IMG/VR virus record: IMGVR_UViG_3300025853_000053
Span: 1 to 64,000 of that record
From: an uncultured virus (IMG/VR IMGVR_UViG_3300025853_000053)
Taxonomy: Duplodnaviria; Heunggongvirae; Uroviricota; Caudoviricetes
Strand: one strand, 5' to 3'
Length of the DNA stretch: 64,000 nucleotides
Shown piece by piece: positions 1-64,000 of the stretch; position 1 is the stretch's first letter; each line of letters begins with the position of its first letter. Under the pieces are notes generated by a model that was given only the letters and a program-made list of their open reading frames with translations, had not been told where the DNA came from and did no database searches. A program made the translations under genes and the position numbers.

Positions 1-988
1 TCGACTTTAAATCACCCTTCAGTATTTGAATCTCTGGGTTAGCAGAGAAAGTTACAAAAGAGTCCTTAAACGCTCCCTCGTTTCTTTCAGAAATGTACAT
101 CCCTAAAGAGATTGCAACATCCAAGCAGTTAACATTAGAATTTCCACCAGCTGGTGTCACCATAGAACCTGAGGTGTCAACTACTGGAAGAATTCTTTCC
201 TCGCTCCCCTCCGTGTAATCAGGAAGTGCTTTCCATTGCTCAGAGGCAAAGTCTGCATCTCCGTGTTTGAGAGTTTTGGTCACATCATAAGGATAGACTG
301 CAGCAGCATTTACTTTCTCCTCACCAGACCTTAGTTTCTCAAGATACAAATTATATCTCTCTGAATCATTTTTGTGAAATGCCTTGGTGTATCTTGCAGC
401 TGCTACTGAAGGAAGCTTACCATATTCAATAGATTCCCAATCTTTAGCACACATAGCCTGCTCGACAACATTTGTGAGGCCGACCAGTGTCTTTCTATAT
501 TGCTTAGGCGTGAATCCTAAGAAATTTCTTAGCCTGTTTGCTACCGGACCCTTTCTAGGCATCCATTTAGCACAAAGCCCATTTTCGCTTTCGAGACCAC
601 TCTTTATTAGATCTAATGCAGGTGCTTCGAGCTTGGTGCCAATTAAAGTAAGCAAATCGTCCCACCTTCCATATTCTGGGATGAGATGTAGGTTTTTTCC
701 TAGTATCTCTGGGTTGTCGCTTGCTAAATATGTAATAATATCCTTGAAGATCTGTCTTTCTCCTGCTCCGCCTCTGATGTCTCTTACCCAAAAAAGAATT
801 CTCATGGCTGTAAGTGGATCCTCGTGAAACGCAAGTGAGAAGTTTGCAATAAGTCTTTGCTTATCCTGCCCTCTCATAGCACCAATCATGAAGAATAAAT
901 CTACACAAGCATTCAAAGAAGATGAATTGGTTGTCATCCCATTTTCTGTGGTGGTGTTCTTGGTTCTAAGTGCGTCTACAAGTTTCAT
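1..988 (-). CDS. DUF2828/TROVE-like protein with vWA domain (runs off the left edge; not in the ORF track)
   Basis: Hand translation from ATG at 988: MKLVDALRTKNTTTENGMTTNSSSLNACVDLFF...RDIRGGAGER...YGRWDD...CAKWMPR...VYPYD...VVDTSGSM (MIDAS). No stop before the window edge. Confidence 0.85.
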   Translation of the reverse strand, partial: MKLVDALRTKNTTTENGMTTNSSSLNACVDLFFMIGAMRGQDKQRLIANFSLAFHEDPLTAMRILFWVRDIRGGAGERQIFKDIITYLASDNPEILGKNLHLIPEYGRWDDLLTLIGTKLEAPALDLIKSGLESENGLCAKWMPRKGPVANRLRNFLGFTPKQYRKTLVGLTNVVEQAMCAKDWESIEYGKLPSVAAARYTKAFHKNDSERYNLYLEKLRSGEEKVNAAAVYPYDVTKTLKHGDADFASEQWKALPDYTEGSEERILPVVDTSGSMVTPAGGNSNVNCLDVAISLGMYISERNEGAFKDSFVTFSANPEIQILKGDLKS

Positions 989-1101
989 ATTACCGATTTT
1001 GGACTTTATATACCTCTAAATGTTAGTTGTTTCTTATTTTTTGTAATGACAGCGCAAGATTAATTGGATATCCCGAGCTAAAAAAATATTTCCGAAAAAT
1101 T

Positions 1102-2544
1102 CTAAAACCTTTTCAGTACATAAAGCTTTTTACTTGCTCTAGTGTAAGCTGTATACTTGATTCTGTTTCTTTCTATGACATCCCAATTCATCTCAATATC
1201 ATCCTCCATTACAAAGGATGTTTCGTAGGTACTACCCTGGGACTTGTGTGCGGTTATACAATAAGCATAGGAAACATCAGCGAATTCTCTGAGAAAATCA
1301 TAGTAAGCAAGCCATGACTTGTCCTTTCCTTTCTTCTGGATTGCTATATTCTTAAGAATGTTTGCTACTCTTTTAAAATCATATTCACTATCCTCGTGCA
1401 GAATCTCAATTGTGTCTTCATGTCTTGAATTGTTGTCATCCAAAAACCAAACACGAGTTTCATAGTATTTAAGATCCACCTCCAAATCTTCAACCTTAGC
1501 TTTCTGAGTTTTAATTTCAAATGAATCAACAGTGAATTCATCGTTGGTGTTGAAAACCACCATTCCATTCACAATATAGGGGCTATTGATAATCAGTTTT
1601 TCTCCAACCAATATCTTTTCTCCTATTTGCTCCTCCCCGTAGATCACTCTTCTAACTAAGGTGTTCATGGTTGACACCGTTTTATTCCTCCAAGCTATTA
1701 CCTTAGCATATTCGGAGTCTTCCTCGAAGCTTTTGGTTTTGAAATACTTTTCCATGTAAGAGGAAATGTTTTTCCTTACCCCAGGATCTCCAAGATTTAG
1801 AAATTCAATACCTTCCCCCGATTTATTAGTTATGGTCTGTGGTAGAATACCAGAATCTGGCTCGTTAATATTTTCACGGATCTTTACAGAAGAACTAATA
1901 ATCGGGTTGTCAAGCTTTTGTCTCATGATGGTCTTCAGATCCAAAGTCTTAATTTCATATTCCTCTGCAAGCTCTTCTCTAAAAGGTATACAATCTGGTT
2001 TCCCAACAGGTGGGATCTGTGCAGGATCACCCATGCATATTACCTTTATATTTTCCCTGTGCTTAATTATTTTTTCAAAGAGATCATCATTCAACATGGA
2101 GACCTCATCGATTATTAGAAGCTTAATTTTCGATATCTTCGGCTGAAATCCAGGATCCTTGACAAACTCCTGCTTCCCGTCAAGTGTTATCTTCTCCTTT
2201 AATCCAAGTAGCTTGTGAATGGTTTGGAAAGAGACCCGAGTGTCGTGTATATCAGACGATCTACGAATGACCCTGACTGATTTATTAGTTGGACCAGTAA
2301 CGGCAATTCTATACCACCCCTTATCCCGATAAAGCTCCGTTAAAAGGTAGTTCACTAAAAGACTTACGCAAAATGTTTTACCAGTCCCAGCCCAACCTCT
2401 AAGCACATAGATGGATCTGTCAGTTGGGTTCCTAACATAATTTACAAGCTTCCCAAATGCCAGCCTTTGGTCGCCATTTAATATCGAGGTATCTACTGTT
2501 TTTGTTTTAGTGCCCAAACTTTCAAATTTATTATGGGAGGTCAA
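1102..2544 (-). CDS. dda: Dda/RecD-like SF1B DNA helicase
   Basis: Walker A GWAGTGKT, PTNKS, TIHKLL, IIDEVSM, GDPAQIPP, TAHKSQGST, YTAYTRA. Confidence 0.9.
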   Translation of the reverse strand: MTSHNKFESLGTKTKTVDTSILNGDQRLAFGKLVNYVRNPTDRSIYVLRGWAGTGKTFCVSLLVNYLLTELYRDKGWYRIAVTGPTNKSVRVIRRSSDIHDTRVSFQTIHKLLGLKEKITLDGKQEFVKDPGFQPKISKIKLLIIDEVSMLNDDLFEKIIKHRENIKVICMGDPAQIPPVGKPDCIPFREELAEEYEIKTLDLKTIMRQKLDNPIISSSVKIRENINEPDSGILPQTITNKSGEGIEFLNLGDPGVRKNISSYMEKYFKTKSFEEDSEYAKVIAWRNKTVSTMNTLVRRVIYGEEQIGEKILVGEKLIINSPYIVNGMVVFNTNDEFTVDSFEIKTQKAKVEDLEVDLKYYETRVWFLDDNNSRHEDTIEILHEDSEYDFKRVANILKNIAIQKKGKDKSWLAYYDFLREFADVSYAYCITAHKSQGSTYETSFVMEDDIEMNWDVIERNRIKYTAYTRASKKLYVLKRF

Positions 2545-2571
2545 TTAAAAATACCTTACAGAATTTCTCAC

Positions 2572-2874
2572 CTACCATTTTGATTCTCCGTTTTTACAAA
2601 CCATTTCATCTACTACTGTTTCTTTACGACTATCCCTTGGTATTTCTGGACAGAGTACATTTCTCACAAAGTCTTGTGCCTCTTTAAGAGTCTTAAAAGT
2701 AGTTCTCACTTTATAACAGTCACCATATCCGCAAGTCTCATGCTTTATATCTTTCCAATAGGACCACCATAAGAACTTTTTCCATTCTTGGATGTAGTAA
2801 TACTCATTGGAGAGATTTCCCTTCTCGTCAAAGTATTCGTAGTGTTTGATTAAGAAATTGGCTTGTGCTTTCAT
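2572..2874 (-). CDS. hypothetical protein
   Basis: 100-aa ORF tightly packed in a minus-strand operon. Confidence 0.7.
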   Translation of the reverse strand: MKAQANFLIKHYEYFDEKGNLSNEYYYIQEWKKFLWWSYWKDIKHETCGYGDCYKVRTTFKTLKEAQDFVRNVLCPEIPRDSRKETVVDEMVCKNGESKW

Positions 2875-2876
2875 AT

Positions 2877-3371
2877 TTAACTAAAATCAGTTGAACTACA
2901 CACTCTTAGGCCATCAATCTCACGATCATAATATCTAGGATCGTTAAACAGGGAACTCCTTTCGTTGTTTTTATAATATTCAGCATCAACAGTCAAACCA
3001 TTAGGCCCTCCCCACTCAAATGCCATATCTAAGAATGCTTGAGGTTCCTCCTCTGCACCGTACTCATCAACTACCCGACCACTCTTGACAAAATCGATTA
3101 ATTGTTGCTTATTGGAATAATACTTATTGTCGTGGAAGTTCCAGCAGAATTTCCACCCCATACTACGTTTTCCAAGGTGAATATTAGATCCTTCGATAAA
3201 CTCATCCCATGGGTTCATTGGACTCCACTCGTCTTCTGGGTCGTCAATGTACCTAAACCTGTCAGCTATAAGATCTGGTGTCATCTTGAGACCGATAAGC
3301 CTTGTCCGGAGTCTGTCCCTGCGCTCCTCCATTTCTGATTCAGTCGGAATTCTATAATAGTTTGTTCCCAT
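2877..3371 (-). CDS. conserved phage hypothetical protein
   Basis: MGTNYY...IHLGKRSMGWKF pattern; operon packing. Confidence 0.7.
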   Translation of the reverse strand: MGTNYYRIPTESEMEERRDRLRTRLIGLKMTPDLIADRFRYIDDPEDEWSPMNPWDEFIEGSNIHLGKRSMGWKFCWNFHDNKYYSNKQQLIDFVKSGRVVDEYGAEEEPQAFLDMAFEWGGPNGLTVDAEYYKNNERSSLFNDPRYYDREIDGLRVCSSTDFS

Positions 3372-3402
3372 ATTTTACCTTACTGTTCTATTTCGATGCT
3401 TA

Positions 3403-4164
3403 TCAAATCTCGAATATATTTTTATCTGGATCTTTATCTTCGTTTTTTTCTGGGTGTTTCCAAATAGCAGCGTGTTGGCTACTCTTTTCATCATCCGGTC
3501 TGTCTTTAGTAAAATAATAAAGAGCAAGAGAAATTCTTGATTCCTCCGATGGACAAGCTAATGGCTCTGGGTGTCCATGGAAAGCGTCATCTGTTATGTT
3601 GAAAATAACAGCCCTGTTAAAAACTGGAGGAATTGATTTTACACAATTTTTCAAGTCCTTATCCCAAAGCTCGAGGTTGCCGCCCCAAGATTTATCCCAA
3701 TTTTCATTTAGATAGAGGAGTAAATTTATTCTCCTGTGTAATCCAGTATCTGGATGGATGTTATAATCAGCGTGAATGGAAAGTTTTCCTTCACGCATTA
3801 TTTTGTGAACCCCACCACCGATGAAATTAGGATCTGGGATTAAGCCTTTTATGCCAGTTAGATCCTCTAGGAACCTCAGGGTCGTATCAGAGTTAAGAAA
3901 GCTTAGGATTTCATAAGTTGCTGGGGCATATAATTTTATATCCTGGATATTATCCTCACACCAAGGGGTAAAAAACTTATTAACCTGATTTCCCTCAGAA
4001 TACTTTGAGGGATCATAGCCCCAATATTGATATTTTCCCATCTCATTAGCAGATTGCCTTAACTTCACCCCATCAACAACAAAATTGTCGATAACTGTGT
4101 GTGGAAAGGGATAAGCTATTGAATACCCAAAACTAATACTTTGGGTCAATTGGGAATCTATCAT
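3403..4164 (-). CDS. 2OG-Fe(II) oxygenase (prolyl-hydroxylase-like)
   Basis: PFPHTVIDNF, HADYN (HxD), GGNLELW, AFHGHP, RISLALYY. Confidence 0.9.
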   Translation of the reverse strand: MIDSQLTQSISFGYSIAYPFPHTVIDNFVVDGVKLRQSANEMGKYQYWGYDPSKYSEGNQVNKFFTPWCEDNIQDIKLYAPATYEILSFLNSDTTLRFLEDLTGIKGLIPDPNFIGGGVHKIMREGKLSIHADYNIHPDTGLHRRINLLLYLNENWDKSWGGNLELWDKDLKNCVKSIPPVFNRAVIFNITDDAFHGHPEPLACPSEESRISLALYYFTKDRPDDEKSSQHAAIWKHPEKNEDKDPDKNIFEI

Positions 4165-4835
4165 TTATTTTTTGGTTTGTTCTTAATCACATCATCTATG
4201 ATTCCATATTTAACAGCTTCTTTAGCATCCATCCAAAAATCCCTACTTGCGTCTTCAGCAACTTGCTTTGGGTCCTTGTCGCAATAATCACCTAGCAATT
4301 CGAATAGAATCTTATTATATTTCTCCCATTCTTCAAAATCAATCTTCGCATCCTGGATGTTACCACTAAAGCCGCCAGAGGATTGATGGAGCATTACTTT
4401 GGAGAACCTCAAAGAATATCTTTTACCTTTTGTGCCAGCACCAAGAAGAATAGATCCCATTGAAGCAGCCATACCGGTATTAACAGTAATAATATCAGAT
4501 TTGATGTAATCCATAACATCTACCATAGAAAGTCCAGATTTAACAGACCCTCCAGGTGAATCGATGTGCATAGTAATGTCCTTACTGTCTATGGAATCTA
4601 AAAACATTAGTTGTGCTTGGACTATTGTTGACATTTTATCATTAACTGGACCGGCAACCCAAAGAAGCCTATCCATCATTAATCTTGAGAAAATATCCAT
4701 TTGGGTAGCCCTCAGTTCCCTCTCTTCTAAAATGTATGGGGTTAAAGAACCCTCGACAAATCTCGAATAATTGTGTACATCGAGTGAACCAATGTTATGT
4801 TCACTCATCGCATATTTTTCAAATTCTTTTCTCAT
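4161..4835 (-). CDS. clpP: ATP-dependent Clp protease proteolytic subunit
   Basis: DIFSRLMMDR, IDSPGGSV, GMAASMGS (Ser), MLHQ (His), RDFWM. Confidence 0.95.
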   Translation of the reverse strand: MRKEFEKYAMSEHNIGSLDVHNYSRFVEGSLTPYILEERELRATQMDIFSRLMMDRLLWVAGPVNDKMSTIVQAQLMFLDSIDSKDITMHIDSPGGSVKSGLSMVDVMDYIKSDIITVNTGMAASMGSILLGAGTKGKRYSLRFSKVMLHQSSGGFSGNIQDAKIDFEEWEKYNKILFELLGDYCDKDPKQVAEDASRDFWMDAKEAVKYGIIDDVIKNKPKNK

Positions 4836-5410
4836 ATTTCTTTTTTAAGCTTTCCTGTTGTTTGACTGTGAGGGATAAACTCCCAAAGATTTATTGCTAT
4901 TGCTTTACGTGTTCCCGCAGTTACCTGAGACACCCCATGTGGAACTGTACCAGCATCAAATATTACAAGTCTATTTGATTTCGCATAAATCCTTTCCGGT
5001 TCTTTATCAAGACCCTCTGAAAAGATTTCCAACATTCCACCGTCAAATTCTTGCTGTGGTGGATAATACACTGTTCCAATTTGGGCAAATTGGATTTCTC
5101 TAGTCTCTGAGAACAGCTCTTCATCTTTATCAAAGTGAACATCTAGTTTGTCTTGATAATTATTCTCTGGATCTGCTGAAAGAATACCAGTCCAATACTC
5201 AAAACCAGCAACATTGAATACTTTACTAATTGGACAGCTATCGCCCCAGATGTATTTTATCAGTCTTTTTTTTAGTGTATCTGGCGGAGAACTCCACCAT
5301 CCTTCCCAAAAGAAATAATTTTCACCCGCATCTTTGAAGAAATCCTTGTCTGATGCAATTTCTGCCAATAGATCCTCGTCCTTAATATAGTTGTCAATAA
5401 CTACTATCAC
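4832..5410 (-). CDS. 2OG-Fe(II) oxygenase
   Basis: HFDKDE (HxD), GGMLEI, NRLVIFD, PHGV, RKAIAINLW. Confidence 0.8.
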   Translation of the reverse strand: MIVVIDNYIKDEDLLAEIASDKDFFKDAGENYFFWEGWWSSPPDTLKKRLIKYIWGDSCPISKVFNVAGFEYWTGILSADPENNYQDKLDVHFDKDEELFSETREIQFAQIGTVYYPPQQEFDGGMLEIFSEGLDKEPERIYAKSNRLVIFDAGTVPHGVSQVTAGTRKAIAINLWEFIPHSQTTGKLKKEI

Positions 5411-5677
5411 TTAATATTCTAGTTTGAAAGGCTCTTTTATCCCGGTTTCCCTGTTGATAAAATAGCGATCGTTTCCGCTATTAATATTACCCTGTAAGTG
5501 ATAAATTATTTCCCTTGCTGCCTTTAATTCTTCTAAAACATCAAGGATATTTACCTTATGATTTTTGGATATTGTTAAATCCTCAATATCACCAATAGCT
5601 GAATTTACCTTTGCCCCTGCTTCTTGGAGCATATATTTTACGTTTTCCATTTTATACAGTTTTGGATTATACCTCAA
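5411..5677 (-). CDS. hypothetical protein
   Basis: ORF abutting the next gene; start uncertain (probably MENVKY). Confidence 0.6.
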   Translation of the reverse strand: MRYNPKLYKMENVKYMLQEAGAKVNSAIGDIEDLTISKNHKVNILDVLEELKAAREIIYHLQGNINSGNDRYFINRETGIKEPFKLEY

Positions 5678-5707
5678 AACTACCAGGAAGTAACGAAGAA
5701 AAAAAAT

Positions 5708-6031
5708 TTAAATGAGGGAATTGTTAACAGATCTGTGAGCTACCCCGCCCACACCAGCAATTCCGCTATATAAAGAATACACATTCTTTATTGTGCTATC
5801 CCACGGAAATTGGGATTCAGAGAGTCTGAGCATGGGCTTTACAGATACAAGATGATTTTCACCCATTACATCAGAGAACTTACACCTCAGTGTGCATTTG
5901 CCGTGTACTGGACAAACACAATGTATGTAAACAACACCATCCCCAGATGGCTTTTGAAAAAAATCGGAGAAGTGGGTATCAAAACCCTCCTTCTCCTTTA
6001 AATATGATTGTAATTCTTCTAAGAACTTCAT
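5708..6031 (-). CDS. hypothetical protein, possible Zn-binding CPVHGKC
   Basis: 107-aa ORF in operon. Confidence 0.6.
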   Translation of the reverse strand: MKFLEELQSYLKEKEGFDTHFSDFFQKPSGDGVVYIHCVCPVHGKCTLRCKFSDVMGENHLVSVKPMLRLSESQFPWDSTIKNVYSLYSGIAGVGGVAHRSVNNSLI

Positions 6032-6036
6032 TAGGA

Positions 6037-6339
6037 TTAAACCATATATTCATTGACCCATTCTTGGACCTTAGCCTGTGGCATTGCCCCAGTTTTCATA
6101 GAAACCTCTTTTCCGTCTTTGAAAATAGTCATAGTTGGGATGCTCCTGATTCCTCTTTCAGCAGTAATCTCTCTGGATTCATCAACATTTACCTTGACAA
6201 CTTTAAGGTTTGGGTTTGCCTCGTCAATCCTTTCCAAAACTGGACCTAACATTTTACAGGGTCCGCACCAAGGTGCCCAAAAATCAACTAGGATGTTTCC
6301 TCCTGCTTCAAGCTCCTGATTAAATTCTTCTATCGTCAT
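6037..6339 (-). CDS. trxA: thioredoxin
   Basis: VDFWAPWCGPCK, IRSIPT. Confidence 0.95.
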   Translation of the reverse strand: MTIEEFNQELEAGGNILVDFWAPWCGPCKMLGPVLERIDEANPNLKVVKVNVDESREITAERGIRSIPTMTIFKDGKEVSMKTGAMPQAKVQEWVNEYMV

Positions 6340-6384
6340 AATTTATATTTATTACTTATAGTTGTTCTTTGTTGGATTATTCCA

Positions 6385-6705
6385 CTAAATTAAAATGGTC
6401 TGTACCATATCTGGTTGTGTCCGGTATGTAATTTGGGGATTTGGAGACATAATAACAGATATCCCATCTGAGAGGTTATGAAGGCTAGATATGTAATTCA
6501 TTACGTCGTCCCTTTTCTCTGGTGGAAACTTGTATGTTGACATTACATCATCAACTATCTTATCCAATGAATTTTCAAATTCTGCAGGATCGTGGAACTT
6601 AAAATACTTCTCATATTTCTTAACAAAATCCCTAATCATAGCCTGCTCTGGTTGGGTTAAGGATAGGTCAGACATAAAGTCGTCAAACTCTCTAATTAAT
6701 CTCAT
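6385..6705 (-). CDS. hypothetical protein with N-terminal capsid-targeting-like peptide
   Basis: Starts MRLIREFDDFMSD; AATATATA box upstream. Confidence 0.7.
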   Translation of the reverse strand: MRLIREFDDFMSDLSLTQPEQAMIRDFVKKYEKYFKFHDPAEFENSLDKIVDDVMSTYKFPPEKRDDVMNYISSLHNLSDGISVIMSPNPQITYRTQPDMVQTILI

Positions 6706-6730
6706 AGCCGAAACACTTATTGTTTTACCT

Positions 6731-6740
6731 GATATATATT
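6731..6740. promoter_or_regulatory. bidirectional late-promoter-like box (GATATATA on +, AATATATA on -)
   Basis: gatatatatt lies between divergent genes 6705(-) and 6765(+); the same 8-mer recurs at many gene starts. Confidence 0.6.
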
Positions 6741-6764
6741 CAATAACACTAATTGATAATCGAA

Positions 6765-7112
6765 ATGTCTACAGAAGAAAGAGATACACAAATTGAGGAT
6801 CAAGTTGATTTCACACAAGAACAATCACCCGAACAGGAAGAACTTACACCAGAGGTAAATGATTTTGATGAAACTGGCGGAGAGGAAACAGGATCTGAAA
6901 TGCCTGAAATTCCTACAGATTCTACAGAAACTTCGGAGCTACCACAAATAGACCAGGCAGATTCTATTGAACAGACGGAGGAACCACATACACCACCAGT
7001 CCAAGAAACCCCAATTGAAATCAGTCCGGAACAGCCAATTCAGCAATCACAAGAAACCTCATCACCCGGTAGAGTAATGAGGTTTGAGGATTTCGTTAAT
7101 AACAGGGATTAA
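6765..7112 (+). CDS. acidic low-complexity protein with C-terminal capsid-targeting-like peptide
   Basis: ATG at 6765 (MSTEERD); E/Q/P/T-rich; ends RVMRFEDFVNNRD. Confidence 0.7.
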   Translation: MSTEERDTQIEDQVDFTQEQSPEQEELTPEVNDFDETGGEETGSEMPEIPTDSTETSELPQIDQADSIEQTEEPHTPPVQETPIEISPEQPIQQSQETSSPGRVMRFEDFVNNRD

Positions 7113-7288
7113 TCTTTTTCAGACCTACCTAGGTCTCTTCTTATTAAACCCCTCACGTAATGTGATATTGAAACCGGAGGTTCTCCGGAGGTTAAAGCTT
7201 TCTTAGAAATCTTTTTACTAAGTTCTTCCAGGTCTTCTGTTGATAACAGGACCTGGATTTTTTCTGTTTTATCTTCTCCTTTTGCCAT
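7109..7288 (-). CDS. ribbon-helix-helix (CopG/Arc-like) DNA-binding protein, 59 aa (below the ORF-track cutoff)
   Basis: MAKGEDKTEKIQVLLSTEDLEELSKKISKKALTSGEPPVSISHYVRGLIRRDLGRSEKD; AATATATA at 7310-7317 upstream. Confidence 0.65.
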   Translation of the reverse strand: MAKGEDKTEKIQVLLSTEDLEELSKKISKKALTSGEPPVSISHYVRGLIRRDLGRSEKD

Positions 7289-7316
7289 AGTTGGAATTTA
7301 TTTCTACTTTATATAT

Positions 7317-8810
7317 TTAATCCTCTTGATCGGAAATCTCCATAAATTCAATTCCGCCGTAAGGATCTCCTTTAGCTGCCATTGGTGAATAGTCATTTAT
7401 ACTGTCAGAAACTACAAATGCTTTATGAGGGTTAACCATTACACCAAGTTTTTTCATAAGGGGTCTATTTGCTAAGAAAGGGGTACTTTTTGAAATCCTG
7501 TCGCTTGGAGCAACCTTAACTCCAGGAATCTTAACCCCGTTAAAAACAATATCCATTTTTACAATAGGTCTTACCTCTGTATCCCTGCCGATCTCGGTTT
7601 TGGTACGTCCAACAATTTTACCGCCCATTACGCTATCACCAATCTTCCAGGTGAGGTTATCACCATCCTCGGTTATTTCATCAGCATGAATTGACGAAGC
7701 AGACGATCCGTTACCCGTATCGAATTTAGCTACCATCTTACCGACCTGCGGGATCTCAATGGTTTCTAAGTAACCGACTTCGAGTTTAGCTTGGGACCAA
7801 TTATCTTTTTTCAAAATGTAATTAATAACATCATCAACAATAGGTTTTCCTATTGCTTGTGAAATACCGTCTGTTCCAGGAGACGAGTTTACTTCTAAGA
7901 TGTATGGTTTGTTGGTTTTAGAATCTATCATAATATCAACGCCACACCAGTGACACGAAACAGCATTTGCAGCTTCGCAAGCTATTTTTTCAATCTCCTC
8001 TGTTAATTCATATGAAGAAACTTCACCGCCTAAAGTATAATTAGTTCTGAAGTCCTTCTCAACTGCTTCTCTTTTCATTGCCCCAAGTACCTCACAGTTT
8101 TCAGCACCAGGATTTAAGGGATCAAATTTCTTTACGATTACTTGAACCCTAACATCAAAGTTCGAATCTATCTTCTCCTGTAAAAGGATTTCTCCATCAG
8201 GATCAAGCTTCTCGATAGTTTGGTAAACTGATTTAAGAGAAGCATATGAATCAACAATAGAAACCCCAATTCCTTGTGCTCCAGAAAGAAGTTTCATAAC
8301 AACCGGGAATTCACCCCCGACTTCTTCTAATGCCCTATCAAGACCTTCTATTCCATTAACCAGAGAATATCTTGGGATTGGAAGTCCTTCTTCCTCCAGA
8401 ACCTTTGAGGTAAGGTATTTACTTTCACAAATTTCAATGGATTCCAAAGTGTTGACACAAAAGTATCTAGCAGCTTCTAGATCTCTCATTATCTGCTTAG
8501 TGTAAGAGTTTGTAATTACCCCTCTTCTAGGAATTATAGCAGTAGTCTCAGGTTTAATTAAGATCTCTTTAGTCTCGTCACCATCAGAAAATTTAACAAT
8601 GTGTCCGTTGTATATTTTTTCCAACACCACATTGTTGACATTTACCACGTTACACGGTATGCCCATTTTTCCACATTCTTCAAGAAAAGATTTTGCAGTT
8701 TTGCTGGGCTTAGTCTCCCCGCTTAAAATAAGGATGTCAACCGTCCCGTTATCATTAGCTTCGTTAAGAAAAGATTCGAAATTAAGAGCAGGGGTTACCT
8801 TCTTCATCAA
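7317..8810 (-). CDS. rimK: RimK-family ATP-grasp ligase fused to RimK-associated aspartic protease domain
   Basis: FPVVMKLLSGAQGIGV, LLQEKI, DVRV, FRTNYTLGG, CGVDI, LEVNSSPG; C-terminal AKFDTGN; N-terminal LNFESFLNE. Confidence 0.9.
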   Translation of the reverse strand: MMKKVTPALNFESFLNEANDNGTVDILILSGETKPSKTAKSFLEECGKMGIPCNVVNVNNVVLEKIYNGHIVKFSDGDETKEILIKPETTAIIPRRGVITNSYTKQIMRDLEAARYFCVNTLESIEICESKYLTSKVLEEEGLPIPRYSLVNGIEGLDRALEEVGGEFPVVMKLLSGAQGIGVSIVDSYASLKSVYQTIEKLDPDGEILLQEKIDSNFDVRVQVIVKKFDPLNPGAENCEVLGAMKREAVEKDFRTNYTLGGEVSSYELTEEIEKIACEAANAVSCHWCGVDIMIDSKTNKPYILEVNSSPGTDGISQAIGKPIVDDVINYILKKDNWSQAKLEVGYLETIEIPQVGKMVAKFDTGNGSSASSIHADEITEDGDNLTWKIGDSVMGGKIVGRTKTEIGRDTEVRPIVKMDIVFNGVKIPGVKVAPSDRISKSTPFLANRPLMKKLGVMVNPHKAFVVSDSINDYSPMAAKGDPYGGIEFMEISDQED

Positions 8811-8825
8811 GACAAATAATTTATC

Positions 8826-9941
8826 CTATATATCCTCAGAGATCTTTCTTATTTCCCTCTTGGATCTTGCTAATGCACTACCTATAACATGGTGCATATC
8901 ATAGTACTTATACTCTGCTAAACGCCCTCCAAAAATATATTTGTCTGAAATCTGTTCAGCAAGTTTTTTATACCTACCATATATCTCCTTGTTTTTGTCG
9001 TCAGAGACTGGATAGAATCTTTCCTTACCAACCTCCCACTCTGCTGGATATTCCTTAGTAATAACAGTTTTATCTGTCTTAGTCCAATCAAAGTGCTTGT
9101 GCTCACATATTCTAGTCCAAGGTATTTCAGCCTCCGTATAGTTCACAATTGCATTGCCCTGATAATCCTCTATATCCAACACCGATGTTTCAAAGTCTAG
9201 ACTTCTGTATTCTAGCACCCCCTCGGAGAATTCAAAAAATTCATCTATGGGGCCGGTAAAAACTATCTTATGTGCCTGGGATTCCCAGTATTCTCTTTCC
9301 TGGAGGAAATCCACACCAAACCTTACTTCAACGTCTCCTTGAATGTTCTCTATCATCTTGGTATATCCACCTATAGGAATTCCCTGATATCGATCAAAGA
9401 AATAATTCTCGTCGTAGGTTAATCTGATTGGAAGTCTCCTGATTATAAATGATGGAAGTTCCTTAGGATCCCTGCCCCATTGCTTTGTTGTATATCCTTT
9501 TATGAATGTTTCATAAATTTCCTCACCAACCTCATTTAAAACCCATTCTTCAAGATTGGATGGGTTCTTGATTTTTACCTTTACCTCATCGAGTTTTTTT
9601 CTGGCTTCCTCTGGGGTTGATACACCAAATAGCTGGTGAAGTGTCATTAGGTTTATTGGGAATGAATACATTCTATTCCCATGCCTTACCTTGGGTTTGT
9701 TTACGTAATTGTTGAACTCTGCAAATCTGTTTACGTATTCCCAAATACCCTTGTCCGAGGTATGAAAAATGTGTGGGCCGTATTTGTGGACCTCTATTCC
9801 CTCAACATTCTCTGTGTAGCAATTTCCACCATTGTGGTCTCTCCTTTCGAGGATAATGCATTTCTTGCCTGCCTCAGTTGCTTGTTGTGCAAATACACTA
9901 CCGAAGAGACCTGATCCAACAATAATATAATCGAAGGTCAT
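8826..9941 (-). CDS. glf: UDP-galactopyranose mutase
   Basis: IVGSGLFG, HKYGPHIFHT, GYTTKQWG, YQGIPIGGY, TRICEHKHF, GRLAEYKYYDM. Confidence 0.95.
   Translation of the reverse strand: MTFDYIIVGSGLFGSVFAQQATEAGKKCIILERRDHNGGNCYTENVEGIEVHKYGPHIFHTSDKGIWEYVNRFAEFNNYVNKPKVRHGNRMYSFPINLMTLHQLFGVSTPEEARKKLDEVKVKIKNPSNLEEWVLNEVGEEIYETFIKGYTTKQWGRDPKELPSFIIRRLPIRLTYDENYFFDRYQGIPIGGYTKMIENIQGDVEVRFGVDFLQEREYWESQAHKIVFTGPIDEFFEFSEGVLEYRSLDFETSVLDIEDYQGNAIVNYTEAEIPWTRICEHKHFDWTKTDKTVITKEYPAEWEVGKERFYPVSDDKNKEIYGRYKKLAEQISDKYIFGGRLAEYKYYDMHHVIGSALARSKREIRKISEDI
8827..8834 (-). promoter_or_regulatory. GATATATA late-promoter-like box
   Basis: Upstream of rimK; overlaps the last codons and stop of glf. Confidence 0.65.
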
Positions 9942-9942
9942 A

Positions 9943-10476
9943 TTAAATTTCCTCGTCGCTTCTTATCCCCCAAAAATAGAGATCGTTTGGGTCCTCGTTT
10001 GTTGAAAACCCAAATTGGGAAAACATCCTACTCAGGGGTAGATGATTGGTAAAATCATTTACGTTTAAATTCCGATAATAATCAGTAGTAAATGGACTAT
10101 CCCAAGGGTTAGACCTATTAGTCCCATGCTCTGGTCTGCCGTCCCGGGCACAGCTAAACGTAACCAAACCACCAGGCTTAGTTAGCCTTACCATTTGGGT
10201 AAAAGTCAAAGACCAAAACTCGTCGTGCTCAAAACACTCACTTGAAATTGAAACATCAAACTTTTTACCAGGATTAAATAGATGTCCCTTTGATACAACA
10301 TCCACGTTGTTACCCTCTCCGATATCAACGCCTATATAATTGGAATTGCTGAAAAGGTATCTATTATTTCCGTTTAGATCCATAGATCCGATATCAACTA
10401 CATCAACATTATCAAATTTATCGGGGAAGTTCTTTCTTACACCAATAAAAAAATCAATTTGTTCTTTATGAGCCAT
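9943..10476 (-). CDS. class I SAM-dependent methyltransferase
   Basis: VVDIGSMDLNG, YIGVDI, SSECFEHD, LTKPGG. Confidence 0.85.
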   Translation of the reverse strand: MAHKEQIDFFIGVRKNFPDKFDNVDVVDIGSMDLNGNNRYLFSNSNYIGVDIGEGNNVDVVSKGHLFNPGKKFDVSISSECFEHDEFWSLTFTQMVRLTKPGGLVTFSCARDGRPEHGTNRSNPWDSPFTTDYYRNLNVNDFTNHLPLSRMFSQFGFSTNEDPNDLYFWGIRSDEEI

Positions 10477-10479
10477 TCT

Positions 10480-11259
10480 TTAATTTTTTCTATAGAAGGT
10501 TAGTGCCAATAAATCCTCAATATCATTTTTATTGGCATTATCAAATTCATCCCAGGTACGGTAATACTCTGGGCTTCCCTGCTGTAAATCTGATCTTCCT
10601 CTATCGATCTTTTTCCGATATTCATCCCGGGTCTTAGAGAAATAGTGATTTATCTGTGCTATTTCAGTATCCCCCCTTTGATTATAAGGACCTTCAGTTC
10701 TTAATCCCTCTGGTGAAATACCATCATAATAATAAAAGTGAGGATTAACAAAATATCCCGGTGATATCCCCGGGCTCATCTTTACTATAGATTTGATTGT
10801 GTTCTCACACCCAATCTGCCTCTTTGTGAATCTTTCTAACACCCCGGTAGTTCCCTCTGGAAATTCAGATATCCCGTTATCACCAAAGAAAACCCAGTTT
10901 ATTCCAATTTGATTTGTCTCGAATTGGTTAGATATATCAAATACAAAATCCTTAACACCCTGATGCTTTTTGAGAACCAAAAATTCATCAACATCAAAAA
11001 AAGCTGCCCAATCGTATTGGTCTGAATGATTTTCTAGGAAATGCCGATAGGACTTCATGTGCATCCCATCTCCGTTAATTTCTATAGTTTTTACCCTCTC
11101 GTTGTTACTGGAATATTCCCAGTCGTTTAGATAAAGATGTATCTGGTCAAACCCAAGCTTGAGGTTGTATTCTATCCATTCCCCTATATAGGGATCTTCG
11201 TCCTTTGCCATCGCGACAAGAGCTATTCTCATTCCAGCCATTCTTCTAATTTTTAACAC
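10480..11259 (-). CDS. glycosyltransferase (GT2/GT92-like, GT-A fold)
   Basis: AMAKDEDPYIGEWIEY, WAAFFDVDEFL (DxD), INHYFSKT. Confidence 0.85.
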   Translation of the reverse strand: MLKIRRMAGMRIALVAMAKDEDPYIGEWIEYNLKLGFDQIHLYLNDWEYSSNNERVKTIEINGDGMHMKSYRHFLENHSDQYDWAAFFDVDEFLVLKKHQGVKDFVFDISNQFETNQIGINWVFFGDNGISEFPEGTTGVLERFTKRQIGCENTIKSIVKMSPGISPGYFVNPHFYYYDGISPEGLRTEGPYNQRGDTEIAQINHYFSKTRDEYRKKIDRGRSDLQQGSPEYYRTWDEFDNANKNDIEDLLALTFYRKN

Positions 11260-11527
11260 TCATGCTTGGAGGAATCCCTGAAGAAAGATGATCAACTTCC
11301 AAAGCGTCGTAGATTGACTTTAGACTTTTACATTTTTCAAACTCGTCTTCTAGTTCCAAGAAATCAATTAATTCACGTATTCTTTCGCACTTAAATGCTG
11401 TTGAGAAATATTTATCCATAATAAAGGCAACTCTGTGCTTCATTATCATAGAATAATTCTCATACATGAATTCTCGATACTCTTCAAACCCCTCGTCAAA
11501 GAGATGCTCTGTTAAGGGATCTATCAT
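11246..11527 (-). CDS. hypothetical protein with UVR-like motif
   Basis: FLELEDEFEKCKSL. Confidence 0.6.
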   Translation of the reverse strand: MIDPLTEHLFDEGFEEYREFMYENYSMIMKHRVAFIMDKYFSTAFKCERIRELIDFLELEDEFEKCKSLKSIYDALEVDHLSSGIPPSMSVKN

Positions 11528-11925
11528 TCCTTATCGATATTTCTAAGTCTTAACCAGTTCTTGATACTCAATATAGCGGTGGTTAGAATAACCATACCTC
11601 CAATAAAGAATAAACCGTCGAATTCATTATAATCAGACATAAGATATGTGAGTTCGACCAAACCAATCATATAGCCAAACCACATTATCAACCATATAAT
11701 ATCAGGGATTCTTTTAACTTTCTTTTCGACCTTTTCTACTTTTTCATCATGAACCACTCTTGATAGGGCATCCTGTAGGTCCTTACCATAGGCAGGTACC
11801 TTACTTATTTTGCCATCTTCTGATAATATGGTTACCTCATATTTAAGCCACTCTGGAAAGGACTCTGAGGTTTTTCTATATTCTGCGTGAATTGCTTTCT
11901 TTTTATTTTTCTTTTTCTTTTTCAT
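11524..11925 (-). CDS. hypothetical membrane protein
   Basis: Two C-terminal hydrophobic segments; overlaps both neighbours. Confidence 0.7.
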   Translation of the reverse strand: MKKKKKNKKKAIHAEYRKTSESFPEWLKYEVTILSEDGKISKVPAYGKDLQDALSRVVHDEKVEKVEKKVKRIPDIIWLIMWFGYMIGLVELTYLMSDYNEFDGLFFIGGMVILTTAILSIKNWLRLRNIDKE

Positions 11926-12091
11926 GGTATTTTTGGTCTAATGATTTGAGATATTCGAGAGATTCTGATGAACCTATAAGTGCATCCGGTGAATAAAGGT
12001 AAACACGTAGGAACGTTCGATCATCCTCATATCTTTCTCTAATTGCTTTTAGAGAGGAGAGGTCCGGTAAAAATTTCTTATTAAATCCCAT
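11903..12091 (-). CDS. hypothetical protein
   Basis: MGFNKKFLP; abuts the polymerase gene. Confidence 0.6.
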   Translation of the reverse strand: MGFNKKFLPDLSSLKAIRERYEDDRTFLRVYLYSPDALIGSSESLEYLKSLDQKYHEKEKEK

Positions 12092-13237
12092 TTAGAATAG
12101 TGTGTTAATCATAAAGAGGTTGGGTGATATTGGATTGTGCCCCATCACCTCTATGAATCGGTTGATTGGGTCTAAGATTGTTTTGGTAAACTGCTGATCA
12201 AAATCTATAGGGGGTGCAAATTCATAAGGGTGTGTTCCTTGAGAATAAGCAAAAACGTTATTGTCACCTGGATTTTTAACCTTAACAAAATAAAATCTTA
12301 CTTTTTCTCCTCCTCCAATAAGTGGATACTTGTCCTTGTACTTAGTTGAATTTAGCAAGAAGTTGTGATAAGCAGATGCTCTAACATGAATTGGGCAGCC
12401 TTTGGCAACCTCGAGTGCAGTAGTATCGTTTAAAACAAACTTTTGGTAATTGTTGACGTTCACGGCAACCGAGATGTTTTCAGGTTCCTGTGCTTTGAAG
12501 TCTTTTTTGATAGCCTTTAATTCCTGAACAAACTCCCTAAGTTCAAACCCACCACCTTTGCTAAAAATAAACTTAGTCAAGTAAATAAGCTTTTCCCTTA
12601 CAAAAGATGGGGTTCCACCTTTTACCATCTCAACCCCAGTGGTTTTAATTGAGCTTAGAGGCTCTGAATGTACACCATCAGAATAAACAATGTTCGTAAC
12701 ATACTTTTTCTTACCAAGGAAAATACCGTTGATCGAAAGGGTTTCCATCTCAAAATCTTGATAATTATCTGTGCCCCATTTTTCAGCATAGATATCAAAA
12801 CACTTTTTGAGATATCCAACCAACCGGTGTTCGTTAATTGCAAGAATTAAATCCTTATCATTACCCTTCCAGCCTTCACAGGAAGCAACTACCTCCTGGA
12901 AAGTAACATAGTTAGAATCTGTATCCCCATACACCACCATTGGTTTGTGTATCTTTTTGACGTTAGTAAGACCGAGCTTGTCGTGTAACTCTTTGTCTTT
13001 GTGCCAAAATTCGTGGAAGTACTTATGCAAAATTTTCTCTGAGTGCTTGATCAAATCCTGCCCCTGCAAAGTCACAGCCTCAGCAACCTCAGGATTGAAG
13101 CAGACGAACCAACTATTACCAATCGCTCCGTAGATGGAGTTCATAGTTAACTTAATAGCTTGTTCTTCGTTTTTGAGCTCGTTTTTTAAAGCAGTGAGCT
13201 TTTCAATTTTTTCCTTAAGGTCTTGTACTTCAGACAT
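12092..13237 (-). CDS. family B DNA polymerase, C-terminal subunit (gp43B-like)
   Basis: Motif B QAIKLTMNSIYG, motif C YGDTDS, KKKY, KTTGVEMVKG; no exonuclease or motif A; clamp-binding-like tail MINTLF. Confidence 0.9.
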   Translation of the reverse strand: MSEVQDLKEKIEKLTALKNELKNEEQAIKLTMNSIYGAIGNSWFVCFNPEVAEAVTLQGQDLIKHSEKILHKYFHEFWHKDKELHDKLGLTNVKKIHKPMVVYGDTDSNYVTFQEVVASCEGWKGNDKDLILAINEHRLVGYLKKCFDIYAEKWGTDNYQDFEMETLSINGIFLGKKKYVTNIVYSDGVHSEPLSSIKTTGVEMVKGGTPSFVREKLIYLTKFIFSKGGGFELREFVQELKAIKKDFKAQEPENISVAVNVNNYQKFVLNDTTALEVAKGCPIHVRASAYHNFLLNSTKYKDKYPLIGGGEKVRFYFVKVKNPGDNNVFAYSQGTHPYEFAPPIDFDQQFTKTILDPINRFIEVMGHNPISPNLFMINTLF

Positions 13238-13239
13238 TT

Positions 13240-14001
13240 TTATTTTTCTATAATTCCTACTGCAGTTGAAGTGTCTGTTTGCTCAGAGAAGAAAACAATT
13301 CTATTTTCGTGAACATAACAGGAGGAGGACTCAGCATCTACGTAATTAAGATGAGATTTATAGATAGAAGACTCGAGTGGATCTTGGACCTCAATCTCGG
13401 ATGGGCCTATGTTTAATTTATAATCGAATGAATCCCCGTTAATTTTTACCTGCTCTTTATTAACTCGATACACAAGCAATTCTTCGGAATTAGATTCCAA
13501 TCCACAAAGAGACATTACGGACGAAAAATCGGAATTATAAATCTTGAAGTTAGATAATGCATCTTCTTGGGAATGAACCATGCTCAAAATAGTATCTTCT
13601 ACATAAGAAAGCAAGGATAGGTCTGCACATCTTATTTTGATTTTCAAGGAAGGAGAAACGACTTGCATTTCAGAGGCAACACATTCACCATCTACCTCAT
13701 TAATATTTAGATCCAAATGTATATCTTCTTCAGGGCGGAAGTGCTTGAAGCAATCCATCAGTTTGGTAACATCAATTAAACCAATCTTAATACGATCACA
13801 TCCTAGATCATCAAACCCAGGTACATCTTCGAAAACTTGACTGATATCAACAGACGAGTATTTCATTACTGATTTATCAGGAGTGTGGACCTTACAGAAC
13901 AACTTTTCCTCATTTAGCTCTAAAAGAACACTCTTATCAACAACCTTTAGCTTCTTGAGGAAAGCTATTAGATTATTCGTGCTTGTAACCCTAATCTTCA
14001 T
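13240..14001 (-). CDS. probable sliding clamp (gp45/PCNA-like)
   Basis: 253 aa, acidic; N-terminal strand-helix-strands pattern like gp45; directly upstream of the polymerase subunit. Confidence 0.55.
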   Translation of the reverse strand: MKIRVTSTNNLIAFLKKLKVVDKSVLLELNEEKLFCKVHTPDKSVMKYSSVDISQVFEDVPGFDDLGCDRIKIGLIDVTKLMDCFKHFRPEEDIHLDLNINEVDGECVASEMQVVSPSLKIKIRCADLSLLSYVEDTILSMVHSQEDALSNFKIYNSDFSSVMSLCGLESNSEELLVYRVNKEQVKINGDSFDYKLNIGPSEIEVQDPLESSIYKSHLNYVDAESSSCYVHENRIVFFSEQTDTSTAVGIIEK

Positions 14002-14023
14002 TTCTTACGTTTTAACTTTATTC

Positions 14024-14051
14024 TTCTATAGAGATAAAACGAATTGTTTTC
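14024..14051 (-). promoter_or_regulatory. bipartite promoter-like motif GAAAA-N18-TAGAA
   Basis: Between a terminator and the clamp/polymerase operon; the motif recurs with the same spacing. Confidence 0.5.
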
Positions 14052-14060
14052 GTCTATCAC

Positions 14061-14090
14061 AAAAAAAATCCTAGCGTTTAGCTAGGATTT
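14061..14090 (-). terminator. intrinsic terminator
   Basis: aaatcctagc-gttta-gctaggattt stem followed by a U-run on the minus strand. Confidence 0.8.
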
Positions 14091-14112
14091 CTAAATGTCT
14101 ATCTAGAATAAC

Positions 14113-15093
14113 CTACATGGTAGATTTTATTGTATCTATGATAATTCTCTTGTCCACCGGATTAAGGGTTTTAGCCCATTTTCTAACGCTTTGTACATCG
14201 GTTGGGTAAGTTTGGGAATCTCCGCTAAAGTCTGATTTTCCCTCTTTATCATCACTATCAGATTGGCTTAAGGAGCCACTCTGTTTGGATTTTTCAGCGT
14301 CAAAAGCTTTATCGGCAAAAGAATTAAGGTCCTTAACCACCCTATCTACGCCTTGTTTAGCTTCTTTAGAAATATCCTTGGTGGGGATTTTATCTAAATT
14401 CCCCTTAATGTCCTCTTTCTTACCAATACCAAAATCGATTTTAGATCCATTAATATTGCTATTAAGGTCACTTGCCAAAGCAAGTATTAGATCATTATTT
14501 AGGGTTACCTTTTCGTTGTTGAATAGTTGGGAAAATCCATTACCAATCATTTCATAAAAAAGCTTAACCTGATCTCCAATGTCTTTTTTATACCCAGCAT
14601 ACGAGCTAGAGTCTGAAAGGGTATCTCCCAGACCCGACATAACTTCATCATAAGTTGTGTCTTGATCTAGGATAGTAAATTTTGATATTAAACCTCTTTC
14701 AATCTTACTAAATTCGTTCCATACTTGAGGCCAAGCTTCTTTCCAGAATGACTCTGGAGAAGCACTTTTATTTTCTATTACATTTTTACCTTCGAACTCA
14801 ACAGTAGGTAAAATATATGCTATTAGGGTTGGTAAAACCTTTTTTGAAATTCGATTGAAAGCCGCGTTAAAAATCGCACGGTCAGATTTTTTTTCGATAT
14901 TTCCTGAAGAAATCTCTTTAATGTTTTCAAGCCATGCATCAACTAAAGAAATAGCAATATCATACGGTTTGATGGATTCACCATTAATCTCAATCTCCTT
15001 ATCTAAGGGTAAGCCAGATCCGGACCAATTAACATTTAATGCTTCGTCAAGGGAAAGAAAGTACCTTTTAGAAAAGCTATGTATGTTTTCCAT
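14113..15093 (-). CDS. hypothetical protein, putative head-packaged
   Basis: Starts MENIHSFSKRYFLSLDE; GATATATA at 15111-15118; own terminator. Confidence 0.7.
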   Translation of the reverse strand: MENIHSFSKRYFLSLDEALNVNWSGSGLPLDKEIEINGESIKPYDIAISLVDAWLENIKEISSGNIEKKSDRAIFNAAFNRISKKVLPTLIAYILPTVEFEGKNVIENKSASPESFWKEAWPQVWNEFSKIERGLISKFTILDQDTTYDEVMSGLGDTLSDSSSYAGYKKDIGDQVKLFYEMIGNGFSQLFNNEKVTLNNDLILALASDLNSNINGSKIDFGIGKKEDIKGNLDKIPTKDISKEAKQGVDRVVKDLNSFADKAFDAEKSKQSGSLSQSDSDDKEGKSDFSGDSQTYPTDVQSVRKWAKTLNPVDKRIIIDTIKSTM

Positions 15094-15109
15094 TAGGAAG
15101 ATTTTTAGC

Positions 15110-16486
15110 TTATATATCTTCCTCGTCCTCCTCTTCTAGATCAAAAATCTCAATCTCGGGGTCAATAGAAATGCTCTTAGGTACTATTGATTTAGGAATA
15201 AGTGATGCAGATTTGTTTTTCTTTAAGGCATCAGTAACCTTTTTAACAATCTGTTTCTGCTTTGTGATTGCTTTTTTAGTTTCTTGGATACGCTTTTTGA
15301 TGTCCTTAATCATATTTTCGGTTTCCTTAATATGATCAGATGAAAGCTTCACTATCTGTATTTGAGAAAGTCTGGATGATATCCATTTAGCAAATTTATT
15401 GAGAAATTCTACAATCTCCTTATTTTGCCTTTTCTTTTGACTCATGAAGATAAGGAACTTAAGTTTTGCCTCGAGAAATTCCAGATCAAGCTTAAGGTCT
15501 ACCTCATCCTTCATTAACCTCTTAAGTCGAACATTTTCTAAATGGACCTTAAAAGAATCTAGATATGACTTTACAGAATCGAACTGAGCTACAGAGCCAT
15601 CTTTAATGAACACAACATTTTCCCTGACAACTATTTGGGTCTGTTTCTTAATGACATCCACTGCATCTTTAAATTCCTTTGGAGAAACCTTTTTTAGTGA
15701 TATGCCAATGTCACACTTACTTTGCGAGTTGTTTTGCATATAGTATTCATACCCATATGCTTCGAGTTTAGTCAGAAGTTTTTTCATGAAAGACTCGTAC
15801 CTCATAATTGGAGGAAGATCGAATATCCTGATCGTCTTTTTCCTTTCATTTATTTCAAATCCACTCTCTATGATCCAGGAATCATCGGAATCTAGTTTAT
15901 AGATTTTACCAGAAAAGTCTTTAAAATATGGTTTAAGAAGTTTGTTTTTCCCCTCCAAATATTCTACAATATCCTCAACCTTACGTGGCAAGATGTTGCT
16001 TCGATATCCTACAGCAATCCCTACTATGTGAGTTAAGAGACCAATTGGTATTTCCAAATGAAGCCAATCGTGACCACCTTCCTCATTTTTTTCATTAAGG
16101 TCTTTGTGCTTTTCTACAATATCCTTAATGTTCCTATTAATCTTAACTGCAGTGTATCTCGGGGCAGAAGGGTTAGGGTTAACAGGGGAACCGAAGAATC
16201 CATCACCCTCTAAAATTTCAAAGGAACAACCAAAGGGTCTAGCTAATTTGGAAATTGCACCAGCTAAAGAAGAATCTCCGTGATGGTATAGACCAGTACG
16301 GATAACTTCCCCAACAAGCCCAATTGTCTTATTAAAAGAATTTGGACTGTTTTCAATAATGATCCTTTGTACTGGAGTTAAGGAATCATAAAAGTTAGGA
16401 ATTCCTCTTGATTGTAAGACATAAAGGGCATAATCCCTATATTTCTCATTTATCTGTTCTGTAATAGTTAATGTATTCGCCACCAA
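15110..16486 (-). CDS. type IIA topoisomerase, GyrA/ParC/gp52-like subunit
   Basis: YRDYALY, RGIP..YDSLTPVQR, YHHGDSS, GDGFFGS, SAPRYT (catalytic Tyr), GIAVGY. Confidence 0.9.
   Translation of the reverse strand: MVANTLTITEQINEKYRDYALYVLQSRGIPNFYDSLTPVQRIIIENSPNSFNKTIGLVGEVIRTGLYHHGDSSLAGAISKLARPFGCSFEILEGDGFFGSPVNPNPSAPRYTAVKINRNIKDIVEKHKDLNEKNEEGGHDWLHLEIPIGLLTHIVGIAVGYRSNILPRKVEDIVEYLEGKNKLLKPYFKDFSGKIYKLDSDDSWIIESGFEINERKKTIRIFDLPPIMRYESFMKKLLTKLEAYGYEYYMQNNSQSKCDIGISLKKVSPKEFKDAVDVIKKQTQIVVRENVVFIKDGSVAQFDSVKSYLDSFKVHLENVRLKRLMKDEVDLKLDLEFLEAKLKFLIFMSQKKRQNKEIVEFLNKFAKWISSRLSQIQIVKLSSDHIKETENMIKDIKKRIQETKKAITKQKQIVKKVTDALKKNKSASLIPKSIVPKSISIDPEIEIFDLEEEDEEDI
15111..15118 (-). promoter_or_regulatory. 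GATATATA late-promoter-like box
   Basis: Upstream of 15093; overlaps the topoisomerase stop. Confidence 0.65.
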
Positions 16487-16503
16487 TAATTGATTTACGG
16501 TAG

Positions 16504-16531
16504 TTCTATAATACTGAGGAAAGTTTGTTTC
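16504..16531 (-). promoter_or_regulatory. bipartite promoter-like motif GAAAC-N18-TAGAA
   Basis: Upstream of topoisomerase A subunit. Confidence 0.5.
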
Positions 16532-16538
16532 TAATTAT

Positions 16539-17618
16539 TTAAACATCATCTAGCTGGACAACGGCTAACTTAATAGATCTTTGCCCCTCGCTTTTAAGCT
16601 TATCTATTACCTCCTTGAGATCCCCAGAATTAGCAAAAACGATACAGCCAGCAGAATATGTGTTTACATTCCGTGAGGTTCCTCTTGAACTAGCTCTGTG
16701 TATATTGATGCCGAATTTCCCGGTTTCTGTGTTACCAGGGGAAAAAGTTTTAAAGTCAATTTCTCCAGGCCCATTGACAGGTTCGTAGCGGTCAACAGTA
16801 ATGTTACCGTTCTGTACAAAAGCTGGATATCCGTTGTGCTTTCCTATTTTGTAATCATAGACACCAGGTTGTACAATTGCTAACCCCTTAGGGTTAATAA
16901 TATCTTTTTTGCCGTGTGTCATATACCAGTTCCTAAACTGTTGGACCATAAACATTGGCCCGGGTACAGTGGTTGCCTTGAAAGCCCACACTTTATTATC
17001 CGACTCTGGAGACATTAGTACCAAAGCGTCAATAAAGTGGTTGTGAGATCTTTTCTTTTGGCTCAACTTATTCCTTAGGGCAACTAGTGTATATTTGTCC
17101 TTGTCGATCTTATTCCATTCTCCAGAAGATTCTAAAAATCCCTTGACCTTATTCCAAGTTAAACTATTAATTCCTCTATAGGTGTATGGAGAACTTGGCG
17201 GAAGTAAGGAAGCATTTGGTTCTATTGCTTCAAATGAGTTATCATTACTTCTAGCAATCTCTACGTTTCTTTCAACTCTTTCCCTTTCGGATCTGTTACC
17301 CCTGATATAAGATGCTATTTCATCAGATGTTTGTGGGGAATCTGAAACATTACCAGTCTCTATGTCAGTATTAGCTAATAGCCAATCCTCTAGCCCCCGT
17401 CCAACTTTAGTTGCCATTAAGAGGTCTAATCCGCTTATCTTACCTTTACCAAAAATTGTTCTCTTCTTTTGAGTTCCACCAGAATTTGTGGATTTGGAGG
17501 AAGATGAGGTTGGGGAATAAGCCTGATTAGTAGCTTGTTGTATAAACTCCCCAGCAGTTGAAGCTTCAGCCTCGTCTAATTTTTTCCTGAATTCACCAAA
17601 AGACTTTATCCTTCCCAT
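16539..17618 (-). CDS. putative peptidoglycan-active protein (L,D-transpeptidase/YkuD-like C-terminus)
   Basis: ATTVPG...FGINIHRA...YSAGCIVF (His...SxGC); N-terminal MGRIKSFGEF. Confidence 0.6.
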   Translation of the reverse strand: MGRIKSFGEFRKKLDEAEASTAGEFIQQATNQAYSPTSSSSKSTNSGGTQKKRTIFGKGKISGLDLLMATKVGRGLEDWLLANTDIETGNVSDSPQTSDEIASYIRGNRSERERVERNVEIARSNDNSFEAIEPNASLLPPSSPYTYRGINSLTWNKVKGFLESSGEWNKIDKDKYTLVALRNKLSQKKRSHNHFIDALVLMSPESDNKVWAFKATTVPGPMFMVQQFRNWYMTHGKKDIINPKGLAIVQPGVYDYKIGKHNGYPAFVQNGNITVDRYEPVNGPGEIDFKTFSPGNTETGKFGINIHRASSRGTSRNVNTYSAGCIVFANSGDLKEVIDKLKSEGQRSIKLAVVQLDDV

Positions 17619-17628
17619 AGATTGGAAA

Positions 17629-17645
17629 TATTTATCTTATATATC
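17629..17645 (-). promoter_or_regulatory. tandem GATATATA + GATAAATA boxes
   Basis: Upstream of 17618. Confidence 0.65.
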
Positions 17646-17655
17646 CTATGGAGTG

Positions 17656-18000
17656 TTATTCTTTACCGCTGAAAGAATAAAAGAATACAACCAGACTATT
17701 CAATAGCACACTAACCCCGCTTGAAAGAAATCCATATGCAATGGTAGTAAGAGGATAGGATATCCAAAAATTGTGGGGCTGGGACGAAAGGTCACCCAGA
17801 GGATTATAAATAATTTCGCCGGTTGCTAAAATCCCCAGAATTATGCCAACCCAGAAACCACTACACTGCATACAGGAAAAAAGCTTATGTAATGTAGGAG
17901 CTTTAATAAGAAGGTAGACTCTTAATCGGTCAAAAATAGTTCCATTTACTAGGATGGAGGTGATTGACCAGGCAATTAGTATAAAATATAAATCTTTCAT
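17656..18000 (-). CDS. DUF1360-like membrane protein
   Basis: IFDRLR...LFSCMQCSGFWVG with hydrophobic helices. Confidence 0.65.
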   Translation of the reverse strand: MKDLYFILIAWSITSILVNGTIFDRLRVYLLIKAPTLHKLFSCMQCSGFWVGIILGILATGEIIYNPLGDLSSQPHNFWISYPLTTIAYGFLSSGVSVLLNSLVVFFYSFSGKE

Positions 18001-19019
18001 TAGAAATGATCCTTGTAGTTTTCTATAAATTCTTGCTGATTGGGGGATAAATTTTTAGGTACTTTTATACCAATCTTAACCAATATATCTCCTCGGTAAG
18101 TCGAGTTAAATTCAGGAACCCCCTTACCAGCTAATCTAAAAATCTTTCCGGGTGGTGTTCCAGGTGGAATTGTAATTTTATATTCTCCTCCGGAAACTAG
18201 ATTAGGAATATGGACCTCCTTACCAAGGCATGCTTCTGGGAAAGAAAGATCTACATCACATATCAAATTATACCCATCTCTTCTGAAAAATTCGTGTTTT
18301 TTGTCATAGACATTAACAACAAGATCACCAGGGTCTGATGGGGATTTAGCATGATCTCCTTTTTGAGGAACTCTAAATGTTATACCAGTAACAGATCCCT
18401 TTGGAATCTGAATTTCAATCTGGTCTGGCTTTCTAACAACCCCTGCTCCTCCACAGGTTTTACACATTGACTTTGGAATCTTTCCTGTGCCTTCACATGC
18501 ATAACAGGTTTCATCCATTGCCATTTGGCCAAAATTGGTATTTACTATTCGTCTTTTAACACCCATTCCAGCACAGACATGGCAGGTATCAAGTTCCGAG
18601 TTATGTGCACCAGTTCCTTTACAATCAGAACATTGCATCTTCCTGTAAAGGTTAGCGTTCTTCTTAGTCCCATTGAGAACCTCTTCTAAGGTAATTTCAA
18701 CTTTTGCGTTGATGTTGTTACCTTTTTTGATAACATCACCCTCATAGAAATTACTACCTCTAAAACCCCCGAAATCACCACCAAAGGGATTTCTACCAAA
18801 ACCTCCAAAGGGATTTGGATTATCATATTTAGATTTCTTTTCGGGATTACTGAGTGTATCGTAAGCCTCAGCTATTTCTTTGAACTTTTTCTCAGATTCC
18901 GGATCACCACCTGATTTATCTGGGTGATATTTCAGGGCTAATTTTCGATAAGCCTTCTTTATCTCCTCAGGAGTAGAATTCCTATTTACTCCAAGTATAT
19001 TGTAATAATCTGGCTTCAT
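18000..19019 (-). CDS. dnaJ: DnaJ chaperone
   Basis: J domain with HPD, G/F region, four CxxCxGxG repeats, C-terminal domain. Confidence 0.95.
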
Positions 19020-19028
19020 GTATTATCC

Positions 19029-19376
19029 TTAGAAAGAGGATTTAAGCCATTCTCGAATTACCATTTCTTTCCCTCTGTCTAATGGGGGAATATCAAACCA
19101 TTTTTTCTTTAGTTGCTTCCTCAGCGAAACTATCTCACCACAAATTTCGTAGTCTTCTTCTGATTCCCAATATGAAATCATCCTGCTACAAAAATCATCT
19201 ATCTTTTCCTCGTCATCGAAAATATAAACGAAATCCTCTGGTTGTAATCTCAAAGCATTTAGAAACAAGTCCTGTACTGCTCTTTCCACATGGCACTTCA
19301 AGATAGCATATTGTGGATGATCGTCAAACGAAGATCCCCAATCAAAAAAGTGATAGCTTCCAGGTCCTATATTCAT
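19029..19376 (-). CDS. hypothetical protein with UVR-like motif
   Basis: YWESEEDYEICGEI; GATATATA at 19401-19408. Confidence 0.65.
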   Translation of the reverse strand: MNIGPGSYHFFDWGSSFDDHPQYAILKCHVERAVQDLFLNALRLQPEDFVYIFDDEEKIDDFCSRMISYWESEEDYEICGEIVSLRKQLKKKWFDIPPLDRGKEMVIREWLKSSF

Positions 19377-19383
19377 TGGTTTG

Positions 19384-19635
19384 TTATGAGTCTAAAAATC
19401 TATATATCTCTATATAAACCTTTTGGTCGACTAAATCGCTAAAATTAACTTTAAGTTTATCCAAAACGAGATCTACCTTATCCTTACCAAAGTTTGAATA
19501 TAATACATCCCTTTTTATTTGCATTTCCATTTCATCGTCCCTTTTATATCTTACGGGAGAATCTTTTAGGTTAAGAATCGTTTTTTCAAATTCTTCAAAT
19601 TTTTTTAGATCTTCTTTTGTTAACTCTTCAGGCAT
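19384..19635 (-). CDS. hypothetical protein
   Basis: 83-aa ORF overlapping the end of uvsE. Confidence 0.6.
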   Translation of the reverse strand: MPEELTKEDLKKFEEFEKTILNLKDSPVRYKRDDEMEMQIKRDVLYSNFGKDKVDLVLDKLKVNFSDLVDQKVYIEIYRFLDS

Positions 19636-20567
19636 AGGATTTGTTCGATATTATTGTGGTAATCTAAAAGGGCTTTATCTTTCTGTTTTACCTCCAATTC
19701 TATATCAAATTCAAATCCATATGTTTCGATCTTTTCGTGTATCCAGTCTGAGTGTGCTAGTTCCTTAGCAGAGGCATCTTCAAACAGTGCTCTGGATTCT
19801 GAAAAGTGAGCTAAAGGGGTTATTCCATCTGGCCATGTATCTATACAAACCTTAAGTGATTGCTTTTCAGAAAGTCCTTGTGGTGGATTACAACGATTAT
19901 GCAGGTAATCGAATGTTATTGGGATACCTATCTGATCATGTACCATATTTTTCAAATCGACTGAGGTGTACTGGGAAGTCTTGTCATCAACCTCAACAAC
20001 CAGTCTTGACTTGACAGATTCAGGGAGCAGATTAAAGTTCTCACAGAATCTTTTTGCAGCTTCCGGTTTCGTGGGTTGTGTTGTATTAACATGTATGTTA
20101 ATCGGATAATAGTGGTTCCTAGGTAAACCCATCAGATCCATAATTTCGCCGTGCTGCCTAAGCTCCTTAATTGCGTTTTCAACAACGTCATTTCTCAGCG
20201 AAGCTAAAACAGAATATGGTGAAGGATGGAAGGTGATTCTTTGTCCGGTTGATAAAGCTACTTCTCCTGCTTCTTTAAGGGAAGCTTTTATATCACTTAT
20301 ATGTGGCAGATCATCAAGCTCATATTCTGAACACCAAGGAAACATGTCGGAACTCATCCTATACATAAGGATTTCATTTTCATGATTCCATTCAAGAATT
20401 CTCTTAAGATCCTTCACGTTTTGCAAAGAAAGTTCAGAAGCATACTCGATGCCCTTTGTTAAAAAGGTCTTTTTGGTCATAGACCTATTTGTTGTAATTC
20501 TATCCTTCTTTTTGACTCCATCGTTTAGAGAAAGATTGATACAACAATATCCGAATTTCCTTTGCAT
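19620..20567 (-). CDS. uvsE: UV damage endonuclease UvsE/UVDE
   Basis: GYCCINL, YRMSSDMFP, RITFHP, NIHV, TFDYLH, HFSES, AHSD, ELEVKQKD. Start moved to MQRKFGY because the longer ORF overlaps the topoisomerase gene. Confidence 0.9.
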   Translation of the reverse strand: MQRKFGYCCINLSLNDGVKKKDRITTNRSMTKKTFLTKGIEYASELSLQNVKDLKRILEWNHENEILMYRMSSDMFPWCSEYELDDLPHISDIKASLKEAGEVALSTGQRITFHPSPYSVLASLRNDVVENAIKELRQHGEIMDLMGLPRNHYYPINIHVNTTQPTKPEAAKRFCENFNLLPESVKSRLVVEVDDKTSQYTSVDLKNMVHDQIGIPITFDYLHNRCNPPQGLSEKQSLKVCIDTWPDGITPLAHFSESRALFEDASAKELAHSDWIHEKIETYGFEFDIELEVKQKDKALLDYHNNIEQILCLKS

Positions 20568-20607
20568 AGGGTAATTATAATGCTTTATCCGTTTGATAAA
20601 AAATGAA

Positions 20608-22386
20608 TCAGGAAAAATTTGATAACCAAACCTTTCTAGCATCAGAAGATTTACCAAAAGCCATCTCAAGCATAGAATTGGATTTCCGGTCCTTTACAAT
20701 CTTTGTAATTTTTTTATTCTTCATTACATAGTCCCAATCATCGAGGGAAAGAGAGCCTAACCCCTTTAAATATCGAACATTTGAAATTCTTTTACCCTGG
20801 CTCTTTGTTTTGAATTCATCCAGTGAATAGTAATAGGTTTTGCTCCTATCACCAACTGAAACCAGAGGGGTTTCTAAAAAGCTTAATCTTTTATTTTCCA
20901 CAATCCATGGGAACCATTTGAAGAAAAGATTAATTAAAAGGGAAGTAATGTGAGCACCGTCAGGATCTTGGTCGGTAGCAATAACTATATTATCATAGGG
21001 ACAAGACAGATCCGGTCTTTCGGGCTCCAAGTTTAGTATTTGCATCAACTCCAGGATCTCTTTGTTGTCAGCAAGATCAGATAAGCTCCTTGCATTTTTT
21101 ATTTTACCCTTGAGAGCATAAACACCATCTCTATTTGGATTTCTTTTTTGCAAAATCGATCCCATTGCACTTAACCCTTCAACTATAAAAAGGTTCTCTG
21201 CATTTCTTGAGGTTGGTGGAAAATATTTGTTGGAAAATTTTACCCTAGTATTCTTTTTCTCTTTCCGTATTCTTTTAAGACTTGCATCTCTTTTTCTTGC
21301 CTCAACCTCTTTCCTAATTTTCTTAAAAAGGGGTGTGCTGTAAAATTTCTTCAGCGAAGAGGAAAAAGTGTTTACAATTATGTTCTCTATATCTTCTCTC
21401 CTGGTGACAAATTTGGTCTTATTCTGATCACCGAATTTTACCAAAGCTGGGGGTAAGTTAATTATTAGACAAAAGTCATAAAAGTGGTGCGCAAGGGAAT
21501 CGTCTAAAGCATTATTAATTTGATCTGCTATTATCTTCTGGTGAATTCCAGTACATATAGCAGAGTTTACGAATGAAAAAGATCCGGAGTTAGGTGTTTT
21601 TTCCCAAATTAGAAGCTCTCCTATTTTTGTTTTATATGAAAGCTGCTTAAATACTGACGTGTCAACCGGAATTGTCTTTCCATCCCAGATGAAATTCAAT
21701 TTAATATCCTTCGTATTTGATTCAGTCTCAAGTACCCTTTTCTTTAACAATAGTTGGGAGAGAAGGACATCCTTGTTCCATTTACACTTATCAAAAATAT
21801 TGGGAAGGGGTGTGAAGCTTACTGTTGTTCCCAATTTATTTCTTCCTTTCTTTAAGATTTTGGGTTTTTGTGCCTTAAAGTTTTTCCACTCCTGATAATA
21901 GTATTCCTTTGCATTAGTGGTCTCAATGGAAAAAAAGCTGGACATAGCATTCACAAGGCTTACCCCCATCCCGTTTGTCCCAATTAGGGTTTCAGAGACG
22001 TTTTCGTTATCAAAATTTGATCCCGCTCTTAACATCGAAACCGCAGTTGCAATATTTGTTAAGCCACTTTTTTTATTAATTGAGGATCCATTTGTAAATC
22101 CCTCACCAGTGTCTGTAATTTTAATTGTGTTGGTTTTGGAATCCACCTCAATTGTAATAGATCCCATGTTCTTTTTCATTCTTTTAGCTTCATCAACACA
22201 ATTGGAAAAAACCTCATCAAACAGCTTATACATTCCAACTGAAAGAGAATATCCCACTGAATCTATCCTATCACTTTTGACCGCGGGGACTACCTCCTCA
22301 CTTAACTTAACAGAGCCAACATAAATAGTAGGCCTTTTTAAAATGTGTTCAAAATCGGTTAATACCTGTATATCTTTTGTAGCCAT
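20608..22386 (-). CDS. type IIA topoisomerase, GyrB/ParE (gp39+60-like) subunit
   Basis: EHILKRPTIYVGS, EVFSNCVDE, DTGEG, GTNGMGVS, IVEGLSA, LKGKI, TDQDPDG, RYLKGLGS. Confidence 0.95.
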   Translation of the reverse strand: MATKDIQVLTDFEHILKRPTIYVGSVKLSEEVVPAVKSDRIDSVGYSLSVGMYKLFDEVFSNCVDEAKRMKKNMGSITIEVDSKTNTIKITDTGEGFTNGSSINKKSGLTNIATAVSMLRAGSNFDNENVSETLIGTNGMGVSLVNAMSSFFSIETTNAKEYYYQEWKNFKAQKPKILKKGRNKLGTTVSFTPLPNIFDKCKWNKDVLLSQLLLKKRVLETESNTKDIKLNFIWDGKTIPVDTSVFKQLSYKTKIGELLIWEKTPNSGSFSFVNSAICTGIHQKIIADQINNALDDSLAHHFYDFCLIINLPPALVKFGDQNKTKFVTRREDIENIIVNTFSSSLKKFYSTPLFKKIRKEVEARKRDASLKRIRKEKKNTRVKFSNKYFPPTSRNAENLFIVEGLSAMGSILQKRNPNRDGVYALKGKIKNARSLSDLADNKEILELMQILNLEPERPDLSCPYDNIVIATDQDPDGAHITSLLINLFFKWFPWIVENKRLSFLETPLVSVGDRSKTYYYSLDEFKTKSQGKRISNVRYLKGLGSLSLDDWDYVMKNKKITKIVKDRKSNSMLEMAFGKSSDARKVWLSNFS

Positions 22387-22405
22387 TAGCTATAATTGTT
22401 TGAGT

Positions 22406-22433
22406 TTATATGTCAAGCGCTTGATTTAATTTC
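22406..22433 (-). promoter_or_regulatory. bipartite promoter-like motif GAAAT-N18-TATAA
   Basis: Between a terminator and topoisomerase B subunit. Confidence 0.5.
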
Positions 22434-22435
22434 AC

Positions 22436-22460
22436 AAAAAAAGCGGGAAGACCCGCTTTT
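22436..22460 (-). terminator. intrinsic terminator
   Basis: aaaagcggg-aaga-cccgctttt stem with U-run. Confidence 0.8.
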
Positions 22461-22481
22461 GTAAAAGTTTATTCATGATGA

Positions 22482-23012
22482 TTACTCACCTGCTGGCTCA
22501 AAATAGATCTCCTCAATCTTGATTGGTAAAATCTTCGCCTCGTATCCCTTATCCTTAAGAGAAACTGGGATTCCTATAACATAATCCTTGCCCTCAATTG
22601 TTTCTACTCGATCAACAATGAATTCAGAATCAAAGAAAATTGTTCTTTTATCACCAAATCTGTTTAGATCAAAATCAAACTCTTCAGCATCTACATCTTT
22701 ATCAATAGATTTTCCGATAGTAGATTTATATTGTCTTGCAAGTCTTTCCCTTTCTTGGTTAATTATATCCTTTACGTAGTCTGGTGCCCCTTTACCCTGT
22801 GTGGGTACTTCTGCAATTGCTGTGATAGATTCAATCTGACCAGCCTCTTTTTGAGCCAAAAGGTCTCTTAATGTAGGGATTACCTCAGAATATTTAAGCT
22901 CCATTTCAGGCCTAACGTTTACGTTTTTTCTGAACTTGGACTCGTCATAAACAGGAGTTACTCCTTCGTAAATAGAATTAGCAAAATCCTCATATAGTTT
23001 TAAATTGTTCAT
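22482..23012 (-). CDS. hypothetical protein, putative head-packaged
   Basis: Starts MNNLKLYEDFANSIYE; GATATATA at 23032-23039. Confidence 0.7.
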   Translation of the reverse strand: MNNLKLYEDFANSIYEGVTPVYDESKFRKNVNVRPEMELKYSEVIPTLRDLLAQKEAGQIESITAIAEVPTQGKGAPDYVKDIINQERERLARQYKSTIGKSIDKDVDAEEFDFDLNRFGDKRTIFFDSEFIVDRVETIEGKDYVIGIPVSLKDKGYEAKILPIKIEEIYFEPAGE

Positions 23013-23030
23013 CTCGAAAAATTTGTTTTT

Positions 23031-23312
23031 TTATATATCTTCAAGGGTTGGGTGTTTAGTAATCTTTACCTTTAATGTACCACTGCCCTTAATTATTCTA
23101 TGCCAGGTACCAGCTTTAATAGATATTTCACCATTACATTTAATTGGAAGCTGGTTATCAAACTGAAACATCCAATCATTGGGTTCAAAAAATTGTATAG
23201 TTCTGTCCTCCCAATCCTGATGCCACTTTAATTCAACCGGATCTATCCCAGAGTCAAAGCATCGGATATACTCTGTGCTTGAAATCTTTTCCTCTGAAAA
23301 TGGCCTTACCAA
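23031..23312 (-). CDS. small cupin-like protein
   Basis: WHQDWEDR...IKAGTWHRIIKG. Confidence 0.6.
   Translation of the reverse strand: MVRPFSEEKISSTEYIRCFDSGIDPVELKWHQDWEDRTIQFFEPNDWMFQFDNQLPIKCNGEISIKAGTWHRIIKGSGTLKVKITKHPTLEDI
23032..23039 (-). promoter_or_regulatory. GATATATA late-promoter-like box
   Basis: Upstream of 23012. Confidence 0.65.
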
Positions 23313-23863
23313 GGGTTAGAAGATTTAAGTCCCAAAAGTTTGTGATATCTATGAACATTACAAGACCAATATCTCGGTTTCCATTTTGGCCCAGGTTCAG
23401 TACAGCGGTGTCTTGCTCTAAATGACTTTGAAGCTTTTTTATCATCGTTTTTTATCCTTTGGCCAGGTTGTCCAAATCTTACCTTTACAACTCTTCCCTC
23501 ACCGTTTTTTGTGTAAACTGCAAATTTTCGAGTTTCCCCTGGAGTTCTAAAAGGCTTATTTAACTTTACCTTTCTTCCTTGGTACTCTTCCTCATTGATC
23601 TCAAATGGAACATCAAGAATAACCTCTTGACCCCTATAATTAGCTTTCTCACCAGCATCTGTGCTGATGAGGAAAACATCATCAAGTCCAAGATCAATCT
23701 CTTCGTTCAACCAAAGTATCCTAGATTCGTTTATTAGATCCAGCCAAGAATCTGATTCAATCCGGTAAACGCTTTCCATTAAGGAAAGGCCTTCGTCTAA
23801 ATGGTACTTAAGAGACTCGCTTATATTGTGGGATGTGTATGATGTAAAGCTCCTTAATTTCAT
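23306..23863 (-). CDS. conserved phage protein with basic C-terminal domain
   Basis: EEYQGRKVKLNKPFR...KFAVY...KVRFG...SFRARHRC...RYWSC; GATATATA 4 nt upstream of ATG. Confidence 0.7.
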   Translation of the reverse strand: MKLRSFTSYTSHNISESLKYHLDEGLSLMESVYRIESDSWLDLINESRILWLNEEIDLGLDDVFLISTDAGEKANYRGQEVILDVPFEINEEEYQGRKVKLNKPFRTPGETRKFAVYTKNGEGRVVKVRFGQPGQRIKNDDKKASKSFRARHRCTEPGPKWKPRYWSCNVHRYHKLLGLKSSNPW

Positions 23864-23867
23864 ACTT

Positions 23868-23875
23868 TATATATC
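23868..23875 (-). promoter_or_regulatory. GATATATA late-promoter-like box
   Basis: 4 nt upstream of ATG 23863. Confidence 0.6.
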
Positions 23876-23909
23876 GATTAGGTATCGAATAAGGTAGAAA
23901 TTATAGGGT

Positions 23910-25196
23910 TTATTGAGCAACCGCCTCCTTAGAATTCATCACCTCAGCTTTCTTTGCAGCTGCTTGTCTATAATGGTCTAAGTTTTTAAGCATCCTTTCT
24001 TTCTCGTTAGGAGGCAAATGATTGAAGAAATCCATACGAACTACAGCATCCATCTTTTCGAAGGCCAATTCAGGATTACCTGTATGGAAAGCCGCTAGGG
24101 CATACTCATCTAAAAGTCTCCATTGCCAAACCTCAGGCTCAACAAAAAGAATATCTGAGGTCCCAGGGTTTTTTACAGCCATATTTCCATAGGTAAATGA
24201 AAGTACCCACCTACCTCTTTCCCTTAGCTTTCTCATGCAATGGAAAACTGCTTCAAGTCTTTCCGGTCTATATTCCCAAGCTCTAGAGTAAGCTTGGATT
24301 ACCTCATCTGGATGTCTTCCTAATTGTTCCTTGATTTTACCAATCATATACATTGAGTAGTATACTTCTTCCTCCCATCCACCAGCTTCGATTCTTCTCT
24401 CATAAGCTTCGATAGCTTTGACCTTTTGGTTAGAATCTCTATAGCTTTGGGCAAGATAGAACATATACCGTGTGTTTGCAGGCTCATCTTCTAATGCTTT
24501 CTCTAGAATTTCTGCATCTTTAGCATATTTCTCCTCAAGTGTATTTGCTCTCTTTAGTGGACTAATGTCAGCATTAACGAAACATTTATCTGCAGGTATT
24601 TGGTACTGGACTAGAGGTTCCTTTCCAGGTAAATCTAAATACTCGTGTAGTACACCTTTGTATACCCAATCCTGATCGGACCTGACTATTTGTGCCCTAT
24701 GGTACTGGAGGTTATTTAGCTTATATAGTATTTGGAAACAATCAACTTTTTCTTTTGGCAAATTGCTAAATGGATTAACGCTAGGATTTGCTACCTGGAA
24801 TGTATCATCAGCATCAATAATCCACCTGTAATCACATTTTCCTTTTGCAAGCTCAAGACTTTCTGTACGATTGACCTCAAAGTTTACCCATGGTCTTTCG
24901 TGGACTTCCCCATCGATACCAAGGTCTTTCATGGTAGAATTAATTTCTTCGATAGTATTATCAGAAGAACCTGTATCAACTATAACGTAGTATGAAATGT
25001 AAGGAGCAACCTGTGTAAGACATCTTCTAATTGTATCCCCTTCATCCTTTACAATCATAACAAGACAGAGAGATATATCCTGCTTAGTTAAATCTAGAGA
25101 CATCTGTGCAGCATCTTGACTGCTTAGGGTATTGATTTTTTGTGGTTTTTTAGAAGAAGTGTTTTTAACCTTTTTCTTTTTGCTCTTTGAAGCCAT
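23910..25196 (-). CDS. GT2 glycosyltransferase with TPR repeats
   Basis: LVMIVKDE, VDTGSSD, IIDADD, GVLHE; TPR-like RYMFYLAQSYRD. Confidence 0.9.
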   Translation of the reverse strand: MASKSKKKKVKNTSSKKPQKINTLSSQDAAQMSLDLTKQDISLCLVMIVKDEGDTIRRCLTQVAPYISYYVIVDTGSSDNTIEEINSTMKDLGIDGEVHERPWVNFEVNRTESLELAKGKCDYRWIIDADDTFQVANPSVNPFSNLPKEKVDCFQILYKLNNLQYHRAQIVRSDQDWVYKGVLHEYLDLPGKEPLVQYQIPADKCFVNADISPLKRANTLEEKYAKDAEILEKALEDEPANTRYMFYLAQSYRDSNQKVKAIEAYERRIEAGGWEEEVYYSMYMIGKIKEQLGRHPDEVIQAYSRAWEYRPERLEAVFHCMRKLRERGRWVLSFTYGNMAVKNPGTSDILFVEPEVWQWRLLDEYALAAFHTGNPELAFEKMDAVVRMDFFNHLPPNEKERMLKNLDHYRQAAAKKAEVMNSKEAVAQ

Positions 25197-25252
25197 AGAA
25201 ACTAAATAATTGTCGTTTCTATTTATACCCCAAATGTTAGAAAAATTTCACC

Positions 25253-25954
25253 TTATCCCCGGGCCAATGAGGTAATTCTTTCTAATATTAGTTCGTCATT
25301 TAGAGTCAAAGAAAAGTCTCCGACAGCTTTAAGGTTCTTTTCCTTTTTTCTAGCAACCAAATCAAGGGTAACAAATCCAGTTTGGTCATCGGGATATTCT
25401 ATTGCTTTCTTTTTTTCATCTTCGCAAACAGGATCAAAAGCCATTCTGCTCATTCCCTTCCCGTTCCAATAAACAAGGGTTAAGTTATCCAATTTACCAT
25501 CAAGAATCTTAACAACCTGATTTTCCCTTAGACATTCAATTCTTATTGTTGATCCACCTCTTTTAAATTTAGTAGAAGGAGTTACCAAAAAATAACCTCT
25601 CCCATAAACAAGTCCAGGTACAGTATTATTTTTTGAAGAAAGCAAAGGTAGAGAGCCTTGGAATCTGTGTCTTTTAAATCTAATTCCAAGTTCCATAAAA
25701 AGCTTTTCTATAATGGGAATTAAATCCTCTACATCGGTCTGTGGTGCATCCAAAATTAGATGTGGGTGCTTACCTCCAATAACTTTGGGCTCTTTAACTT
25801 CTATATCAGCAAAATACCTTAGATAATTCAATACTACATCAAGTATGGTTTCAAGTTGTTCAATCTCCGATAGATTGACTTTCTTCTTGTACTCTAGCTC
25901 AGATTCAACCTTGGCTAAGAAATCATCTACCAATTTCTCGTGATGCTTACTCAT
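25253..25954 (-). CDS. hypothetical protein
   Basis: 233-aa ORF in operon. Confidence 0.7.
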   Translation of the reverse strand: MSKHHEKLVDDFLAKVESELEYKKKVNLSEIEQLETILDVVLNYLRYFADIEVKEPKVIGGKHPHLILDAPQTDVEDLIPIIEKLFMELGIRFKRHRFQGSLPLLSSKNNTVPGLVYGRGYFLVTPSTKFKRGGSTIRIECLRENQVVKILDGKLDNLTLVYWNGKGMSRMAFDPVCEDEKKKAIEYPDDQTGFVTLDLVARKKEKNLKAVGDFSLTLNDELILERITSLARG

Positions 25955-25958
25955 TTTA

Positions 25959-26375
25959 CTATTTTATTCTTTTCCAGGAGAAATCTGTATCTAGCCTAAA
26001 GTGCCCAAAGTAGTGGAACTTGTTATTCCACTCTTCAGGAGAAATTAGGCTTGCAAAAGTTTCTCCCTTTGAATTTTCATATAGATATATCTCTGATCCA
26101 ATATGTGCCTCAAAAGACATATTTGAATTCCATACTAGCTCATTATCCTCAAATTCCTGTAGAAGCTCAGAAATCTGATCCTTGATCTCCCCTGCTCTTT
26201 TGCCAAATTTATGGTTTGAGTGAACTGCAGCACGCTGTTTAAAAAGTGCTAAACCAGAAACATCTATCTTGGGGGATGATACTGATGTTGCATATGGCTT
26301 TAAAAAAGCATCATACTTTTCAGTATCTTCGTTGTATACAATGCTATCAGGAAGTTTTTTCTTTCCCTTCTTCAT
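25959..26375 (-). CDS. DUF2452-like protein
   Basis: PYATSVSSPKI...FEAHIGSEIYLY...SLISPEEW...FRLDTDFSW. Confidence 0.7.
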   Translation of the reverse strand: MKKGKKKLPDSIVYNEDTEKYDAFLKPYATSVSSPKIDVSGLALFKQRAAVHSNHKFGKRAGEIKDQISELLQEFEDNELVWNSNMSFEAHIGSEIYLYENSKGETFASLISPEEWNNKFHYFGHFRLDTDFSWKRIK

Positions 26376-27006
26376 TCTCAGATTTATAAGGAATTCCTAT
26401 TTTGTCCAGCAACTGTTTATAAACTCTTTCAATTTTTTTAGATGCATCGACTTTTACAAGTTTCCTACTCTTTTTGTATTTTTTAACCAGAGGAAGTGTT
26501 TTTTCTTTGTATTCATTAAATCTTTTGGATATAATCTCTGGATCCTTATCATCGGCCCTATTTTCCTTTTCAGCCCTTTTCATAATCCTTTGTTTTGCCT
26601 TGTCCTCATCAAGTTCCAAATAGATCACGTGGCTAAGACCAACTCCTAACTTTCCTAGGAGTGAATCTAGCAATTTTATTTGCTTTATATTCCGTGGGAA
26701 TCCATCAATTATAACACCTCTTTCCAGATCAGCTTTGCCTAATGCTTTCCTAAGCATTCTTACCATTACCCTATCTGGAATAAACTCTCCCCTTTCAACT
26801 GTTTTCTTAAGCTCCTTATCCTTGGAGTTCCTAATTAATTCACCAGTAGAAATATGAGTGAAATCGTTTCTATCAACAAGCTTCTTTGAAATAGTCCCCT
26901 TTCCAGATCCCGGAGGTCCCAGAATAACAAGGATCTCTCCTTGTTTATCTGGGATTTCTCTTTCGTTTATAGAGATGAAATTTTCAAAGCTACGTACCTT
27001 ATCCAT
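26347..27006 (-). CDS. adk: adenylate kinase (short LID) with N-terminal capsid-targeting-like extension
   Basis: GPPGSGKGT, HISTGELIR, IDGFPR, RADD; extension MDKVRSFENFISINE. Confidence 0.9.
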   Translation of the reverse strand: MDKVRSFENFISINEREIPDKQGEILVILGPPGSGKGTISKKLVDRNDFTHISTGELIRNSKDKELKKTVERGEFIPDRVMVRMLRKALGKADLERGVIIDGFPRNIKQIKLLDSLLGKLGVGLSHVIYLELDEDKAKQRIMKRAEKENRADDKDPEIISKRFNEYKEKTLPLVKKYKKSRKLVKVDASKKIERVYKQLLDKIGIPYKSENEEGKEKTS

Positions 27007-27022
27007 TATAAAATTTAATTAT

Positions 27023-29494
27023 TTATGAACCACAGGATAAACAATCATCCGGGTTGTCCAAGCTACATGTGAGATCGTTCATAGTTTGCTCAGCTAGAGC
27101 TTTTAGATCTTCGTTTGCAGCTGTACTCTTCTGCTCAACCATAGCTGGTTTGGCTGCAGGAGTTTCTTCTACTTTTTTATACTTACTCGTATCAATACCA
27201 AGTCCAGAAAGTGCATCTACTGCAGATTTTGTTCTTAGGTAATACATACCGGTTTTAAGACCCAATTTCCAAGAATGGAAGTGAGCTGCAGTAAGTTTAG
27301 CAGCATTTACTCCTTCTATAAATAGATTTAATGATTGGGATTGACAAATGAACTTACCACGATCAGCAGACATTTCAATTAAGTCTTTTTGCTTAATCTC
27401 CCAAACTGTTTTATAAATTTCTTTTATGTCGTCTGGAATATTGGGAATGTTTTGAACCGATCCCTTGTGGATGATAATCAGATTCTTCATATCTTCGTTC
27501 CAAAGACCCAAAGAGATTAAATCAGTAACAAGGTGCTTGTTAATAATCACATATTCCCCACTTAGTGTTCTTCTTGTATAAATATTAGACGTAAATGGTT
27601 CAAAGGCTTCGTTATTACCCATAATTTGGGCTGTTGAAGCTGTTGGCATAGGAGCAAGTAGCAATGAGTTTCTTACACCATTCTTCATCACATCCTTTCT
27701 TAGCTTTTTCCAATCCCATCTTCCAGAAAGATCTTCGTCATTTACCTGCCAAAGATTAAATTGGAATTTACCCTCGCTCAATGGTGATCCCTCAAAAGTT
27801 TCATAAGCTCCAAATTTCTTAGCAAGATCTTTAGAAGCTGTCATTGCTGCGAAGTAAATTGTCTCAAACAATTCAGAGTTAATCTTTCTAGCTTCATCAG
27901 ACGTAAATGGTATACCCATTGTTGCATAAAGATCAGCTAAGCCCTGAATTCCAATACCAATTGGGCGGTGTCTCATATTTGATCTTTTAGTCTCTGCCGT
28001 AGGATAGAAGTTTACGTCAATTACCCTGTTGAGATTGACAGCAGTTTGATATGAAACCTCGTATAGGTAATCGTGGTCAACCTCACACTTTCCTCTAGTT
28101 ATTTTTGATGTTCTTGCATCTGTCGACTTTAAGAACTTATTAACTGGTATGGAGGCCAGGTTACAAACTGCTTGTTCGTCCTTATCTGTGTATTCGATAA
28201 TCTCACAACATAAGTTAGAAGATTTGATGGTCCCTAAATTCTGCTGATTTGACTTTCTGTTAGCGGAATCTTTGTAAAGAATATAGGGTGTTCCAGTTTC
28301 AATCTGGGATTCTATAATCTTTCCCCAAAGTTCCCTAGCTTTAATAGTTTTCTTTGCCTTTCCAGCCTCTTCAGCTGCTATGTACATTTCATTAAATTCC
28401 TGACCATAAACTTCATGAAGTCCTGGTACCTCGGAAGGAGAAAATAAAGACCACGTTTCATCTTTTTCTACCCTTTCCATAAATAAGTCAGAAACCCAGA
28501 GAGCAAGGAACAAATCTCTAGCTCTTCTCTCTTCTTTTCCTGTGTTCTTTCTTAGATCCAAAAAGTCCTCAACGTCAGCGTGCCATGGCTCTAGGTAAAT
28601 AGCGAAAGATCCTTTCCTTTTACCACCACCTTGATCAACGTATCTAGCAGTTTCATTGAATACTTTAAGCATAGGTACAATACCATTGGATTTACCGTTT
28701 GTACCCCTGATATAAGAGCCAGTTGATCTTACGTTGTGGATAGCAAGCCCAATACCACCAGCATTCTGAGAAATCATTGCAACATCAGAAAGAGTCTTGT
28801 AGATTCCAGGAATCGAATCTTCCTGCATAGTTAAAAGAAAACAGGAAGATAGCTGTGGTTTTTTAGTACCAGAGTTAAATAGGGTTGGGGTTGCATGTGT
28901 CATCATATGAGTTGAGAGAAGCTCGTATGTTTTCAATGCATTTTTGATATCGTCTCCCCAAATACCTACCGCAACACGCATGTACATATGCTGAGGGGTT
29001 TCTGCTGGAATACCGTGCATTTTAAGGAGATAACTTTTTTCAAGAGTTTTGAACCCAAAATATTCAAAGTTGAAATCCCTATCGTGGATAATTGCAGAAT
29101 CAAACTTTTTCTTATTCTTCATTATCACCTCGTAGGTTTCATCACCAATAAGACCAGCAGGCTTATTCGTCTCTGGATCGATATAAGAATGTAAATCCTC
29201 AATCGTTTCAGAAAATTTCTTCTTTGTAGACTTATGCAATCTTGAAATAGCAATTCTTGCTGCTAGAATAGAATGGTCTGGGTGACTAGGGATGAGTGAA
29301 GCTGCAGTTTCAGCAGCTAGATTATCCAACTCTCCAGTCGAAATTCCATCATATATTCCAGCGATTACTTTTTGTGAAATGCCCATCCAATCAACAAAGT
29401 CGTTGTTAAGGCCATAAGTCATCTTTTTTACGCGGTTAGAAATCTTATCAAATCTAACCGCTTCTTTGGATCCGTCTCTCTTAGTTACGTACAT
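27023..29494 (-). CDS. nrdA: class Ia ribonucleotide reductase alpha subunit with ATP cone
   Basis: VTKRDG, ATPTLFN, QLSSCF, SNLCCEI, CNLAS, MPTAST, GMYYLR, C-terminal CLSC. Confidence 0.97.
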   Translation of the reverse strand: MYVTKRDGSKEAVRFDKISNRVKKMTYGLNNDFVDWMGISQKVIAGIYDGISTGELDNLAAETAASLIPSHPDHSILAARIAISRLHKSTKKKFSETIEDLHSYIDPETNKPAGLIGDETYEVIMKNKKKFDSAIIHDRDFNFEYFGFKTLEKSYLLKMHGIPAETPQHMYMRVAVGIWGDDIKNALKTYELLSTHMMTHATPTLFNSGTKKPQLSSCFLLTMQEDSIPGIYKTLSDVAMISQNAGGIGLAIHNVRSTGSYIRGTNGKSNGIVPMLKVFNETARYVDQGGGKRKGSFAIYLEPWHADVEDFLDLRKNTGKEERRARDLFLALWVSDLFMERVEKDETWSLFSPSEVPGLHEVYGQEFNEMYIAAEEAGKAKKTIKARELWGKIIESQIETGTPYILYKDSANRKSNQQNLGTIKSSNLCCEIIEYTDKDEQAVCNLASIPVNKFLKSTDARTSKITRGKCEVDHDYLYEVSYQTAVNLNRVIDVNFYPTAETKRSNMRHRPIGIGIQGLADLYATMGIPFTSDEARKINSELFETIYFAAMTASKDLAKKFGAYETFEGSPLSEGKFQFNLWQVNDEDLSGRWDWKKLRKDVMKNGVRNSLLLAPMPTASTAQIMGNNEAFEPFTSNIYTRRTLSGEYVIINKHLVTDLISLGLWNEDMKNLIIIHKGSVQNIPNIPDDIKEIYKTVWEIKQKDLIEMSADRGKFICQSQSLNLFIEGVNAAKLTAAHFHSWKLGLKTGMYYLRTKSAVDALSGLGIDTSKYKKVEETPAAKPAMVEQKSTAANEDLKALAEQTMNDLTCSLDNPDDCLSCGS

Positions 29495-29512
29495 GCTTGG
29501 TTTATATTTTTT

Positions 29513-30496
29513 TTAGAAGTCTACGTCCATATCGAACGCATTTTCGGAGGAATTTTTCACTCCAGCTTTTTGGTATTCACCAACTCTCTTTTCAAAGAAG
29601 TTAGTCTTACCCTGCAAAGAAATATTTGCCATGAAATCAAATGGGTTTTCTGTATTGAAAACTTTTGAACATCCAAGATCTACAAGTAATCTATCAGCAA
29701 CAAACTCTAAGTATTGTTTCATAAGATCTTGATTCATACCAATTAGCTTAACAGGCAAAGATTCTGTAATAAATTCTTTCTCGATTTCAAGTGCGCTAAG
29801 GATAATTTCCTTGATTCTCTCCTCAGGTACTTTATTAGATAAGTATTTGTTGTGTAGGAGTACTGCAAAATCACAGTGCATACCTTCGTCTCTCGAAATA
29901 AGCTCGTTTGAGAAGCTTAAACCTGGCATTAGCCCACGCTTTTTAAGCCAGAAGATCGAGCAGAAAGAACCAGAGAAGAATATACCTTCAACTGCTGCGA
30001 AAGCAACAAGTCTTTCTTGGAAATGGTCTGATTCAACCCACTTTAAAGCCCATTCGGCTTTTTTCTTAACTGCTGGTATTGTTTCAATTGCATTGAACAA
30101 CATTTTCTTCTCAGCAGGATCAGAAATGTAAGTATCTATCAGGAGGGAATAAGTCTCAGAGTGGATGTTTTCCATCATAATCTGAAAACCGTAAAAGAAT
30201 TTTGCCTCTGAATATTGAACCTCCCTAACGAAGTTCTCCGCTAAATTCTCGTTTACGATACCATCCGATGCAGCAAAGAATGCCAAAACATGCTTGATAA
30301 AGTGCCTTTCGTTATCATTCAATTTGTTTCTCCAATCGTCAATATCTGCCGAAAGGTCAATTTCTTCTGCTGTCCAGATACAAGCTTCCTGGTTCTTATA
30401 CATCTCCCAAATTTCCTGGTGTTGGATAGGGAAAATAACAAATCTATTAGGATTTTCTTGTAAAATCGGTTCCGGTAGCGAATAGTCCTCCTTCAT
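29513..30496 (-). CDS. nrdB: class Ia ribonucleotide reductase beta subunit
   Basis: [43 protein letters not shown]. Confidence 0.97.
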
Positions 30497-30521
30497 AATT
30501 TAACACTTTGTTTTTTTTAAT

Positions 30522-30989
30522 TTAGTAATTGTTTGCCTGTCTTCGACGGTTTTCCTCGTTCTTGCTCATGTACATGTTGTACATTTCTTGAGCACTCATT
30601 CCAATAGAGGCTGCGTAGTTCATAAAAAAATGGAGCATGTCTACGATCTCGAATTTACATTCGATTTTATCAGATTCTGATAAATCCGAAAATCTTTTTT
30701 CAGAGTAAGAAGAGTAAGCACTTTTCCATTTTTTCCAGATTGCATTCCCATTACCATCTTTGATACCACCAAGGGCATCCGTTGCCTCGTGTATCTCGTC
30801 GATTAGAGCGTGATTGTTCATATGCCAAAACTCCATAAGTTCTCTCAAAGTCATCTCTTTGAAGTTATAGCCATAAACGTTCTCCTGGGTTTCTGCCTGA
30901 AGATTTAAAATGTCACCTAGAGTATCTTTAGATTCGGGATAAAGATTTTTGATCTGTAGGTCTGCACATTGATTATCTGTATTTGCCAT
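30522..30989 (-). CDS. all-alpha dNTP pyrophosphatase (dimeric dUTPase / gp56 dCTPase-like)
   Basis: DEIHE, WKKWK, FEIVDMLHF, KNEENRRRQ. Confidence 0.8.
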   Translation of the reverse strand: MANTDNQCADLQIKNLYPESKDTLGDILNLQAETQENVYGYNFKEMTLRELMEFWHMNNHALIDEIHEATDALGGIKDGNGNAIWKKWKSAYSSYSEKRFSDLSESDKIECKFEIVDMLHFFMNYAASIGMSAQEMYNMYMSKNEENRRRQANNY

Positions 30990-31041
30990 ATTTGTCTTTT
31001 TGCAATAGTTTTTTAAAATCCCTTCCCGTCTCTAGGTTTTT

Positions 31042-31049
31042 TATATATC
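31042..31049 (-). promoter_or_regulatory. GATATATA late-promoter-like box
   Basis: Upstream of the dUTPase-nrdB-nrdA operon. Confidence 0.6.
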
Positions 31050-31086
31050 AAGTGGGTCCCTAAAGTGCGGTGATTTTAGGAAAATT

Positions 31087-32499
31087 CTATGTTAATTTTT
31101 TTAATTGTTTCTCCAATCCGTCAATTTCTATCTGTAACTCAAGCATTCTCTTTTTTGTTGCCTTTCTTTTCGAGTATAAGTCCTTAATTATGGTCTTTAA
31201 AATCGGGTTTTCGTCATCCCCACCGAAAAGGGCAGTGGAGGATGTTTTTACCCATCCCTCCTTGGCTTCAGATATATCTTTCCCGAGCTTACCTTTATAA
31301 ACCTCAGGAGAAATTCCCCACTGCACAATTGTATTTGGATACAGGGAAGCAAAGTCATAACAAGCAACCCATTCATGTAGTCCCTTGATAGGCTCTTTCA
31401 CATATCCACCAATAAACTTGACATGACTTTCTTCTTTCCTTTCATTCACAAAGACCTGATTCCTCTCCAAGAACTTTTTGAGCATCATAACCTCCGTCGC
31501 CCAAACGGGGGAAAGAGCCCTGCTTATTTCAACGCGGTTCAGATTAGCTATTTTGAAGTAGGTTAAAAGGGTTTTTAACTTTACATCTATATAGTGAACC
31601 AGCGCACAGTCAATTACGTTGTAGAGAATAAATTTAGGGAAGTCAGACTGGTAGAGGTCCCTTAGGGATCCATCATATACTATCTTCTTTAATCCTGTAG
31701 CCTTCTCAGCAACATAATCTAATCTATTGCTCTCCTTGATCTTAATTGTCCGATCCCATTTTTTATAGATCTCAAGATAATCGACCATTAGCAAATGCAT
31801 AGGAAGATTGTTCTTTCCAATAAGCCAGTTAGCTGGCGAAATTACCTTTGGATCGATACCAAGTCTCTTAGCTCTATTCACCAAATATGGCCAGTCATAC
31901 CCAAACCAGTTCCACCCAGTTATCAATGGCATTTTAGGAGCCAGCTTCTTAAAGAAGGTATAAAGCATATCGTACTCGGATTCGAACTGATGATATTTAA
32001 AAGACCATTCATCACCCATTGGCTCAAGATACTCGTTGGTCTTTTTGTAAATGTCCGCTTGCTCCTCAGCTGAAAGTGGATCAAGTCCTAGAATTATTGA
32101 TTTACATCTATCTGTTGCAATACCAATTGAAAGTACCTTATTCTTAGCATTTGCGGTATCCAAAGAATCTCCCATCTCGTCGGTCATTTCAACCTCAATA
32201 TCCACAAAGTACTTTTTTGGGATCTGAAAATCCCAAAGAGACTTAGTTAAATCTGGGTCTGCCTCTTCTAGGATTTGAACCATCCTATATTTGTCATACT
32301 TCTGTGTTTTTACCTTCCTTACAGACATTCCATCCCAGGACTCCCAATCAGCTTCTCTTCTCCTATCATTGGGTGAGCATTTTTCCCATATAAACCTCTC
32401 ATCCTCCGGAACTGGAACATCAACAAAAATTAAATCACCTTCCTCAGAGAAAGATGATACCTTTAAATAAGTTCCCTTGTTTTCAATATCTACTATCAT
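31087..32499 (-). CDS. family B DNA polymerase, N-terminal subunit (3'-5' exonuclease plus motif A; gp43A-like)
   Basis: Exo I FVDIEV, Exo II GWNWFGYDWPYL, Exo III YNVIDC, GGYVKEP, motif A YDFASLYPN; ends after KRKATKKRM plus a helix. Confidence 0.9.
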   Translation of the reverse strand: MIVDIENKGTYLKVSSFSEEGDLIFVDVPVPEDERFIWEKCSPNDRRREADWESWDGMSVRKVKTQKYDKYRMVQILEEADPDLTKSLWDFQIPKKYFVDIEVEMTDEMGDSLDTANAKNKVLSIGIATDRCKSIILGLDPLSAEEQADIYKKTNEYLEPMGDEWSFKYHQFESEYDMLYTFFKKLAPKMPLITGWNWFGYDWPYLVNRAKRLGIDPKVISPANWLIGKNNLPMHLLMVDYLEIYKKWDRTIKIKESNRLDYVAEKATGLKKIVYDGSLRDLYQSDFPKFILYNVIDCALVHYIDVKLKTLLTYFKIANLNRVEISRALSPVWATEVMMLKKFLERNQVFVNERKEESHVKFIGGYVKEPIKGLHEWVACYDFASLYPNTIVQWGISPEVYKGKLGKDISEAKEGWVKTSSTALFGGDDENPILKTIIKDLYSKRKATKKRMLELQIEIDGLEKQLKKLT

Positions 32500-32541
32500 G
32501 GAATAAAATTTGAGAGTATAACTTTGACGTAAATCGCAAAA

Positions 32542-32549
32542 GATATATA
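32542..32549 (+). promoter_or_regulatory. GATATATA late-promoter-like box
   Basis: Upstream of plus-strand gene 32560; orientation follows the gene. Confidence 0.7.
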
Positions 32550-32559
32550 CAACATACTT

Positions 32560-32886
32560 ATGGATAGCAGGATCAAAAGTTTCGAGAATTTCCTTAATGA
32601 ATATTACATTTCAGCAGCCCCTGGAAGCGTGGTTGTTCCGGGTGAATGGTACAAGGATAACGTTAACTCAAGAAACTACAGACCTGCATATACACAAACA
32701 CCGCAGGTTGTTGATTCAATGTTCCAAAGTACCGACCTATACAACTACCTAGATACTTTAGCCGAGGAGGAAGAATTTACCAACATGGTGAAGAAAGGAG
32801 AGGCACCTAAGGACGTGATCAAGTATTTGAAAAAGAGGATACACGAGGAACTTTCACCAAACGCTCGTACTTCCGAAGAAAAATAA
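32560..32886 (+). CDS. hypothetical protein, putative head-packaged
   Basis: Starts MDSRIKSFENFLNE; GATATATA at 32542-32549. Confidence 0.75.
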   Translation: MDSRIKSFENFLNEYYISAAPGSVVVPGEWYKDNVNSRNYRPAYTQTPQVVDSMFQSTDLYNYLDTLAEEEEFTNMVKKGEAPKDVIKYLKKRIHEELSPNARTSEEK

Positions 32887-32897
32887 GTACCAAAGAT

Positions 32898-33590
32898 TTG
32901 GAGCACATTGATTATCCACTTGCAGAAAGTGCCTATTACCAACAACCACATCCAAAAGATGCTATATTCTTGAGGGATTCAACTGGACATTATAGACCAG
33001 ATTGGCTAATCGATTATTGGGGAAGAGATCGTAAAAATTCTACCAATAGGATAAGATCATCCAGCGCATTTGTAATTGGTGGATTATCACCGGATGGTAA
33101 GGATAAAAAATATGACGGAACAATTTACAGGGCTTTTGATGAGTCTATGTGGTCGCATCACTTATTCATAAAAGCCAAAAACAACACATTCCTAAATCAG
33201 AAAAGCATAGGAATTGACATATGTAATTATGGACCTTTGACAAAAACCGAAAATGGAGGATTCTACACATCTAGCCATGTTAAAATAAACAAAAGCCAGG
33301 TTACAGAGTTAGAGTCCACGTTTAGAGGATCTAAGTATTTTCACAGTTATACAAAAGCACAAATACAATCTTTAAAGTCACTTCTTGAGGAATTGAGTGA
33401 AAAATATGAAATCAACCTTAAGAGGGGATTACAGAAGGAAATATCTAAATTTGGCATTTACGGAGGATTCGAACTTTCAGAAGAAGCTTTGATGGGGGGT
33501 CAAGGTCTTTGGTCTCACAGTAATGTTAGAATTGATAGATTGAGCTGTCCACCACACCCGGATCTAGTTAAGGTTATTCAATCCTTCTAA
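32898..33590 (+). CDS. N-acetylmuramoyl-L-alanine amidase (Amidase_2)-like protein with degenerate active site
   Basis: FVIGG, DGTIY, WSHHL, SIGIDICNYG, YTKAQI, WSHSNVR; first Zn-ligand His appears replaced (IFLRDSTG). Confidence 0.7.
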   Translation: MEHIDYPLAESAYYQQPHPKDAIFLRDSTGHYRPDWLIDYWGRDRKNSTNRIRSSSAFVIGGLSPDGKDKKYDGTIYRAFDESMWSHHLFIKAKNNTFLNQKSIGIDICNYGPLTKTENGGFYTSSHVKINKSQVTELESTFRGSKYFHSYTKAQIQSLKSLLEELSEKYEINLKRGLQKEISKFGIYGGFELSEEALMGGQGLWSHSNVRIDRLSCPPHPDLVKVIQSF

Positions 33591-33953
33591 ATACATTCTT
33601 AGCTTTTTGTCATTAGGAACAAAATCTGTTTTGTTGTTTACAAAAATTTCCCAGGATTCTTTTGCATATTTACCAACACCTGGCAACTCCTCAACTTCAA
33701 CAAATCCATCCATCCATTTTTGACTCATGGATATTATCCTTTTGGCTTTTATATTTCCAAAACCAGTTCCTTTAATAATTGGATAAATCTCATCCGTAGA
33801 CAGGTTTGAGCACCTTTCCGGGGACTGTATCAGATTAAATAGAGGGTCTAATACTTTTCTTACCTGCTGATTAGTGGTTTGGTTTAACAGTATACAGATC
33901 ACAGTCATCTTCCAAGGATTGTCTAAGTAATCTTCCTGTATAAGCCTTTCCAC
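33564..33953 (-). CDS. HhH-GPD DNA glycosylase, MBD4-like
   Basis: NPWKMTVICILLNQT, ELPGVGKYAKESWEIF, PNDKKL. Confidence 0.8.
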   Translation of the reverse strand: MERLIQEDYLDNPWKMTVICILLNQTTNQQVRKVLDPLFNLIQSPERCSNLSTDEIYPIIKGTGFGNIKAKRIISMSQKWMDGFVEVEELPGVGKYAKESWEIFVNNKTDFVPNDKKLRMYLEGLNNLN

Positions 33954-34165
33954 TACCGATTTCTTAACTTCTTGAGGTGCTCGTTTATTCTTTTGTCAAA
34001 TTTAGAAGCAGTCTCGGGATAATCTAAACCCATAATCGAAGAAAGCTTATCTATAATCGACCTTCTGTCCAGGATGACATCATAATCTGGATTTCTCTCC
34101 TTTTGAATAATTTCCTGCGCAATCTCTTTTGCAAATCTTTCAAATATTTCTTTCTCCCTTGACAT
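33953..34165 (-). CDS. hypothetical protein
   Basis: ATG at 34165 (MSREKEIF); the longer start in the ORF track lies inside a terminator. Confidence 0.6.
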   Translation of the reverse strand: MSREKEIFERFAKEIAQEIIQKERNPDYDVILDRRSIIDKLSSIMGLDYPETASKFDKRINEHLKKLRNR

Positions 34166-34168
34166 AAT

Positions 34169-34199
34169 AAAAAAGCTCAATCTTTAATAATCGAGCTTT
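34169..34199 (-). terminator. probable intrinsic terminator
   Basis: aaagctc...gagcttt stem with U-run after the Hsp20 gene. Confidence 0.55.
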
Positions 34200-34230
34200 A
34201 TTATTTCTAAATGTAAGAAAAATTTCGGAA

Positions 34231-34587
34231 TTAAGCGATTTTAATTTTCTTAGGCATGGATTCTTTCTTCTTACCTATAGAAACTTTTAAAACCCCATCC
34301 TCAATTTTTGCTTTAACTGAATCAGTATCAGCTTCATTGGGTAACTTGAACTTCTTTGTAAAATCGTCCGTCCAATACGATTCGTTATCCTCACCAGTGA
34401 TAACTAAGAAAATTCCCTCGACATCAACCGAAATATCATTTTTAGAGAATCCAGAAACGGGTATTTCTAAAACATACTCGCTATCTTTTTCATCAACAAA
34501 GTAATTGCGGCTTTGGATAACCGGATTGGTGTTGTTAAAAATCTTTTCCATCATCTCCAAAGGGCTGTAGATAGTTGTTCTGTTCAT
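34231..34587 (-). CDS. small heat shock protein (Hsp20)
   Basis: EIPVSGFSKNDISV, FTKKFKLP, AKIEDGVLKV; start moved to MNRTTIY, downstream of the terminator. Confidence 0.9.
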   Translation of the reverse strand: MNRTTIYSPLEMMEKIFNNTNPVIQSRNYFVDEKDSEYVLEIPVSGFSKNDISVDVEGIFLVITGEDNESYWTDDFTKKFKLPNEADTDSVKAKIEDGVLKVSIGKKKESMPKKIKIA

Positions 34588-34640
34588 AGTTTGTTTTTTT
34601 ACTATTAATAGTTCAAATCCTATTCCAATACTAAAAAACA

Positions 34641-34669
34641 AAGAAAAAGGTGCCTTTTTGGCACCTTTT
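34641..34669 (-). terminator. intrinsic terminator
   Basis: aaaaggtgcc-ttttt-ggcacctttt. Confidence 0.8.
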
Positions 34670-34693
34670 AGCAATCTTGTATGACTTTTCGTC

Positions 34694-35185
34694 TTATTTC
34701 TGCAAAGACTTCATCATCTCTTTGAAATCATCAAAGCTTTTAATAACACGATCTTTCTTTTTCTTCTTTTTGCCAGCCCCTTTTGCTGCTGGGGTTCCTA
34801 CTGTAAGAGAAGGGAACTTATCCCCAGATCCAACTGCTCCGTTGTAGAAATCTGCATTGGTACCACCAGATGATGGAGCTTCAACATTTCCCATTCCCTG
34901 TGTAGTACCTAGAGTAGCGAATGCTCCACCGCCGTCTCCAGCTGGTGCAGGTGCTCCACCGTCCATTTCTTTGAGTTCGTAGCCTTCACAACCACAACTT
35001 TTCATTTCTTCGTCCATTTGCCATTTTTCAACACAATAGTCGTTTTCGTCCAACCATTCCTTGATTTTAAGTTCCATAGCATCTGGAGTTTCCTGGTCTT
35101 CCATTACCGGAACATCTTCACAGCACAAACAAACTAGTGTTCGACCATTTGTAGAATTTCCAGTTGGATAATACATTGAATCCAT
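34694..35185 (-). CDS. hypothetical protein with C-terminal capsid-targeting-like peptide
   Basis: Gly/Ala-rich ATLGTTQGMGN; ends RVIKSFDDFKEMMKSLQK. Confidence 0.7.
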   Translation of the reverse strand: MDSMYYPTGNSTNGRTLVCLCCEDVPVMEDQETPDAMELKIKEWLDENDYCVEKWQMDEEMKSCGCEGYELKEMDGGAPAPAGDGGGAFATLGTTQGMGNVEAPSSGGTNADFYNGAVGSGDKFPSLTVGTPAAKGAGKKKKKKDRVIKSFDDFKEMMKSLQK

Positions 35186-35187
35186 TT

Positions 35188-35415
35188 TTAATCTAATATT
35201 TTTTGAACATTCTTGGCAAATATTCTAAGAGAATTACCCTGCTCGTCCTTTACTGTGTAACCAACGATGTCTTTATAAGCATCATAGATTGGAGAAATTA
35301 CGAGTAATTTATTTCCGTTGGTGTCAAGAATAAACTTACCAGACAAATCATCATGCTGCTTAGTAGTTTGAGTTGTTGTAGCATTCCTTGATCCCTTATT
35401 ACATCCACATCCCAT
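35188..35415 (-). CDS. hypothetical protein
   Basis: MGCGCNK start; GATAAATA at 35440-35447. Confidence 0.65.
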   Translation of the reverse strand: MGCGCNKGSRNATTTQTTKQHDDLSGKFILDTNGNKLLVISPIYDAYKDIVGYTVKDEQGNSLRIFAKNVQKILD

Positions 35416-35442
35416 TTTATGTTCTTTAAGTTGTTTCTATAT

Positions 35443-35853
35443 TTATCTGTAGTCCTTCCTTAATTCCTTTCTCCGTAGATAATTAAAGAGGTATCTTAAT
35501 GCCTTTTTATATTCCTTACCGTTTCTGAAAGGTGATGGATAAGTCCTAATAGTATTTCCTTGTCCCTCTGGGGTTTCATTTGATTTGATTGGGTTATAGC
35601 GACGAACTACACCTGTTGGGTGTATAGTGTAAAATACCTCACCATATCCCCTTACCTCAGGCTGATTCTTTCTTTTGAATTTGAGTGTATTGTTGAGCTC
35701 TTGTTGGTCTGAGGTCTCATCAGAAAAGCCAAGCTCTAAGATATCCCTATATGCATCAGATTTTCTTATCTTGTCTAGGTCTATGCTTCTCCTTTCATCC
35801 TCAAGATATTCAGATTTAGGATCATACTTTTCAAATTCAAAAAGATTAATCAT
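35443..35853 (-). CDS. hypothetical protein
   Basis: Starts MINLFEFEKY; overlapping start and stop. Confidence 0.65.
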   Translation of the reverse strand: MINLFEFEKYDPKSEYLEDERRSIDLDKIRKSDAYRDILELGFSDETSDQQELNNTLKFKRKNQPEVRGYGEVFYTIHPTGVVRRYNPIKSNETPEGQGNTIRTYPSPFRNGKEYKKALRYLFNYLRRKELRKDYR

Positions 35854-36287
35854 TACTTCTTTATATCCTTTATCCAGTCTCTATAATCCTTAAGATTCTC
35901 GAGATTTCTCTTACCTGCTTTACTCTTTTTAGCATCAGGATTTAAGTAAGGGATGATAGGTTTTATTCCGTCCCCAAAATTCATCTTAGGAGAGAATGAA
36001 GGCATATCTTTAGAATCAATGACCCCGAGGGAAGCACCCTCTTCATTAACAGGTTGTCCGTCCTTGACGTTTTCCGGTAAATCCTTAGATTTTGTCTTTG
36101 CAAACTTTTTTAGCTCCTTGTCAGTCATAGGTGCAATGAATTTCCCATCTTTATCCTTATACCCAAAGGCAATCTTTTCAATCTCCTTTCGATATCTTGG
36201 GCTGATGTCCTTGAGCTTCAGCTCGTTTTGTCTTAGAGCCCAAGCTTGACCCATTATTGCCTGCTGTGCTTTACTTACTGATGGCAT
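35853..36287 (-). CDS. DUF3008-like protein
   Basis: MPSVSKAQQAIMG...MTDKELKKFAKTKSKDLP. Confidence 0.65.
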   Translation of the reverse strand: MPSVSKAQQAIMGQAWALRQNELKLKDISPRYRKEIEKIAFGYKDKDGKFIAPMTDKELKKFAKTKSKDLPENVKDGQPVNEEGASLGVIDSKDMPSFSPKMNFGDGIKPIIPYLNPDAKKSKAGKRNLENLKDYRDWIKDIKK

Positions 36288-36288
36288 C

Positions 36289-36825
36289 TCAAATCTTATA
36301 TTTTTCGAAGGGAATAATAATTTTCAAACCCTCTTCTACTTTTTGCAGTTTAGTGTAGTAGTCAGGATCTTCTACCAAATGATCCTTAGCTATCTCTGAA
36401 GCTAGATTCTCATCATCGGTATGTTCCATTTCTACCTTAATCCCCATCTGAAGTTGTTTTTCTAAGTGCGATAGCATCTTTTCTATAGCATCCCGATCAA
36501 CATGGTCCATAGAGTCATCATATGTGTGAAGGATAGCGATGTCCCTCAGGTTCTTATCTGAGGAAACACCACCTTCAATTTTTTCGTCAGAATCCTCCTG
36601 CAAATAAAGACCCTTCATCTTTTTCTTTATCTCTGCAGGGCTCATTGGCTTGGCGTTTAATTCCCAATTAGCTGCGGGGTTAATGATCTTCTTCTTTCCC
36701 TTCTTCCAATCGGGAAACGTCCAAAGCCATCTATTGTAACCCTTCCCAACTATCTCAAACCCCTTGTCTCCTGGTTGGATAGCAATGGGCGATTGAGGGG
36801 GAATATAACTACCTGTATTTGCCAT
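36289..36825 (-). CDS. DUF5661-like protein
   Basis: QLQMGIKVEMEHT...EIAKDHLVEDPDYYTKL. Confidence 0.7.
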   Translation of the reverse strand: MANTGSYIPPQSPIAIQPGDKGFEIVGKGYNRWLWTFPDWKKGKKKIINPAANWELNAKPMSPAEIKKKMKGLYLQEDSDEKIEGGVSSDKNLRDIAILHTYDDSMDHVDRDAIEKMLSHLEKQLQMGIKVEMEHTDDENLASEIAKDHLVEDPDYYTKLQKVEEGLKIIIPFEKYKI

Positions 36826-37031
36826 TATTCTATAACTGCTTCGATTTTGGATTTTGAAATTTGTGTGGTTTCAAAAAATCCTGTTGTTCCATCAAGGAAC
36901 TCTGCTACCTTTGTTTCAACCTCTAGCACAGACTCAGCTGCGATAAGAAATTCTGATTTGTGAATTACTGGATCACCATTTCTTTTGGTTTCAGTTGATT
37001 CAAAGCTAACTTTTGCTACGTAATATCCCAT
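36825..37031 (-). CDS. DUF4494-like protein
   Basis: YYVAKV...EFLIAAESVLEVE...ISKSKIEAV. Confidence 0.6.
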   Translation of the reverse strand: MGYYVAKVSFESTETKRNGDPVIHKSEFLIAAESVLEVETKVAEFLDGTTGFFETTQISKSKIEAVIE

Positions 37032-37093
37032 ATGTATAAAATTTACATCTTATATATCATAAAGGTAGTTTTATTCCATTTCAGTGTACACAG

Positions 37094-37117
37094 AAAAGGC
37101 AGCCGAATAGGCTGCCT
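37094..37117 (-). terminator. intrinsic terminator
   Basis: aggcagcc-gaata-ggctgcct followed by UUUU on the minus strand. Confidence 0.75.
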
Positions 37118-37140
37118 AATATCTGTTTGTAATTGGTTTC

Positions 37141-37317
37141 TTAAGAGTTGTTTTTCATCTCTTGAACGTCCAACCTTACTTGTTGAGCAAGCTTCTTAAC
37201 TTCTTGCATGGCTTGGCGAACTCTTGTTCCAGCTGCCTTATTGCCTTTTTCAACAAACTTTGCTACGTCAGCTTCTGCAGCTTCCATAACTTCTTTGATT
37301 CGATCGAAATTTTCCAT
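37141..37317 (-). CDS. histone H1-like protein, Hc1 family, 58 aa (below the ORF-track cutoff)
   Basis: MENFDRIKEVMEAAEADVAKFVEKGNKAAGTRVRQAMQEVKKLAQQVRLDVQEMKNNS; the KGNKAAGTRxR signature. Confidence 0.85.
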   Translation of the reverse strand: MENFDRIKEVMEAAEADVAKFVEKGNKAAGTRVRQAMQEVKKLAQQVRLDVQEMKNNS

Positions 37318-37338
37318 AATTGTTTAAATTTTCCTTAT

Positions 37339-37366
37339 TTATAGAATTGTTAAAAGTAAATGTTTC
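37339..37366 (-). promoter_or_regulatory. bipartite promoter-like motif GAAAC-N18-TATAA
   Basis: Upstream of the Hc1-like gene. Confidence 0.5.
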
Positions 37367-37374
37367 GATTTAGG

Positions 37375-37914
37375 TTATCTACTGATTATGAACGTTCCCT
37401 TGTGGGATCCTTCTTGCATAGACCATTCTGGCCCTAAGAAAGAAAGCAAAACGGATTTTACCATCTCTTCATAGTTTTCAATATCCATATTATCCTGCAT
37501 TTCGTCAAATATACGAATTACTTTTGGATTTTTCTCAAGATAATTTAGTAAAGCTTTGGATACCTGCTCCAAGAATCTGCTTAAATCGTTATCTTTAAGA
37601 GTGAACTTAGCATCGTTCAGGTCAGGAATCTCTGATTTCTTAATAGCAATGTCCTCTATGATTTCAGGGGCAATCTCATTTACATTGAGAATTGCATAGG
37701 AATTTTTAGGTCCCTCCATTGTCTCATACTGTGAATATTTACCAACTACCAGCATAAATCCTTTTTGGGATCCATTCTCAAGTTCTAATTGAAAAAGGTA
37801 GTTATAAATATCACCATCCTTCACTAGCAAAAAAGGGAAGGTTCCAAACCCATCTCCTTCGTTGACAGAGCTAGATTTTAGGAAGTCTGAGAAATTCTGT
37901 ATTCTTTTTTCCAC
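37375..37914 (-). CDS. hypothetical protein, putative head-packaged
   Basis: Starts MEKRIQNFSDFLKSSSVNE; GATATATA at 37934-37941. Confidence 0.7.
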   Translation of the reverse strand: MEKRIQNFSDFLKSSSVNEGDGFGTFPFLLVKDGDIYNYLFQLELENGSQKGFMLVVGKYSQYETMEGPKNSYAILNVNEIAPEIIEDIAIKKSEIPDLNDAKFTLKDNDLSRFLEQVSKALLNYLEKNPKVIRIFDEMQDNMDIENYEEMVKSVLLSFLGPEWSMQEGSHKGTFIISR

Positions 37915-37933
37915 TGGTTTATTTATATTTTTT

Positions 37934-37941
37934 TATATATC
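37934..37941 (-). promoter_or_regulatory. GATATATA late-promoter-like box
   Basis: Upstream of 37914. Confidence 0.65.
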
Positions 37942-39853
37942 ATCCCCTGACGCTTGTAATAAGGTCGTTGTAAAGATTAGATACCTCTTTTGGAACCATC
38001 TTTTTGAACTTAGAAAAGTCTTGGTCCTTCATAGCTTGTCTAACCTCAGTACCGCTCGTTACCCTTGGTGTTTCTACAATACCAAGGTCATCACTTATTT
38101 TGTCCTTAATATCAGACATCTTAACATAGTCTATCTGCTTAGTGTAGTCATCAATTCGGTCGGGGCCTGCACCAATTAACTTGGGATCATATCCCATGTC
38201 TACTAGTCTTGCAATAGCAGACCCAAGAAGACCTCTTGTAGCAAGGACATATCCTTCAATCTCCTCGTTATTAGCAACTATTGCATCCATATATCTTTTG
38301 ATTGCCTCCTCATCAAATGGGGATTTTCCAGACTTGTTGTGTCCAGGATAAACCACAACAACAAAAGATGGGAGATCGTTTTTCTCCATGAGATCCTTCG
38401 CCATCTTAAGATGTCCCTGGTGGAAAGGCTGGAATCTACCCATTATGACATTAACTGGTTTTCTTTCCTCCGTATCTTTCTCCTTGAGCATTTCTACCTC
38501 AGCCGGGATCTCCTCGTTATCAATGGTTTCTAACTTGCTGATAAATTCCTGATATGAGAAAAAAGGGTCTTCGCTGGAATCCGTATCGTCCTCTTCTTGC
38601 AGATATTCTACTGAAGGTAGGTTTTCCTTTCTAAATTCTCCAAAGCTAATAAATTTAGATTCGTTTACTTTCTTCTCTGGTTTTTTGATGTAGTCCTTAA
38701 TATCTTTAATCAAAATATTCATCTGATCCTTCATACCAGAAGTTATGATACCACCTGCTCTAGTTTTTATCTTCCTAAAGGAATTAAGAATGAGTTTAAA
38801 TAAAGACTCAAATGAGTCATCCTTCTCAACATATTTAAGAACTCTTCTGTCTTTAATCTTTTCCTTATTCAGTCTGAATTCATCCCTCTTTAAGTAATCA
38901 GGCTCCTCAAAATCAGTACCCTTATACTTCTCCTCATATTCATCCAGGAATTTAACAAATACGTCTCCCATAAAGGAAATGTATCTCTCGTCTTCAGACT
39001 CACCTTCAACTTCAAATTCAGAAAGATCTTTTTCCAAAATGAAATTCATCACATCAAGCAATGTGATTCCAAGAAAATCCGAAGGCTTTTTACTCTTTTT
39101 GTCAGCAAACTTTTGCTTAGCTATTTCAGTGAATATAGGATCCACCATTTTGGCTAATACAGTATCACTATCTCCATCGAGCTCTCCAAATCTAAAAACT
39201 ATACCCTCGACATCCTTATCTAGGTCGTCGTTAAGAGCAGTTTTAGTTAAATCCGGGTTTAGGGTCTTAATAACAAACCTAACAAAAGATTGTGTTTTGA
39301 ACCTTTCAACAAGATCTTTGAACGGCGTGTTCAAAAAATCCATAAGCTCAGATTTCTGATCTTCGTCCAACACCCCCTGGAAAACGATTGGTGGTCTTTC
39401 AACTCCAATCAGATCTGCCCAATTATCCAATTCTTCCTTATCCTGGATAGTACTTTCTATCTTACCGCCAGTACCCATTTTATGGATATAAGAGAGAATT
39501 AGATTATTCTTTGGTAATCTATCATACGAGATCTCTACAGGTTTGGTGTTTGAAAAATACTCAAGACCAAATCTCCATCCCCTAGGTATTTTTTCCAATA
39601 TGTTTGGTGGGAGTGATTCAATATACTGGATTGGCTTCTCATAATACTTCATGAGTGTTCTGTCCACAAGAGTTATAGGATTTCTTTGATCCCTCCTATA
39701 AAACCTAAAATTACCAGATTCTTTATCTCTCTCAAAAGAGAAAGCTGATCCGTCCATCTTTTCATTGATCGTTACGTAACGATTAAAAAGCTGGTTGACA
39801 AAATCAGATCCCTTCTTATTATAAATGTCATATAAGTGATTTATTCCCGCCAT
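37940..39853 (-). CDS. fusion of ATP-dependent ligase-like nucleotidyltransferase and HIGH-family cytidylyl/adenylyltransferase
   Basis: Motif I NEKMDGS, EYF, EGIVFR, LAKMVD; C-terminal GRFQPFHQGH, SPF, GAGPDR, SGTEVR. Confidence 0.75.
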   Translation of the reverse strand: MAGINHLYDIYNKKGSDFVNQLFNRYVTINEKMDGSAFSFERDKESGNFRFYRRDQRNPITLVDRTLMKYYEKPIQYIESLPPNILEKIPRGWRFGLEYFSNTKPVEISYDRLPKNNLILSYIHKMGTGGKIESTIQDKEELDNWADLIGVERPPIVFQGVLDEDQKSELMDFLNTPFKDLVERFKTQSFVRFVIKTLNPDLTKTALNDDLDKDVEGIVFRFGELDGDSDTVLAKMVDPIFTEIAKQKFADKKSKKPSDFLGITLLDVMNFILEKDLSEFEVEGESEDERYISFMGDVFVKFLDEYEEKYKGTDFEEPDYLKRDEFRLNKEKIKDRRVLKYVEKDDSFESLFKLILNSFRKIKTRAGGIITSGMKDQMNILIKDIKDYIKKPEKKVNESKFISFGEFRKENLPSVEYLQEEDDTDSSEDPFFSYQEFISKLETIDNEEIPAEVEMLKEKDTEERKPVNVIMGRFQPFHQGHLKMAKDLMEKNDLPSFVVVVYPGHNKSGKSPFDEEAIKRYMDAIVANNEEIEGYVLATRGLLGSAIARLVDMGYDPKLIGAGPDRIDDYTKQIDYVKMSDIKDKISDDLGIVETPRVTSGTEVRQAMKDQDFSKFKKMVPKEVSNLYNDLITSVRG

Positions 39854-39857
39854 CCTC

Positions 39858-40310
39858 TTAGTTCAATAGAATTTTTACGTTCCCCATGTCATCTGTGTTC
39901 TTAATAAGTACAGGCCCAAGTTGAATATCAACTCCAACAGTTACTTTTTGGTCCACTATAAGTTTTGCTAAACCTCTTATGATCGTTTCTATAAGAATTT
40001 TCGATCTTTCTTGTAATTCCATCTGATGTATTATAGCCAACTCTTCCAATAAAGATTCAACCTCGGGGGCTTCGTTTCGATTCTCCAATAGATGAAAAAC
40101 CTCTTTCTCAATTTCATAGTACTTTTGACCCTCCAGAAATACATTAGCACTTCCATCTTCCTCCCTCTCAATTACACCATTTAGACCAAGTACAGTGGAA
40201 AAAGAAATAAGTCCATCTTCTTCCCTAGCTACAAGTGATGGCGAATCCTTTTCCAGAAAAACCTCAAGTGCTCCGTAGATTAAATCATTATGTCTTTGAG
40301 TAAATTCCAT
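39858..40310 (-). CDS. hypothetical protein
   Basis: 150-aa ORF translationally coupled to its neighbours. Confidence 0.65.
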   Translation of the reverse strand: MEFTQRHNDLIYGALEVFLEKDSPSLVAREEDGLISFSTVLGLNGVIEREEDGSANVFLEGQKYYEIEKEVFHLLENRNEAPEVESLLEELAIIHQMELQERSKILIETIIRGLAKLIVDQKVTVGVDIQLGPVLIKNTDDMGNVKILLN

Positions 40311-41221
40311 TATTTGATCTCTGTGGGGATTTCAAATCCTCCGTTTATTAAGTACCTTTCTAGATCATCCCGGATCTCATCCTTCTTGTCTGCATGAACA
40401 AAGTTTGGTGAAGAAACTATTTTCCAAGCATCCTCAAAAGATTTAAGATCTTCCTTCCTAATTCCGCTACCAAACATCATCTCAACAAACTCATCTGGAT
40501 CCCTAGTTACCAAAGTACTTTCACCTTTAACTGTTTTAGGGCTTTTGAGTCTTTTTGTAGCTCCTTTGAAGGACTTTCTATTTTTGAAAATACCGTCACT
40601 CAATCTTAGGGCATAAGAATAGAAATCTTCAAGTTCGCCATTCTCGTCCTTAGATATCACTTCCTTCAAAGCAGAAAGGATCGCTTGGAAAAGCCAGTTT
40701 CTGTGAGCTGATTTGTATTTACTTTCGTTCTTTCTGTAATCTGGGGAATAGAAAATAAACTTAGCCCAGTCCATATCAGAAATTGGAATTAGATCCAATT
40801 GAACTATACCATTTTCAGCATCACCCTCTATAGGCCAGCCAATTGAAAGAACGTTGATTCCCCTCATTAATTTCATATCGGGTACAAACCCAAGTTTGTT
40901 ATGTAGTGTCTCTGAAAGGTTCTTATATAAAGCTCCAAGAACATCATCCTCGGAAACACCTAATCTTTTCGAAAGAAACTTTTTATCTATCCCGAGGTCA
41001 ATATCTCCAGATGTGTCGTTTTGATCTTTCTTCTTACCGATGCTACCAATGATAAGGTATTCCTTGTCTACCTCACCACCACCAAGCAAAGGGAAAAGGA
41101 TTTCTTTGATAGACTCCATAGTTTTTGGAACCTCACTCTCCTTTATCCTTCTGGATTCTTTTATCGCCGCTCCGCCTTCAAATAACGAAACGTAATCCCC
41201 AAATTTTAGCACGTTTCTCAT
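40310..41221 (-). CDS. Pol-beta superfamily nucleotidyltransferase
   Basis: IIGSIGKK...SGDIDLGID, third acidic residue in VQLDLI; N-terminal VLKFGDYVSLFE-GG. Confidence 0.7.
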   Translation of the reverse strand: MRNVLKFGDYVSLFEGGAAIKESRRIKESEVPKTMESIKEILFPLLGGGEVDKEYLIIGSIGKKKDQNDTSGDIDLGIDKKFLSKRLGVSEDDVLGALYKNLSETLHNKLGFVPDMKLMRGINVLSIGWPIEGDAENGIVQLDLIPISDMDWAKFIFYSPDYRKNESKYKSAHRNWLFQAILSALKEVISKDENGELEDFYSYALRLSDGIFKNRKSFKGATKRLKSPKTVKGESTLVTRDPDEFVEMMFGSGIRKEDLKSFEDAWKIVSSPNFVHADKKDEIRDDLERYLINGGFEIPTEIK

Positions 41222-41718
41222 TTTTCTAAATCAAAATAGTCTGTGGCAGAAAAGACGTAATCCTTGTAAAGCTGTTGATCTCTTCCTTGTGGGTTGTTTA
41301 TATCAAAGTCTTTACCAAAAGTCGACTTACCCTTTCGGATAGCATCCCTATAGAAAGTCTCATATTCACCCCTTTTGTTTTTTCCAGAGGCTTTAATTGA
41401 ATCTCCCCATCTGGATAACACCTGGTCTTTGTTTTTACTTAGATCCTCAACATCCATGCTTGCTGCCTTACCAGAATCAAATAGATCAGCAATTCCCTGA
41501 CCCAATTTTTGCAGTCCCTCTACAGCACCTCTTACAAGTCTCTGTAAAGCCCCGCCTTCATCATAAGTCATTTGATAGATTTTCTCAGCGCCGGTTTCTG
41601 CCTCTATGCTTCTCCTTTTCTGCTTAATCCACTCAGTAGCAGAATATGGTTCTCTTCTTTCAACATTCTCGTTGAGAAAACTTTGAAAATCTTTTATGTT
41701 ATCCATTATCTTCCTCAT
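41218..41718 (-). CDS. hypothetical protein, putative head-packaged
   Basis: MDNIKDFQSFLNE; GATATATA at 41725-41732. Confidence 0.7.
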   Translation of the reverse strand: MRKIMDNIKDFQSFLNENVERREPYSATEWIKQKRRSIEAETGAEKIYQMTYDEGGALQRLVRGAVEGLQKLGQGIADLFDSGKAASMDVEDLSKNKDQVLSRWGDSIKASGKNKRGEYETFYRDAIRKGKSTFGKDFDINNPQGRDQQLYKDYVFSATDYFDLEK

Positions 41719-41724
41719 TTATCC

Positions 41725-41732
41725 TATATATC
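41725..41732 (-). promoter_or_regulatory. GATATATA late-promoter-like box
   Basis: Heads the 41718-37940 operon. Confidence 0.65.
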
Positions 41733-41742
41733 GGACAAATGA

Positions 41743-43266
41743 TTAGAGATTAACATTAAAGATCTTGTACTTGAACTTTTCGTTCTTGTAGATCTCGATC
41801 CTTGCTTCGCTGTGTTTGAGGAGGTAATTCTTATATCTTGGGGAAGAAAAATCGTCAACAAAGTCAATCACATTAACCTTGTCCTTTCCATCCATTTTTC
41901 TCATTCCCCTACCAAGACTCTGCTTAATCAGGACCTCGCTCTTATAAGATTCAACTAAGAAAATGTTGTGAAGGTTGTTGATTGAGATACCGGTAGAGAA
42001 AGTACCGTATGTTGCAACCAGGATTTTATTCTCGCCATTGGCCATCCTAGATTTATATTCCTCCCTGAGGGATTCGTCGGTATCACCATCAACATAAAAG
42101 ACCTCTTTATCGTTGGTTATCTCTCTGAGCATATTCCAGATTTGCTTACCGTATTCGTCTTTTACGGATTGGAATAGCACTAAGGAATTCTTAGATGTTT
42201 TAGATATGAATTCAACGACATAGTTAAGCCTCTTCTCACTTTCTATTACAAGCTTTCTTTCAAGGTTATAAAGTTCATTGCCCTCAAGATTTTGTGAATT
42301 AGCTTTTAAATCTGCTAGCTTTCCCTTAATCTCATCATCCAGCCAATTCATCCGTACTACCTTGATGTGAACTGGTGTTGCATGTTTATTTTTGAAAAGG
42401 AAATCTGGGGAAATTTCAACGACAACAGGGCCCAAGAATTGCTGTATGGTTAAATGGTCAGCTGATCCCCTTTTAGTAAGAGTCCCAGTTAAACCAAATC
42501 TCCACTTACTGTGCATACATTTAGCAACAATCTTCTTAATCGACATTGAGTTGGTGTGATGAGCCTCGTCAACAAAAACTGCATCAATCTCCTCAAAGAA
42601 ATCTTCGTCTTTCTTAACCAATGATTGGAAAGTACCTATAATAAGGTCACACCCATCTCTAAGTTTACTACCCCCTCCGATTTGTTGAATTCTTACCCCC
42701 AGTTCACCAATACCATAGTCTATAAAGTCATCATTTCCTTGGAAGACTAGGTTAGTGTTTGGTACAATCATTAAGAACTTTCTAATAAGTCCCCTCTGCT
42801 TAAGAAAAGCAAAAATCATGAAAGATATAAGGGTCTTACCAGAAGATGTAGCAATCTCAGATACCGAATATCTGTATTTTACAATTTTCCATGCAGCTTC
42901 AACCTGATAATCACGCGGGGTAATTTCTTTGTCGTCAAAAAATCCATCCACCCATTCCTGGAATTCCTCCAGAGTTAAGTCACTGAGTATTATCTTATCA
43001 AGGCCCTCAATGTCAATTTCTATATTAAACTCTTTTCCTATTTCTAGGACCTCCCTCCAGAGACCAATAGGAACCTTCCAAAAGGCACCTTTCTTTTCTA
43101 TAAAGCAAATATTACCGTCCCAGATCTTCTTCTTAACCAATGGGTGAAAATACCAGTTGTGTATTTTCTTGGTTAGAGAGATCTCAATTTGCCTTTTTTC
43201 TATCTCATCATTAGATTGAGCAAGTATTAGCCATTGTTGATCTTCGGATACATTAAACTTAATCAT
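41743..43266 (-). CDS. uvsW: UvsW-like SF2 DNA helicase
   Basis: PRDYQ, ATSSGKT, IVPNTNLV, VDEAH, GLTGT, FSTGISI, QSLGRGMR. Confidence 0.9.
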   Translation of the reverse strand: MIKFNVSEDQQWLILAQSNDEIEKRQIEISLTKKIHNWYFHPLVKKKIWDGNICFIEKKGAFWKVPIGLWREVLEIGKEFNIEIDIEGLDKIILSDLTLEEFQEWVDGFFDDKEITPRDYQVEAAWKIVKYRYSVSEIATSSGKTLISFMIFAFLKQRGLIRKFLMIVPNTNLVFQGNDDFIDYGIGELGVRIQQIGGGSKLRDGCDLIIGTFQSLVKKDEDFFEEIDAVFVDEAHHTNSMSIKKIVAKCMHSKWRFGLTGTLTKRGSADHLTIQQFLGPVVVEISPDFLFKNKHATPVHIKVVRMNWLDDEIKGKLADLKANSQNLEGNELYNLERKLVIESEKRLNYVVEFISKTSKNSLVLFQSVKDEYGKQIWNMLREITNDKEVFYVDGDTDESLREEYKSRMANGENKILVATYGTFSTGISINNLHNIFLVESYKSEVLIKQSLGRGMRKMDGKDKVNVIDFVDDFSSPRYKNYLLKHSEARIEIYKNEKFKYKIFNVNL

Positions 43267-43275
43267 CCACCTATT

Positions 43276-43722
43276 TTATTTTATCGTGCTCGCCCTCAAA
43301 TATTCTTCAAGCGCAATCCTAGATTTTATACCATAGAGCATATGATCAACAGTCTGAATTGTTTGGTCGATGAATTTGCGGTGTCCCTCAACTAGCTGTA
43401 TTTTTTCCACAACGTCTGCAACATCTCCCTCTATAAGTAATTTGGTCTCGTTTGATCCGTATCTCACATCACTGTTTACAGTATAATCTCTTAGTTTTGA
43501 AGCCCTCAACTTTCTTTCCTTTGTAGCAAGTTTGCTGACAATCTGAGCTAGTTTGTAGCTATATTCTAACAGTATTTGTCTATTAGAAAAAAGCTCTACC
43601 TGTGCTTCAGCAACGGTCCTAATGCTTTTTAAGCTCAGTGATATTACTTGGATTTTTTCTTTCCATTCAGCTCTTTCACTTTCAAAAAGCTTACCGTAAT
43701 CAGTTTTTTGTTGCTCTGACAT
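43276..43722 (-). CDS. uvsY: UvsY-like recombination mediator
   Basis: Helical 148-aa protein next to uvsW; IEGD...TIQTVDHMLYGIKSRI pattern. Confidence 0.6.
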   Translation of the reverse strand: MSEQQKTDYGKLFESERAEWKEKIQVISLSLKSIRTVAEAQVELFSNRQILLEYSYKLAQIVSKLATKERKLRASKLRDYTVNSDVRYGSNETKLLIEGDVADVVEKIQLVEGHRKFIDQTIQTVDHMLYGIKSRIALEEYLRASTIK

Positions 43723-43723
43723 A

Positions 43724-43972
43724 TTAGAATAATTCGTTGCCTTTGTTTTTAGTCTTTTTACCTAGCTTTATTTCCTTTACCGAGGATTTCTTAAGTCTTG
43801 GGGTTCCTATATCAATATTAGAGGCTTCTACCTTAATATCTTCCTCATTAAATCTATCAAGAAAAGATACTGGAAATTTTACGTCTCCCTCTTCTGAATT
43901 TAAGCTCTCCTCCCATTCATGGGTTTGGTCTATAGTTGGCATCTCAAGCATATATGAAATCGGATAAATCAA
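43724..43972 (-). CDS. hypothetical protein
   Basis: Short ORF between primase and uvsY; ends NELF. Confidence 0.55.
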   Translation of the reverse strand: MIYPISYMLEMPTIDQTHEWEESLNSEEGDVKFPVSFLDRFNEEDIKVEASNIDIGTPRLKKSSVKEIKLGKKTKNKGNELF

Positions 43973-45005
43973 GTATTTCCTCCGTAAAGTAGTTATCCAA
44001 TCTCCTTATTTTTATTCTCTTCGCTCGAAGAAAATTTACAAGGTCATTTAAGTCCCATTTCTTATTTATCGGAAGTTCGTGATCCACCAAAAACTTCTTC
44101 CAATTGAACACCCTTTTACCTGCAGATAGAAGTTCAGAATGTTTTTGTCTTCCTGCATTATCCCAGTCATACCAGTATTGTACATTTTCAACATCAAACG
44201 GAAATTTGTTTTCTATAGAACAAAGTGCAACCGAATTTTTCCAGAGCCATGAATCCATTGGACCCTCGAAGATTGTGATGGTTCGGTCAAAAGAAATCCG
44301 CCCCACATTAAAAACAAATGATACTGGATCTATCTTTTTTGCCTCTTCTATCAAATTTTGATCGTCCGTCTTAAGAAGCTTTTCCCATATTCCACTTAGT
44401 TTATATGTGTAATATTTGGAACCATATGTGGAATCCATATTTCTAAATTGCAAACCCAATATCTCATTATCCTTAGATAGATTGAAGAGATATAGTTTAC
44501 CAGTTTCAGGATCCCAGGCAAACTTGTCATCGGATTGCTGGTTTCTACGTATCAAATAGTTTTCCATCTTAGAGCCCTTAACCTCCTGGAGTCCCATTTC
44601 TTGCATGAATCTTTCCCTTGGAATAACTACGGATTTGAAATCAGTATCGAAAAACAAAGAAATATCTACGTCGCCATAAGTGGTTTGTCTCTTTTCCTTA
44701 CCCTTCTTGATCAGGTCAATTATATCCCTTTTTTCATCTCCATCAAGTTTTGATACAACCTGAAAATCACGAAACATAGAGAAAGCATCCTTGTAAATCC
44801 CACAACCACCATTATAGCATTTATAGGTGAGGGTATCAACGTAGAAATTTCCCCTCTTCTTTCTTGGATTTGAAGAATCCCCACAATATGGACAAGAAAT
44901 ATTTAATCTATTACCAGCCTCATATATCTTTTGTTTGCCAGCATTTCCAGCAAACTCTTTTCTTAAAATGTCATCTAAAAGTTCCCTAATTCTACCCAAA
45001 TCCAT
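43944..45005 (-). CDS. DNA primase (gp61-like)
   Basis: Zn ribbon CPYCGDS...CYNGGC; TOPRIM FEGPMDS, YDWDNAG, DLND. Confidence 0.9.
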   Translation of the reverse strand: MDLGRIRELLDDILRKEFAGNAGKQKIYEAGNRLNISCPYCGDSSNPRKKRGNFYVDTLTYKCYNGGCGIYKDAFSMFRDFQVVSKLDGDEKRDIIDLIKKGKEKRQTTYGDVDISLFFDTDFKSVVIPRERFMQEMGLQEVKGSKMENYLIRRNQQSDDKFAWDPETGKLYLFNLSKDNEILGLQFRNMDSTYGSKYYTYKLSGIWEKLLKTDDQNLIEEAKKIDPVSFVFNVGRISFDRTITIFEGPMDSWLWKNSVALCSIENKFPFDVENVQYWYDWDNAGRQKHSELLSAGKRVFNWKKFLVDHELPINKKWDLNDLVNFLRAKRIKIRRLDNYFTEEILDLSDFIYA

Positions 45006-45025
45006 ATTAATCCTAGTTTACAGTT

Positions 45026-45065
45026 AAAAAAGAAAGGGGGCAGCAATTCTCATTGCCAAGCCCCC
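45026..45065 (-). terminator. probable intrinsic terminator
   Basis: ggggg..gcaat-tctc-attgc..ccccc stem with U-rich tail after the ssb gene. Confidence 0.6.
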
Positions 45066-45078
45066 ATTCAAGATAGAT

Positions 45079-46032
45079 TTAGAGATCTGCGTATAGGTCG
45101 TCTAGGGACGATGAAGTTTCTGGTGCTGAAGGTTGGCTGATGCCCTTATCCTCTTTTGCAGGTTCGGATCCTACCTTTGTTGAAGAAGCTTCATTATAGA
45201 AATCGTTCGTTGAACTAGAAGATGAAGTTGTAGTAGAAGATTGGTTTACACCTCCTAAAACCTCATTAACTAATCTTCCGTCAGGAACTGAATTCTTAAT
45301 AACATTCATCACACGGTCGGTAGTATTTTGATCCCAATCCTTGTATTCAAATTGTGTGAGGTTATCAGGACCTGTTTTAAGGTATTCCATGATTGCATTC
45401 ATGTCATCCTGATTCTTAGCCATCTTCTTGCCGTTGATCTCGATAGCGGTTCTATCACCAACGAATGAGCAAAGATCGTAGTTGTTCCACTCACCAACTT
45501 TTCTTGTATGTACTGAGAAAAGTTTACCTTCAAAAAGATCGTAAGGGTTGCAAGAATCTCCATATTCAGGCTTGAGCTGTGCTTCGAGCATATCGTTTAG
45601 CTTACGTCCAAATTTGAAGATCATAATTTTTCCCTCAAGCTCAGGATTGTGTTTATCCTGTACGATTTGAATGAGTGAGTAGTAGTCTTCCTTTCTAGAA
45701 AAACTTCTTGATAATTCTTGGTCTGCTGCTGAATGTGAATTTTTCAGCTTCCAGAACATGTCCTTAAGTACTGATTTTTTTCCTACCGTTGACGGACAGT
45801 CAACTGGAAATCCATCACCTGTTGTTGGATCGTTTAGATAAACGTAGTACTTGTGGATTTTTGATTTCGTCGGATCGACGTGGTTAGGAAGAAAACGGAT
45901 CAGCGATTTGTAAACTCCATCCTTTCCGTTTTCCGGATATGGTTTGTAAAATTCTGTTCCTTCTGAATTCTCCTTTTTTGCTTTCGTTACGAATGCTTCC
46001 GCATCCAAATTGAAAATGTCTAAATTACTCAT
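45079..46032 (-). CDS. single-stranded DNA-binding protein (gp32-like)
   Basis: IRFLP, CPSTVG, PELEGKIMIFKFG, NPYDLFEG, NNYD; acidic tail SLDDLYADL. Confidence 0.85.
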   Translation of the reverse strand: MSNLDIFNLDAEAFVTKAKKENSEGTEFYKPYPENGKDGVYKSLIRFLPNHVDPTKSKIHKYYVYLNDPTTGDGFPVDCPSTVGKKSVLKDMFWKLKNSHSAADQELSRSFSRKEDYYSLIQIVQDKHNPELEGKIMIFKFGRKLNDMLEAQLKPEYGDSCNPYDLFEGKLFSVHTRKVGEWNNYDLCSFVGDRTAIEINGKKMAKNQDDMNAIMEYLKTGPDNLTQFEYKDWDQNTTDRVMNVIKNSVPDGRLVNEVLGGVNQSSTTTSSSSSTNDFYNEASSTKVGSEPAKEDKGISQPSAPETSSSLDDLYADL

Positions 46033-46073
46033 GATTTTCTCTTAATTATTTTTTAAAATCCTTTATTTAATCT

Positions 46074-46856
46074 CTAAGTGTCCCAAATGTTTCCCCTAGA
46101 CATTATATATCCAAAACTTTTTTCATCTATTTCGTTTTCTGATACTTCGGTCTCCCAAACATTCTTACCTCGGAGTGAAACTTTGACAAACGGCCTAGAT
46201 AAACCAAATTCAGAACTTTCTATGTGATATCTTAGTAAAGTTTCAGGGTGGAAGTAAATATCGGATAGAATATACTCCTCCAGATAGTCGAACATTTTGC
46301 AGTAATGCTCCATTGCATCTCTACCTCCCCAAGCCAATATATCATTTACCCCACCTTTCCAATCAAACCCAGGAGGAACATTGATCTTATCCAAGTCCTG
46401 TCCTAAATTCAATTCATTGTGAATCTTAATATCCATTCTTCCCTTGATGACGCAATCGTACTTTTGACCTACCTGGATTTCATATTCTTCCATCAAGGAG
46501 TAAGCTTGTCTAATTTTATACCACATCAAAAAAACAGACACTGGATTGATCTCACCAGTCTGTGGACCAAACCCCTCATAAGACCAAGCCCTGTCAATAA
46601 ACTTTCTAATCGCATCAGAACCAAAATCGTCGGTCTTCAAGTGCTTGGGTGAATACATCTTTATAAGATCGTCAATGGTTAAGGAGTCCACTAGATCTTT
46701 AGTTTCAGCATGTAGAGATTGGTTGATTTCACCCGAGGGATTCCAAGTTGATATGAAAACATCAGTATCATACTTATCTAAAATTTCTGACTTGATAAAC
46801 GGGAAGGAATCCTGAGCTTCCCTTATTTGACCAGGAAGTAGCAAGGCAACCCTCAT
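46074..46856 (-). CDS. putative glycosyltransferase-like protein
   Basis: RVALLLPGQIR, DVFISTW, MWYKI, YDCVIKGRMD, NDILAWG, HPETLL. Confidence 0.6.
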   Translation of the reverse strand: MRVALLLPGQIREAQDSFPFIKSEILDKYDTDVFISTWNPSGEINQSLHAETKDLVDSLTIDDLIKMYSPKHLKTDDFGSDAIRKFIDRAWSYEGFGPQTGEINPVSVFLMWYKIRQAYSLMEEYEIQVGQKYDCVIKGRMDIKIHNELNLGQDLDKINVPPGFDWKGGVNDILAWGGRDAMEHYCKMFDYLEEYILSDIYFHPETLLRYHIESSEFGLSRPFVKVSLRGKNVWETEVSENEIDEKSFGYIMSRGNIWDT

Positions 46857-47287
46857 GAATAATTCACAATATAATCAGAACATACACCACAACAACTATC
46901 AACTTTCTCCTCGTACATCTCAGGTAAAACCGCAATGCTTTTGCTAATTGGTTGCATCCCAGGAAAAGCCCAAATGAAAGATTTAGAGGTAAGGGTTACC
47001 TTGTCGTTTTCGTGCCAAAAAACATTGAGATCTCCATATTCCTTCAGATAAACCATAGCTGATATGTTTTTACAATGTATCCATAACTTATCCCCTCTTT
47101 CTAAAAGCCAAGCAAGATGTATTTTGGTTTCTGGAGAATCGTGTCCCAAATAGATTGATGCTCCGGAGATCCAAACGTCGATCTCCACATCATACCCCAG
47201 ATCAAGAGCTTCCTGTATATAGTCAATCGTATTTTCTCTATCCGGATTTGGACCTTTTAAATTACCTCTATGTGATATTAGCTTCAT
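46853..47287 (-). CDS. minimal glycerophosphodiester-phosphodiesterase/PLC-like protein
   Basis: ISHRGN, EN, GYDVEIDVW, LGHD, WIHCKN, GVCSD. Confidence 0.75.
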   Translation of the reverse strand: MKLISHRGNLKGPNPDRENTIDYIQEALDLGYDVEIDVWISGASIYLGHDSPETKIHLAWLLERGDKLWIHCKNISAMVYLKEYGDLNVFWHENDKVTLTSKSFIWAFPGMQPISKSIAVLPEMYEEKVDSCCGVCSDYIVNYS

Positions 47288-47288
47288 A

Positions 47289-48524
47289 TCAGAATATTCG
47301 ATAGTCTAGATCTTCCGAGAAACATTTATTACCCCACTTTTCTATTGCTGCTTTATATTCAGGCTCATCATGATCTCCATCGATAGACTGTCTCATTGCC
47401 AAGGCACCAGCTCTAGTTCCCTGTGGGTGTCCATGCATAGCACCGCCAACGTTTGCCATCCAATCGAAGCTTCCTATTGTTGTATTAATATACTCAACAA
47501 GCCCTGGATGCATACCACAGCTTAAAGCAGGAACAATGTTATAATTCCAAAGGGTTTGTAAGGTATCTTTTATTTCCTGCTCATCTTGGCTCATATAACC
47601 GCCGATCATTCCTGCATGGATCGAATCGACTCCAGACCACCCAGCGATCTTGCACAAAACCGGCCAGTAAATGTGGTTTGGCGCCCTACGGTCAGTAAAG
47701 AATTTATCTCCGCTCTTTTGGAAATGTATCCAGAGATTTGGATTTTGCTTTCTAATAGCACGATAAATTCCCAGGCCGCTCCACACGTTTATGTGTATTC
47801 CGTTCCCACCGTTATCTGCTACAAATTTTGCCCTTTCTAAGGCATATGGACTATCACCATTTATGCAAAAGCAATAAATTACGTCGGGCGCATTCTCTTT
47901 TAACCAAGATGAAATCAAAGGTACTCTTTCTTCAAGAGGGCAGTGGGAAGGGTTAGCAAGTAATTCATCCTCTTTGATGAAATTCACACCACCATAAACC
48001 ATTTCCTTCACAGCTTCGAGAAGAACAGAGGGAGACATACCAACCTTAGGTTTAACTATTCCACCTAAGAAAGGTCTTTGTTTTATACCATTAAATTTCC
48101 TCCATCCATCAATACCATAGGCCGGATTTAAAGAAAATGATCTCTCAGCATCCTCAGGCAAAGAAATGTCCAAGACATGACATTGTCTTACTTCCTCTAT
48201 GTCAACCTGACCACCAGCTATATGACAAAGTATTTGAGAGATCCCATCTTCTTCCAAATTAAGATTTGCTAGAGGAAAAGCTATCTCGATCTCGCCCTCT
48301 TTTAGCTGGGTAAGATCTTCTTCGTTTGCAAGAATAAAGCAACTGTGATTTTCAAACATCTCATCGGTTTCCCACTCGCTCCTATTATTCGGGTTACCTA
48401 TACTTTGACCTATAGCCAAATTCCAGGAAGCTTCCCTCAAAGAAGTTTTAGCTTCCAAAAAGTATTTGACTATAAAATACTGGGATGTATCAAAATCCGC
48501 CTTATTTTTAAAAATGCTTATCAT
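47289..48524 (-). CDS. RuBisCO-like protein (form IV)
   Basis: IAFP, GIDGWR, GIVKPKVG, GGVNFIKEDE, INGD, GVDSIHAG, PALSCG, GGAMHGHPQGTRAGALAMRQ, AIEKWG. Confidence 0.9.
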   Translation of the reverse strand: MISIFKNKADFDTSQYFIVKYFLEAKTSLREASWNLAIGQSIGNPNNRSEWETDEMFENHSCFILANEEDLTQLKEGEIEIAFPLANLNLEEDGISQILCHIAGGQVDIEEVRQCHVLDISLPEDAERSFSLNPAYGIDGWRKFNGIKQRPFLGGIVKPKVGMSPSVLLEAVKEMVYGGVNFIKEDELLANPSHCPLEERVPLISSWLKENAPDVIYCFCINGDSPYALERAKFVADNGGNGIHINVWSGLGIYRAIRKQNPNLWIHFQKSGDKFFTDRRAPNHIYWPVLCKIAGWSGVDSIHAGMIGGYMSQDEQEIKDTLQTLWNYNIVPALSCGMHPGLVEYINTTIGSFDWMANVGGAMHGHPQGTRAGALAMRQSIDGDHDEPEYKAAIEKWGNKCFSEDLDYRIF

Positions 48525-48844
48525 TCAATTACAAATTTATCACCAGGAACCGAGGGGGTCTTAACTATAAAAACTTCACAGTCTTCCAAAAATACGGGGT
48601 CAGCAATTTCATCTTTCCTTAGAATAAACACATCCCCCGAATTTAATTCCCGTCCTTGTATAATCATTTTACCCGATCTGAGGAAGTTTATTTCATCCGC
48701 TTCCTTATGGTAATGTTTTGGCCACTCTTCGCCCTTGAAGTGCTTTTTATAACAAATCTCAAAATCACTAGTTTGGTAAGCTACTGGGGAGAAATCTCCA
48801 GCATACCAACCTCCCTTCATATCTTCAATTCTATAAACTTCCAT
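48521..48844 (-). CDS. cupin-fold protein (sugar isomerase/epimerase-like)
   Basis: GWYAGDF, HYHKEADEIN, VKTPSVPGDK. Confidence 0.75.
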   Translation of the reverse strand: MEVYRIEDMKGGWYAGDFSPVAYQTSDFEICYKKHFKGEEWPKHYHKEADEINFLRSGKMIIQGRELNSGDVFILRKDEIADPVFLEDCEVFIVKTPSVPGDKFVIE

Positions 48845-48847
48845 AAA

Positions 48848-49579
48848 CTAAACCAACTTTAAAAATTTATCCAGGTCCTCTGGGGTACCTATCGGAAAGT
48901 GAAGGTTATAGAAGAAGGGCAATATTTTCTTTCCACTTTTTATCATGTAATTGTAGGTAGGTGCAACATAGAACTCATTATTGTACCGATCGTTTGCTGC
49001 TATCATTTGTTCCGCACTTTCCACAAAGTATTTACCATGCTTCCAAAAATGTAACCCGTTAGTAGCAATGTTGGAAATCACAATTTTTTCCTTCACATCA
49101 CAGACCTCTCCGTTTGGATCTAACTTAACATAGCTGTTCTTTTTAGAAGAGGAAAGAAAACATCCCAACAATCCATCACACCCCGTAGTTCTTGCAAAAT
49201 CTAAAATGAAGTCCAGATTGAAATCCAGAATAATCTGATCACAGTTAACAACAATGAGAGGCAGATCGTTATTGATCGACTGACTTGCAAAGAGAACCGT
49301 TGAAGCTGGTCCTTGTGTTAATGTTGGGGTTGAGAAAATCTCATACGATATTCCCATGTCTGATATATGGGAGTCAAATTCTGTAGGAGAAATATATTCC
49401 TCGTTTATCACAAATACAAAGTGTGCATCTTGATGATTTAGGTTTTTAATCACTGACCTAATCATCGTTTCTCCGCTGACGTCTATAAATGGTTTTATCT
49501 GTAGGTATCCAGCGTCGCTGAATCTCCTTCCAGCACCTCCGAGAGGAATAAGAATGTTAACCTTCTTTGATTGAGTCAT
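48848..49579 (-). CDS. sugar-phosphate nucleotidyltransferase (NTP_transferase family)
   Basis: LIPLGGAGRRF, KPFIDV, GPASTV, VNCDQ, VKEK, NEFYVAP, GTPEDL. Confidence 0.85.
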   Translation of the reverse strand: MTQSKKVNILIPLGGAGRRFSDAGYLQIKPFIDVSGETMIRSVIKNLNHQDAHFVFVINEEYISPTEFDSHISDMGISYEIFSTPTLTQGPASTVLFASQSINNDLPLIVVNCDQIILDFNLDFILDFARTTGCDGLLGCFLSSSKKNSYVKLDPNGEVCDVKEKIVISNIATNGLHFWKHGKYFVESAEQMIAANDRYNNEFYVAPTYNYMIKSGKKILPFFYNLHFPIGTPEDLDKFLKLV

Positions 49580-50228
49580 ATAAAAATAAACATATCCAGG
49601 TCGAATCTATAATATCATCCAATGGCTTGTTTACATTACCGGAGGGAGTTATCCATTCGTCCTTATTTTCTTCTAAAATACTAGTGAAAGACCCTAAATT
49701 AGTTTCTGGAAATTTGTGATCAATAAGAGAATTATAAAGTTCGTGTTTTTTTGCATTTCCCTTAAAAGCGAACTTCTTGATAGAGGTGGGTGAATAAACA
49801 TAGAAATTATCGCTACCTGTATGATCAACTATTTTCTTACGGAGTAGAGCTGTGGCCATAGAGATATCAATCAAAGCATTACCATTAGAGGCAAAACTTA
49901 GTCCTTCCATAGCTACAACAATATCATCACCTGCACAGATATTTTCTACTTCAGACCAAAATTCATCAACGAGCTCCTGAAAATAATCTATCTTTATCCT
50001 TTCCCTTTCCGAGTAGTCTTCTGGCATTTTATCCTTTGACATAAACATAAGAACATAGTCTTCCGTTTTGTCTTCAGATAAAACATAGTAAGGTTTTTTA
50101 GCATTTTTCTTAAGTGATTCTGCAGTCCGGTCACTTCTTGTTAAAGACCCCCAAGTGAATTGATTATCCCTTAGAATACAGAATGCGGGTGAATTAAGGG
50201 AAAAGTCTATCCCAACTAATGTTTTCAA
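49557..50228 (-). CDS. RuvC/RNase H-fold Holliday junction resolvase-like nuclease
   Basis: GIDFSLNSP, MEGLSF, SPTSIKKFA..GNAKK, DDIIDS. Confidence 0.75.
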   Translation of the reverse strand: MKTLVGIDFSLNSPAFCILRDNQFTWGSLTRSDRTAESLKKNAKKPYYVLSEDKTEDYVLMFMSKDKMPEDYSERERIKIDYFQELVDEFWSEVENICAGDDIVVAMEGLSFASNGNALIDISMATALLRKKIVDHTGSDNFYVYSPTSIKKFAFKGNAKKHELYNSLIDHKFPETNLGSFTSILEENKDEWITPSGNVNKPLDDIIDSTWICLFLYDSIKEG

Positions 50229-50253
50229 AATGTATGTGTTTTAGAATACAAGT

Positions 50254-50261
50254 TATATATC
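50254..50261 (-). promoter_or_regulatory. GATATATA late-promoter-like box
   Basis: Just after a terminator; heads the resolvase and RuBisCO-like cassette operon. Confidence 0.65.
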
Positions 50262-50266
50262 AACAC

Positions 50267-50293
50267 AAAAAAGCTCCCCGTTTCCAGGGAGCT
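50267..50293 (-). terminator. intrinsic terminator
   Basis: agctccc...gggagct stem with U6 tail on the minus strand. Confidence 0.75.
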
Positions 50294-50340
50294 GAAACTC
50301 TTATGAGTCGGTCCTTGGATACTATCCAAGGAGAAGTGGG

Positions 50341-50586
50341 TTACATATTAGGCTTTACAACCTCGCCTTTCTTTCCAGTATAGTTGTAATCATTAATGAG
50401 CTTGTCATAACACTTTTTCATCTGATCGTCAGTCAAGCAATCAACAATATCATTTAGCACCCTCTGATCGTTGCCGGATGCAGCTACTAAAAGATCTTTC
50501 ATATGTTGCTTTAGGTCATCCTCGCCGTACATTGGCTGACCATATTTCATTTCATTAATTTTGGTTAAATCTGAGAACTTCTTCAT
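50341..50586 (-). CDS. small protein, putative head-packaged
   Basis: MKKFSDLTKINE; GATATATA at 50608-50615. Confidence 0.7.
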   Translation of the reverse strand: MKKFSDLTKINEMKYGQPMYGEDDLKQHMKDLLVAASGNDQRVLNDIVDCLTDDQMKKCYDKLINDYNYTGKKGEVVKPNM

Positions 50587-50607
50587 ACCTTAGTATTTTT
50601 TGTATTT

Positions 50608-50615
50608 TATATATC
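50608..50615 (-). promoter_or_regulatory. GATATATA late-promoter-like box
   Basis: Upstream of 50586. Confidence 0.65.
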
Positions 50616-51176
50616 TTACCTTTCCCTTCCAATTTCAAGATCAAGACCCAAATAGTTGCATTTGAAGCCCACATTGAAAGTGTAAACAGATGGTGTGTTT
50701 TGTGTGTAGTTCAAGTTTAGTTCGGAGAAAGAGGTTAACGTCACCTCTTTAAACATAACGGTCGTAAGTATATTTCCCTCGTTGTCCAAGGTCCTTAGTG
50801 GCAGATTCTGAATATAGATTCCAGGGTTTTTGAAATCCAGGTAATCCAAAACAGTTTCTAACATAATAAAATAGTTTACAAATCCCTCCGCTATTCTGAA
50901 AGATATCTGGAATTCCCTATTAAACAAATCCTGGACTGGGGTTGCACTTTGATAGTTTACCCTTTTACCAAGTTGTCTTACCTGTTCCGACAAGTCCATA
51001 CTCATAGACGGGAACGTTACACTTTGTATTGTACTATTCATGTAAGAAGTTAAAGTGTCGTAGGGTGTTGGCTGCTTCTTTAAATAATCAATATACTTTT
51101 GATGAACCTCCTCTGGGAAAAAACCCTTAGGGAACACAAAATAAAAACTATTTGCTCTTGCGTTTAATATAGCCAT
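50616..51176 (-). CDS. tail tube/tail terminator-fold protein (gp3/gp19-like)
   Basis: IQSVTFPSM...FQISFRIAEGFVNY...LTSFSEL...TFNVGF. Confidence 0.55.
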   Translation of the reverse strand: MAILNARANSFYFVFPKGFFPEEVHQKYIDYLKKQPTPYDTLTSYMNSTIQSVTFPSMSMDLSEQVRQLGKRVNYQSATPVQDLFNREFQISFRIAEGFVNYFIMLETVLDYLDFKNPGIYIQNLPLRTLDNEGNILTTVMFKEVTLTSFSELNLNYTQNTPSVYTFNVGFKCNYLGLDLEIGRER

Positions 51177-51707
51177 CTATGCAATTTTTTTAAAGGGGAC
51201 AGTATATTCTCTCTCGTTGAACTTATTCACTGCAGAACTAACATCATAATCCCTAAAGTGGTAAAGATCCTCATCCAACGGAGTAACTATCCCGCTCATA
51301 GTATATACTCTTCCTTTGCCATTCTCCTCAATATCTTCAACATCAAGATATGTAATTATCTTTTCCTGACCCAGAAGTTCTTTACCTAGGGCTAGGGTTT
51401 TGTTTTTCCAGGAAATATCAATAAGGAGATCGTACTTTTTACCAATCTCAAATCCACTTATTAATCCTTTTTTAAGGTTCTTTAAATCAGTTACCCCACC
51501 AGATAAGATAATATCAACATCGAGGGTATCATATCTTTTCCCGCTTGTCCCAAAAATATTCTCACAAAACGCACCAGCTAAATACACATCATACTTTAAA
51601 TCCCTGTTATGGTCAACATAGTCTTTCAGCCATAACCTGAACAGTTCCCAAGTGGGGTTTTTAAAGGGTTGATTAGAAAATTGATTTCCTCTCCTATGAA
51701 GATACAT
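51177..51707 (-). CDS. minimal Pol-beta-type nucleotidyltransferase-like protein
   Basis: VYLAGAF...TLDVDIIL...LIDI. Confidence 0.55.
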   Translation of the reverse strand: MYLHRRGNQFSNQPFKNPTWELFRLWLKDYVDHNRDLKYDVYLAGAFCENIFGTSGKRYDTLDVDIILSGGVTDLKNLKKGLISGFEIGKKYDLLIDISWKNKTLALGKELLGQEKIITYLDVEDIEENGKGRVYTMSGIVTPLDEDLYHFRDYDVSSAVNKFNEREYTVPFKKIA

Positions 51708-51718
51708 TTATGACTTAC

Positions 51719-54190
51719 TTAAGATGGATCAGTTGGAAATTGAGGTCCACTGTTTGGACTACCATTGTCGCTTCCCGTTTGATTCTTATTTGATCCTTTT
51801 TGGGATCCACTTCCCCCGTTTGTTCTTCCAGAAGAAGTGTTACCATAATTAAGGAGAAGGCTTAGATCCGCTCTGCTAAATATACCAGTTACTGCTTGTT
51901 CAAAAACTTCTTTACTAATTCCACCATAAAGCTTATACCCAGTTCCAGAAGGGTCTAAGAAATATGAAAGTATATCTGGTGTGCTCCATCCTAGTTCCAT
52001 TTTTCCTTGGACGTCTGATGCAATAGCATTTCGTAGCTGAGCAGGGCTTAGGTTACTTAAATTGCTATTACTGGTTCCTGAAGTTCCCTGGGAAGATGTA
52101 TTTGCCTGAGAATTAACGGATATAGATCCAAACTTTTGCCAAGAAGATTTACCTGTTATTTCCCTTTGTATTGAGGTTGAGGCTGGTGTATTAGCTGATG
52201 TTGCAGAGATGCTACTTAATCCAGTATCTGCAACTACAGTTGTCTGTGGTGCGGTTTCGTCTTCGCTTATCCAATTACCCCAATAAAGAACAGAAGATGA
52301 CTTAGAAGAGATTCTAGCGGTATCCATCTTTACTGACGTATTTTGCTCTGATGCCTTAATACTTTCAGCCCTTAGCTCCGTTATCGAATCATTCAAAGAA
52401 ACCGACCTTGCTGCTAACTTAGCTGATACATTACTGAGCCTAGATACCTTGCTATTTGTATTGCCTGTATTTGCTTCAACCCTAGGTCTATTTGAGATGT
52501 AGAATTTCTTGTTGGTGAACTGTAATATCTGAGTTGCTAATGTTTCATCTATTTTGAAAGCAAGTTCACCCTTAGCTGGTTTAGCAATATTATTATCAAC
52601 TATTGATGGAGCACTAACCTTTTTGTTTTGGTTATTTATAAATACCATAGAATATTCACCAGAAGAAGAGAGATCTATATTTTTTGTAGTTCCATCATTA
52701 GCCTTCTGGAAAAAAGTAAACTTATAATAATTATCAAATGGGGAAATGGTAATATAAGCTTGACCAACACCATAAGAAATTGCTGCTGTTGCAGTTGTAT
52801 CGTTTGACGTATCTTCCCTTAGAGTAGTTCCATTTACAACCAAATTGGTAAGTGAGGTATTCACCAAAGTCCTATCTACAAAAACATTAGAATATTTAGT
52901 TATTTGCTTTGGTGTATTCCTATTACCAGAGATTGAAATATTTGCTCCCCCAGCAACCTTATTGTAAATCTTTTGCTGTTGTGGCAAAACTTGAAGTTGC
53001 AATGGTTGGATTTCAGCACCATATCTACTAACATCAGTTGAAGTATATGTTGCAACCCTTATTAACCTTGATTGGTCCTTATTGTTTACCAGAGTCATTG
53101 TATATCTCAAAGTAAAGGAAGAAGCAACCTGTGGATATCTAACAATTGGTCTTAAAAGATTGGGTACGTCATAGGCAGTTGTCTGTATATTGCTGAAGTT
53201 TGATGTATTCAATAAAGCACCGCCAACTTGCTCCAATGTTTCTATTGTGTGGTTAAGGTAGTAACTATTTCCAATTGAGTTTTGGAAAAGTATAAAATCC
53301 TCAGGGAAGCCTCCATTGTCAGTTGCAAAATATTCGAAATAATCACCCTGGTCAGATGGAGCAATATAAGCACCAATATTTTTAAAAGGATCTGTTGACT
53401 CTAAGGATAAAGAGGCTAAAAGATCGGTTCCGTAAGTATCATAACCGTTTGTGGTAGTAGTGCTTAAAATCTCATAAGCCTTTATCCTTATAGGAGCAGC
53501 AGTTTGATATCCTTTACCACTCTTGCTGGTAAGACCGGCTAAAGTATTAGGCTTATTCGGAGAAGTAGCTGCACCATACTTGTTGTTCATATCAACAAGA
53601 CTTGGTATCTTAACCTCGTAATACTTATCAAAAATATTAGATCCTATAGTAAGTGGATTAGGACTCAAAGTATATGTTTGAGAGGAACCCTTGGATAACT
53701 TTATTTGCGAGAAAGTAACATATGATCCATCCACATCTAAATATTGTATTTGCAATACCAGACCATCAACATTATCAAGATTGTATCCTGCTAATATGTG
53801 ATATCTAACTGAGTCATATACAACTTGAATATTAGAGGTAAATGTTATTTCTAAATTTGCAGTGTTGGTTAGATTCGAATTAAAGTCATTGTAAGGGACT
53901 ATTAAGCTCGGATCTAAAGTTACGAATGTGTTTTGATTAGTCTGTACAACACTATTGTTTCTAGTGTTTTGTGTTACTGACTGATCTTGGTCCAAATTCA
54001 TTATTTGGATGTCATCAGATGGCTGTCCATTATCATCCTCAAGAACACCATTTACCAATTTGTTGAACCCGACAGCAGGAGATCCAGTGTTGACAAAATA
54101 TGTTTCTGGATTAGGCTGATCAGCATACCGATATTCCATAACCAAATATGGGGTTAGTTGAACAAATTTTGATGTAGTTGAAAATGCCAT
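51719..54190 (-). CDS. putative virion structural protein
   Basis: 823 aa, S/T/N-rich, in the tail block. Confidence 0.6.
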   Translation of the reverse strand: MAFSTTSKFVQLTPYLVMEYRYADQPNPETYFVNTGSPAVGFNKLVNGVLEDDNGQPSDDIQIMNLDQDQSVTQNTRNNSVVQTNQNTFVTLDPSLIVPYNDFNSNLTNTANLEITFTSNIQVVYDSVRYHILAGYNLDNVDGLVLQIQYLDVDGSYVTFSQIKLSKGSSQTYTLSPNPLTIGSNIFDKYYEVKIPSLVDMNNKYGAATSPNKPNTLAGLTSKSGKGYQTAAPIRIKAYEILSTTTTNGYDTYGTDLLASLSLESTDPFKNIGAYIAPSDQGDYFEYFATDNGGFPEDFILFQNSIGNSYYLNHTIETLEQVGGALLNTSNFSNIQTTAYDVPNLLRPIVRYPQVASSFTLRYTMTLVNNKDQSRLIRVATYTSTDVSRYGAEIQPLQLQVLPQQQKIYNKVAGGANISISGNRNTPKQITKYSNVFVDRTLVNTSLTNLVVNGTTLREDTSNDTTATAAISYGVGQAYITISPFDNYYKFTFFQKANDGTTKNIDLSSSGEYSMVFINNQNKKVSAPSIVDNNIAKPAKGELAFKIDETLATQILQFTNKKFYISNRPRVEANTGNTNSKVSRLSNVSAKLAARSVSLNDSITELRAESIKASEQNTSVKMDTARISSKSSSVLYWGNWISEDETAPQTTVVADTGLSSISATSANTPASTSIQREITGKSSWQKFGSISVNSQANTSSQGTSGTSNSNLSNLSPAQLRNAIASDVQGKMELGWSTPDILSYFLDPSGTGYKLYGGISKEVFEQAVTGIFSRADLSLLLNYGNTSSGRTNGGSGSQKGSNKNQTGSDNGSPNSGPQFPTDPS

Positions 54191-54201
54191 TTTATCTTTC
54201 T

Positions 54202-55017
54202 TTATTTACCAAATTGCAAGAATTTTGGAGAGTAGTGTAAGCCTATACCAATAACAGGACCTGCTTGGTAACCGTTAGTCGTGAAAACCATACCATATCC
54301 TACATTAACACCAATACCGAAGGGCTTTCTGGCCCCTCTTAGAGCTTTTCGAGTTCCCGGATCATCTACCATATCTAAAGCATTTATATCATTAAAAGAT
54401 ATTCCTGGAAATGTAGTAGATGCTCTAACAAAAAGTCTACCGGTTTTCGGATCCCTATATAAACCTGTCACAAGATCTATCCTTTGCTCAATAGAAAGGT
54501 TAGCATAACCAGGTACAATTAAGATCCTTTCATCACCGTTGAAAATGGTGTCCTTTGTTGTGTAAGGTAATATTCCATTAACAGCCAATCTGTTATTACC
54601 AGGAAGGTCTGGGTCATACGAGAATTTAAGCAAATTTGTGCTATCACCAATTTCACTTTGAACTGGGACTAGAATAGTGGTATCCCTGTAAACAATACGT
54701 GTCTCTATAACTACACCAGGTTTTCTATTCCTAGCAAGCTCTAGTTGCTTAATTAATTCTTCTTGGTCCTTAGAGAGTTCGTTGTACTTAAGTTGAAAAG
54801 AAGCCTTTTCTGCTAATGCATTACCTAGTTTGGAGGAAATTTTTCGAACAGTATCTTGTTCAGCCAGAAGATTGTTCATGTTCCTTTCAGCCTCCCTTTT
54901 AGCATCCTGAGCTACGTTACACTGCCTTAGAAGCATAAAAGATAAAACGACTATAGCAACTACAGGGAAATATCTGTTGTTTAATAGGGCCAATATTTTA
55001 CCTATTGCTGGTGTCAT
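54202..55017 (-). CDS. membrane-anchored coiled-coil protein (possible spanin-like)
   Basis: N-terminal TM segment, then coiled coil, then C-terminal amphipathic beta strands FGIGVNVGYG...IGIGLHY. Confidence 0.5.
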   Translation of the reverse strand: MTPAIGKILALLNNRYFPVVAIVVLSFMLLRQCNVAQDAKREAERNMNNLLAEQDTVRKISSKLGNALAEKASFQLKYNELSKDQEELIKQLELARNRKPGVVIETRIVYRDTTILVPVQSEIGDSTNLLKFSYDPDLPGNNRLAVNGILPYTTKDTIFNGDERILIVPGYANLSIEQRIDLVTGLYRDPKTGRLFVRASTTFPGISFNDINALDMVDDPGTRKALRGARKPFGIGVNVGYGMVFTTNGYQAGPVIGIGLHYSPKFLQFGK

Positions 55018-55250
55018 TGCATATAAATTAGTTTAAATGGATCGAGTGTTCCCTCCCCATATTTTTCTTTCAGGTTGCCAATAAATTTGGATTCCTGGTC
55101 TCTTAATTCCTCTAATTCCCTAATTAGTGTACCTGCCTTTGTATTTAAAATATCCATCTCGGACTGTACAGATTCAATCTCTGCCCTAACCGAAGAAAAT
55201 CTATCCTTCAGAAGACTGGCTTTTTCTTTCTCTTTTCTTGTTAATTCCAT
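55014..55250 (-). CDS. small coiled-coil protein
   Basis: ...LKEKYGEGTLD; GATAAATA at 55259-55266. Confidence 0.65.
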   Translation of the reverse strand: MELTRKEKEKASLLKDRFSSVRAEIESVQSEMDILNTKAGTLIRELEELRDQESKFIGNLKEKYGEGTLDPFKLIYMQ

Positions 55251-55304
55251 CTTAGTTATATTTATCCGACATCTTTATTAGTTAAAAACATTAAGGACCC
55301 AACC

Positions 55305-56891
55305 CTATAACCCTAGGAAGCCGCCGCCGGGGCCGGGGCCAACATCAGTAGCCGCCGCAACTGTATATGTAATCTGGCCACATTTATAATTGTCATCAGA
55401 AAATGCTTCGTAATGAAATTTCTCAGTGACGCTCGAGGGGAAGAATGTAATTCTAATATGCTGGCATCCTGCTTCTCCAGCAGCGTTATCGTCTATATAA
55501 ACTCTGGTTGTAGAACCAAATCCAGAATCAGGAAGAACCCTTATTCCGCCAAAGGAATATGCAGAGCTATTTATAAAGAAGTCAAACGTTCTGCTCTGTC
55601 CGGCATTTACTAGGCCGCTAGCCCAAGAAAAGTTACTACCTAAGGACAGCATTATTCGATTAGTCTTTCCATTAGCAGTTGGAATGGATGCTATTAAAAG
55701 AGGAGGAATAATAACACACACATCATTTGTAGGGTTACCACAATTTACGTAAGAGTCCGTCCCATCGGACAAGAAGCTTTGAGAAGTAGTGGTAATTCCT
55801 TTGACCTTTTTAAGTCCTGTTGCTCCGACAGAGCCAAATACAAATTTATTTGTTCTTTCAGATTTAATTAAATCCTGGTCCGTAGTGTTTAATATCTGCA
55901 GAAGCTCATCGGAGGTTTCAGAGGATGCAGTAACATTTATTCCAGATCCAGATCCAGAGATACTTACCAACGGAATATATGGGGTAACTGGAGCTGCAAT
56001 ATATCCAGTCCCCCCAGGATTTGAAAGGGTAGCAGAAAATGACGAAGATGACAAATTAACCAGCGACGAGGAAAGGCTTAAAACACCAGGGGTTGAAAGA
56101 GAATAAGCACCACTTGTTCCAGTTGCCGCAGTAAAGTTAACAAAGCTTTGTGACGAACCCACCACGTTTTGGTTGGAAGTTGACAGAGTCATATTACCTC
56201 CAGTAGCAGAATAGTTGGAGGAAATTCCACTTTGCATCCTTATTTCGTTAGGAAATGTCCATCGATGATTGTAAGAACCTCCAGTTGCTGCCCATTTCAT
56301 CGAAACTATCTTTCCTGGCGATTGGGTTAAAAACGTTTTTGCAAAGCCCAAAACTGGAAAGTCAGCAGTTTGTGATGTATCAGTTGAAACCAAAACTTTA
56401 GCAAAGTTTGGATTCATTGAAGATGTTGCTCCAGTAGAATCTGACAGCACCAAAGTTTTATCTCCCTGGCTACCATTAATGTAAATGGCATTACTCGAGG
56501 TTGAATTACCAGGTCCAGATATTCCAGTAATTGTAGAAAATACACCGGAAGAAAGAAGTGTTTGTCCACTATTGACCCAAGCTCCTGAAGTATAAATGTA
56601 AACCTGTTGGCCTCCAGTAACCCCTATATTAATCCAGATATCTCCATTCTGAGATACAGAATCACTTGGCTCGGTAGAGGAGAAAAACCAATCAGCAGCT
56701 CTTTCGCCAGTTGCACCTGCTTCACCATCTCTCCCAGCTTGACCTCTAATACCAGTAGTACCAACATAGCCAACAGGACCCTTTTCACCGACACCATTGA
56801 AAAATACCTGATAAAAATTGTGATTTATCTTATTGATGATGGTATCCTTGTCATCTCCAGGTAATATGTATTTTGTATTAAAATCTGCCAT
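55305..56891 (-). CDS. collagen-repeat tail fibre-like protein
   Basis: KINHNF, then (Gxx)n GEKGPVG...GATGER, NGDIW; S/T/G-rich. Confidence 0.7.
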   Translation of the reverse strand: MADFNTKYILPGDDKDTIINKINHNFYQVFFNGVGEKGPVGYVGTTGIRGQAGRDGEAGATGERAADWFFSSTEPSDSVSQNGDIWINIGVTGGQQVYIYTSGAWVNSGQTLLSSGVFSTITGISGPGNSTSSNAIYINGSQGDKTLVLSDSTGATSSMNPNFAKVLVSTDTSQTADFPVLGFAKTFLTQSPGKIVSMKWAATGGSYNHRWTFPNEIRMQSGISSNYSATGGNMTLSTSNQNVVGSSQSFVNFTAATGTSGAYSLSTPGVLSLSSSLVNLSSSSFSATLSNPGGTGYIAAPVTPYIPLVSISGSGSGINVTASSETSDELLQILNTTDQDLIKSERTNKFVFGSVGATGLKKVKGITTTSQSFLSDGTDSYVNCGNPTNDVCVIIPPLLIASIPTANGKTNRIMLSLGSNFSWASGLVNAGQSRTFDFFINSSAYSFGGIRVLPDSGFGSTTRVYIDDNAAGEAGCQHIRITFFPSSVTEKFHYEAFSDDNYKCGQITYTVAAATDVGPGPGGGFLGL

Positions 56892-56899
56892 CTCCTATA

Positions 56900-58432
56900 T
56901 TAGAATAAAACTCCACATTCTCCAGCACATGTAGACCAATAACATTTATAAGTTGAACCGACATTCATATGAGTAACCTCTACCCGGCTAGCAGAGGTTG
57001 AGAACTCAGTAAACGAACTTGGAGGACTACCGGCAAAATATGTTATACCATTGAAAAGCTTTCCACTGGCAGCATAATAAACCAAGGTAATAGACTCGTT
57101 ATTTGAAAGCCACTCTCCCCAATTGGTTGGGTTGTTATTAACATTATCTACGTATATTACACGCTTGTTAGATGTCGTCCAATTAGCATACATATTATTC
57201 CCAGGACCAAAATCATATATTGTAACAAATGAGCTGTGAGTACCAGAAACCGGTCCATAACACCAAAGATCACAATCAACTCCCAAGGGGGATAAAGTGG
57301 ACGTTAAACTACGACCAGTTCCAGTCGGACCATCATCTGATGGTGTGCTGCTAGCAGTATTATTAGTAGCATTAACTTGTCTTTGGAATGTTACTTTACC
57401 ATCATTTCTAACACTAAATCTTTCAGTATTAGCACTTAATAGCCTTAGAAGATAGTACGAAGAAGAAGAGGAAGTAGACTGAATTTTTAGAGTGTCCCCA
57501 GAACCACTACTAAGAAGACTAAGGAGTGGGGATTGGGATGTCACGCCGCTTATGGTCATAGGAACATTAAGAGCCAACAATGACGATGTTAAATTAAATT
57601 TCTGAGAAGAAAAAGTCATTAAGGATGTTCCAGAAGAGAATGACATTGCACCAGTTGAGGTGAAAGTCATTTGAGAACCCGATGTGATATTTAATCCACC
57701 ATTACCAGAGATGTTAAGGGTAGAAGAAGTCGACTGCAAAAGCATACTTCCTCCAGAGGTTACTGTAAAATCATCTTGTGGTACAGAGAAAAGAAGGTCA
57801 TAATTACTACCAGAAGGGTCTAACCACCTAAATTGCGGGTGCCTATTATAATCAGCTGGAGTACCAATTCCACCAACGTTAGTTTTGGAGAATTCCAAAA
57901 TTGGATAATCGTTGCTTCCGTTGGATGAAATCAGAAACTTAGCATAAGTTGGGTTTATAGTTGAAGTTGCAGCTGCAGAATCGCTAATTACCAGTGTATT
58001 AAGTTCTGGGAAAGGACTGCTTATAACTATTGCATCCTTTCCACCAGTTGGACCAGAAATACCGGATACAACCTCAAATACCTCAGAAGCTTTTAGGTTT
58101 TGTCCAGTATCGATCCATCCGGAATCGGTATATTCATAAATAGAGTTATTAGAAAGTGTTTGAACCCAATAATCTCCAACTCTAATGGGATCACTTGGAC
58201 CCCCAATAGGTTCTGCTCCTTGAACAAACCATTTAGTTCCTCTTATCCCTTCTTGCCCAGGGTCTCCCTTGGGTCCAGCCGGACCAATAGGACCTTGCTT
58301 TCCCTGGTCACCTTGCTGTCCCTGAGGTCCACCACCAGCCGCCACTACCGAGTCAAAGTTTGAGTTTACCTTTTCCCTAATAGACTCCTGTGTATCACCA
58401 GCATTTAAAGCTTTTATGTTCAGATTCGGCAT
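56900..58432 (-). CDS. collagen-repeat tail fibre-like protein (paralog of 55305..56891)
   Basis: KVNSNF, then (Gxx)n GPQGQQG...GIRG, VGDYW; AATATATA at 58453-58460. Confidence 0.7.
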   Translation of the reverse strand: MPNLNIKALNAGDTQESIREKVNSNFDSVVAAGGGPQGQQGDQGKQGPIGPAGPKGDPGQEGIRGTKWFVQGAEPIGGPSDPIRVGDYWVQTLSNNSIYEYTDSGWIDTGQNLKASEVFEVVSGISGPTGGKDAIVISSPFPELNTLVISDSAAATSTINPTYAKFLISSNGSNDYPILEFSKTNVGGIGTPADYNRHPQFRWLDPSGSNYDLLFSVPQDDFTVTSGGSMLLQSTSSTLNISGNGGLNITSGSQMTFTSTGAMSFSSGTSLMTFSSQKFNLTSSLLALNVPMTISGVTSQSPLLSLLSSGSGDTLKIQSTSSSSSYYLLRLLSANTERFSVRNDGKVTFQRQVNATNNTASSTPSDDGPTGTGRSLTSTLSPLGVDCDLWCYGPVSGTHSSFVTIYDFGPGNNMYANWTTSNKRVIYVDNVNNNPTNWGEWLSNNESITLVYYAASGKLFNGITYFAGSPPSSFTEFSTSASRVEVTHMNVGSTYKCYWSTCAGECGVLF

Positions 58433-58477
58433 TTTTTTCTTTTATCTTTGTTTATATATTACAATATCTCTAATCCC

Positions 58478-61400
58478 CTATATTTTTTCAATCTGGAAAG
58501 TGAAGGTTGTTGAATAGTTTTTACCACTTTCTAATGGAAGCTCAAAAGAATAAGAAAGGGCATTTCTTTTTGTAAGCTTATAGTTAGGCTCCGAGTAATA
58601 TGAATATCTAATTCTATCAGGGCTAGTTAAGTCACCTCTTAACAATAATTCAGTAGAGGTTAGGTCTGTTCCTGTCTTTTTGACAAATAGGTCAAAAGTT
58701 ATACCTTGATAAATAGGAACTATATTTTTATCTATATAAGTTTTGATGTCATCGTTGATACTCTCTGGGTCTCCAACACCAAATTCACTTATAATATTGT
58801 CTACAAACACCTTACTAATCCCAGCATTTAGCAAATATCTTCTAAGGATTCTGTCTAATCTAATAGATCCATAAAGGGTATTAGTTCTAGTATCTTTTTG
58901 CCAGAAAACTTCCACATCTGGATAAATCCCCTCGTCAAAAACTTGAAGGTCGACGTTTGAAAATACTGTCCCTAGCTGACCAATTCCAGTATTAGATGTT
59001 TGTGGGGTTATATTTTGGATTTCACTTAAAGCCTGCTTTGCCTCAAGGTTAATCTTTTGCACATCAGTTTCACCAGTGGTTCTATTAACCTCCAATGTTA
59101 TAAAGGTATAAGTAGTAATGGTATAAGGGGTTTGCATCATTTTAGAACCAAGGAATGATTTATTCTCCCTCATAGATCTGGTTCCAGCAACCGGGGAATT
59201 TTGTGTAGCAGAAGTGTAAAGATTAAAATACCCAGGATCCCATGTTGACAAAAATATAGAAAAGTTCTTCTTTGCAACTGGTGTTTCACCAACAAGAGGA
59301 TATACTGGACCAAGCGGAAGATTTGCTGATTTTTCAAGTATATTCTTGCCAAGAGAAACCTTACTATAATTTAGATTCTTTACAGTACCGAAATCTATTT
59401 TTTCGGGGGCAAATGTACAGTTTCGGTAACTCAAGTCAGCAGAAGAATAACCAGAAATAGTATCAGTTTTATCATTCTTATACCTAATAACCTTATTAAA
59501 AAGTGGTTCGTATTTACCAGCATATCTTAAAATGTCAGCAGCATAATTAGGACCAGCATTTATTTGGTACCCGGTAGGCTGGTTCTGTCCCAAAGTTTGT
59601 GGGCCAGAGTAATCAGCAACAGGGTAGGTTCCAGTTGATCTATGAAGAGCTGTTGGCTGCTGCATATAGATCTGGAAATAATCGCTTCGTACCTCAGTTG
59701 TCTGCGTATCCGCATTCCATGAATATGTACGGTATTTAATATAAGGGCTTTCGTTATTTACACGATCTGAGATCTGGGAAAGCGAAATTCTTCTAATTAG
59801 AAAATCAAAGTATTTTTCGCCACCCTCTTCCTGGAAAACCGGATAATCAGCATAAGCACTTCTAGGTCCTACTGGAATAGTAACCGGGGATCCGAATGCG
59901 AAAGGAATATCAAAAGTGTAATTAGTTCCAACCGGACCGAATGATGCTAAATTCTTAGATCTACCAACCGGCCAAGGATATGTTGAGTTAATCGAAGGAA
60001 CCCTAAAACTTCCCTTTCCTGTTGGAGATAAAGATCCGGTACCACCTACAGGATAGATTGTATTGATCTCCTCTCTCAGGTCAGTGTCATAATCTGGATT
60101 TGGTATTGTGTAAATAAAACCAGGATTTGTAAACTGAGTAACAGAACTTTCAGATGTGATAGAAAGATCCAAGGCGGAACTTAGCTTTATATCATCTATC
60201 TCATATAAAGGAATTCCAGTTGCTCCTGTAGTACCTGTTACACCAACACCAGAATCCTTCTTTTTGTCGCTCAAGCTATAAAGCAATAGATAATCAACTG
60301 AAGGATTTCCTCCGGTTCCTCCAGTATAGCCAAGGGGTAAAGCACGATAGTCTTTTACTACTATCTGACAAACAAATAAGACAGACTTTTGTTGGGTATT
60401 CTCAACAATCTCATAACTTACAGGAGACTGGATAGTGTTACCCGTTTCTGGAACCACCCTTAACACGGAAGCAAATTTATAGTCTTCAAACCCCCTAAAA
60501 TTGGGTACATATTTTTCAAGATCCGTTTTCGGATTAGTAACTGTGCTTCTTCTTCTCAAAGAAATCTTTGCCCCCCTAAATACAGTATCATAAAATCCAG
60601 TAGATCTATTGTACGTAAACGGGGTAAATAATTCTTTAGTAGTATTACTAGCTATATTATAAGGACTTGAATAATCAGCAGGTTCTACAGTGAAGAATGA
60701 AGAAAAATATAAACTGTCATCCGGGTCTGCACTTCTTACCTTTGATAAATCAATCTTTGCTGGAAGATAGCTATTTTGACTTTCTATCTTATCACTAGGA
60801 TATCCGTCTGGAACACCTTCCAATAGCATCCACTCATGAGTTAAATACATTGGATCTGGAGTTTCCTTCTCGAAGCTAGGAGAAAAATTGGTTGGGCTGA
60901 AAGCTGCAGAAGCATTCAATCTGTAGCCGTGGCCTCTTGAATCGGTTCCGCCAAAGTATCCCCACTTATTAATAAAAGGAACTATCTTAGATCGGTTAGC
61001 CCTGGAAGTGGTATAGTTTTCTTCCAGGTAATCATATTCAGTTTCAAGCTTACCGTAATTGAAAATAAACCCCTTAGTGTTTGATTGTGTTACAGCCTGT
61101 GTTTCACTAATAGATTGAATTCCGAAGAAACCATCGAAAGAATCTAAATTCTTTTCAAAATTTATTAGCTTTGAATTATAAGAAGCTGAAGGATCTTTCC
61201 ATTGTATTTGTGTAAAAATAGCTGGAACAACTATCGATTCAACACCAGTGTTTGTAAACCCGCTATCTATAAAGAAATCTACAGTGGACCCTACGAAAGC
61301 CCTTCCCGCAGGCAGGGTTCTTTCATTCACAGTACCAACATCCACTACAACTTCACCAGACTTAACCAGGTATTTTACACCATCCTTAATTTGTCCTTTG

Positions 61401-64000
61401 ATTTCAGGTATAAGCTGAAAATATCTATGGAACTCTGGAGTAGGTGTTTCACCATAAGAGGAAGACCAAAAATCAAAGTCAAAGTCTTTAATATCAAAGA
61501 AGGAGAATACCCCAGTTTTGATCTTTGGCATTTCAAATAAGTTGAAAGATTGGCTTGTTCCCAAATCAATTACCGCCTTCCGATCCCTCAGATTTGCAAT
61601 TAATAACTCATTATATCCCTTAAAACCATCAACCCTTCCATTAGAATCTAATACAGGATCTTCAACATATTTGGTTACGCTTTCAATCATAGAAGCTCCA
61701 CCTGTTATACCGCTTCCCGATGTTACCTGAATATAATTTCCAGCCACCACTTTATTAATTTCCTTAATATCAAAAGCCACCCTACAAAGGGGGTAATCAG
61801 TTCCCCCACTAAATGAGATAGGCCCATTCAAAGAAGAGGCATCAGTTCCAGCTATCTTAACAAATCCACTCTGGGAAAAGGTTGAGTATAATTGCCAGTT
61901 AGATGAATCTAACGAAGGATCTGTATTTTGAGATCCGGGTATTGCAGAAGGAATATTATTCTTCGCTTGGTAGTATATGTTAGAACTTAGAACAACATCA
62001 CCGGTTGAATATGAACTTGTGTTATTCCAAACTCCAATATACAAGGACTTAAAAGTTGTATAGTCATCATAAGCTACAACCCTATATTCTTTATTGACCT
62101 TAGACCCGAAAGCTTTTGTTCTAATAACTGAAGTTGAAGAACTAGGAGCAGAATCCCATACAACGTCACTTATAGACGATACACACTCACAAAAAGCAGC
62201 AGCGATTTCTTCTGTCGTTCCATCAGTGGCGTTAAAGAAATGTTCTGTCCCTATATTATAAGAAGATCCAGATTTCCACCCCACAAGGGTTCCACCAAAT
62301 TCTCCAGTCTTAATCAGATCATATCTTCCAGCAGGCTCAGATTTAGATCCATTTGGCCAGAAAATCTTAAAAACGGCTTCATTTCCGGAAGATTCATTTC
62401 CAGTAAATTCTATACCAATATTGGGTCTCCCCTTAGTTCCAGGTAAAATCCCTTTTATAGAACCTATCTTATCCCCGTACCCAGTGAAGTTTTGTAGATT
62501 TACTGATGTGTTACTAACCACCAATGATCCGGTTGTTAGATTGGGGTTTCCAGTTACACCAAAAGTGCTTCCGTCGTAAGGACCATATTTAGCATATTGT
62601 GGAGTATTGTCAATCCAAGTTTTATTAGACGTGTTATAGTTTTCAAACCTTTTTAAGGAATAGAACCTATCAGATTTGTCGGTAATATAATATAGTTTCT
62701 GCGGGTCGTTTACATTTGTATCATAAGATCCTGGTATCCATCCAGAAGATCCCTCATAATAAAGTCTGACCCCACCTGTGCTACTCTGAAAATTCGGTCT
62801 ATTGTCTTCATAATGACCGATATTGTTTCTTGAAGGCTTAGGTAAATTTAGATTGCCGTTGGAGTTCTTAAAATCGTAAAAGTAATCTCCATTTAAGAAA
62901 AACTCACCAAGGTCATTTTTCGAAACATAAAATCCAAAATACCTATTTATAGTGTATAAATCAGAGTCCGAATCGTTAAACAAGAATTCCATATTCAACA
63001 CATTAGGACATATCACACCATTTCTTTGGAATCCGTCAGTTACATAGTTTTCGAAATCTGATTGTATAGAAGATTGTGGGTTTATCAGATAATCATAAAG
63101 TAGCTCTCCCCTTTCTGTAAAAACACCGTCTTTTATACTAACACCATTATAATAGGTGTAGGTGTTCTGCTGAAAAGAAAAATCTATTGGAGATTGCTTG
63201 TAACCCTTATTATTTACAATGCTTCTTATATAGTCACCAATCTTAGTTCCAGCCCTCAAATCAAAAGTAGCAACAACACTAGCGTTTGGTAATATTTTTG
63301 AGTTGAAGAAAGATTCAACATCATCGACATTTGATTGAAATTTTAGCTCATTCATCTCAACAACTTTACCAGATCCTGAAACCACTGAATATGAGCTGTA
63401 CAAGTCTACACCCTCGAAAATTTCATTTGCCTTATATACAATTTCCTGCCCAGCATTATCCTTTCCGTATGTAATGGAAAAGGTCTCAGAAGAATCTGGG
63501 TCCTGAATTAGCTTATAGCTTACCGAGGTTTGAATGTTAGTTACATTGGTAGTATATGGATAGCTTACTGGATTTGGTAACTTAAAAACAACGAAAAACT
63601 CAGGTAATTCATTGCGTAGCCAAAGGGGTTGGAAATATCTAAAATTCTCAGTGTAGTTTTTGTCAATTAATGTGGAAGCACCACTACCATAAAAGAAGTC
63701 GTACTGGAATTCAAAATCCTCTTGAGCTTTTGAACTCCCGTCTGTGAATTCTCCTACCTGGAAAATAAGATCATTTGCAACAGATCCCTTATCGAAAAAA
63801 TTGTATAAATCAGTAGCGTAAGAATCCTTTCCTGTTACCTGGAACTTTTTAAATTTCTCTGTGCTAAGTGTTGGATTTGCATTAAAGGAGTTTAACCAAA
63901 CACCGCCAGAGGAATCTAATGACACCTTCACATTGCCGGTAAGTTTGGGGTTTGTCCTTAATAGTCCAAATGATGAATTATAATCAAATAATTTTGGTGA
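58478..64000 (-). CDS. very large virion structural protein (5' end beyond the window)
   Basis: Frame stays open from the GTG at 63931 to the window edge (SPKLFDYNSSFGLLRTNPKLTGN); over 1800 aa; contains a CBM5/12-like WNNTSSYSTGDVV segment. Confidence 0.75.
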   Translation of the reverse strand, partial: SPKLFDYNSSFGLLRTNPKLTGNVKVSLDSSGGVWLNSFNANPTLSTEKFKKFQVTGKDSYATDLYNFFDKGSVANDLIFQVGEFTDGSSKAQEDFEFQYDFFYGSGASTLIDKNYTENFRYFQPLWLRNELPEFFVVFKLPNPVSYPYTTNVTNIQTSVSYKLIQDPDSSETFSITYGKDNAGQEIVYKANEIFEGVDLYSSYSVVSGSGKVVEMNELKFQSNVDDVESFFNSKILPNASVVATFDLRAGTKIGDYIRSIVNNKGYKQSPIDFSFQQNTYTYYNGVSIKDGVFTERGELLYDYLINPQSSIQSDFENYVTDGFQRNGVICPNVLNMEFLFNDSDSDLYTINRYFGFYVSKNDLGEFFLNGDYFYDFKNSNGNLNLPKPSRNNIGHYEDNRPNFQSSTGGVRLYYEGSSGWIPGSYDTNVNDPQKLYYITDKSDRFYSLKRFENYNTSNKTWIDNTPQYAKYGPYDGSTFGVTGNPNLTTGSLVVSNTSVNLQNFTGYGDKIGSIKGILPGTKGRPNIGIEFTGNESSGNEAVFKIFWPNGSKSEPAGRYDLIKTGEFGGTLVGWKSGSSYNIGTEHFFNATDGTTEEIAAAFCECVSSISDVVWDSAPSSSTSVIRTKAFGSKVNKEYRVVAYDDYTTFKSLYIGVWNNTSSYSTGDVVLSSNIYYQAKNNIPSAIPGSQNTDPSLDSSNWQLYSTFSQSGFVKIAGTDASSLNGPISFSGGTDYPLCRVAFDIKEINKVVAGNYIQVTSGSGITGGASMIESVTKYVEDPVLDSNGRVDGFKGYNELLIANLRDRKAVIDLGTSQSFNLFEMPKIKTGVFSFFDIKDFDFDFWSSSYGETPTPEFHRYFQLIPEIKGQIKDGVKYLVKSGEVVVDVGTVNERTLPAGRAFVGSTVDFFIDSGFTNTGVESIVVPAIFTQIQWKDPSASYNSKLINFEKNLDSFDGFFGIQSISETQAVTQSNTKGFIFNYGKLETEYDYLEENYTTSRANRSKIVPFINKWGYFGGTDSRGHGYRLNASAAFSPTNFSPSFEKETPDPMYLTHEWMLLEGVPDGYPSDKIESQNSYLPAKIDLSKVRSADPDDSLYFSSFFTVEPADYSSPYNIASNTTKELFTPFTYNRSTGFYDTVFRGAKISLRRRSTVTNPKTDLEKYVPNFRGFEDYKFASVLRVVPETGNTIQSPVSYEIVENTQQKSVLFVCQIVVKDYRALPLGYTGGTGGNPSVDYLLLYSLSDKKKDSGVGVTGTTGATGIPLYEIDDIKLSSALDLSITSESSVTQFTNPGFIYTIPNPDYDTDLREEINTIYPVGGTGSLSPTGKGSFRVPSINSTYPWPVGRSKNLASFGPVGTNYTFDIPFAFGSPVTIPVGPRSAYADYPVFQEEGGEKYFDFLIRRISLSQISDRVNNESPYIKYRTYSWNADTQTTEVRSDYFQIYMQQPTALHRSTGTYPVADYSGPQTLGQNQPTGYQINAGPNYAADILRYAGKYEPLFNKVIRYKNDKTDTISGYSSADLSYRNCTFAPEKIDFGTVKNLNYSKVSLGKNILEKSANLPLGPVYPLVGETPVAKKNFSIFLSTWDPGYFNLYTSATQNSPVAGTRSMRENKSFLGSKMMQTPYTITTYTFITLEVNRTTGETDVQKINLEAKQALSEIQNITPQTSNTGIGQLGTVFSNVDLQVFDEGIYPDVEVFWQKDTRTNTLYGSIRLDRILRRYLLNAGISKVFVDNIISEFGVGDPESINDDIKTYIDKNIVPIYQGITFDLFVKKTGTDLTSTELLLRGDLTSPDRIRYSYYSEPNYKLTKRNALSYSFELPLESGKNYSTTFTFQIEKI

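Follow-up and report, generated by a model that had tools for sequence, protein, structure and literature searches.

A predicted noncarboxylating RuBisCO-like protein paired with a sugar-phosphate nucleotidyltransferase in a putative mobile glycan-precursor cassette of phages and bacteria

On balance, and by a modest lean, we read a run of five genes in a large, uncultured phage as a horizontally mobile glycan-precursor cassette. Its constant core would be a RuBisCO-like protein (RLP) and a sugar-phosphate nucleotidyltransferase (NT), with the RLP isomerizing or epimerizing a ketose for activation by the NT and subsequent transfer. The RLP and NT are paired again in many other phages and in bacteria, SAR11 among them, which suggests that the RLP family has a role not yet described. 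As far as our searches show, the adjacency of RLP and NT, their fusions, their spread through cellular surface-glycan loci, and the nesting of the phage copies among cellular ones are new.

Gene organization and transcription signals

The cassette occupies positions 46074–49579 of the window, that is, of the whole 64,000-nt stretch that we analyzed (positions 1 to 64,000 of IMG/VR record IMGVR_UViG_3300025853_000053, from an uncultured Caudoviricetes virus; the entire record is 78.8 kb, or ∼28% of the phage genome). All five genes lie on the minus strand, and their ORF coordinates bear out the tight coupling that had been noted for them. The NT gene (243 aa; 48848–49579) is followed after 3 nt by that of a small metal-binding cupin (107 aa; 48521–48844), which overlaps the RLP gene (411 aa; 47289–48524) by 4 nt. 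A single nucleotide separates the RLP gene from that of a minimal GDPD-fold phosphodiesterase (144 aa; 46853–47287), which in turn overlaps by 4 nt the gene of a GT-A-fold transferase-like protein with weak DUF7796 likeness (260 aa; 46074–46856). The run is bracketed by two further minus-strand genes. Upstream, the gene of a RuvC-like Holliday junction resolvase (49557–50228; phrog_159, E = 3.9e-14) overlaps the NT gene by 23 nt; downstream, 41 nt beyond the 260-aa gene, lies the backbone gene of a gp32-like single-strand DNA-binding protein (45079–46032; PF08804, E = 1.8e-12; phrog_224, E = 2.2e-33). The RuvC-like gene is likely the first of the transcription unit, and it is itself a backbone gene, outside the mobile cassette. 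Other glycan genes of the window phage are Glf, GT2/GT92, and GT2-TPR.

A promoter-like box, GATATATA, lies 26 nt 5′ of the RuvC-like start (50254–50261, minus strand). Just upstream of it, a hairpin followed by a T-run (50272–50293, minus strand; nine-pair stem with six GC pairs, TTTTT tail) resembles an intrinsic terminator and, judging from its sequence, may end the upstream transcript coming from the p81/tail-tube side. The next box (46104–46111, minus strand) falls within the 3′ end of the GT-A gene, 72 nt before gp32. The motif occurs 15 times in the window against 3.4 expected, a count reached in none of 100 shuffles, and 13 copies are on the coding strand, mostly 17–26 nt 5′ of start codons. 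It is thus a general promoter motif of this phage. Since the replication genes carry the same box upstream, it gives the cassette no timing, and the original prediction of a "late-made target" is not borne out.

Active site and placement of the RLP

The RLP belongs to the RuBisCO large-chain superfamily (PF00016, E = 4e-33, 115 bits vs. a cut-off of 30.1); its N-terminal domain scores 19.7 bits, slightly below the cut-off of 20.7. Among solved structures, 99 chains match at E ≤ 1e-3, the best being 2cwx (E = 5e-37). We read its active site in what we take to be spinach RbcL numbering, anchored on motifs, with one form II row and four form III rows verified by NCBIfam as references. The protein retains K175, K177, K201, D203, E204, H327, S379, G381, G403, and G404 and carries the replacements E60G (with Q next), T65N, N123G, H294Q, R295K, and K334Y, in agreement with the kept and lost residues originally listed. 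The activation and enolization residues K175, K177, K201, D203, and E204 are present in 80/80 phage rows and also in the alignment with 2cwx. At the carboxylation columns 60, 123, 294, and 334, where all five reference rows have E, N, H, and K, all 80 phage rows have G, G, Q, and Y; the R295K replacement is likewise identical in 80/80. A pattern this invariant implies selection on a working site with altered chemistry. These columns, together with the structure-relative alignment, support the earlier proposal that the RLP is a noncarboxylase, as far as sequence can tell. Both anion-binding sites are retained, through G381/G403/G404 and through K at 295 and H327; MtnW acts on a substrate with a single phosphate, and the second site in its row reads P and L.

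No named form accommodates the protein. Of the NCBIfam models, form III scores it highest (rubisco_III, 167.8 bits vs. a cut-off of 497), and it also stays below the cut-offs of PRK04208 (145 vs. 438) and form II (94 vs. 489). The two MtnW equivalog cut-offs are missed widely (119 vs. 409 and 89 vs. 513.6), as is that of the OiaX-type model NF042437 (124.6 vs. 700). In the tree, the RLP lies in a clade (SH-aLRT 99) apart from MtnW-like rows, which form a supported clade of their own, so that the predicted separation from MtnW holds by both tree and scores, and OiaX-type rows form another separate supported clade. The residues tell these families apart as well. MtnW/YkrW, the 2,3-diketo-5-methylthiopentyl-1-phosphate enolase, is a noncarboxylating RLP that keeps K175, K201, D203, and E204 as here; it lacks K177, R295, and H327 and keeps H294, whereas the present RLP has K177, H327, and Q at 294. 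The apiose-catabolism RLPs OiaC/OiaX/OiaT are 3-oxo-isoapionate-4-phosphate enzymes with a branched, bis-anionic sugar-acid phosphate as substrate. R295 and H327 are kept in OiaX-like rows. These rows further retain E60, N123, H294, and K334 but have lost K177, the reverse of the present clade; moreover, the OiaX system is catabolic and has no NT link, in contrast to the NT-linked RLP described here.

Members of the clade occur not only in large myovirus-type contigs drawn from IMG/VR but also in SAR11, Verrucomicrobia, DPANN archaea, Patescibacteria, and Legionella, within surface-glycan loci; a Beckwithbacteria relative (L097) falls in it too. The phage RLPs are nested among cellular ones, and cellular rows are basal. 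The wide occurrence of the RLP–NT pair in cellular genomes had not been anticipated.

Proteins encoded beside the RLP

The NT matches PF00483 (E = 2.6e-10, 40.8 bits vs. a cut-off of 21.2) and phrog_3980 (E = 1.6e-56). Its N-terminal G-x-G-x-R loop is conserved, with no variation at G15, G17, R19, or K29 over 38 rows, and its full-length profile matches are led by an uncharacterized pyrophosphorylase (4evw, E = 5e-33), followed by ManC/RmlA types. The cupin (phrog_24762, E = 9e-30) shows the motif 1 of its superfamily, G(X)5HXH(X)4E(X)6G, on which we assign it there; the His-His-Glu residues H44, H46, and E51 are invariant across 40 homologues, as is G58. Pfam gave no match at threshold (Cupin_7, E = 0.014, 15.6 vs. 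27), and no motif-2 histidine was found in the cupin sequence. Its atlas neighbors are Cupin_2 clusters (0.96), some with a MannoseP_isomer share of 13%–33%, and its weak profile matches are to cupin-2/mannose-6-P isomerase-type entries (E = 1e-4).

The 144-aa protein carries the GDPD N-terminal motif (7e0v, profile E = 6e-5) and is far shorter than solved GDPDs (217–328 aa); Pfam GDPD gave no match for it. Its model (pLDDT 97) aligns by VIA-align with GDPD 1o1z over 137/144 residues (Z = 10.3, rmsd 3.3), and the top 22 rows are all GDPD/PLD, with unrelated barrels at Z ≤ 6.1; Foldseek alone is weak (E = 4.5e-3). The catalytic set HRG…EN…ExD…HD aligns with the same motif in 7e0v and 3i10, and over 35 rows H6, R7, E18, N19, E35, D37, and H49 are invariant and D50 nearly so. 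For the 260-aa protein, the model (pLDDT 86.8) has a GT-A fold, with Foldseek hits to BoGT6a (E = 1.7e-6, probability 1.00, TM 0.45–0.53) and then to glycogenin and alpha-3-GalT, a moderate likeness at the level of predicted structure. At the level of sequence columns, candidates for a DxD or equivalent donor-binding motif are R140 and D142, invariant in its family, and D134 and D172, nearly so.

Conservation of the cassette

Co-occurrence, scored as a partner within ≤6 kb of the RLP by profile counts and in a tblastn version, was examined in 80 viral and 47 cellular loci. The viral set includes near-duplicates (67 distinct RLP sequences), and among the "cellular" loci are MAG contigs, some of them perhaps phage sequence assigned to the wrong bin, as L086 clearly is. 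Of the viral loci, 77/80 have the NT next to the RLP, as do 42/47 of the cellular ones, ∼94% of all 127. The cupin is near the RLP in 74/80 and 14/47, the GDPD-like gene in 61/80 and 26/47, and the GT-A gene in 48/80 (by profile) and 11/47. The expected co-occurrence of RLP homologues with NT, cupin, and GDPD-like genes is therefore found in both sets. The cupin step is not universal, since in 33/47 cellular loci the cupin is absent or undetected, and some of these have a second NT paralogue in its stead. Backbone genes rarely accompany the RLP (RuvC in 16/80 viral loci; RuvC and gp32 in 16–17/80), which indicates that the cassette moves as a unit.

Fusions join the same functions. An RLP–NT fusion occurs in P0123, NT–cupin fusions in 10 loci, HAD–NT fusions in six (one Pfam-verified), NT–HAD in one, and GDPD–GT-A in one (L061). 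The neighborhoods support the sugar-nucleotide setting proposed from the window alone: around viral RLPs are SDR epimerase/dehydratase genes (29 loci), methyltransferases, UDP-GlcNAc 2-epimerase, GT2, DegT, and UDP-Glc dehydrogenase, and around cellular ones GT9, GT17, GT61, GT2, Bac_transf, GtrA, LicD, RmlD, SDR (11 loci), and DegT. These glycan neighbors may reflect mere insertion into variable islands. No methionine-salvage family appeared among the neighbor families scanned in viral and cellular loci.

Discussion

In our best reading, the RLP works by enolization, as an isomerase or epimerase, and its product is an unusual sugar phosphate that the NT takes up for use in decorating glycans. 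Retention of the carbamylated-lysine/Mg2+ site and of both anion sites makes a ketose with two anionic ends, a bisphosphate or phospho-acid, the most likely substrate, with a ribulose-phosphate-type pentulose as our leading guess. The enzyme would remove a proton to give a metal-stabilized enediolate, whose reprotonation would yield an isomer or epimer. The cupin, of metal-dependent isomerase type, might then tailor the product, joined in some relatives by a fused HAD phosphatase/mutase; the NT would couple the tailored sugar phosphate to a nucleotide, and the GT-A-fold protein would pass the activated group on to a glycan acceptor. The mini-GDPD could act on a phosphodiester, either in a precursor or in a phosphodiester-linked product. 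The target would be a glycan of the host envelope or virion; the "branched or epimerised sugar" and the virion, host-surface, or DNA target of the original prediction were guesses. The five-gene cassette contains no kinase, mutase, or dehydratase, so that its genes do not add up to a full route starting from a central metabolite; no SDR was found in the 78.8-kb record (∼28% of the genome).

Could the activated sugar instead be a donor for hypermodification of phage DNA, shielding the genome from host nucleases? The model would be the glucosyl- or arabinosyl-hydroxymethylcytosine DNA of T4-like phages. The cassette does sit among replication genes (RuvC, gp32, primase, UvsW-like helicase), the window holds dNMP-kinase-like and MazG-like genes, and a PF07659 "nucleotide modification associated domain 1" gene, of a family present in eight viral loci, directly precedes a HAD–NT gene. 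However, neither a thymidylate-synthase-family hydroxymethylase nor PF07659 was found in the 78.8-kb record (∼28% of the genome), the cassette does not travel with the replication backbone, and its cellular homologues lie in LPS/O-antigen-type loci (GT9, Bac_transf, GtrA, LicD) that point to surface glycans. We consider DNA hypermodification unlikely.

Less probable still, and in our view quite unlikely, is a salvage route akin to the MTA-isoprenoid shunt, in which the RLP would isomerize a 5-deoxy- or 5-methylthio-pentulose phosphate, the cupin remove the substituent, and the NT activate the product. It draws on the only RLP–cupin link that we found in the literature. In the parts of PMC6302742 that deal with this pair, the Rhodospirillum rubrum RLP is a 5-methylthioribulose-1-phosphate isomerase, an enolization/isomerization enzyme as proposed here, and a small cupin methylsulfurylase acts on its product to give 1-deoxyxylulose 5-phosphate, a ketose 5-phosphate and as such a conceivable NT substrate. 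The present system differs in its RLP clade, which is separate from MtnW-like rows (SH-aLRT 99) and far below MtnW cut-offs; in its NT, GDPD, and GT-A partners; and in keeping a second anion site, which would be superfluous for a methylthio substrate. Salvage neighbors are also missing, with MtnA-, MtnB-, MtnK-, and MtnP-type families absent among the neighbor families scanned, and a search of solved structures with the cupin profile, up to E = 10, brings up nothing named as a methylsulfurylase. Finally, it is scarcely credible that the RLP is a carbon-metabolism auxiliary protein, working independently of its neighbors as a RuBP carboxylase/oxygenase or a drain on the Calvin/pentose-phosphate pool: the large-chain fold, the intact KPK and K-x-D-E motifs, and form III as closest model would suit such a role, but E60, N123, H294, and K334 are replaced in 80/80 rows, 167.8 bits is far below the form III cut-off of 497, psbA was not found in the 78.8-kb record, the helicase relatives are huge phages of nonphototroph lineages, and the tight NT synteny and fusion speak against independence.

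Other NT systems invite comparison with the cassette, the first of them in favor of the glycan-precursor reading. Synechococcus phages Bellamy (gp206–208) and S-SKS1 (gp42) carry the same NT family (31%–32% identity) inside sugar clusters, and no RLP was found at these loci. In Bellamy the NT is fused to RpiB and followed by a cupin (42% identity to that of the window) and a DUF7796-type protein; in S-SKS1 it is fused to DHBP synthase. Both fusion partners use ribulose 5-phosphate; their presence in place of an RLP suggests that RLP, RpiB, and DHBP synthase are interchangeable routes to a sugar phosphate. Bifunctional NT–cupin enzymes are known as type II phosphomannose isomerase/GDP-mannose pyrophosphorylase, and the C-terminal cupin on the NT in 10 of our loci resembles them, with the cupin below Pfam thresholds. 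Phospho-alcohol decoration follows the LicC/LicD logic, and in Legionella nautarum a LicD gene adjoins the RLP–NT pair. The NT may activate either an anomeric sugar 1-phosphate or the phosphate of a primary alcohol.

Phage RLPs are not themselves new, contrary to what the original prediction had implied. Jaffe, Castelle, Dupont, and Banfield (2019, Mol Biol Evol; PMC6389311) reported ∼80 nonredundant "Form IV-like" RLPs from IMG/VR and groundwater contigs, whose carriers include a ∼200-kb phage and some myoviruses. The main text describes them as highly divergent, clustering with Beckwithbacteria, and without the carboxylase residues, and calls their function "unclear"; cupin, nucleotidyl-, and glycosyl- go unmentioned there. 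By description, the clade resembles ours, with its large myovirus-type contigs and Beckwithbacteria relative. That main text frames it as phage plus Beckwithbacteria, whereas here it also takes in SAR11, Verrucomicrobia, DPANN, Legionella, and others. Our analysis offers a functional reading for phage RLPs that have gone unexplained since 2019.

A bolder version of this reading is possible, although we would bet against it as a whole. The clade may be the first RuBisCO-superfamily branch devoted to nucleotide-activated sugar biosynthesis, in which a bis-anionic pentulose, possibly ribulose 1,5-bisphosphate or a close relative, would be enolized without CO2 addition to give a rare epimerized or rearranged sugar phosphate for the NT. 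The sugar would then decorate the surfaces of SAR11 and other bacteria and of DPANN archaea, and phages would have taken up the pathway repeatedly for host-envelope remodeling or particle cloaking.

RLPs are a textbook example of how an ancient fold is put to new chemical use, and to our knowledge their known reactions are a handful, all catabolic or salvage. Wiring to an NT by synteny and fusion yields a concrete hypothesis of a new, biosynthetic RLP reaction. SAR11 is among the most abundant groups of ocean bacteria, and it is chiefly at microbial surface glycans that phage adsorption and grazing take place. Overall, our work suggests that these glycans may contain an unrecognized sugar.

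Results

Five genes run head to tail on the minus strand, separated by gaps of 1–3 nt or overlapping by 4 nt in the ORF calls. They encode a sugar-phosphate nucleotidyltransferase (NT; 48848–49579, 243 aa), a cupin (48521–48844, 107 aa), a RuBisCO-like protein (RLP; 47289–48524, 411 aa), a small protein that we call mini-GDPD (46853–47287, 144 aa), and a GT-A protein (46074–46856, 260 aa). Upstream, the 3′ end of a RuvC-like resolvase gene and the NT gene overlap by 23 nt; downstream, gp32 is 41 nt away. Since a hairpin terminator (50293–50272) and a GATATATA box (50261–50254), both on the minus strand, precede the resolvase gene, and no terminator-like site was found on that strand within the cassette, the resolvase gene and the five cassette genes likely form one transcription unit.

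The window holds 15 copies of the GATATATA box where 3.4 would be expected, an over-representation of 4–5 times, and none of 100 shuffles gave 15. Thirteen copies are on the coding strand, mostly 17–26 nt ahead of start codons. Examples among all 15 sites are 8827–8834, 15111–15118, 17638–17645, 23032–23039, 31042–31049, 37934–37941, 41725–41732, 46104–46111, 50254–50261, and 50608–50615. The motif precedes the genes starting at 30989 (MazG-like), 15093, 41718, 8810, and 50586, and one copy lies 72 nt before gp32. It is a genuine, recurring promoter-like motif and likely the phage's own promoter element. Because replication genes also carry it upstream, the box provides no basis for classing the cassette as late.

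The RLP exceeds the Pfam cut-off for PF00016 (E 4e-33) and passes none of the NCBIfam equivalogs, scoring 168 against a cut-off of 497 for form III, 125 against 700 for OiaX, and 119 against 409 and 89 against 514 for MtnW. We aligned it with 79 RLPs from other viral loci, 13 clade representatives, and reference rows, of which four form III rows, one form II row, and one MtnW row scored above NCBIfam cut-offs and two OiaX-like rows below theirs. Residues are numbered as in spinach RbcL, anchored on the KPK, KxDE, HxHR, and GGG motifs. All 80 phage rows retain K175, K177, K201, D203, E204, H327, S379, G381, G403, and G404. Seven further positions, occupied in the reference carboxylases by E, T, N, H, R, K, and G, are each replaced by a single residue in all 80: E60 by G (with Q next to it), T65 by N, N123 by G, H294 by Q, R295 by K, K334 by Y, and G380 by C. 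Thus, the carboxylase residues are not intact, E60, N123, H294, and K334 all being replaced, and the kept and lost residues are those that had been read by eye. Given this pattern and the established RuBisCO mechanism, these RLPs keep an intact metal/carbamate site and proton-abstracting apparatus and have lost the residues for CO2 addition, hydration, and C–C cleavage. Both anion-binding sites persist, unlike in the MtnW row, which has P at 295 and L at 327; the MtnW substrate carries a single phosphate. We infer that the RLP would be a Mg2+-dependent enolizing isomerase or epimerase whose substrate is a ketose bearing an anionic group at each end.

In a first tree, built from 97 full-length cluster representatives of an exhaustive HMMER search (1038 matches at E ≤ 1e-3), the RLP falls within a clade of 21 rows (SH-aLRT 99), 18 of which have no NCBIfam match at E ≤ 1e-60. 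This clade stands apart from the groups resembling OiaX, MtnW, and form III/II; form I sequences are so distant that none was among the best 150. No methionine-salvage gene and no phosphoribulokinase turned up among the neighbor families scanned. Neither phylogeny nor context supports an MtnW-type role in methionine salvage. A second tree comprised 68 phage rows and 45 rows labeled cellular, rooted on six outgroup rows. Its deepest branches are cellular (Elusimicrobia/Turneriella; Azospirillum/Legionella/Francisellaceae; DPANN with one SAR11 group). The phage rows are nested higher, mixed with a second, separate SAR11 group and others, and the starred branches require at least five switches between phage and cell. 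Both trees are quick LG+G4 reconstructions that carry long-branch warnings, and some of the rows labeled cellular come from MAG bins.

The NT exceeds the Pfam PF00483 cut-off, and its profile aligns with the entire length of 4evw, an uncharacterized "nucleoside-diphosphate-sugar pyrophosphorylase" (E 5e-33), with weaker matches to mannose-1-phosphate guanylyl- and glucose-1-phosphate thymidylyltransferases. The cupin reaches no Pfam threshold. It has the textbook cupin motif 1, with H44, H46, and E51 invariant across 40 homologues, and a language-model atlas puts it next to Cupin_2 clusters with a score of 0.96. Its profile finds only generic cupins among solved structures: quercetinase (E 2e-6), a cupin-2/"mannose-6-phosphate isomerase" entry (E 1e-4), KdgF, and Cap5F. 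For the mini-GDPD, modeled at pLDDT 97, Foldseek gave no match at E ≤ 1e-3, and the fold was settled by a wider all-against-representatives VIA search. There, the top 22 chains were all GDPD/phospholipase-D-type barrels (Z 10.3 to 7.8, 133–140 of 144 residues aligned), and unrelated TIM barrels reached Z 6.1 at most. The GDPD signature HRG...EN...ExD...HD is invariant across 35 homologues, and an atlas look-up gave a weak lead, scored 0.85, to the same family. The protein is a GDPD barrel cut down to ∼60% of the usual length. The GT-A protein (model pLDDT 86.8) has a GT-A fold closest to retaining GT6/GT8 enzymes (E 1.7e-6, TM 0.45–0.53); the sole profile match among solved structures, to a tRNA-ligase, was at chance level (E 0.007) and was discarded.

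The association of these genes extends well beyond the window. An IMG/VR scan recovered 123 viral loci with RLP relatives at 51–100% identity, the longest contig measuring 518 kb, and 80 were kept for neighborhood analysis; these include near-duplicates, with 67 distinct RLP sequences. In profile searches of the six-frame ORFs lying no more than 6 kb from the RLP, NT was found in 77 of the 80, the cupin in 74, the mini-GDPD in 61, and the GT-A protein in 48 (by tblastn, 77, 74, 61, and 33). The co-occurrence expected by the original prediction therefore holds. The window's RuvC, gp32, and primase genes lie near the RLP in just 16–17 of these 80 loci, so the cassette moves between phage backbones. 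Fusions bind the partners more closely still. NT and cupin form a single ORF in 10 loci; in two of these, L072 and L078, only tblastn shows the fusion, the fused ORFs matching no Pfam family at E ≤ 1e-3. HAD–NT fusions occur in six loci (Pfam-confirmed as HAD_2 plus NTP_transferase in L019), an NT–HAD fusion in L056, a GDPD–GT-A fusion in L061, and, among 50%-identity cluster representatives, an RLP–NT fusion in the 667-aa P0123. Other neighbors are typical nucleotide-sugar tailoring enzymes: SDR epimerases/dehydratases (29 loci), three methyltransferase families, UDP-GlcNAc 2-epimerase, GT2, DegT aminotransferase, and UDP-glucose dehydrogenase. A small PF07659 gene ("nucleotide modification associated domain 1"; E 1.1e-5) lies directly upstream of the HAD–NT gene at L019:3951–4313, and seven other viral loci have the same arrangement. 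More distant RLP relatives include fusions to a TIR domain (P0178, 583 aa) and an APH-type kinase domain (P0224, 1265 aa), and P0157 and P0159 join an IF-2B-family isomerase to a form III RuBisCO.

RLP relatives also occur in cells. Scanning one genome for each prokaryotic species gave 47 loci, including a complete "Candidatus Pelagibacter" chromosome (53% identity), many SAR11 single-cell genomes, a Verrucomicrobiae chromosome, Woese-, Nano-, Pace-, and Micrarchaeota, Patescibacteria (among them a Beckwithbacteria MAG), Planctomycetes, Elusimicrobia, Turneriella, Azospirillum oleiclasticum (37%), three cultured Legionella species, Tatlockia, and Francisellaceae (34%). NT adjoins the RLP in 42 of these loci, and four of the five exceptions are contigs shorter than 5 kb; the cupin, mini-GDPD, and GT-A protein are near it in 14, 26, and 11. 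Loci that lack the cupin often have a second NT paralogue beside the RLP; in L099, L109, L111, and L113, in which no cupin was detected, this more divergent NT lies on the RLP's other side. The cellular contexts are surface-glycan loci, with GT9 and a CMP-sugar synthetase-type gene in Pelagibacter; GT17, GT61, RmlD, and DUF4422 in SAR11; LicD in Legionella nautarum; Bac_transf, GT2, and GtrA in Francisellaceae; and GT2 in Turneriella. Across the set, SDR occurs in 11 loci and GT2 in 12. One locus, L086, a 64.2-kb MAG contig labeled Saprospirales, carries the whole cassette at 63–85% identity. Because it also encodes RuvC, gp32, and tail tube at 91–96%, it is in fact phage DNA that was placed in a Bacteroidota bin. 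That binning is a possible but weak hint to the host.

Among 50,697 GenBank phage records, tblastn found no RLP and blastn no match to the cassette DNA; the RLP is therefore known only from uncultured viral contigs, although the set searched may lack the records closest to the window. NT relatives occur in 22 of these records (24–41% identity), 19 of them Synechococcus phages, and the cupin in three (42%). Phage Bellamy encodes an NT–RpiB fusion followed by a cupin, a DUF7796-type protein, a double NT, GT61, and a class II aldolase; S-SKS1 encodes an NT–DHBP synthase fusion, with a DUF7796 protein close by.

The source record, a viral contig in IMG/VR, is 78,835 bp long and has a CheckV completeness of 28%, which would mean a full genome of ∼280 kb. 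It has a T4-like backbone (split DNA polymerase, topoisomerase II, RNR, Dda, UvsW-like helicase, primase, tail tube). The idea of a cyanophage drawing RuBP from a phototrophic host was downgraded to speculation: the record has no psbA, and the helicase finds its closest GenBank-phage relatives in huge uncultured phages (44% identity to a 462-kb record) and Lak phages. The DNA polymerase appears to be split into two minus-strand genes ∼18 kb apart (12092–13237 and 31087–32499), both matching phrog_262 over different parts of the profile. A second glycan cluster on the minus strand (7317–11259) encodes a RimK-like ATP-grasp protein (7317–8810), UDP-galactopyranose mutase Glf (8826–9941; PF03275, E 8e-77), a methyltransferase (9943–10476), and a GT2/GT92-like transferase (10480–11259), and the phage may thus make galactofuranose-containing glycans. 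Other minus-strand genes encode a fusion of a GT2 glycosyltransferase with TPR repeats (23910–25196, phrog_13126), a full-length DnaJ with J, zinc-finger, and C-terminal domains (18000–19019), and a 637-aa protein that joins an RNA-ligase-like domain at its N terminus to a cytidylyltransferase-like domain at its C terminus (37940–39853); Hsp20 is encoded at 34231–34674.

Discussion

The existence of phage RLPs is not new, since about 80 nonredundant Form IV-like RLPs were reported on phage contigs, carried by a ∼200-kb phage and some myoviruses among others (Jaffe et al. 2019, PMC6389311). There, together with two Beckwithbacteria sequences, they formed an outgroup to other RLPs, and their function was called "unclear"; the words "cupin," "nucleotidyl," and "glycosyl" are absent from the main text (PMC6389311). 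In the full-text literature, we found no later functional study of RLPs in phages or huge/jumbo phages among the matches listed, and none in Pelagibacter. On RLPs together with nucleotidyltransferases there was one unrelated review, on the two in viral contigs nothing relevant among the matches listed, and on RLPs together with cupins only work on the MTA-isoprenoid shunt and on methionine salvage. The obligate pairing of RLP and NT, their fusions, an alternative active site that is fixed, and the extension of the clade to SAR11, DPANN archaea, and other cells are additions for which we found no counterpart in print.

We propose that the RLP would enolize a bis-anionic ketose phosphate and give back an isomer or epimer. 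The cupin, joined in some relatives by a HAD domain, would adjust this product, the NT would join it to a nucleotide, and the GT-A protein would transfer the activated group. Since RpiB and DHBP synthase, both found fused to NT, act on ribulose 5-phosphate, the cyanophage analogy favors a ribulose-phosphate-type precursor as a lead. Activation could follow either of two routes. In a glycosyl route, an anomeric sugar 1-phosphate would become an NDP-sugar, as favored by the closer resemblance of NT to ManC/RmlA types and by the SDR neighbors. In a phospho-alcohol route, NT would activate a primary phosphate, as in CDP-ribitol, CDP-xylulose, and CDP-choline, and the group would end in a phosphodiester; the steady presence of a phosphodiesterase-fold enzyme, LicD in Legionella, and the NT–DHBP synthase fusion favor this route.

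Cellular contexts argue for envelope glycans as the target. In the phage, the host surface and the virion are both candidates, and the place of the cassette among replication genes means that the target could also be DNA. Neither of the base-modification markers ThyA family and PF07659 was found in the 78.8-kb fragment, which leaves ∼72% of the genome outside it.

ORF calls, family matches, and alignment bear out the original observation of a cassette containing a noncarboxylating RLP, and folds, residue pattern, synteny, fusions, and context were all observed. The general interpretation, a sugar-activation cassette built around this RLP, is well supported; as to its chemistry, it is a sharp and testable hypothesis. 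More broadly, the phylogeny of these sequences suggests that the RLP clade is not phage-specific, and that it is probably cellular in origin and has been repeatedly exchanged.
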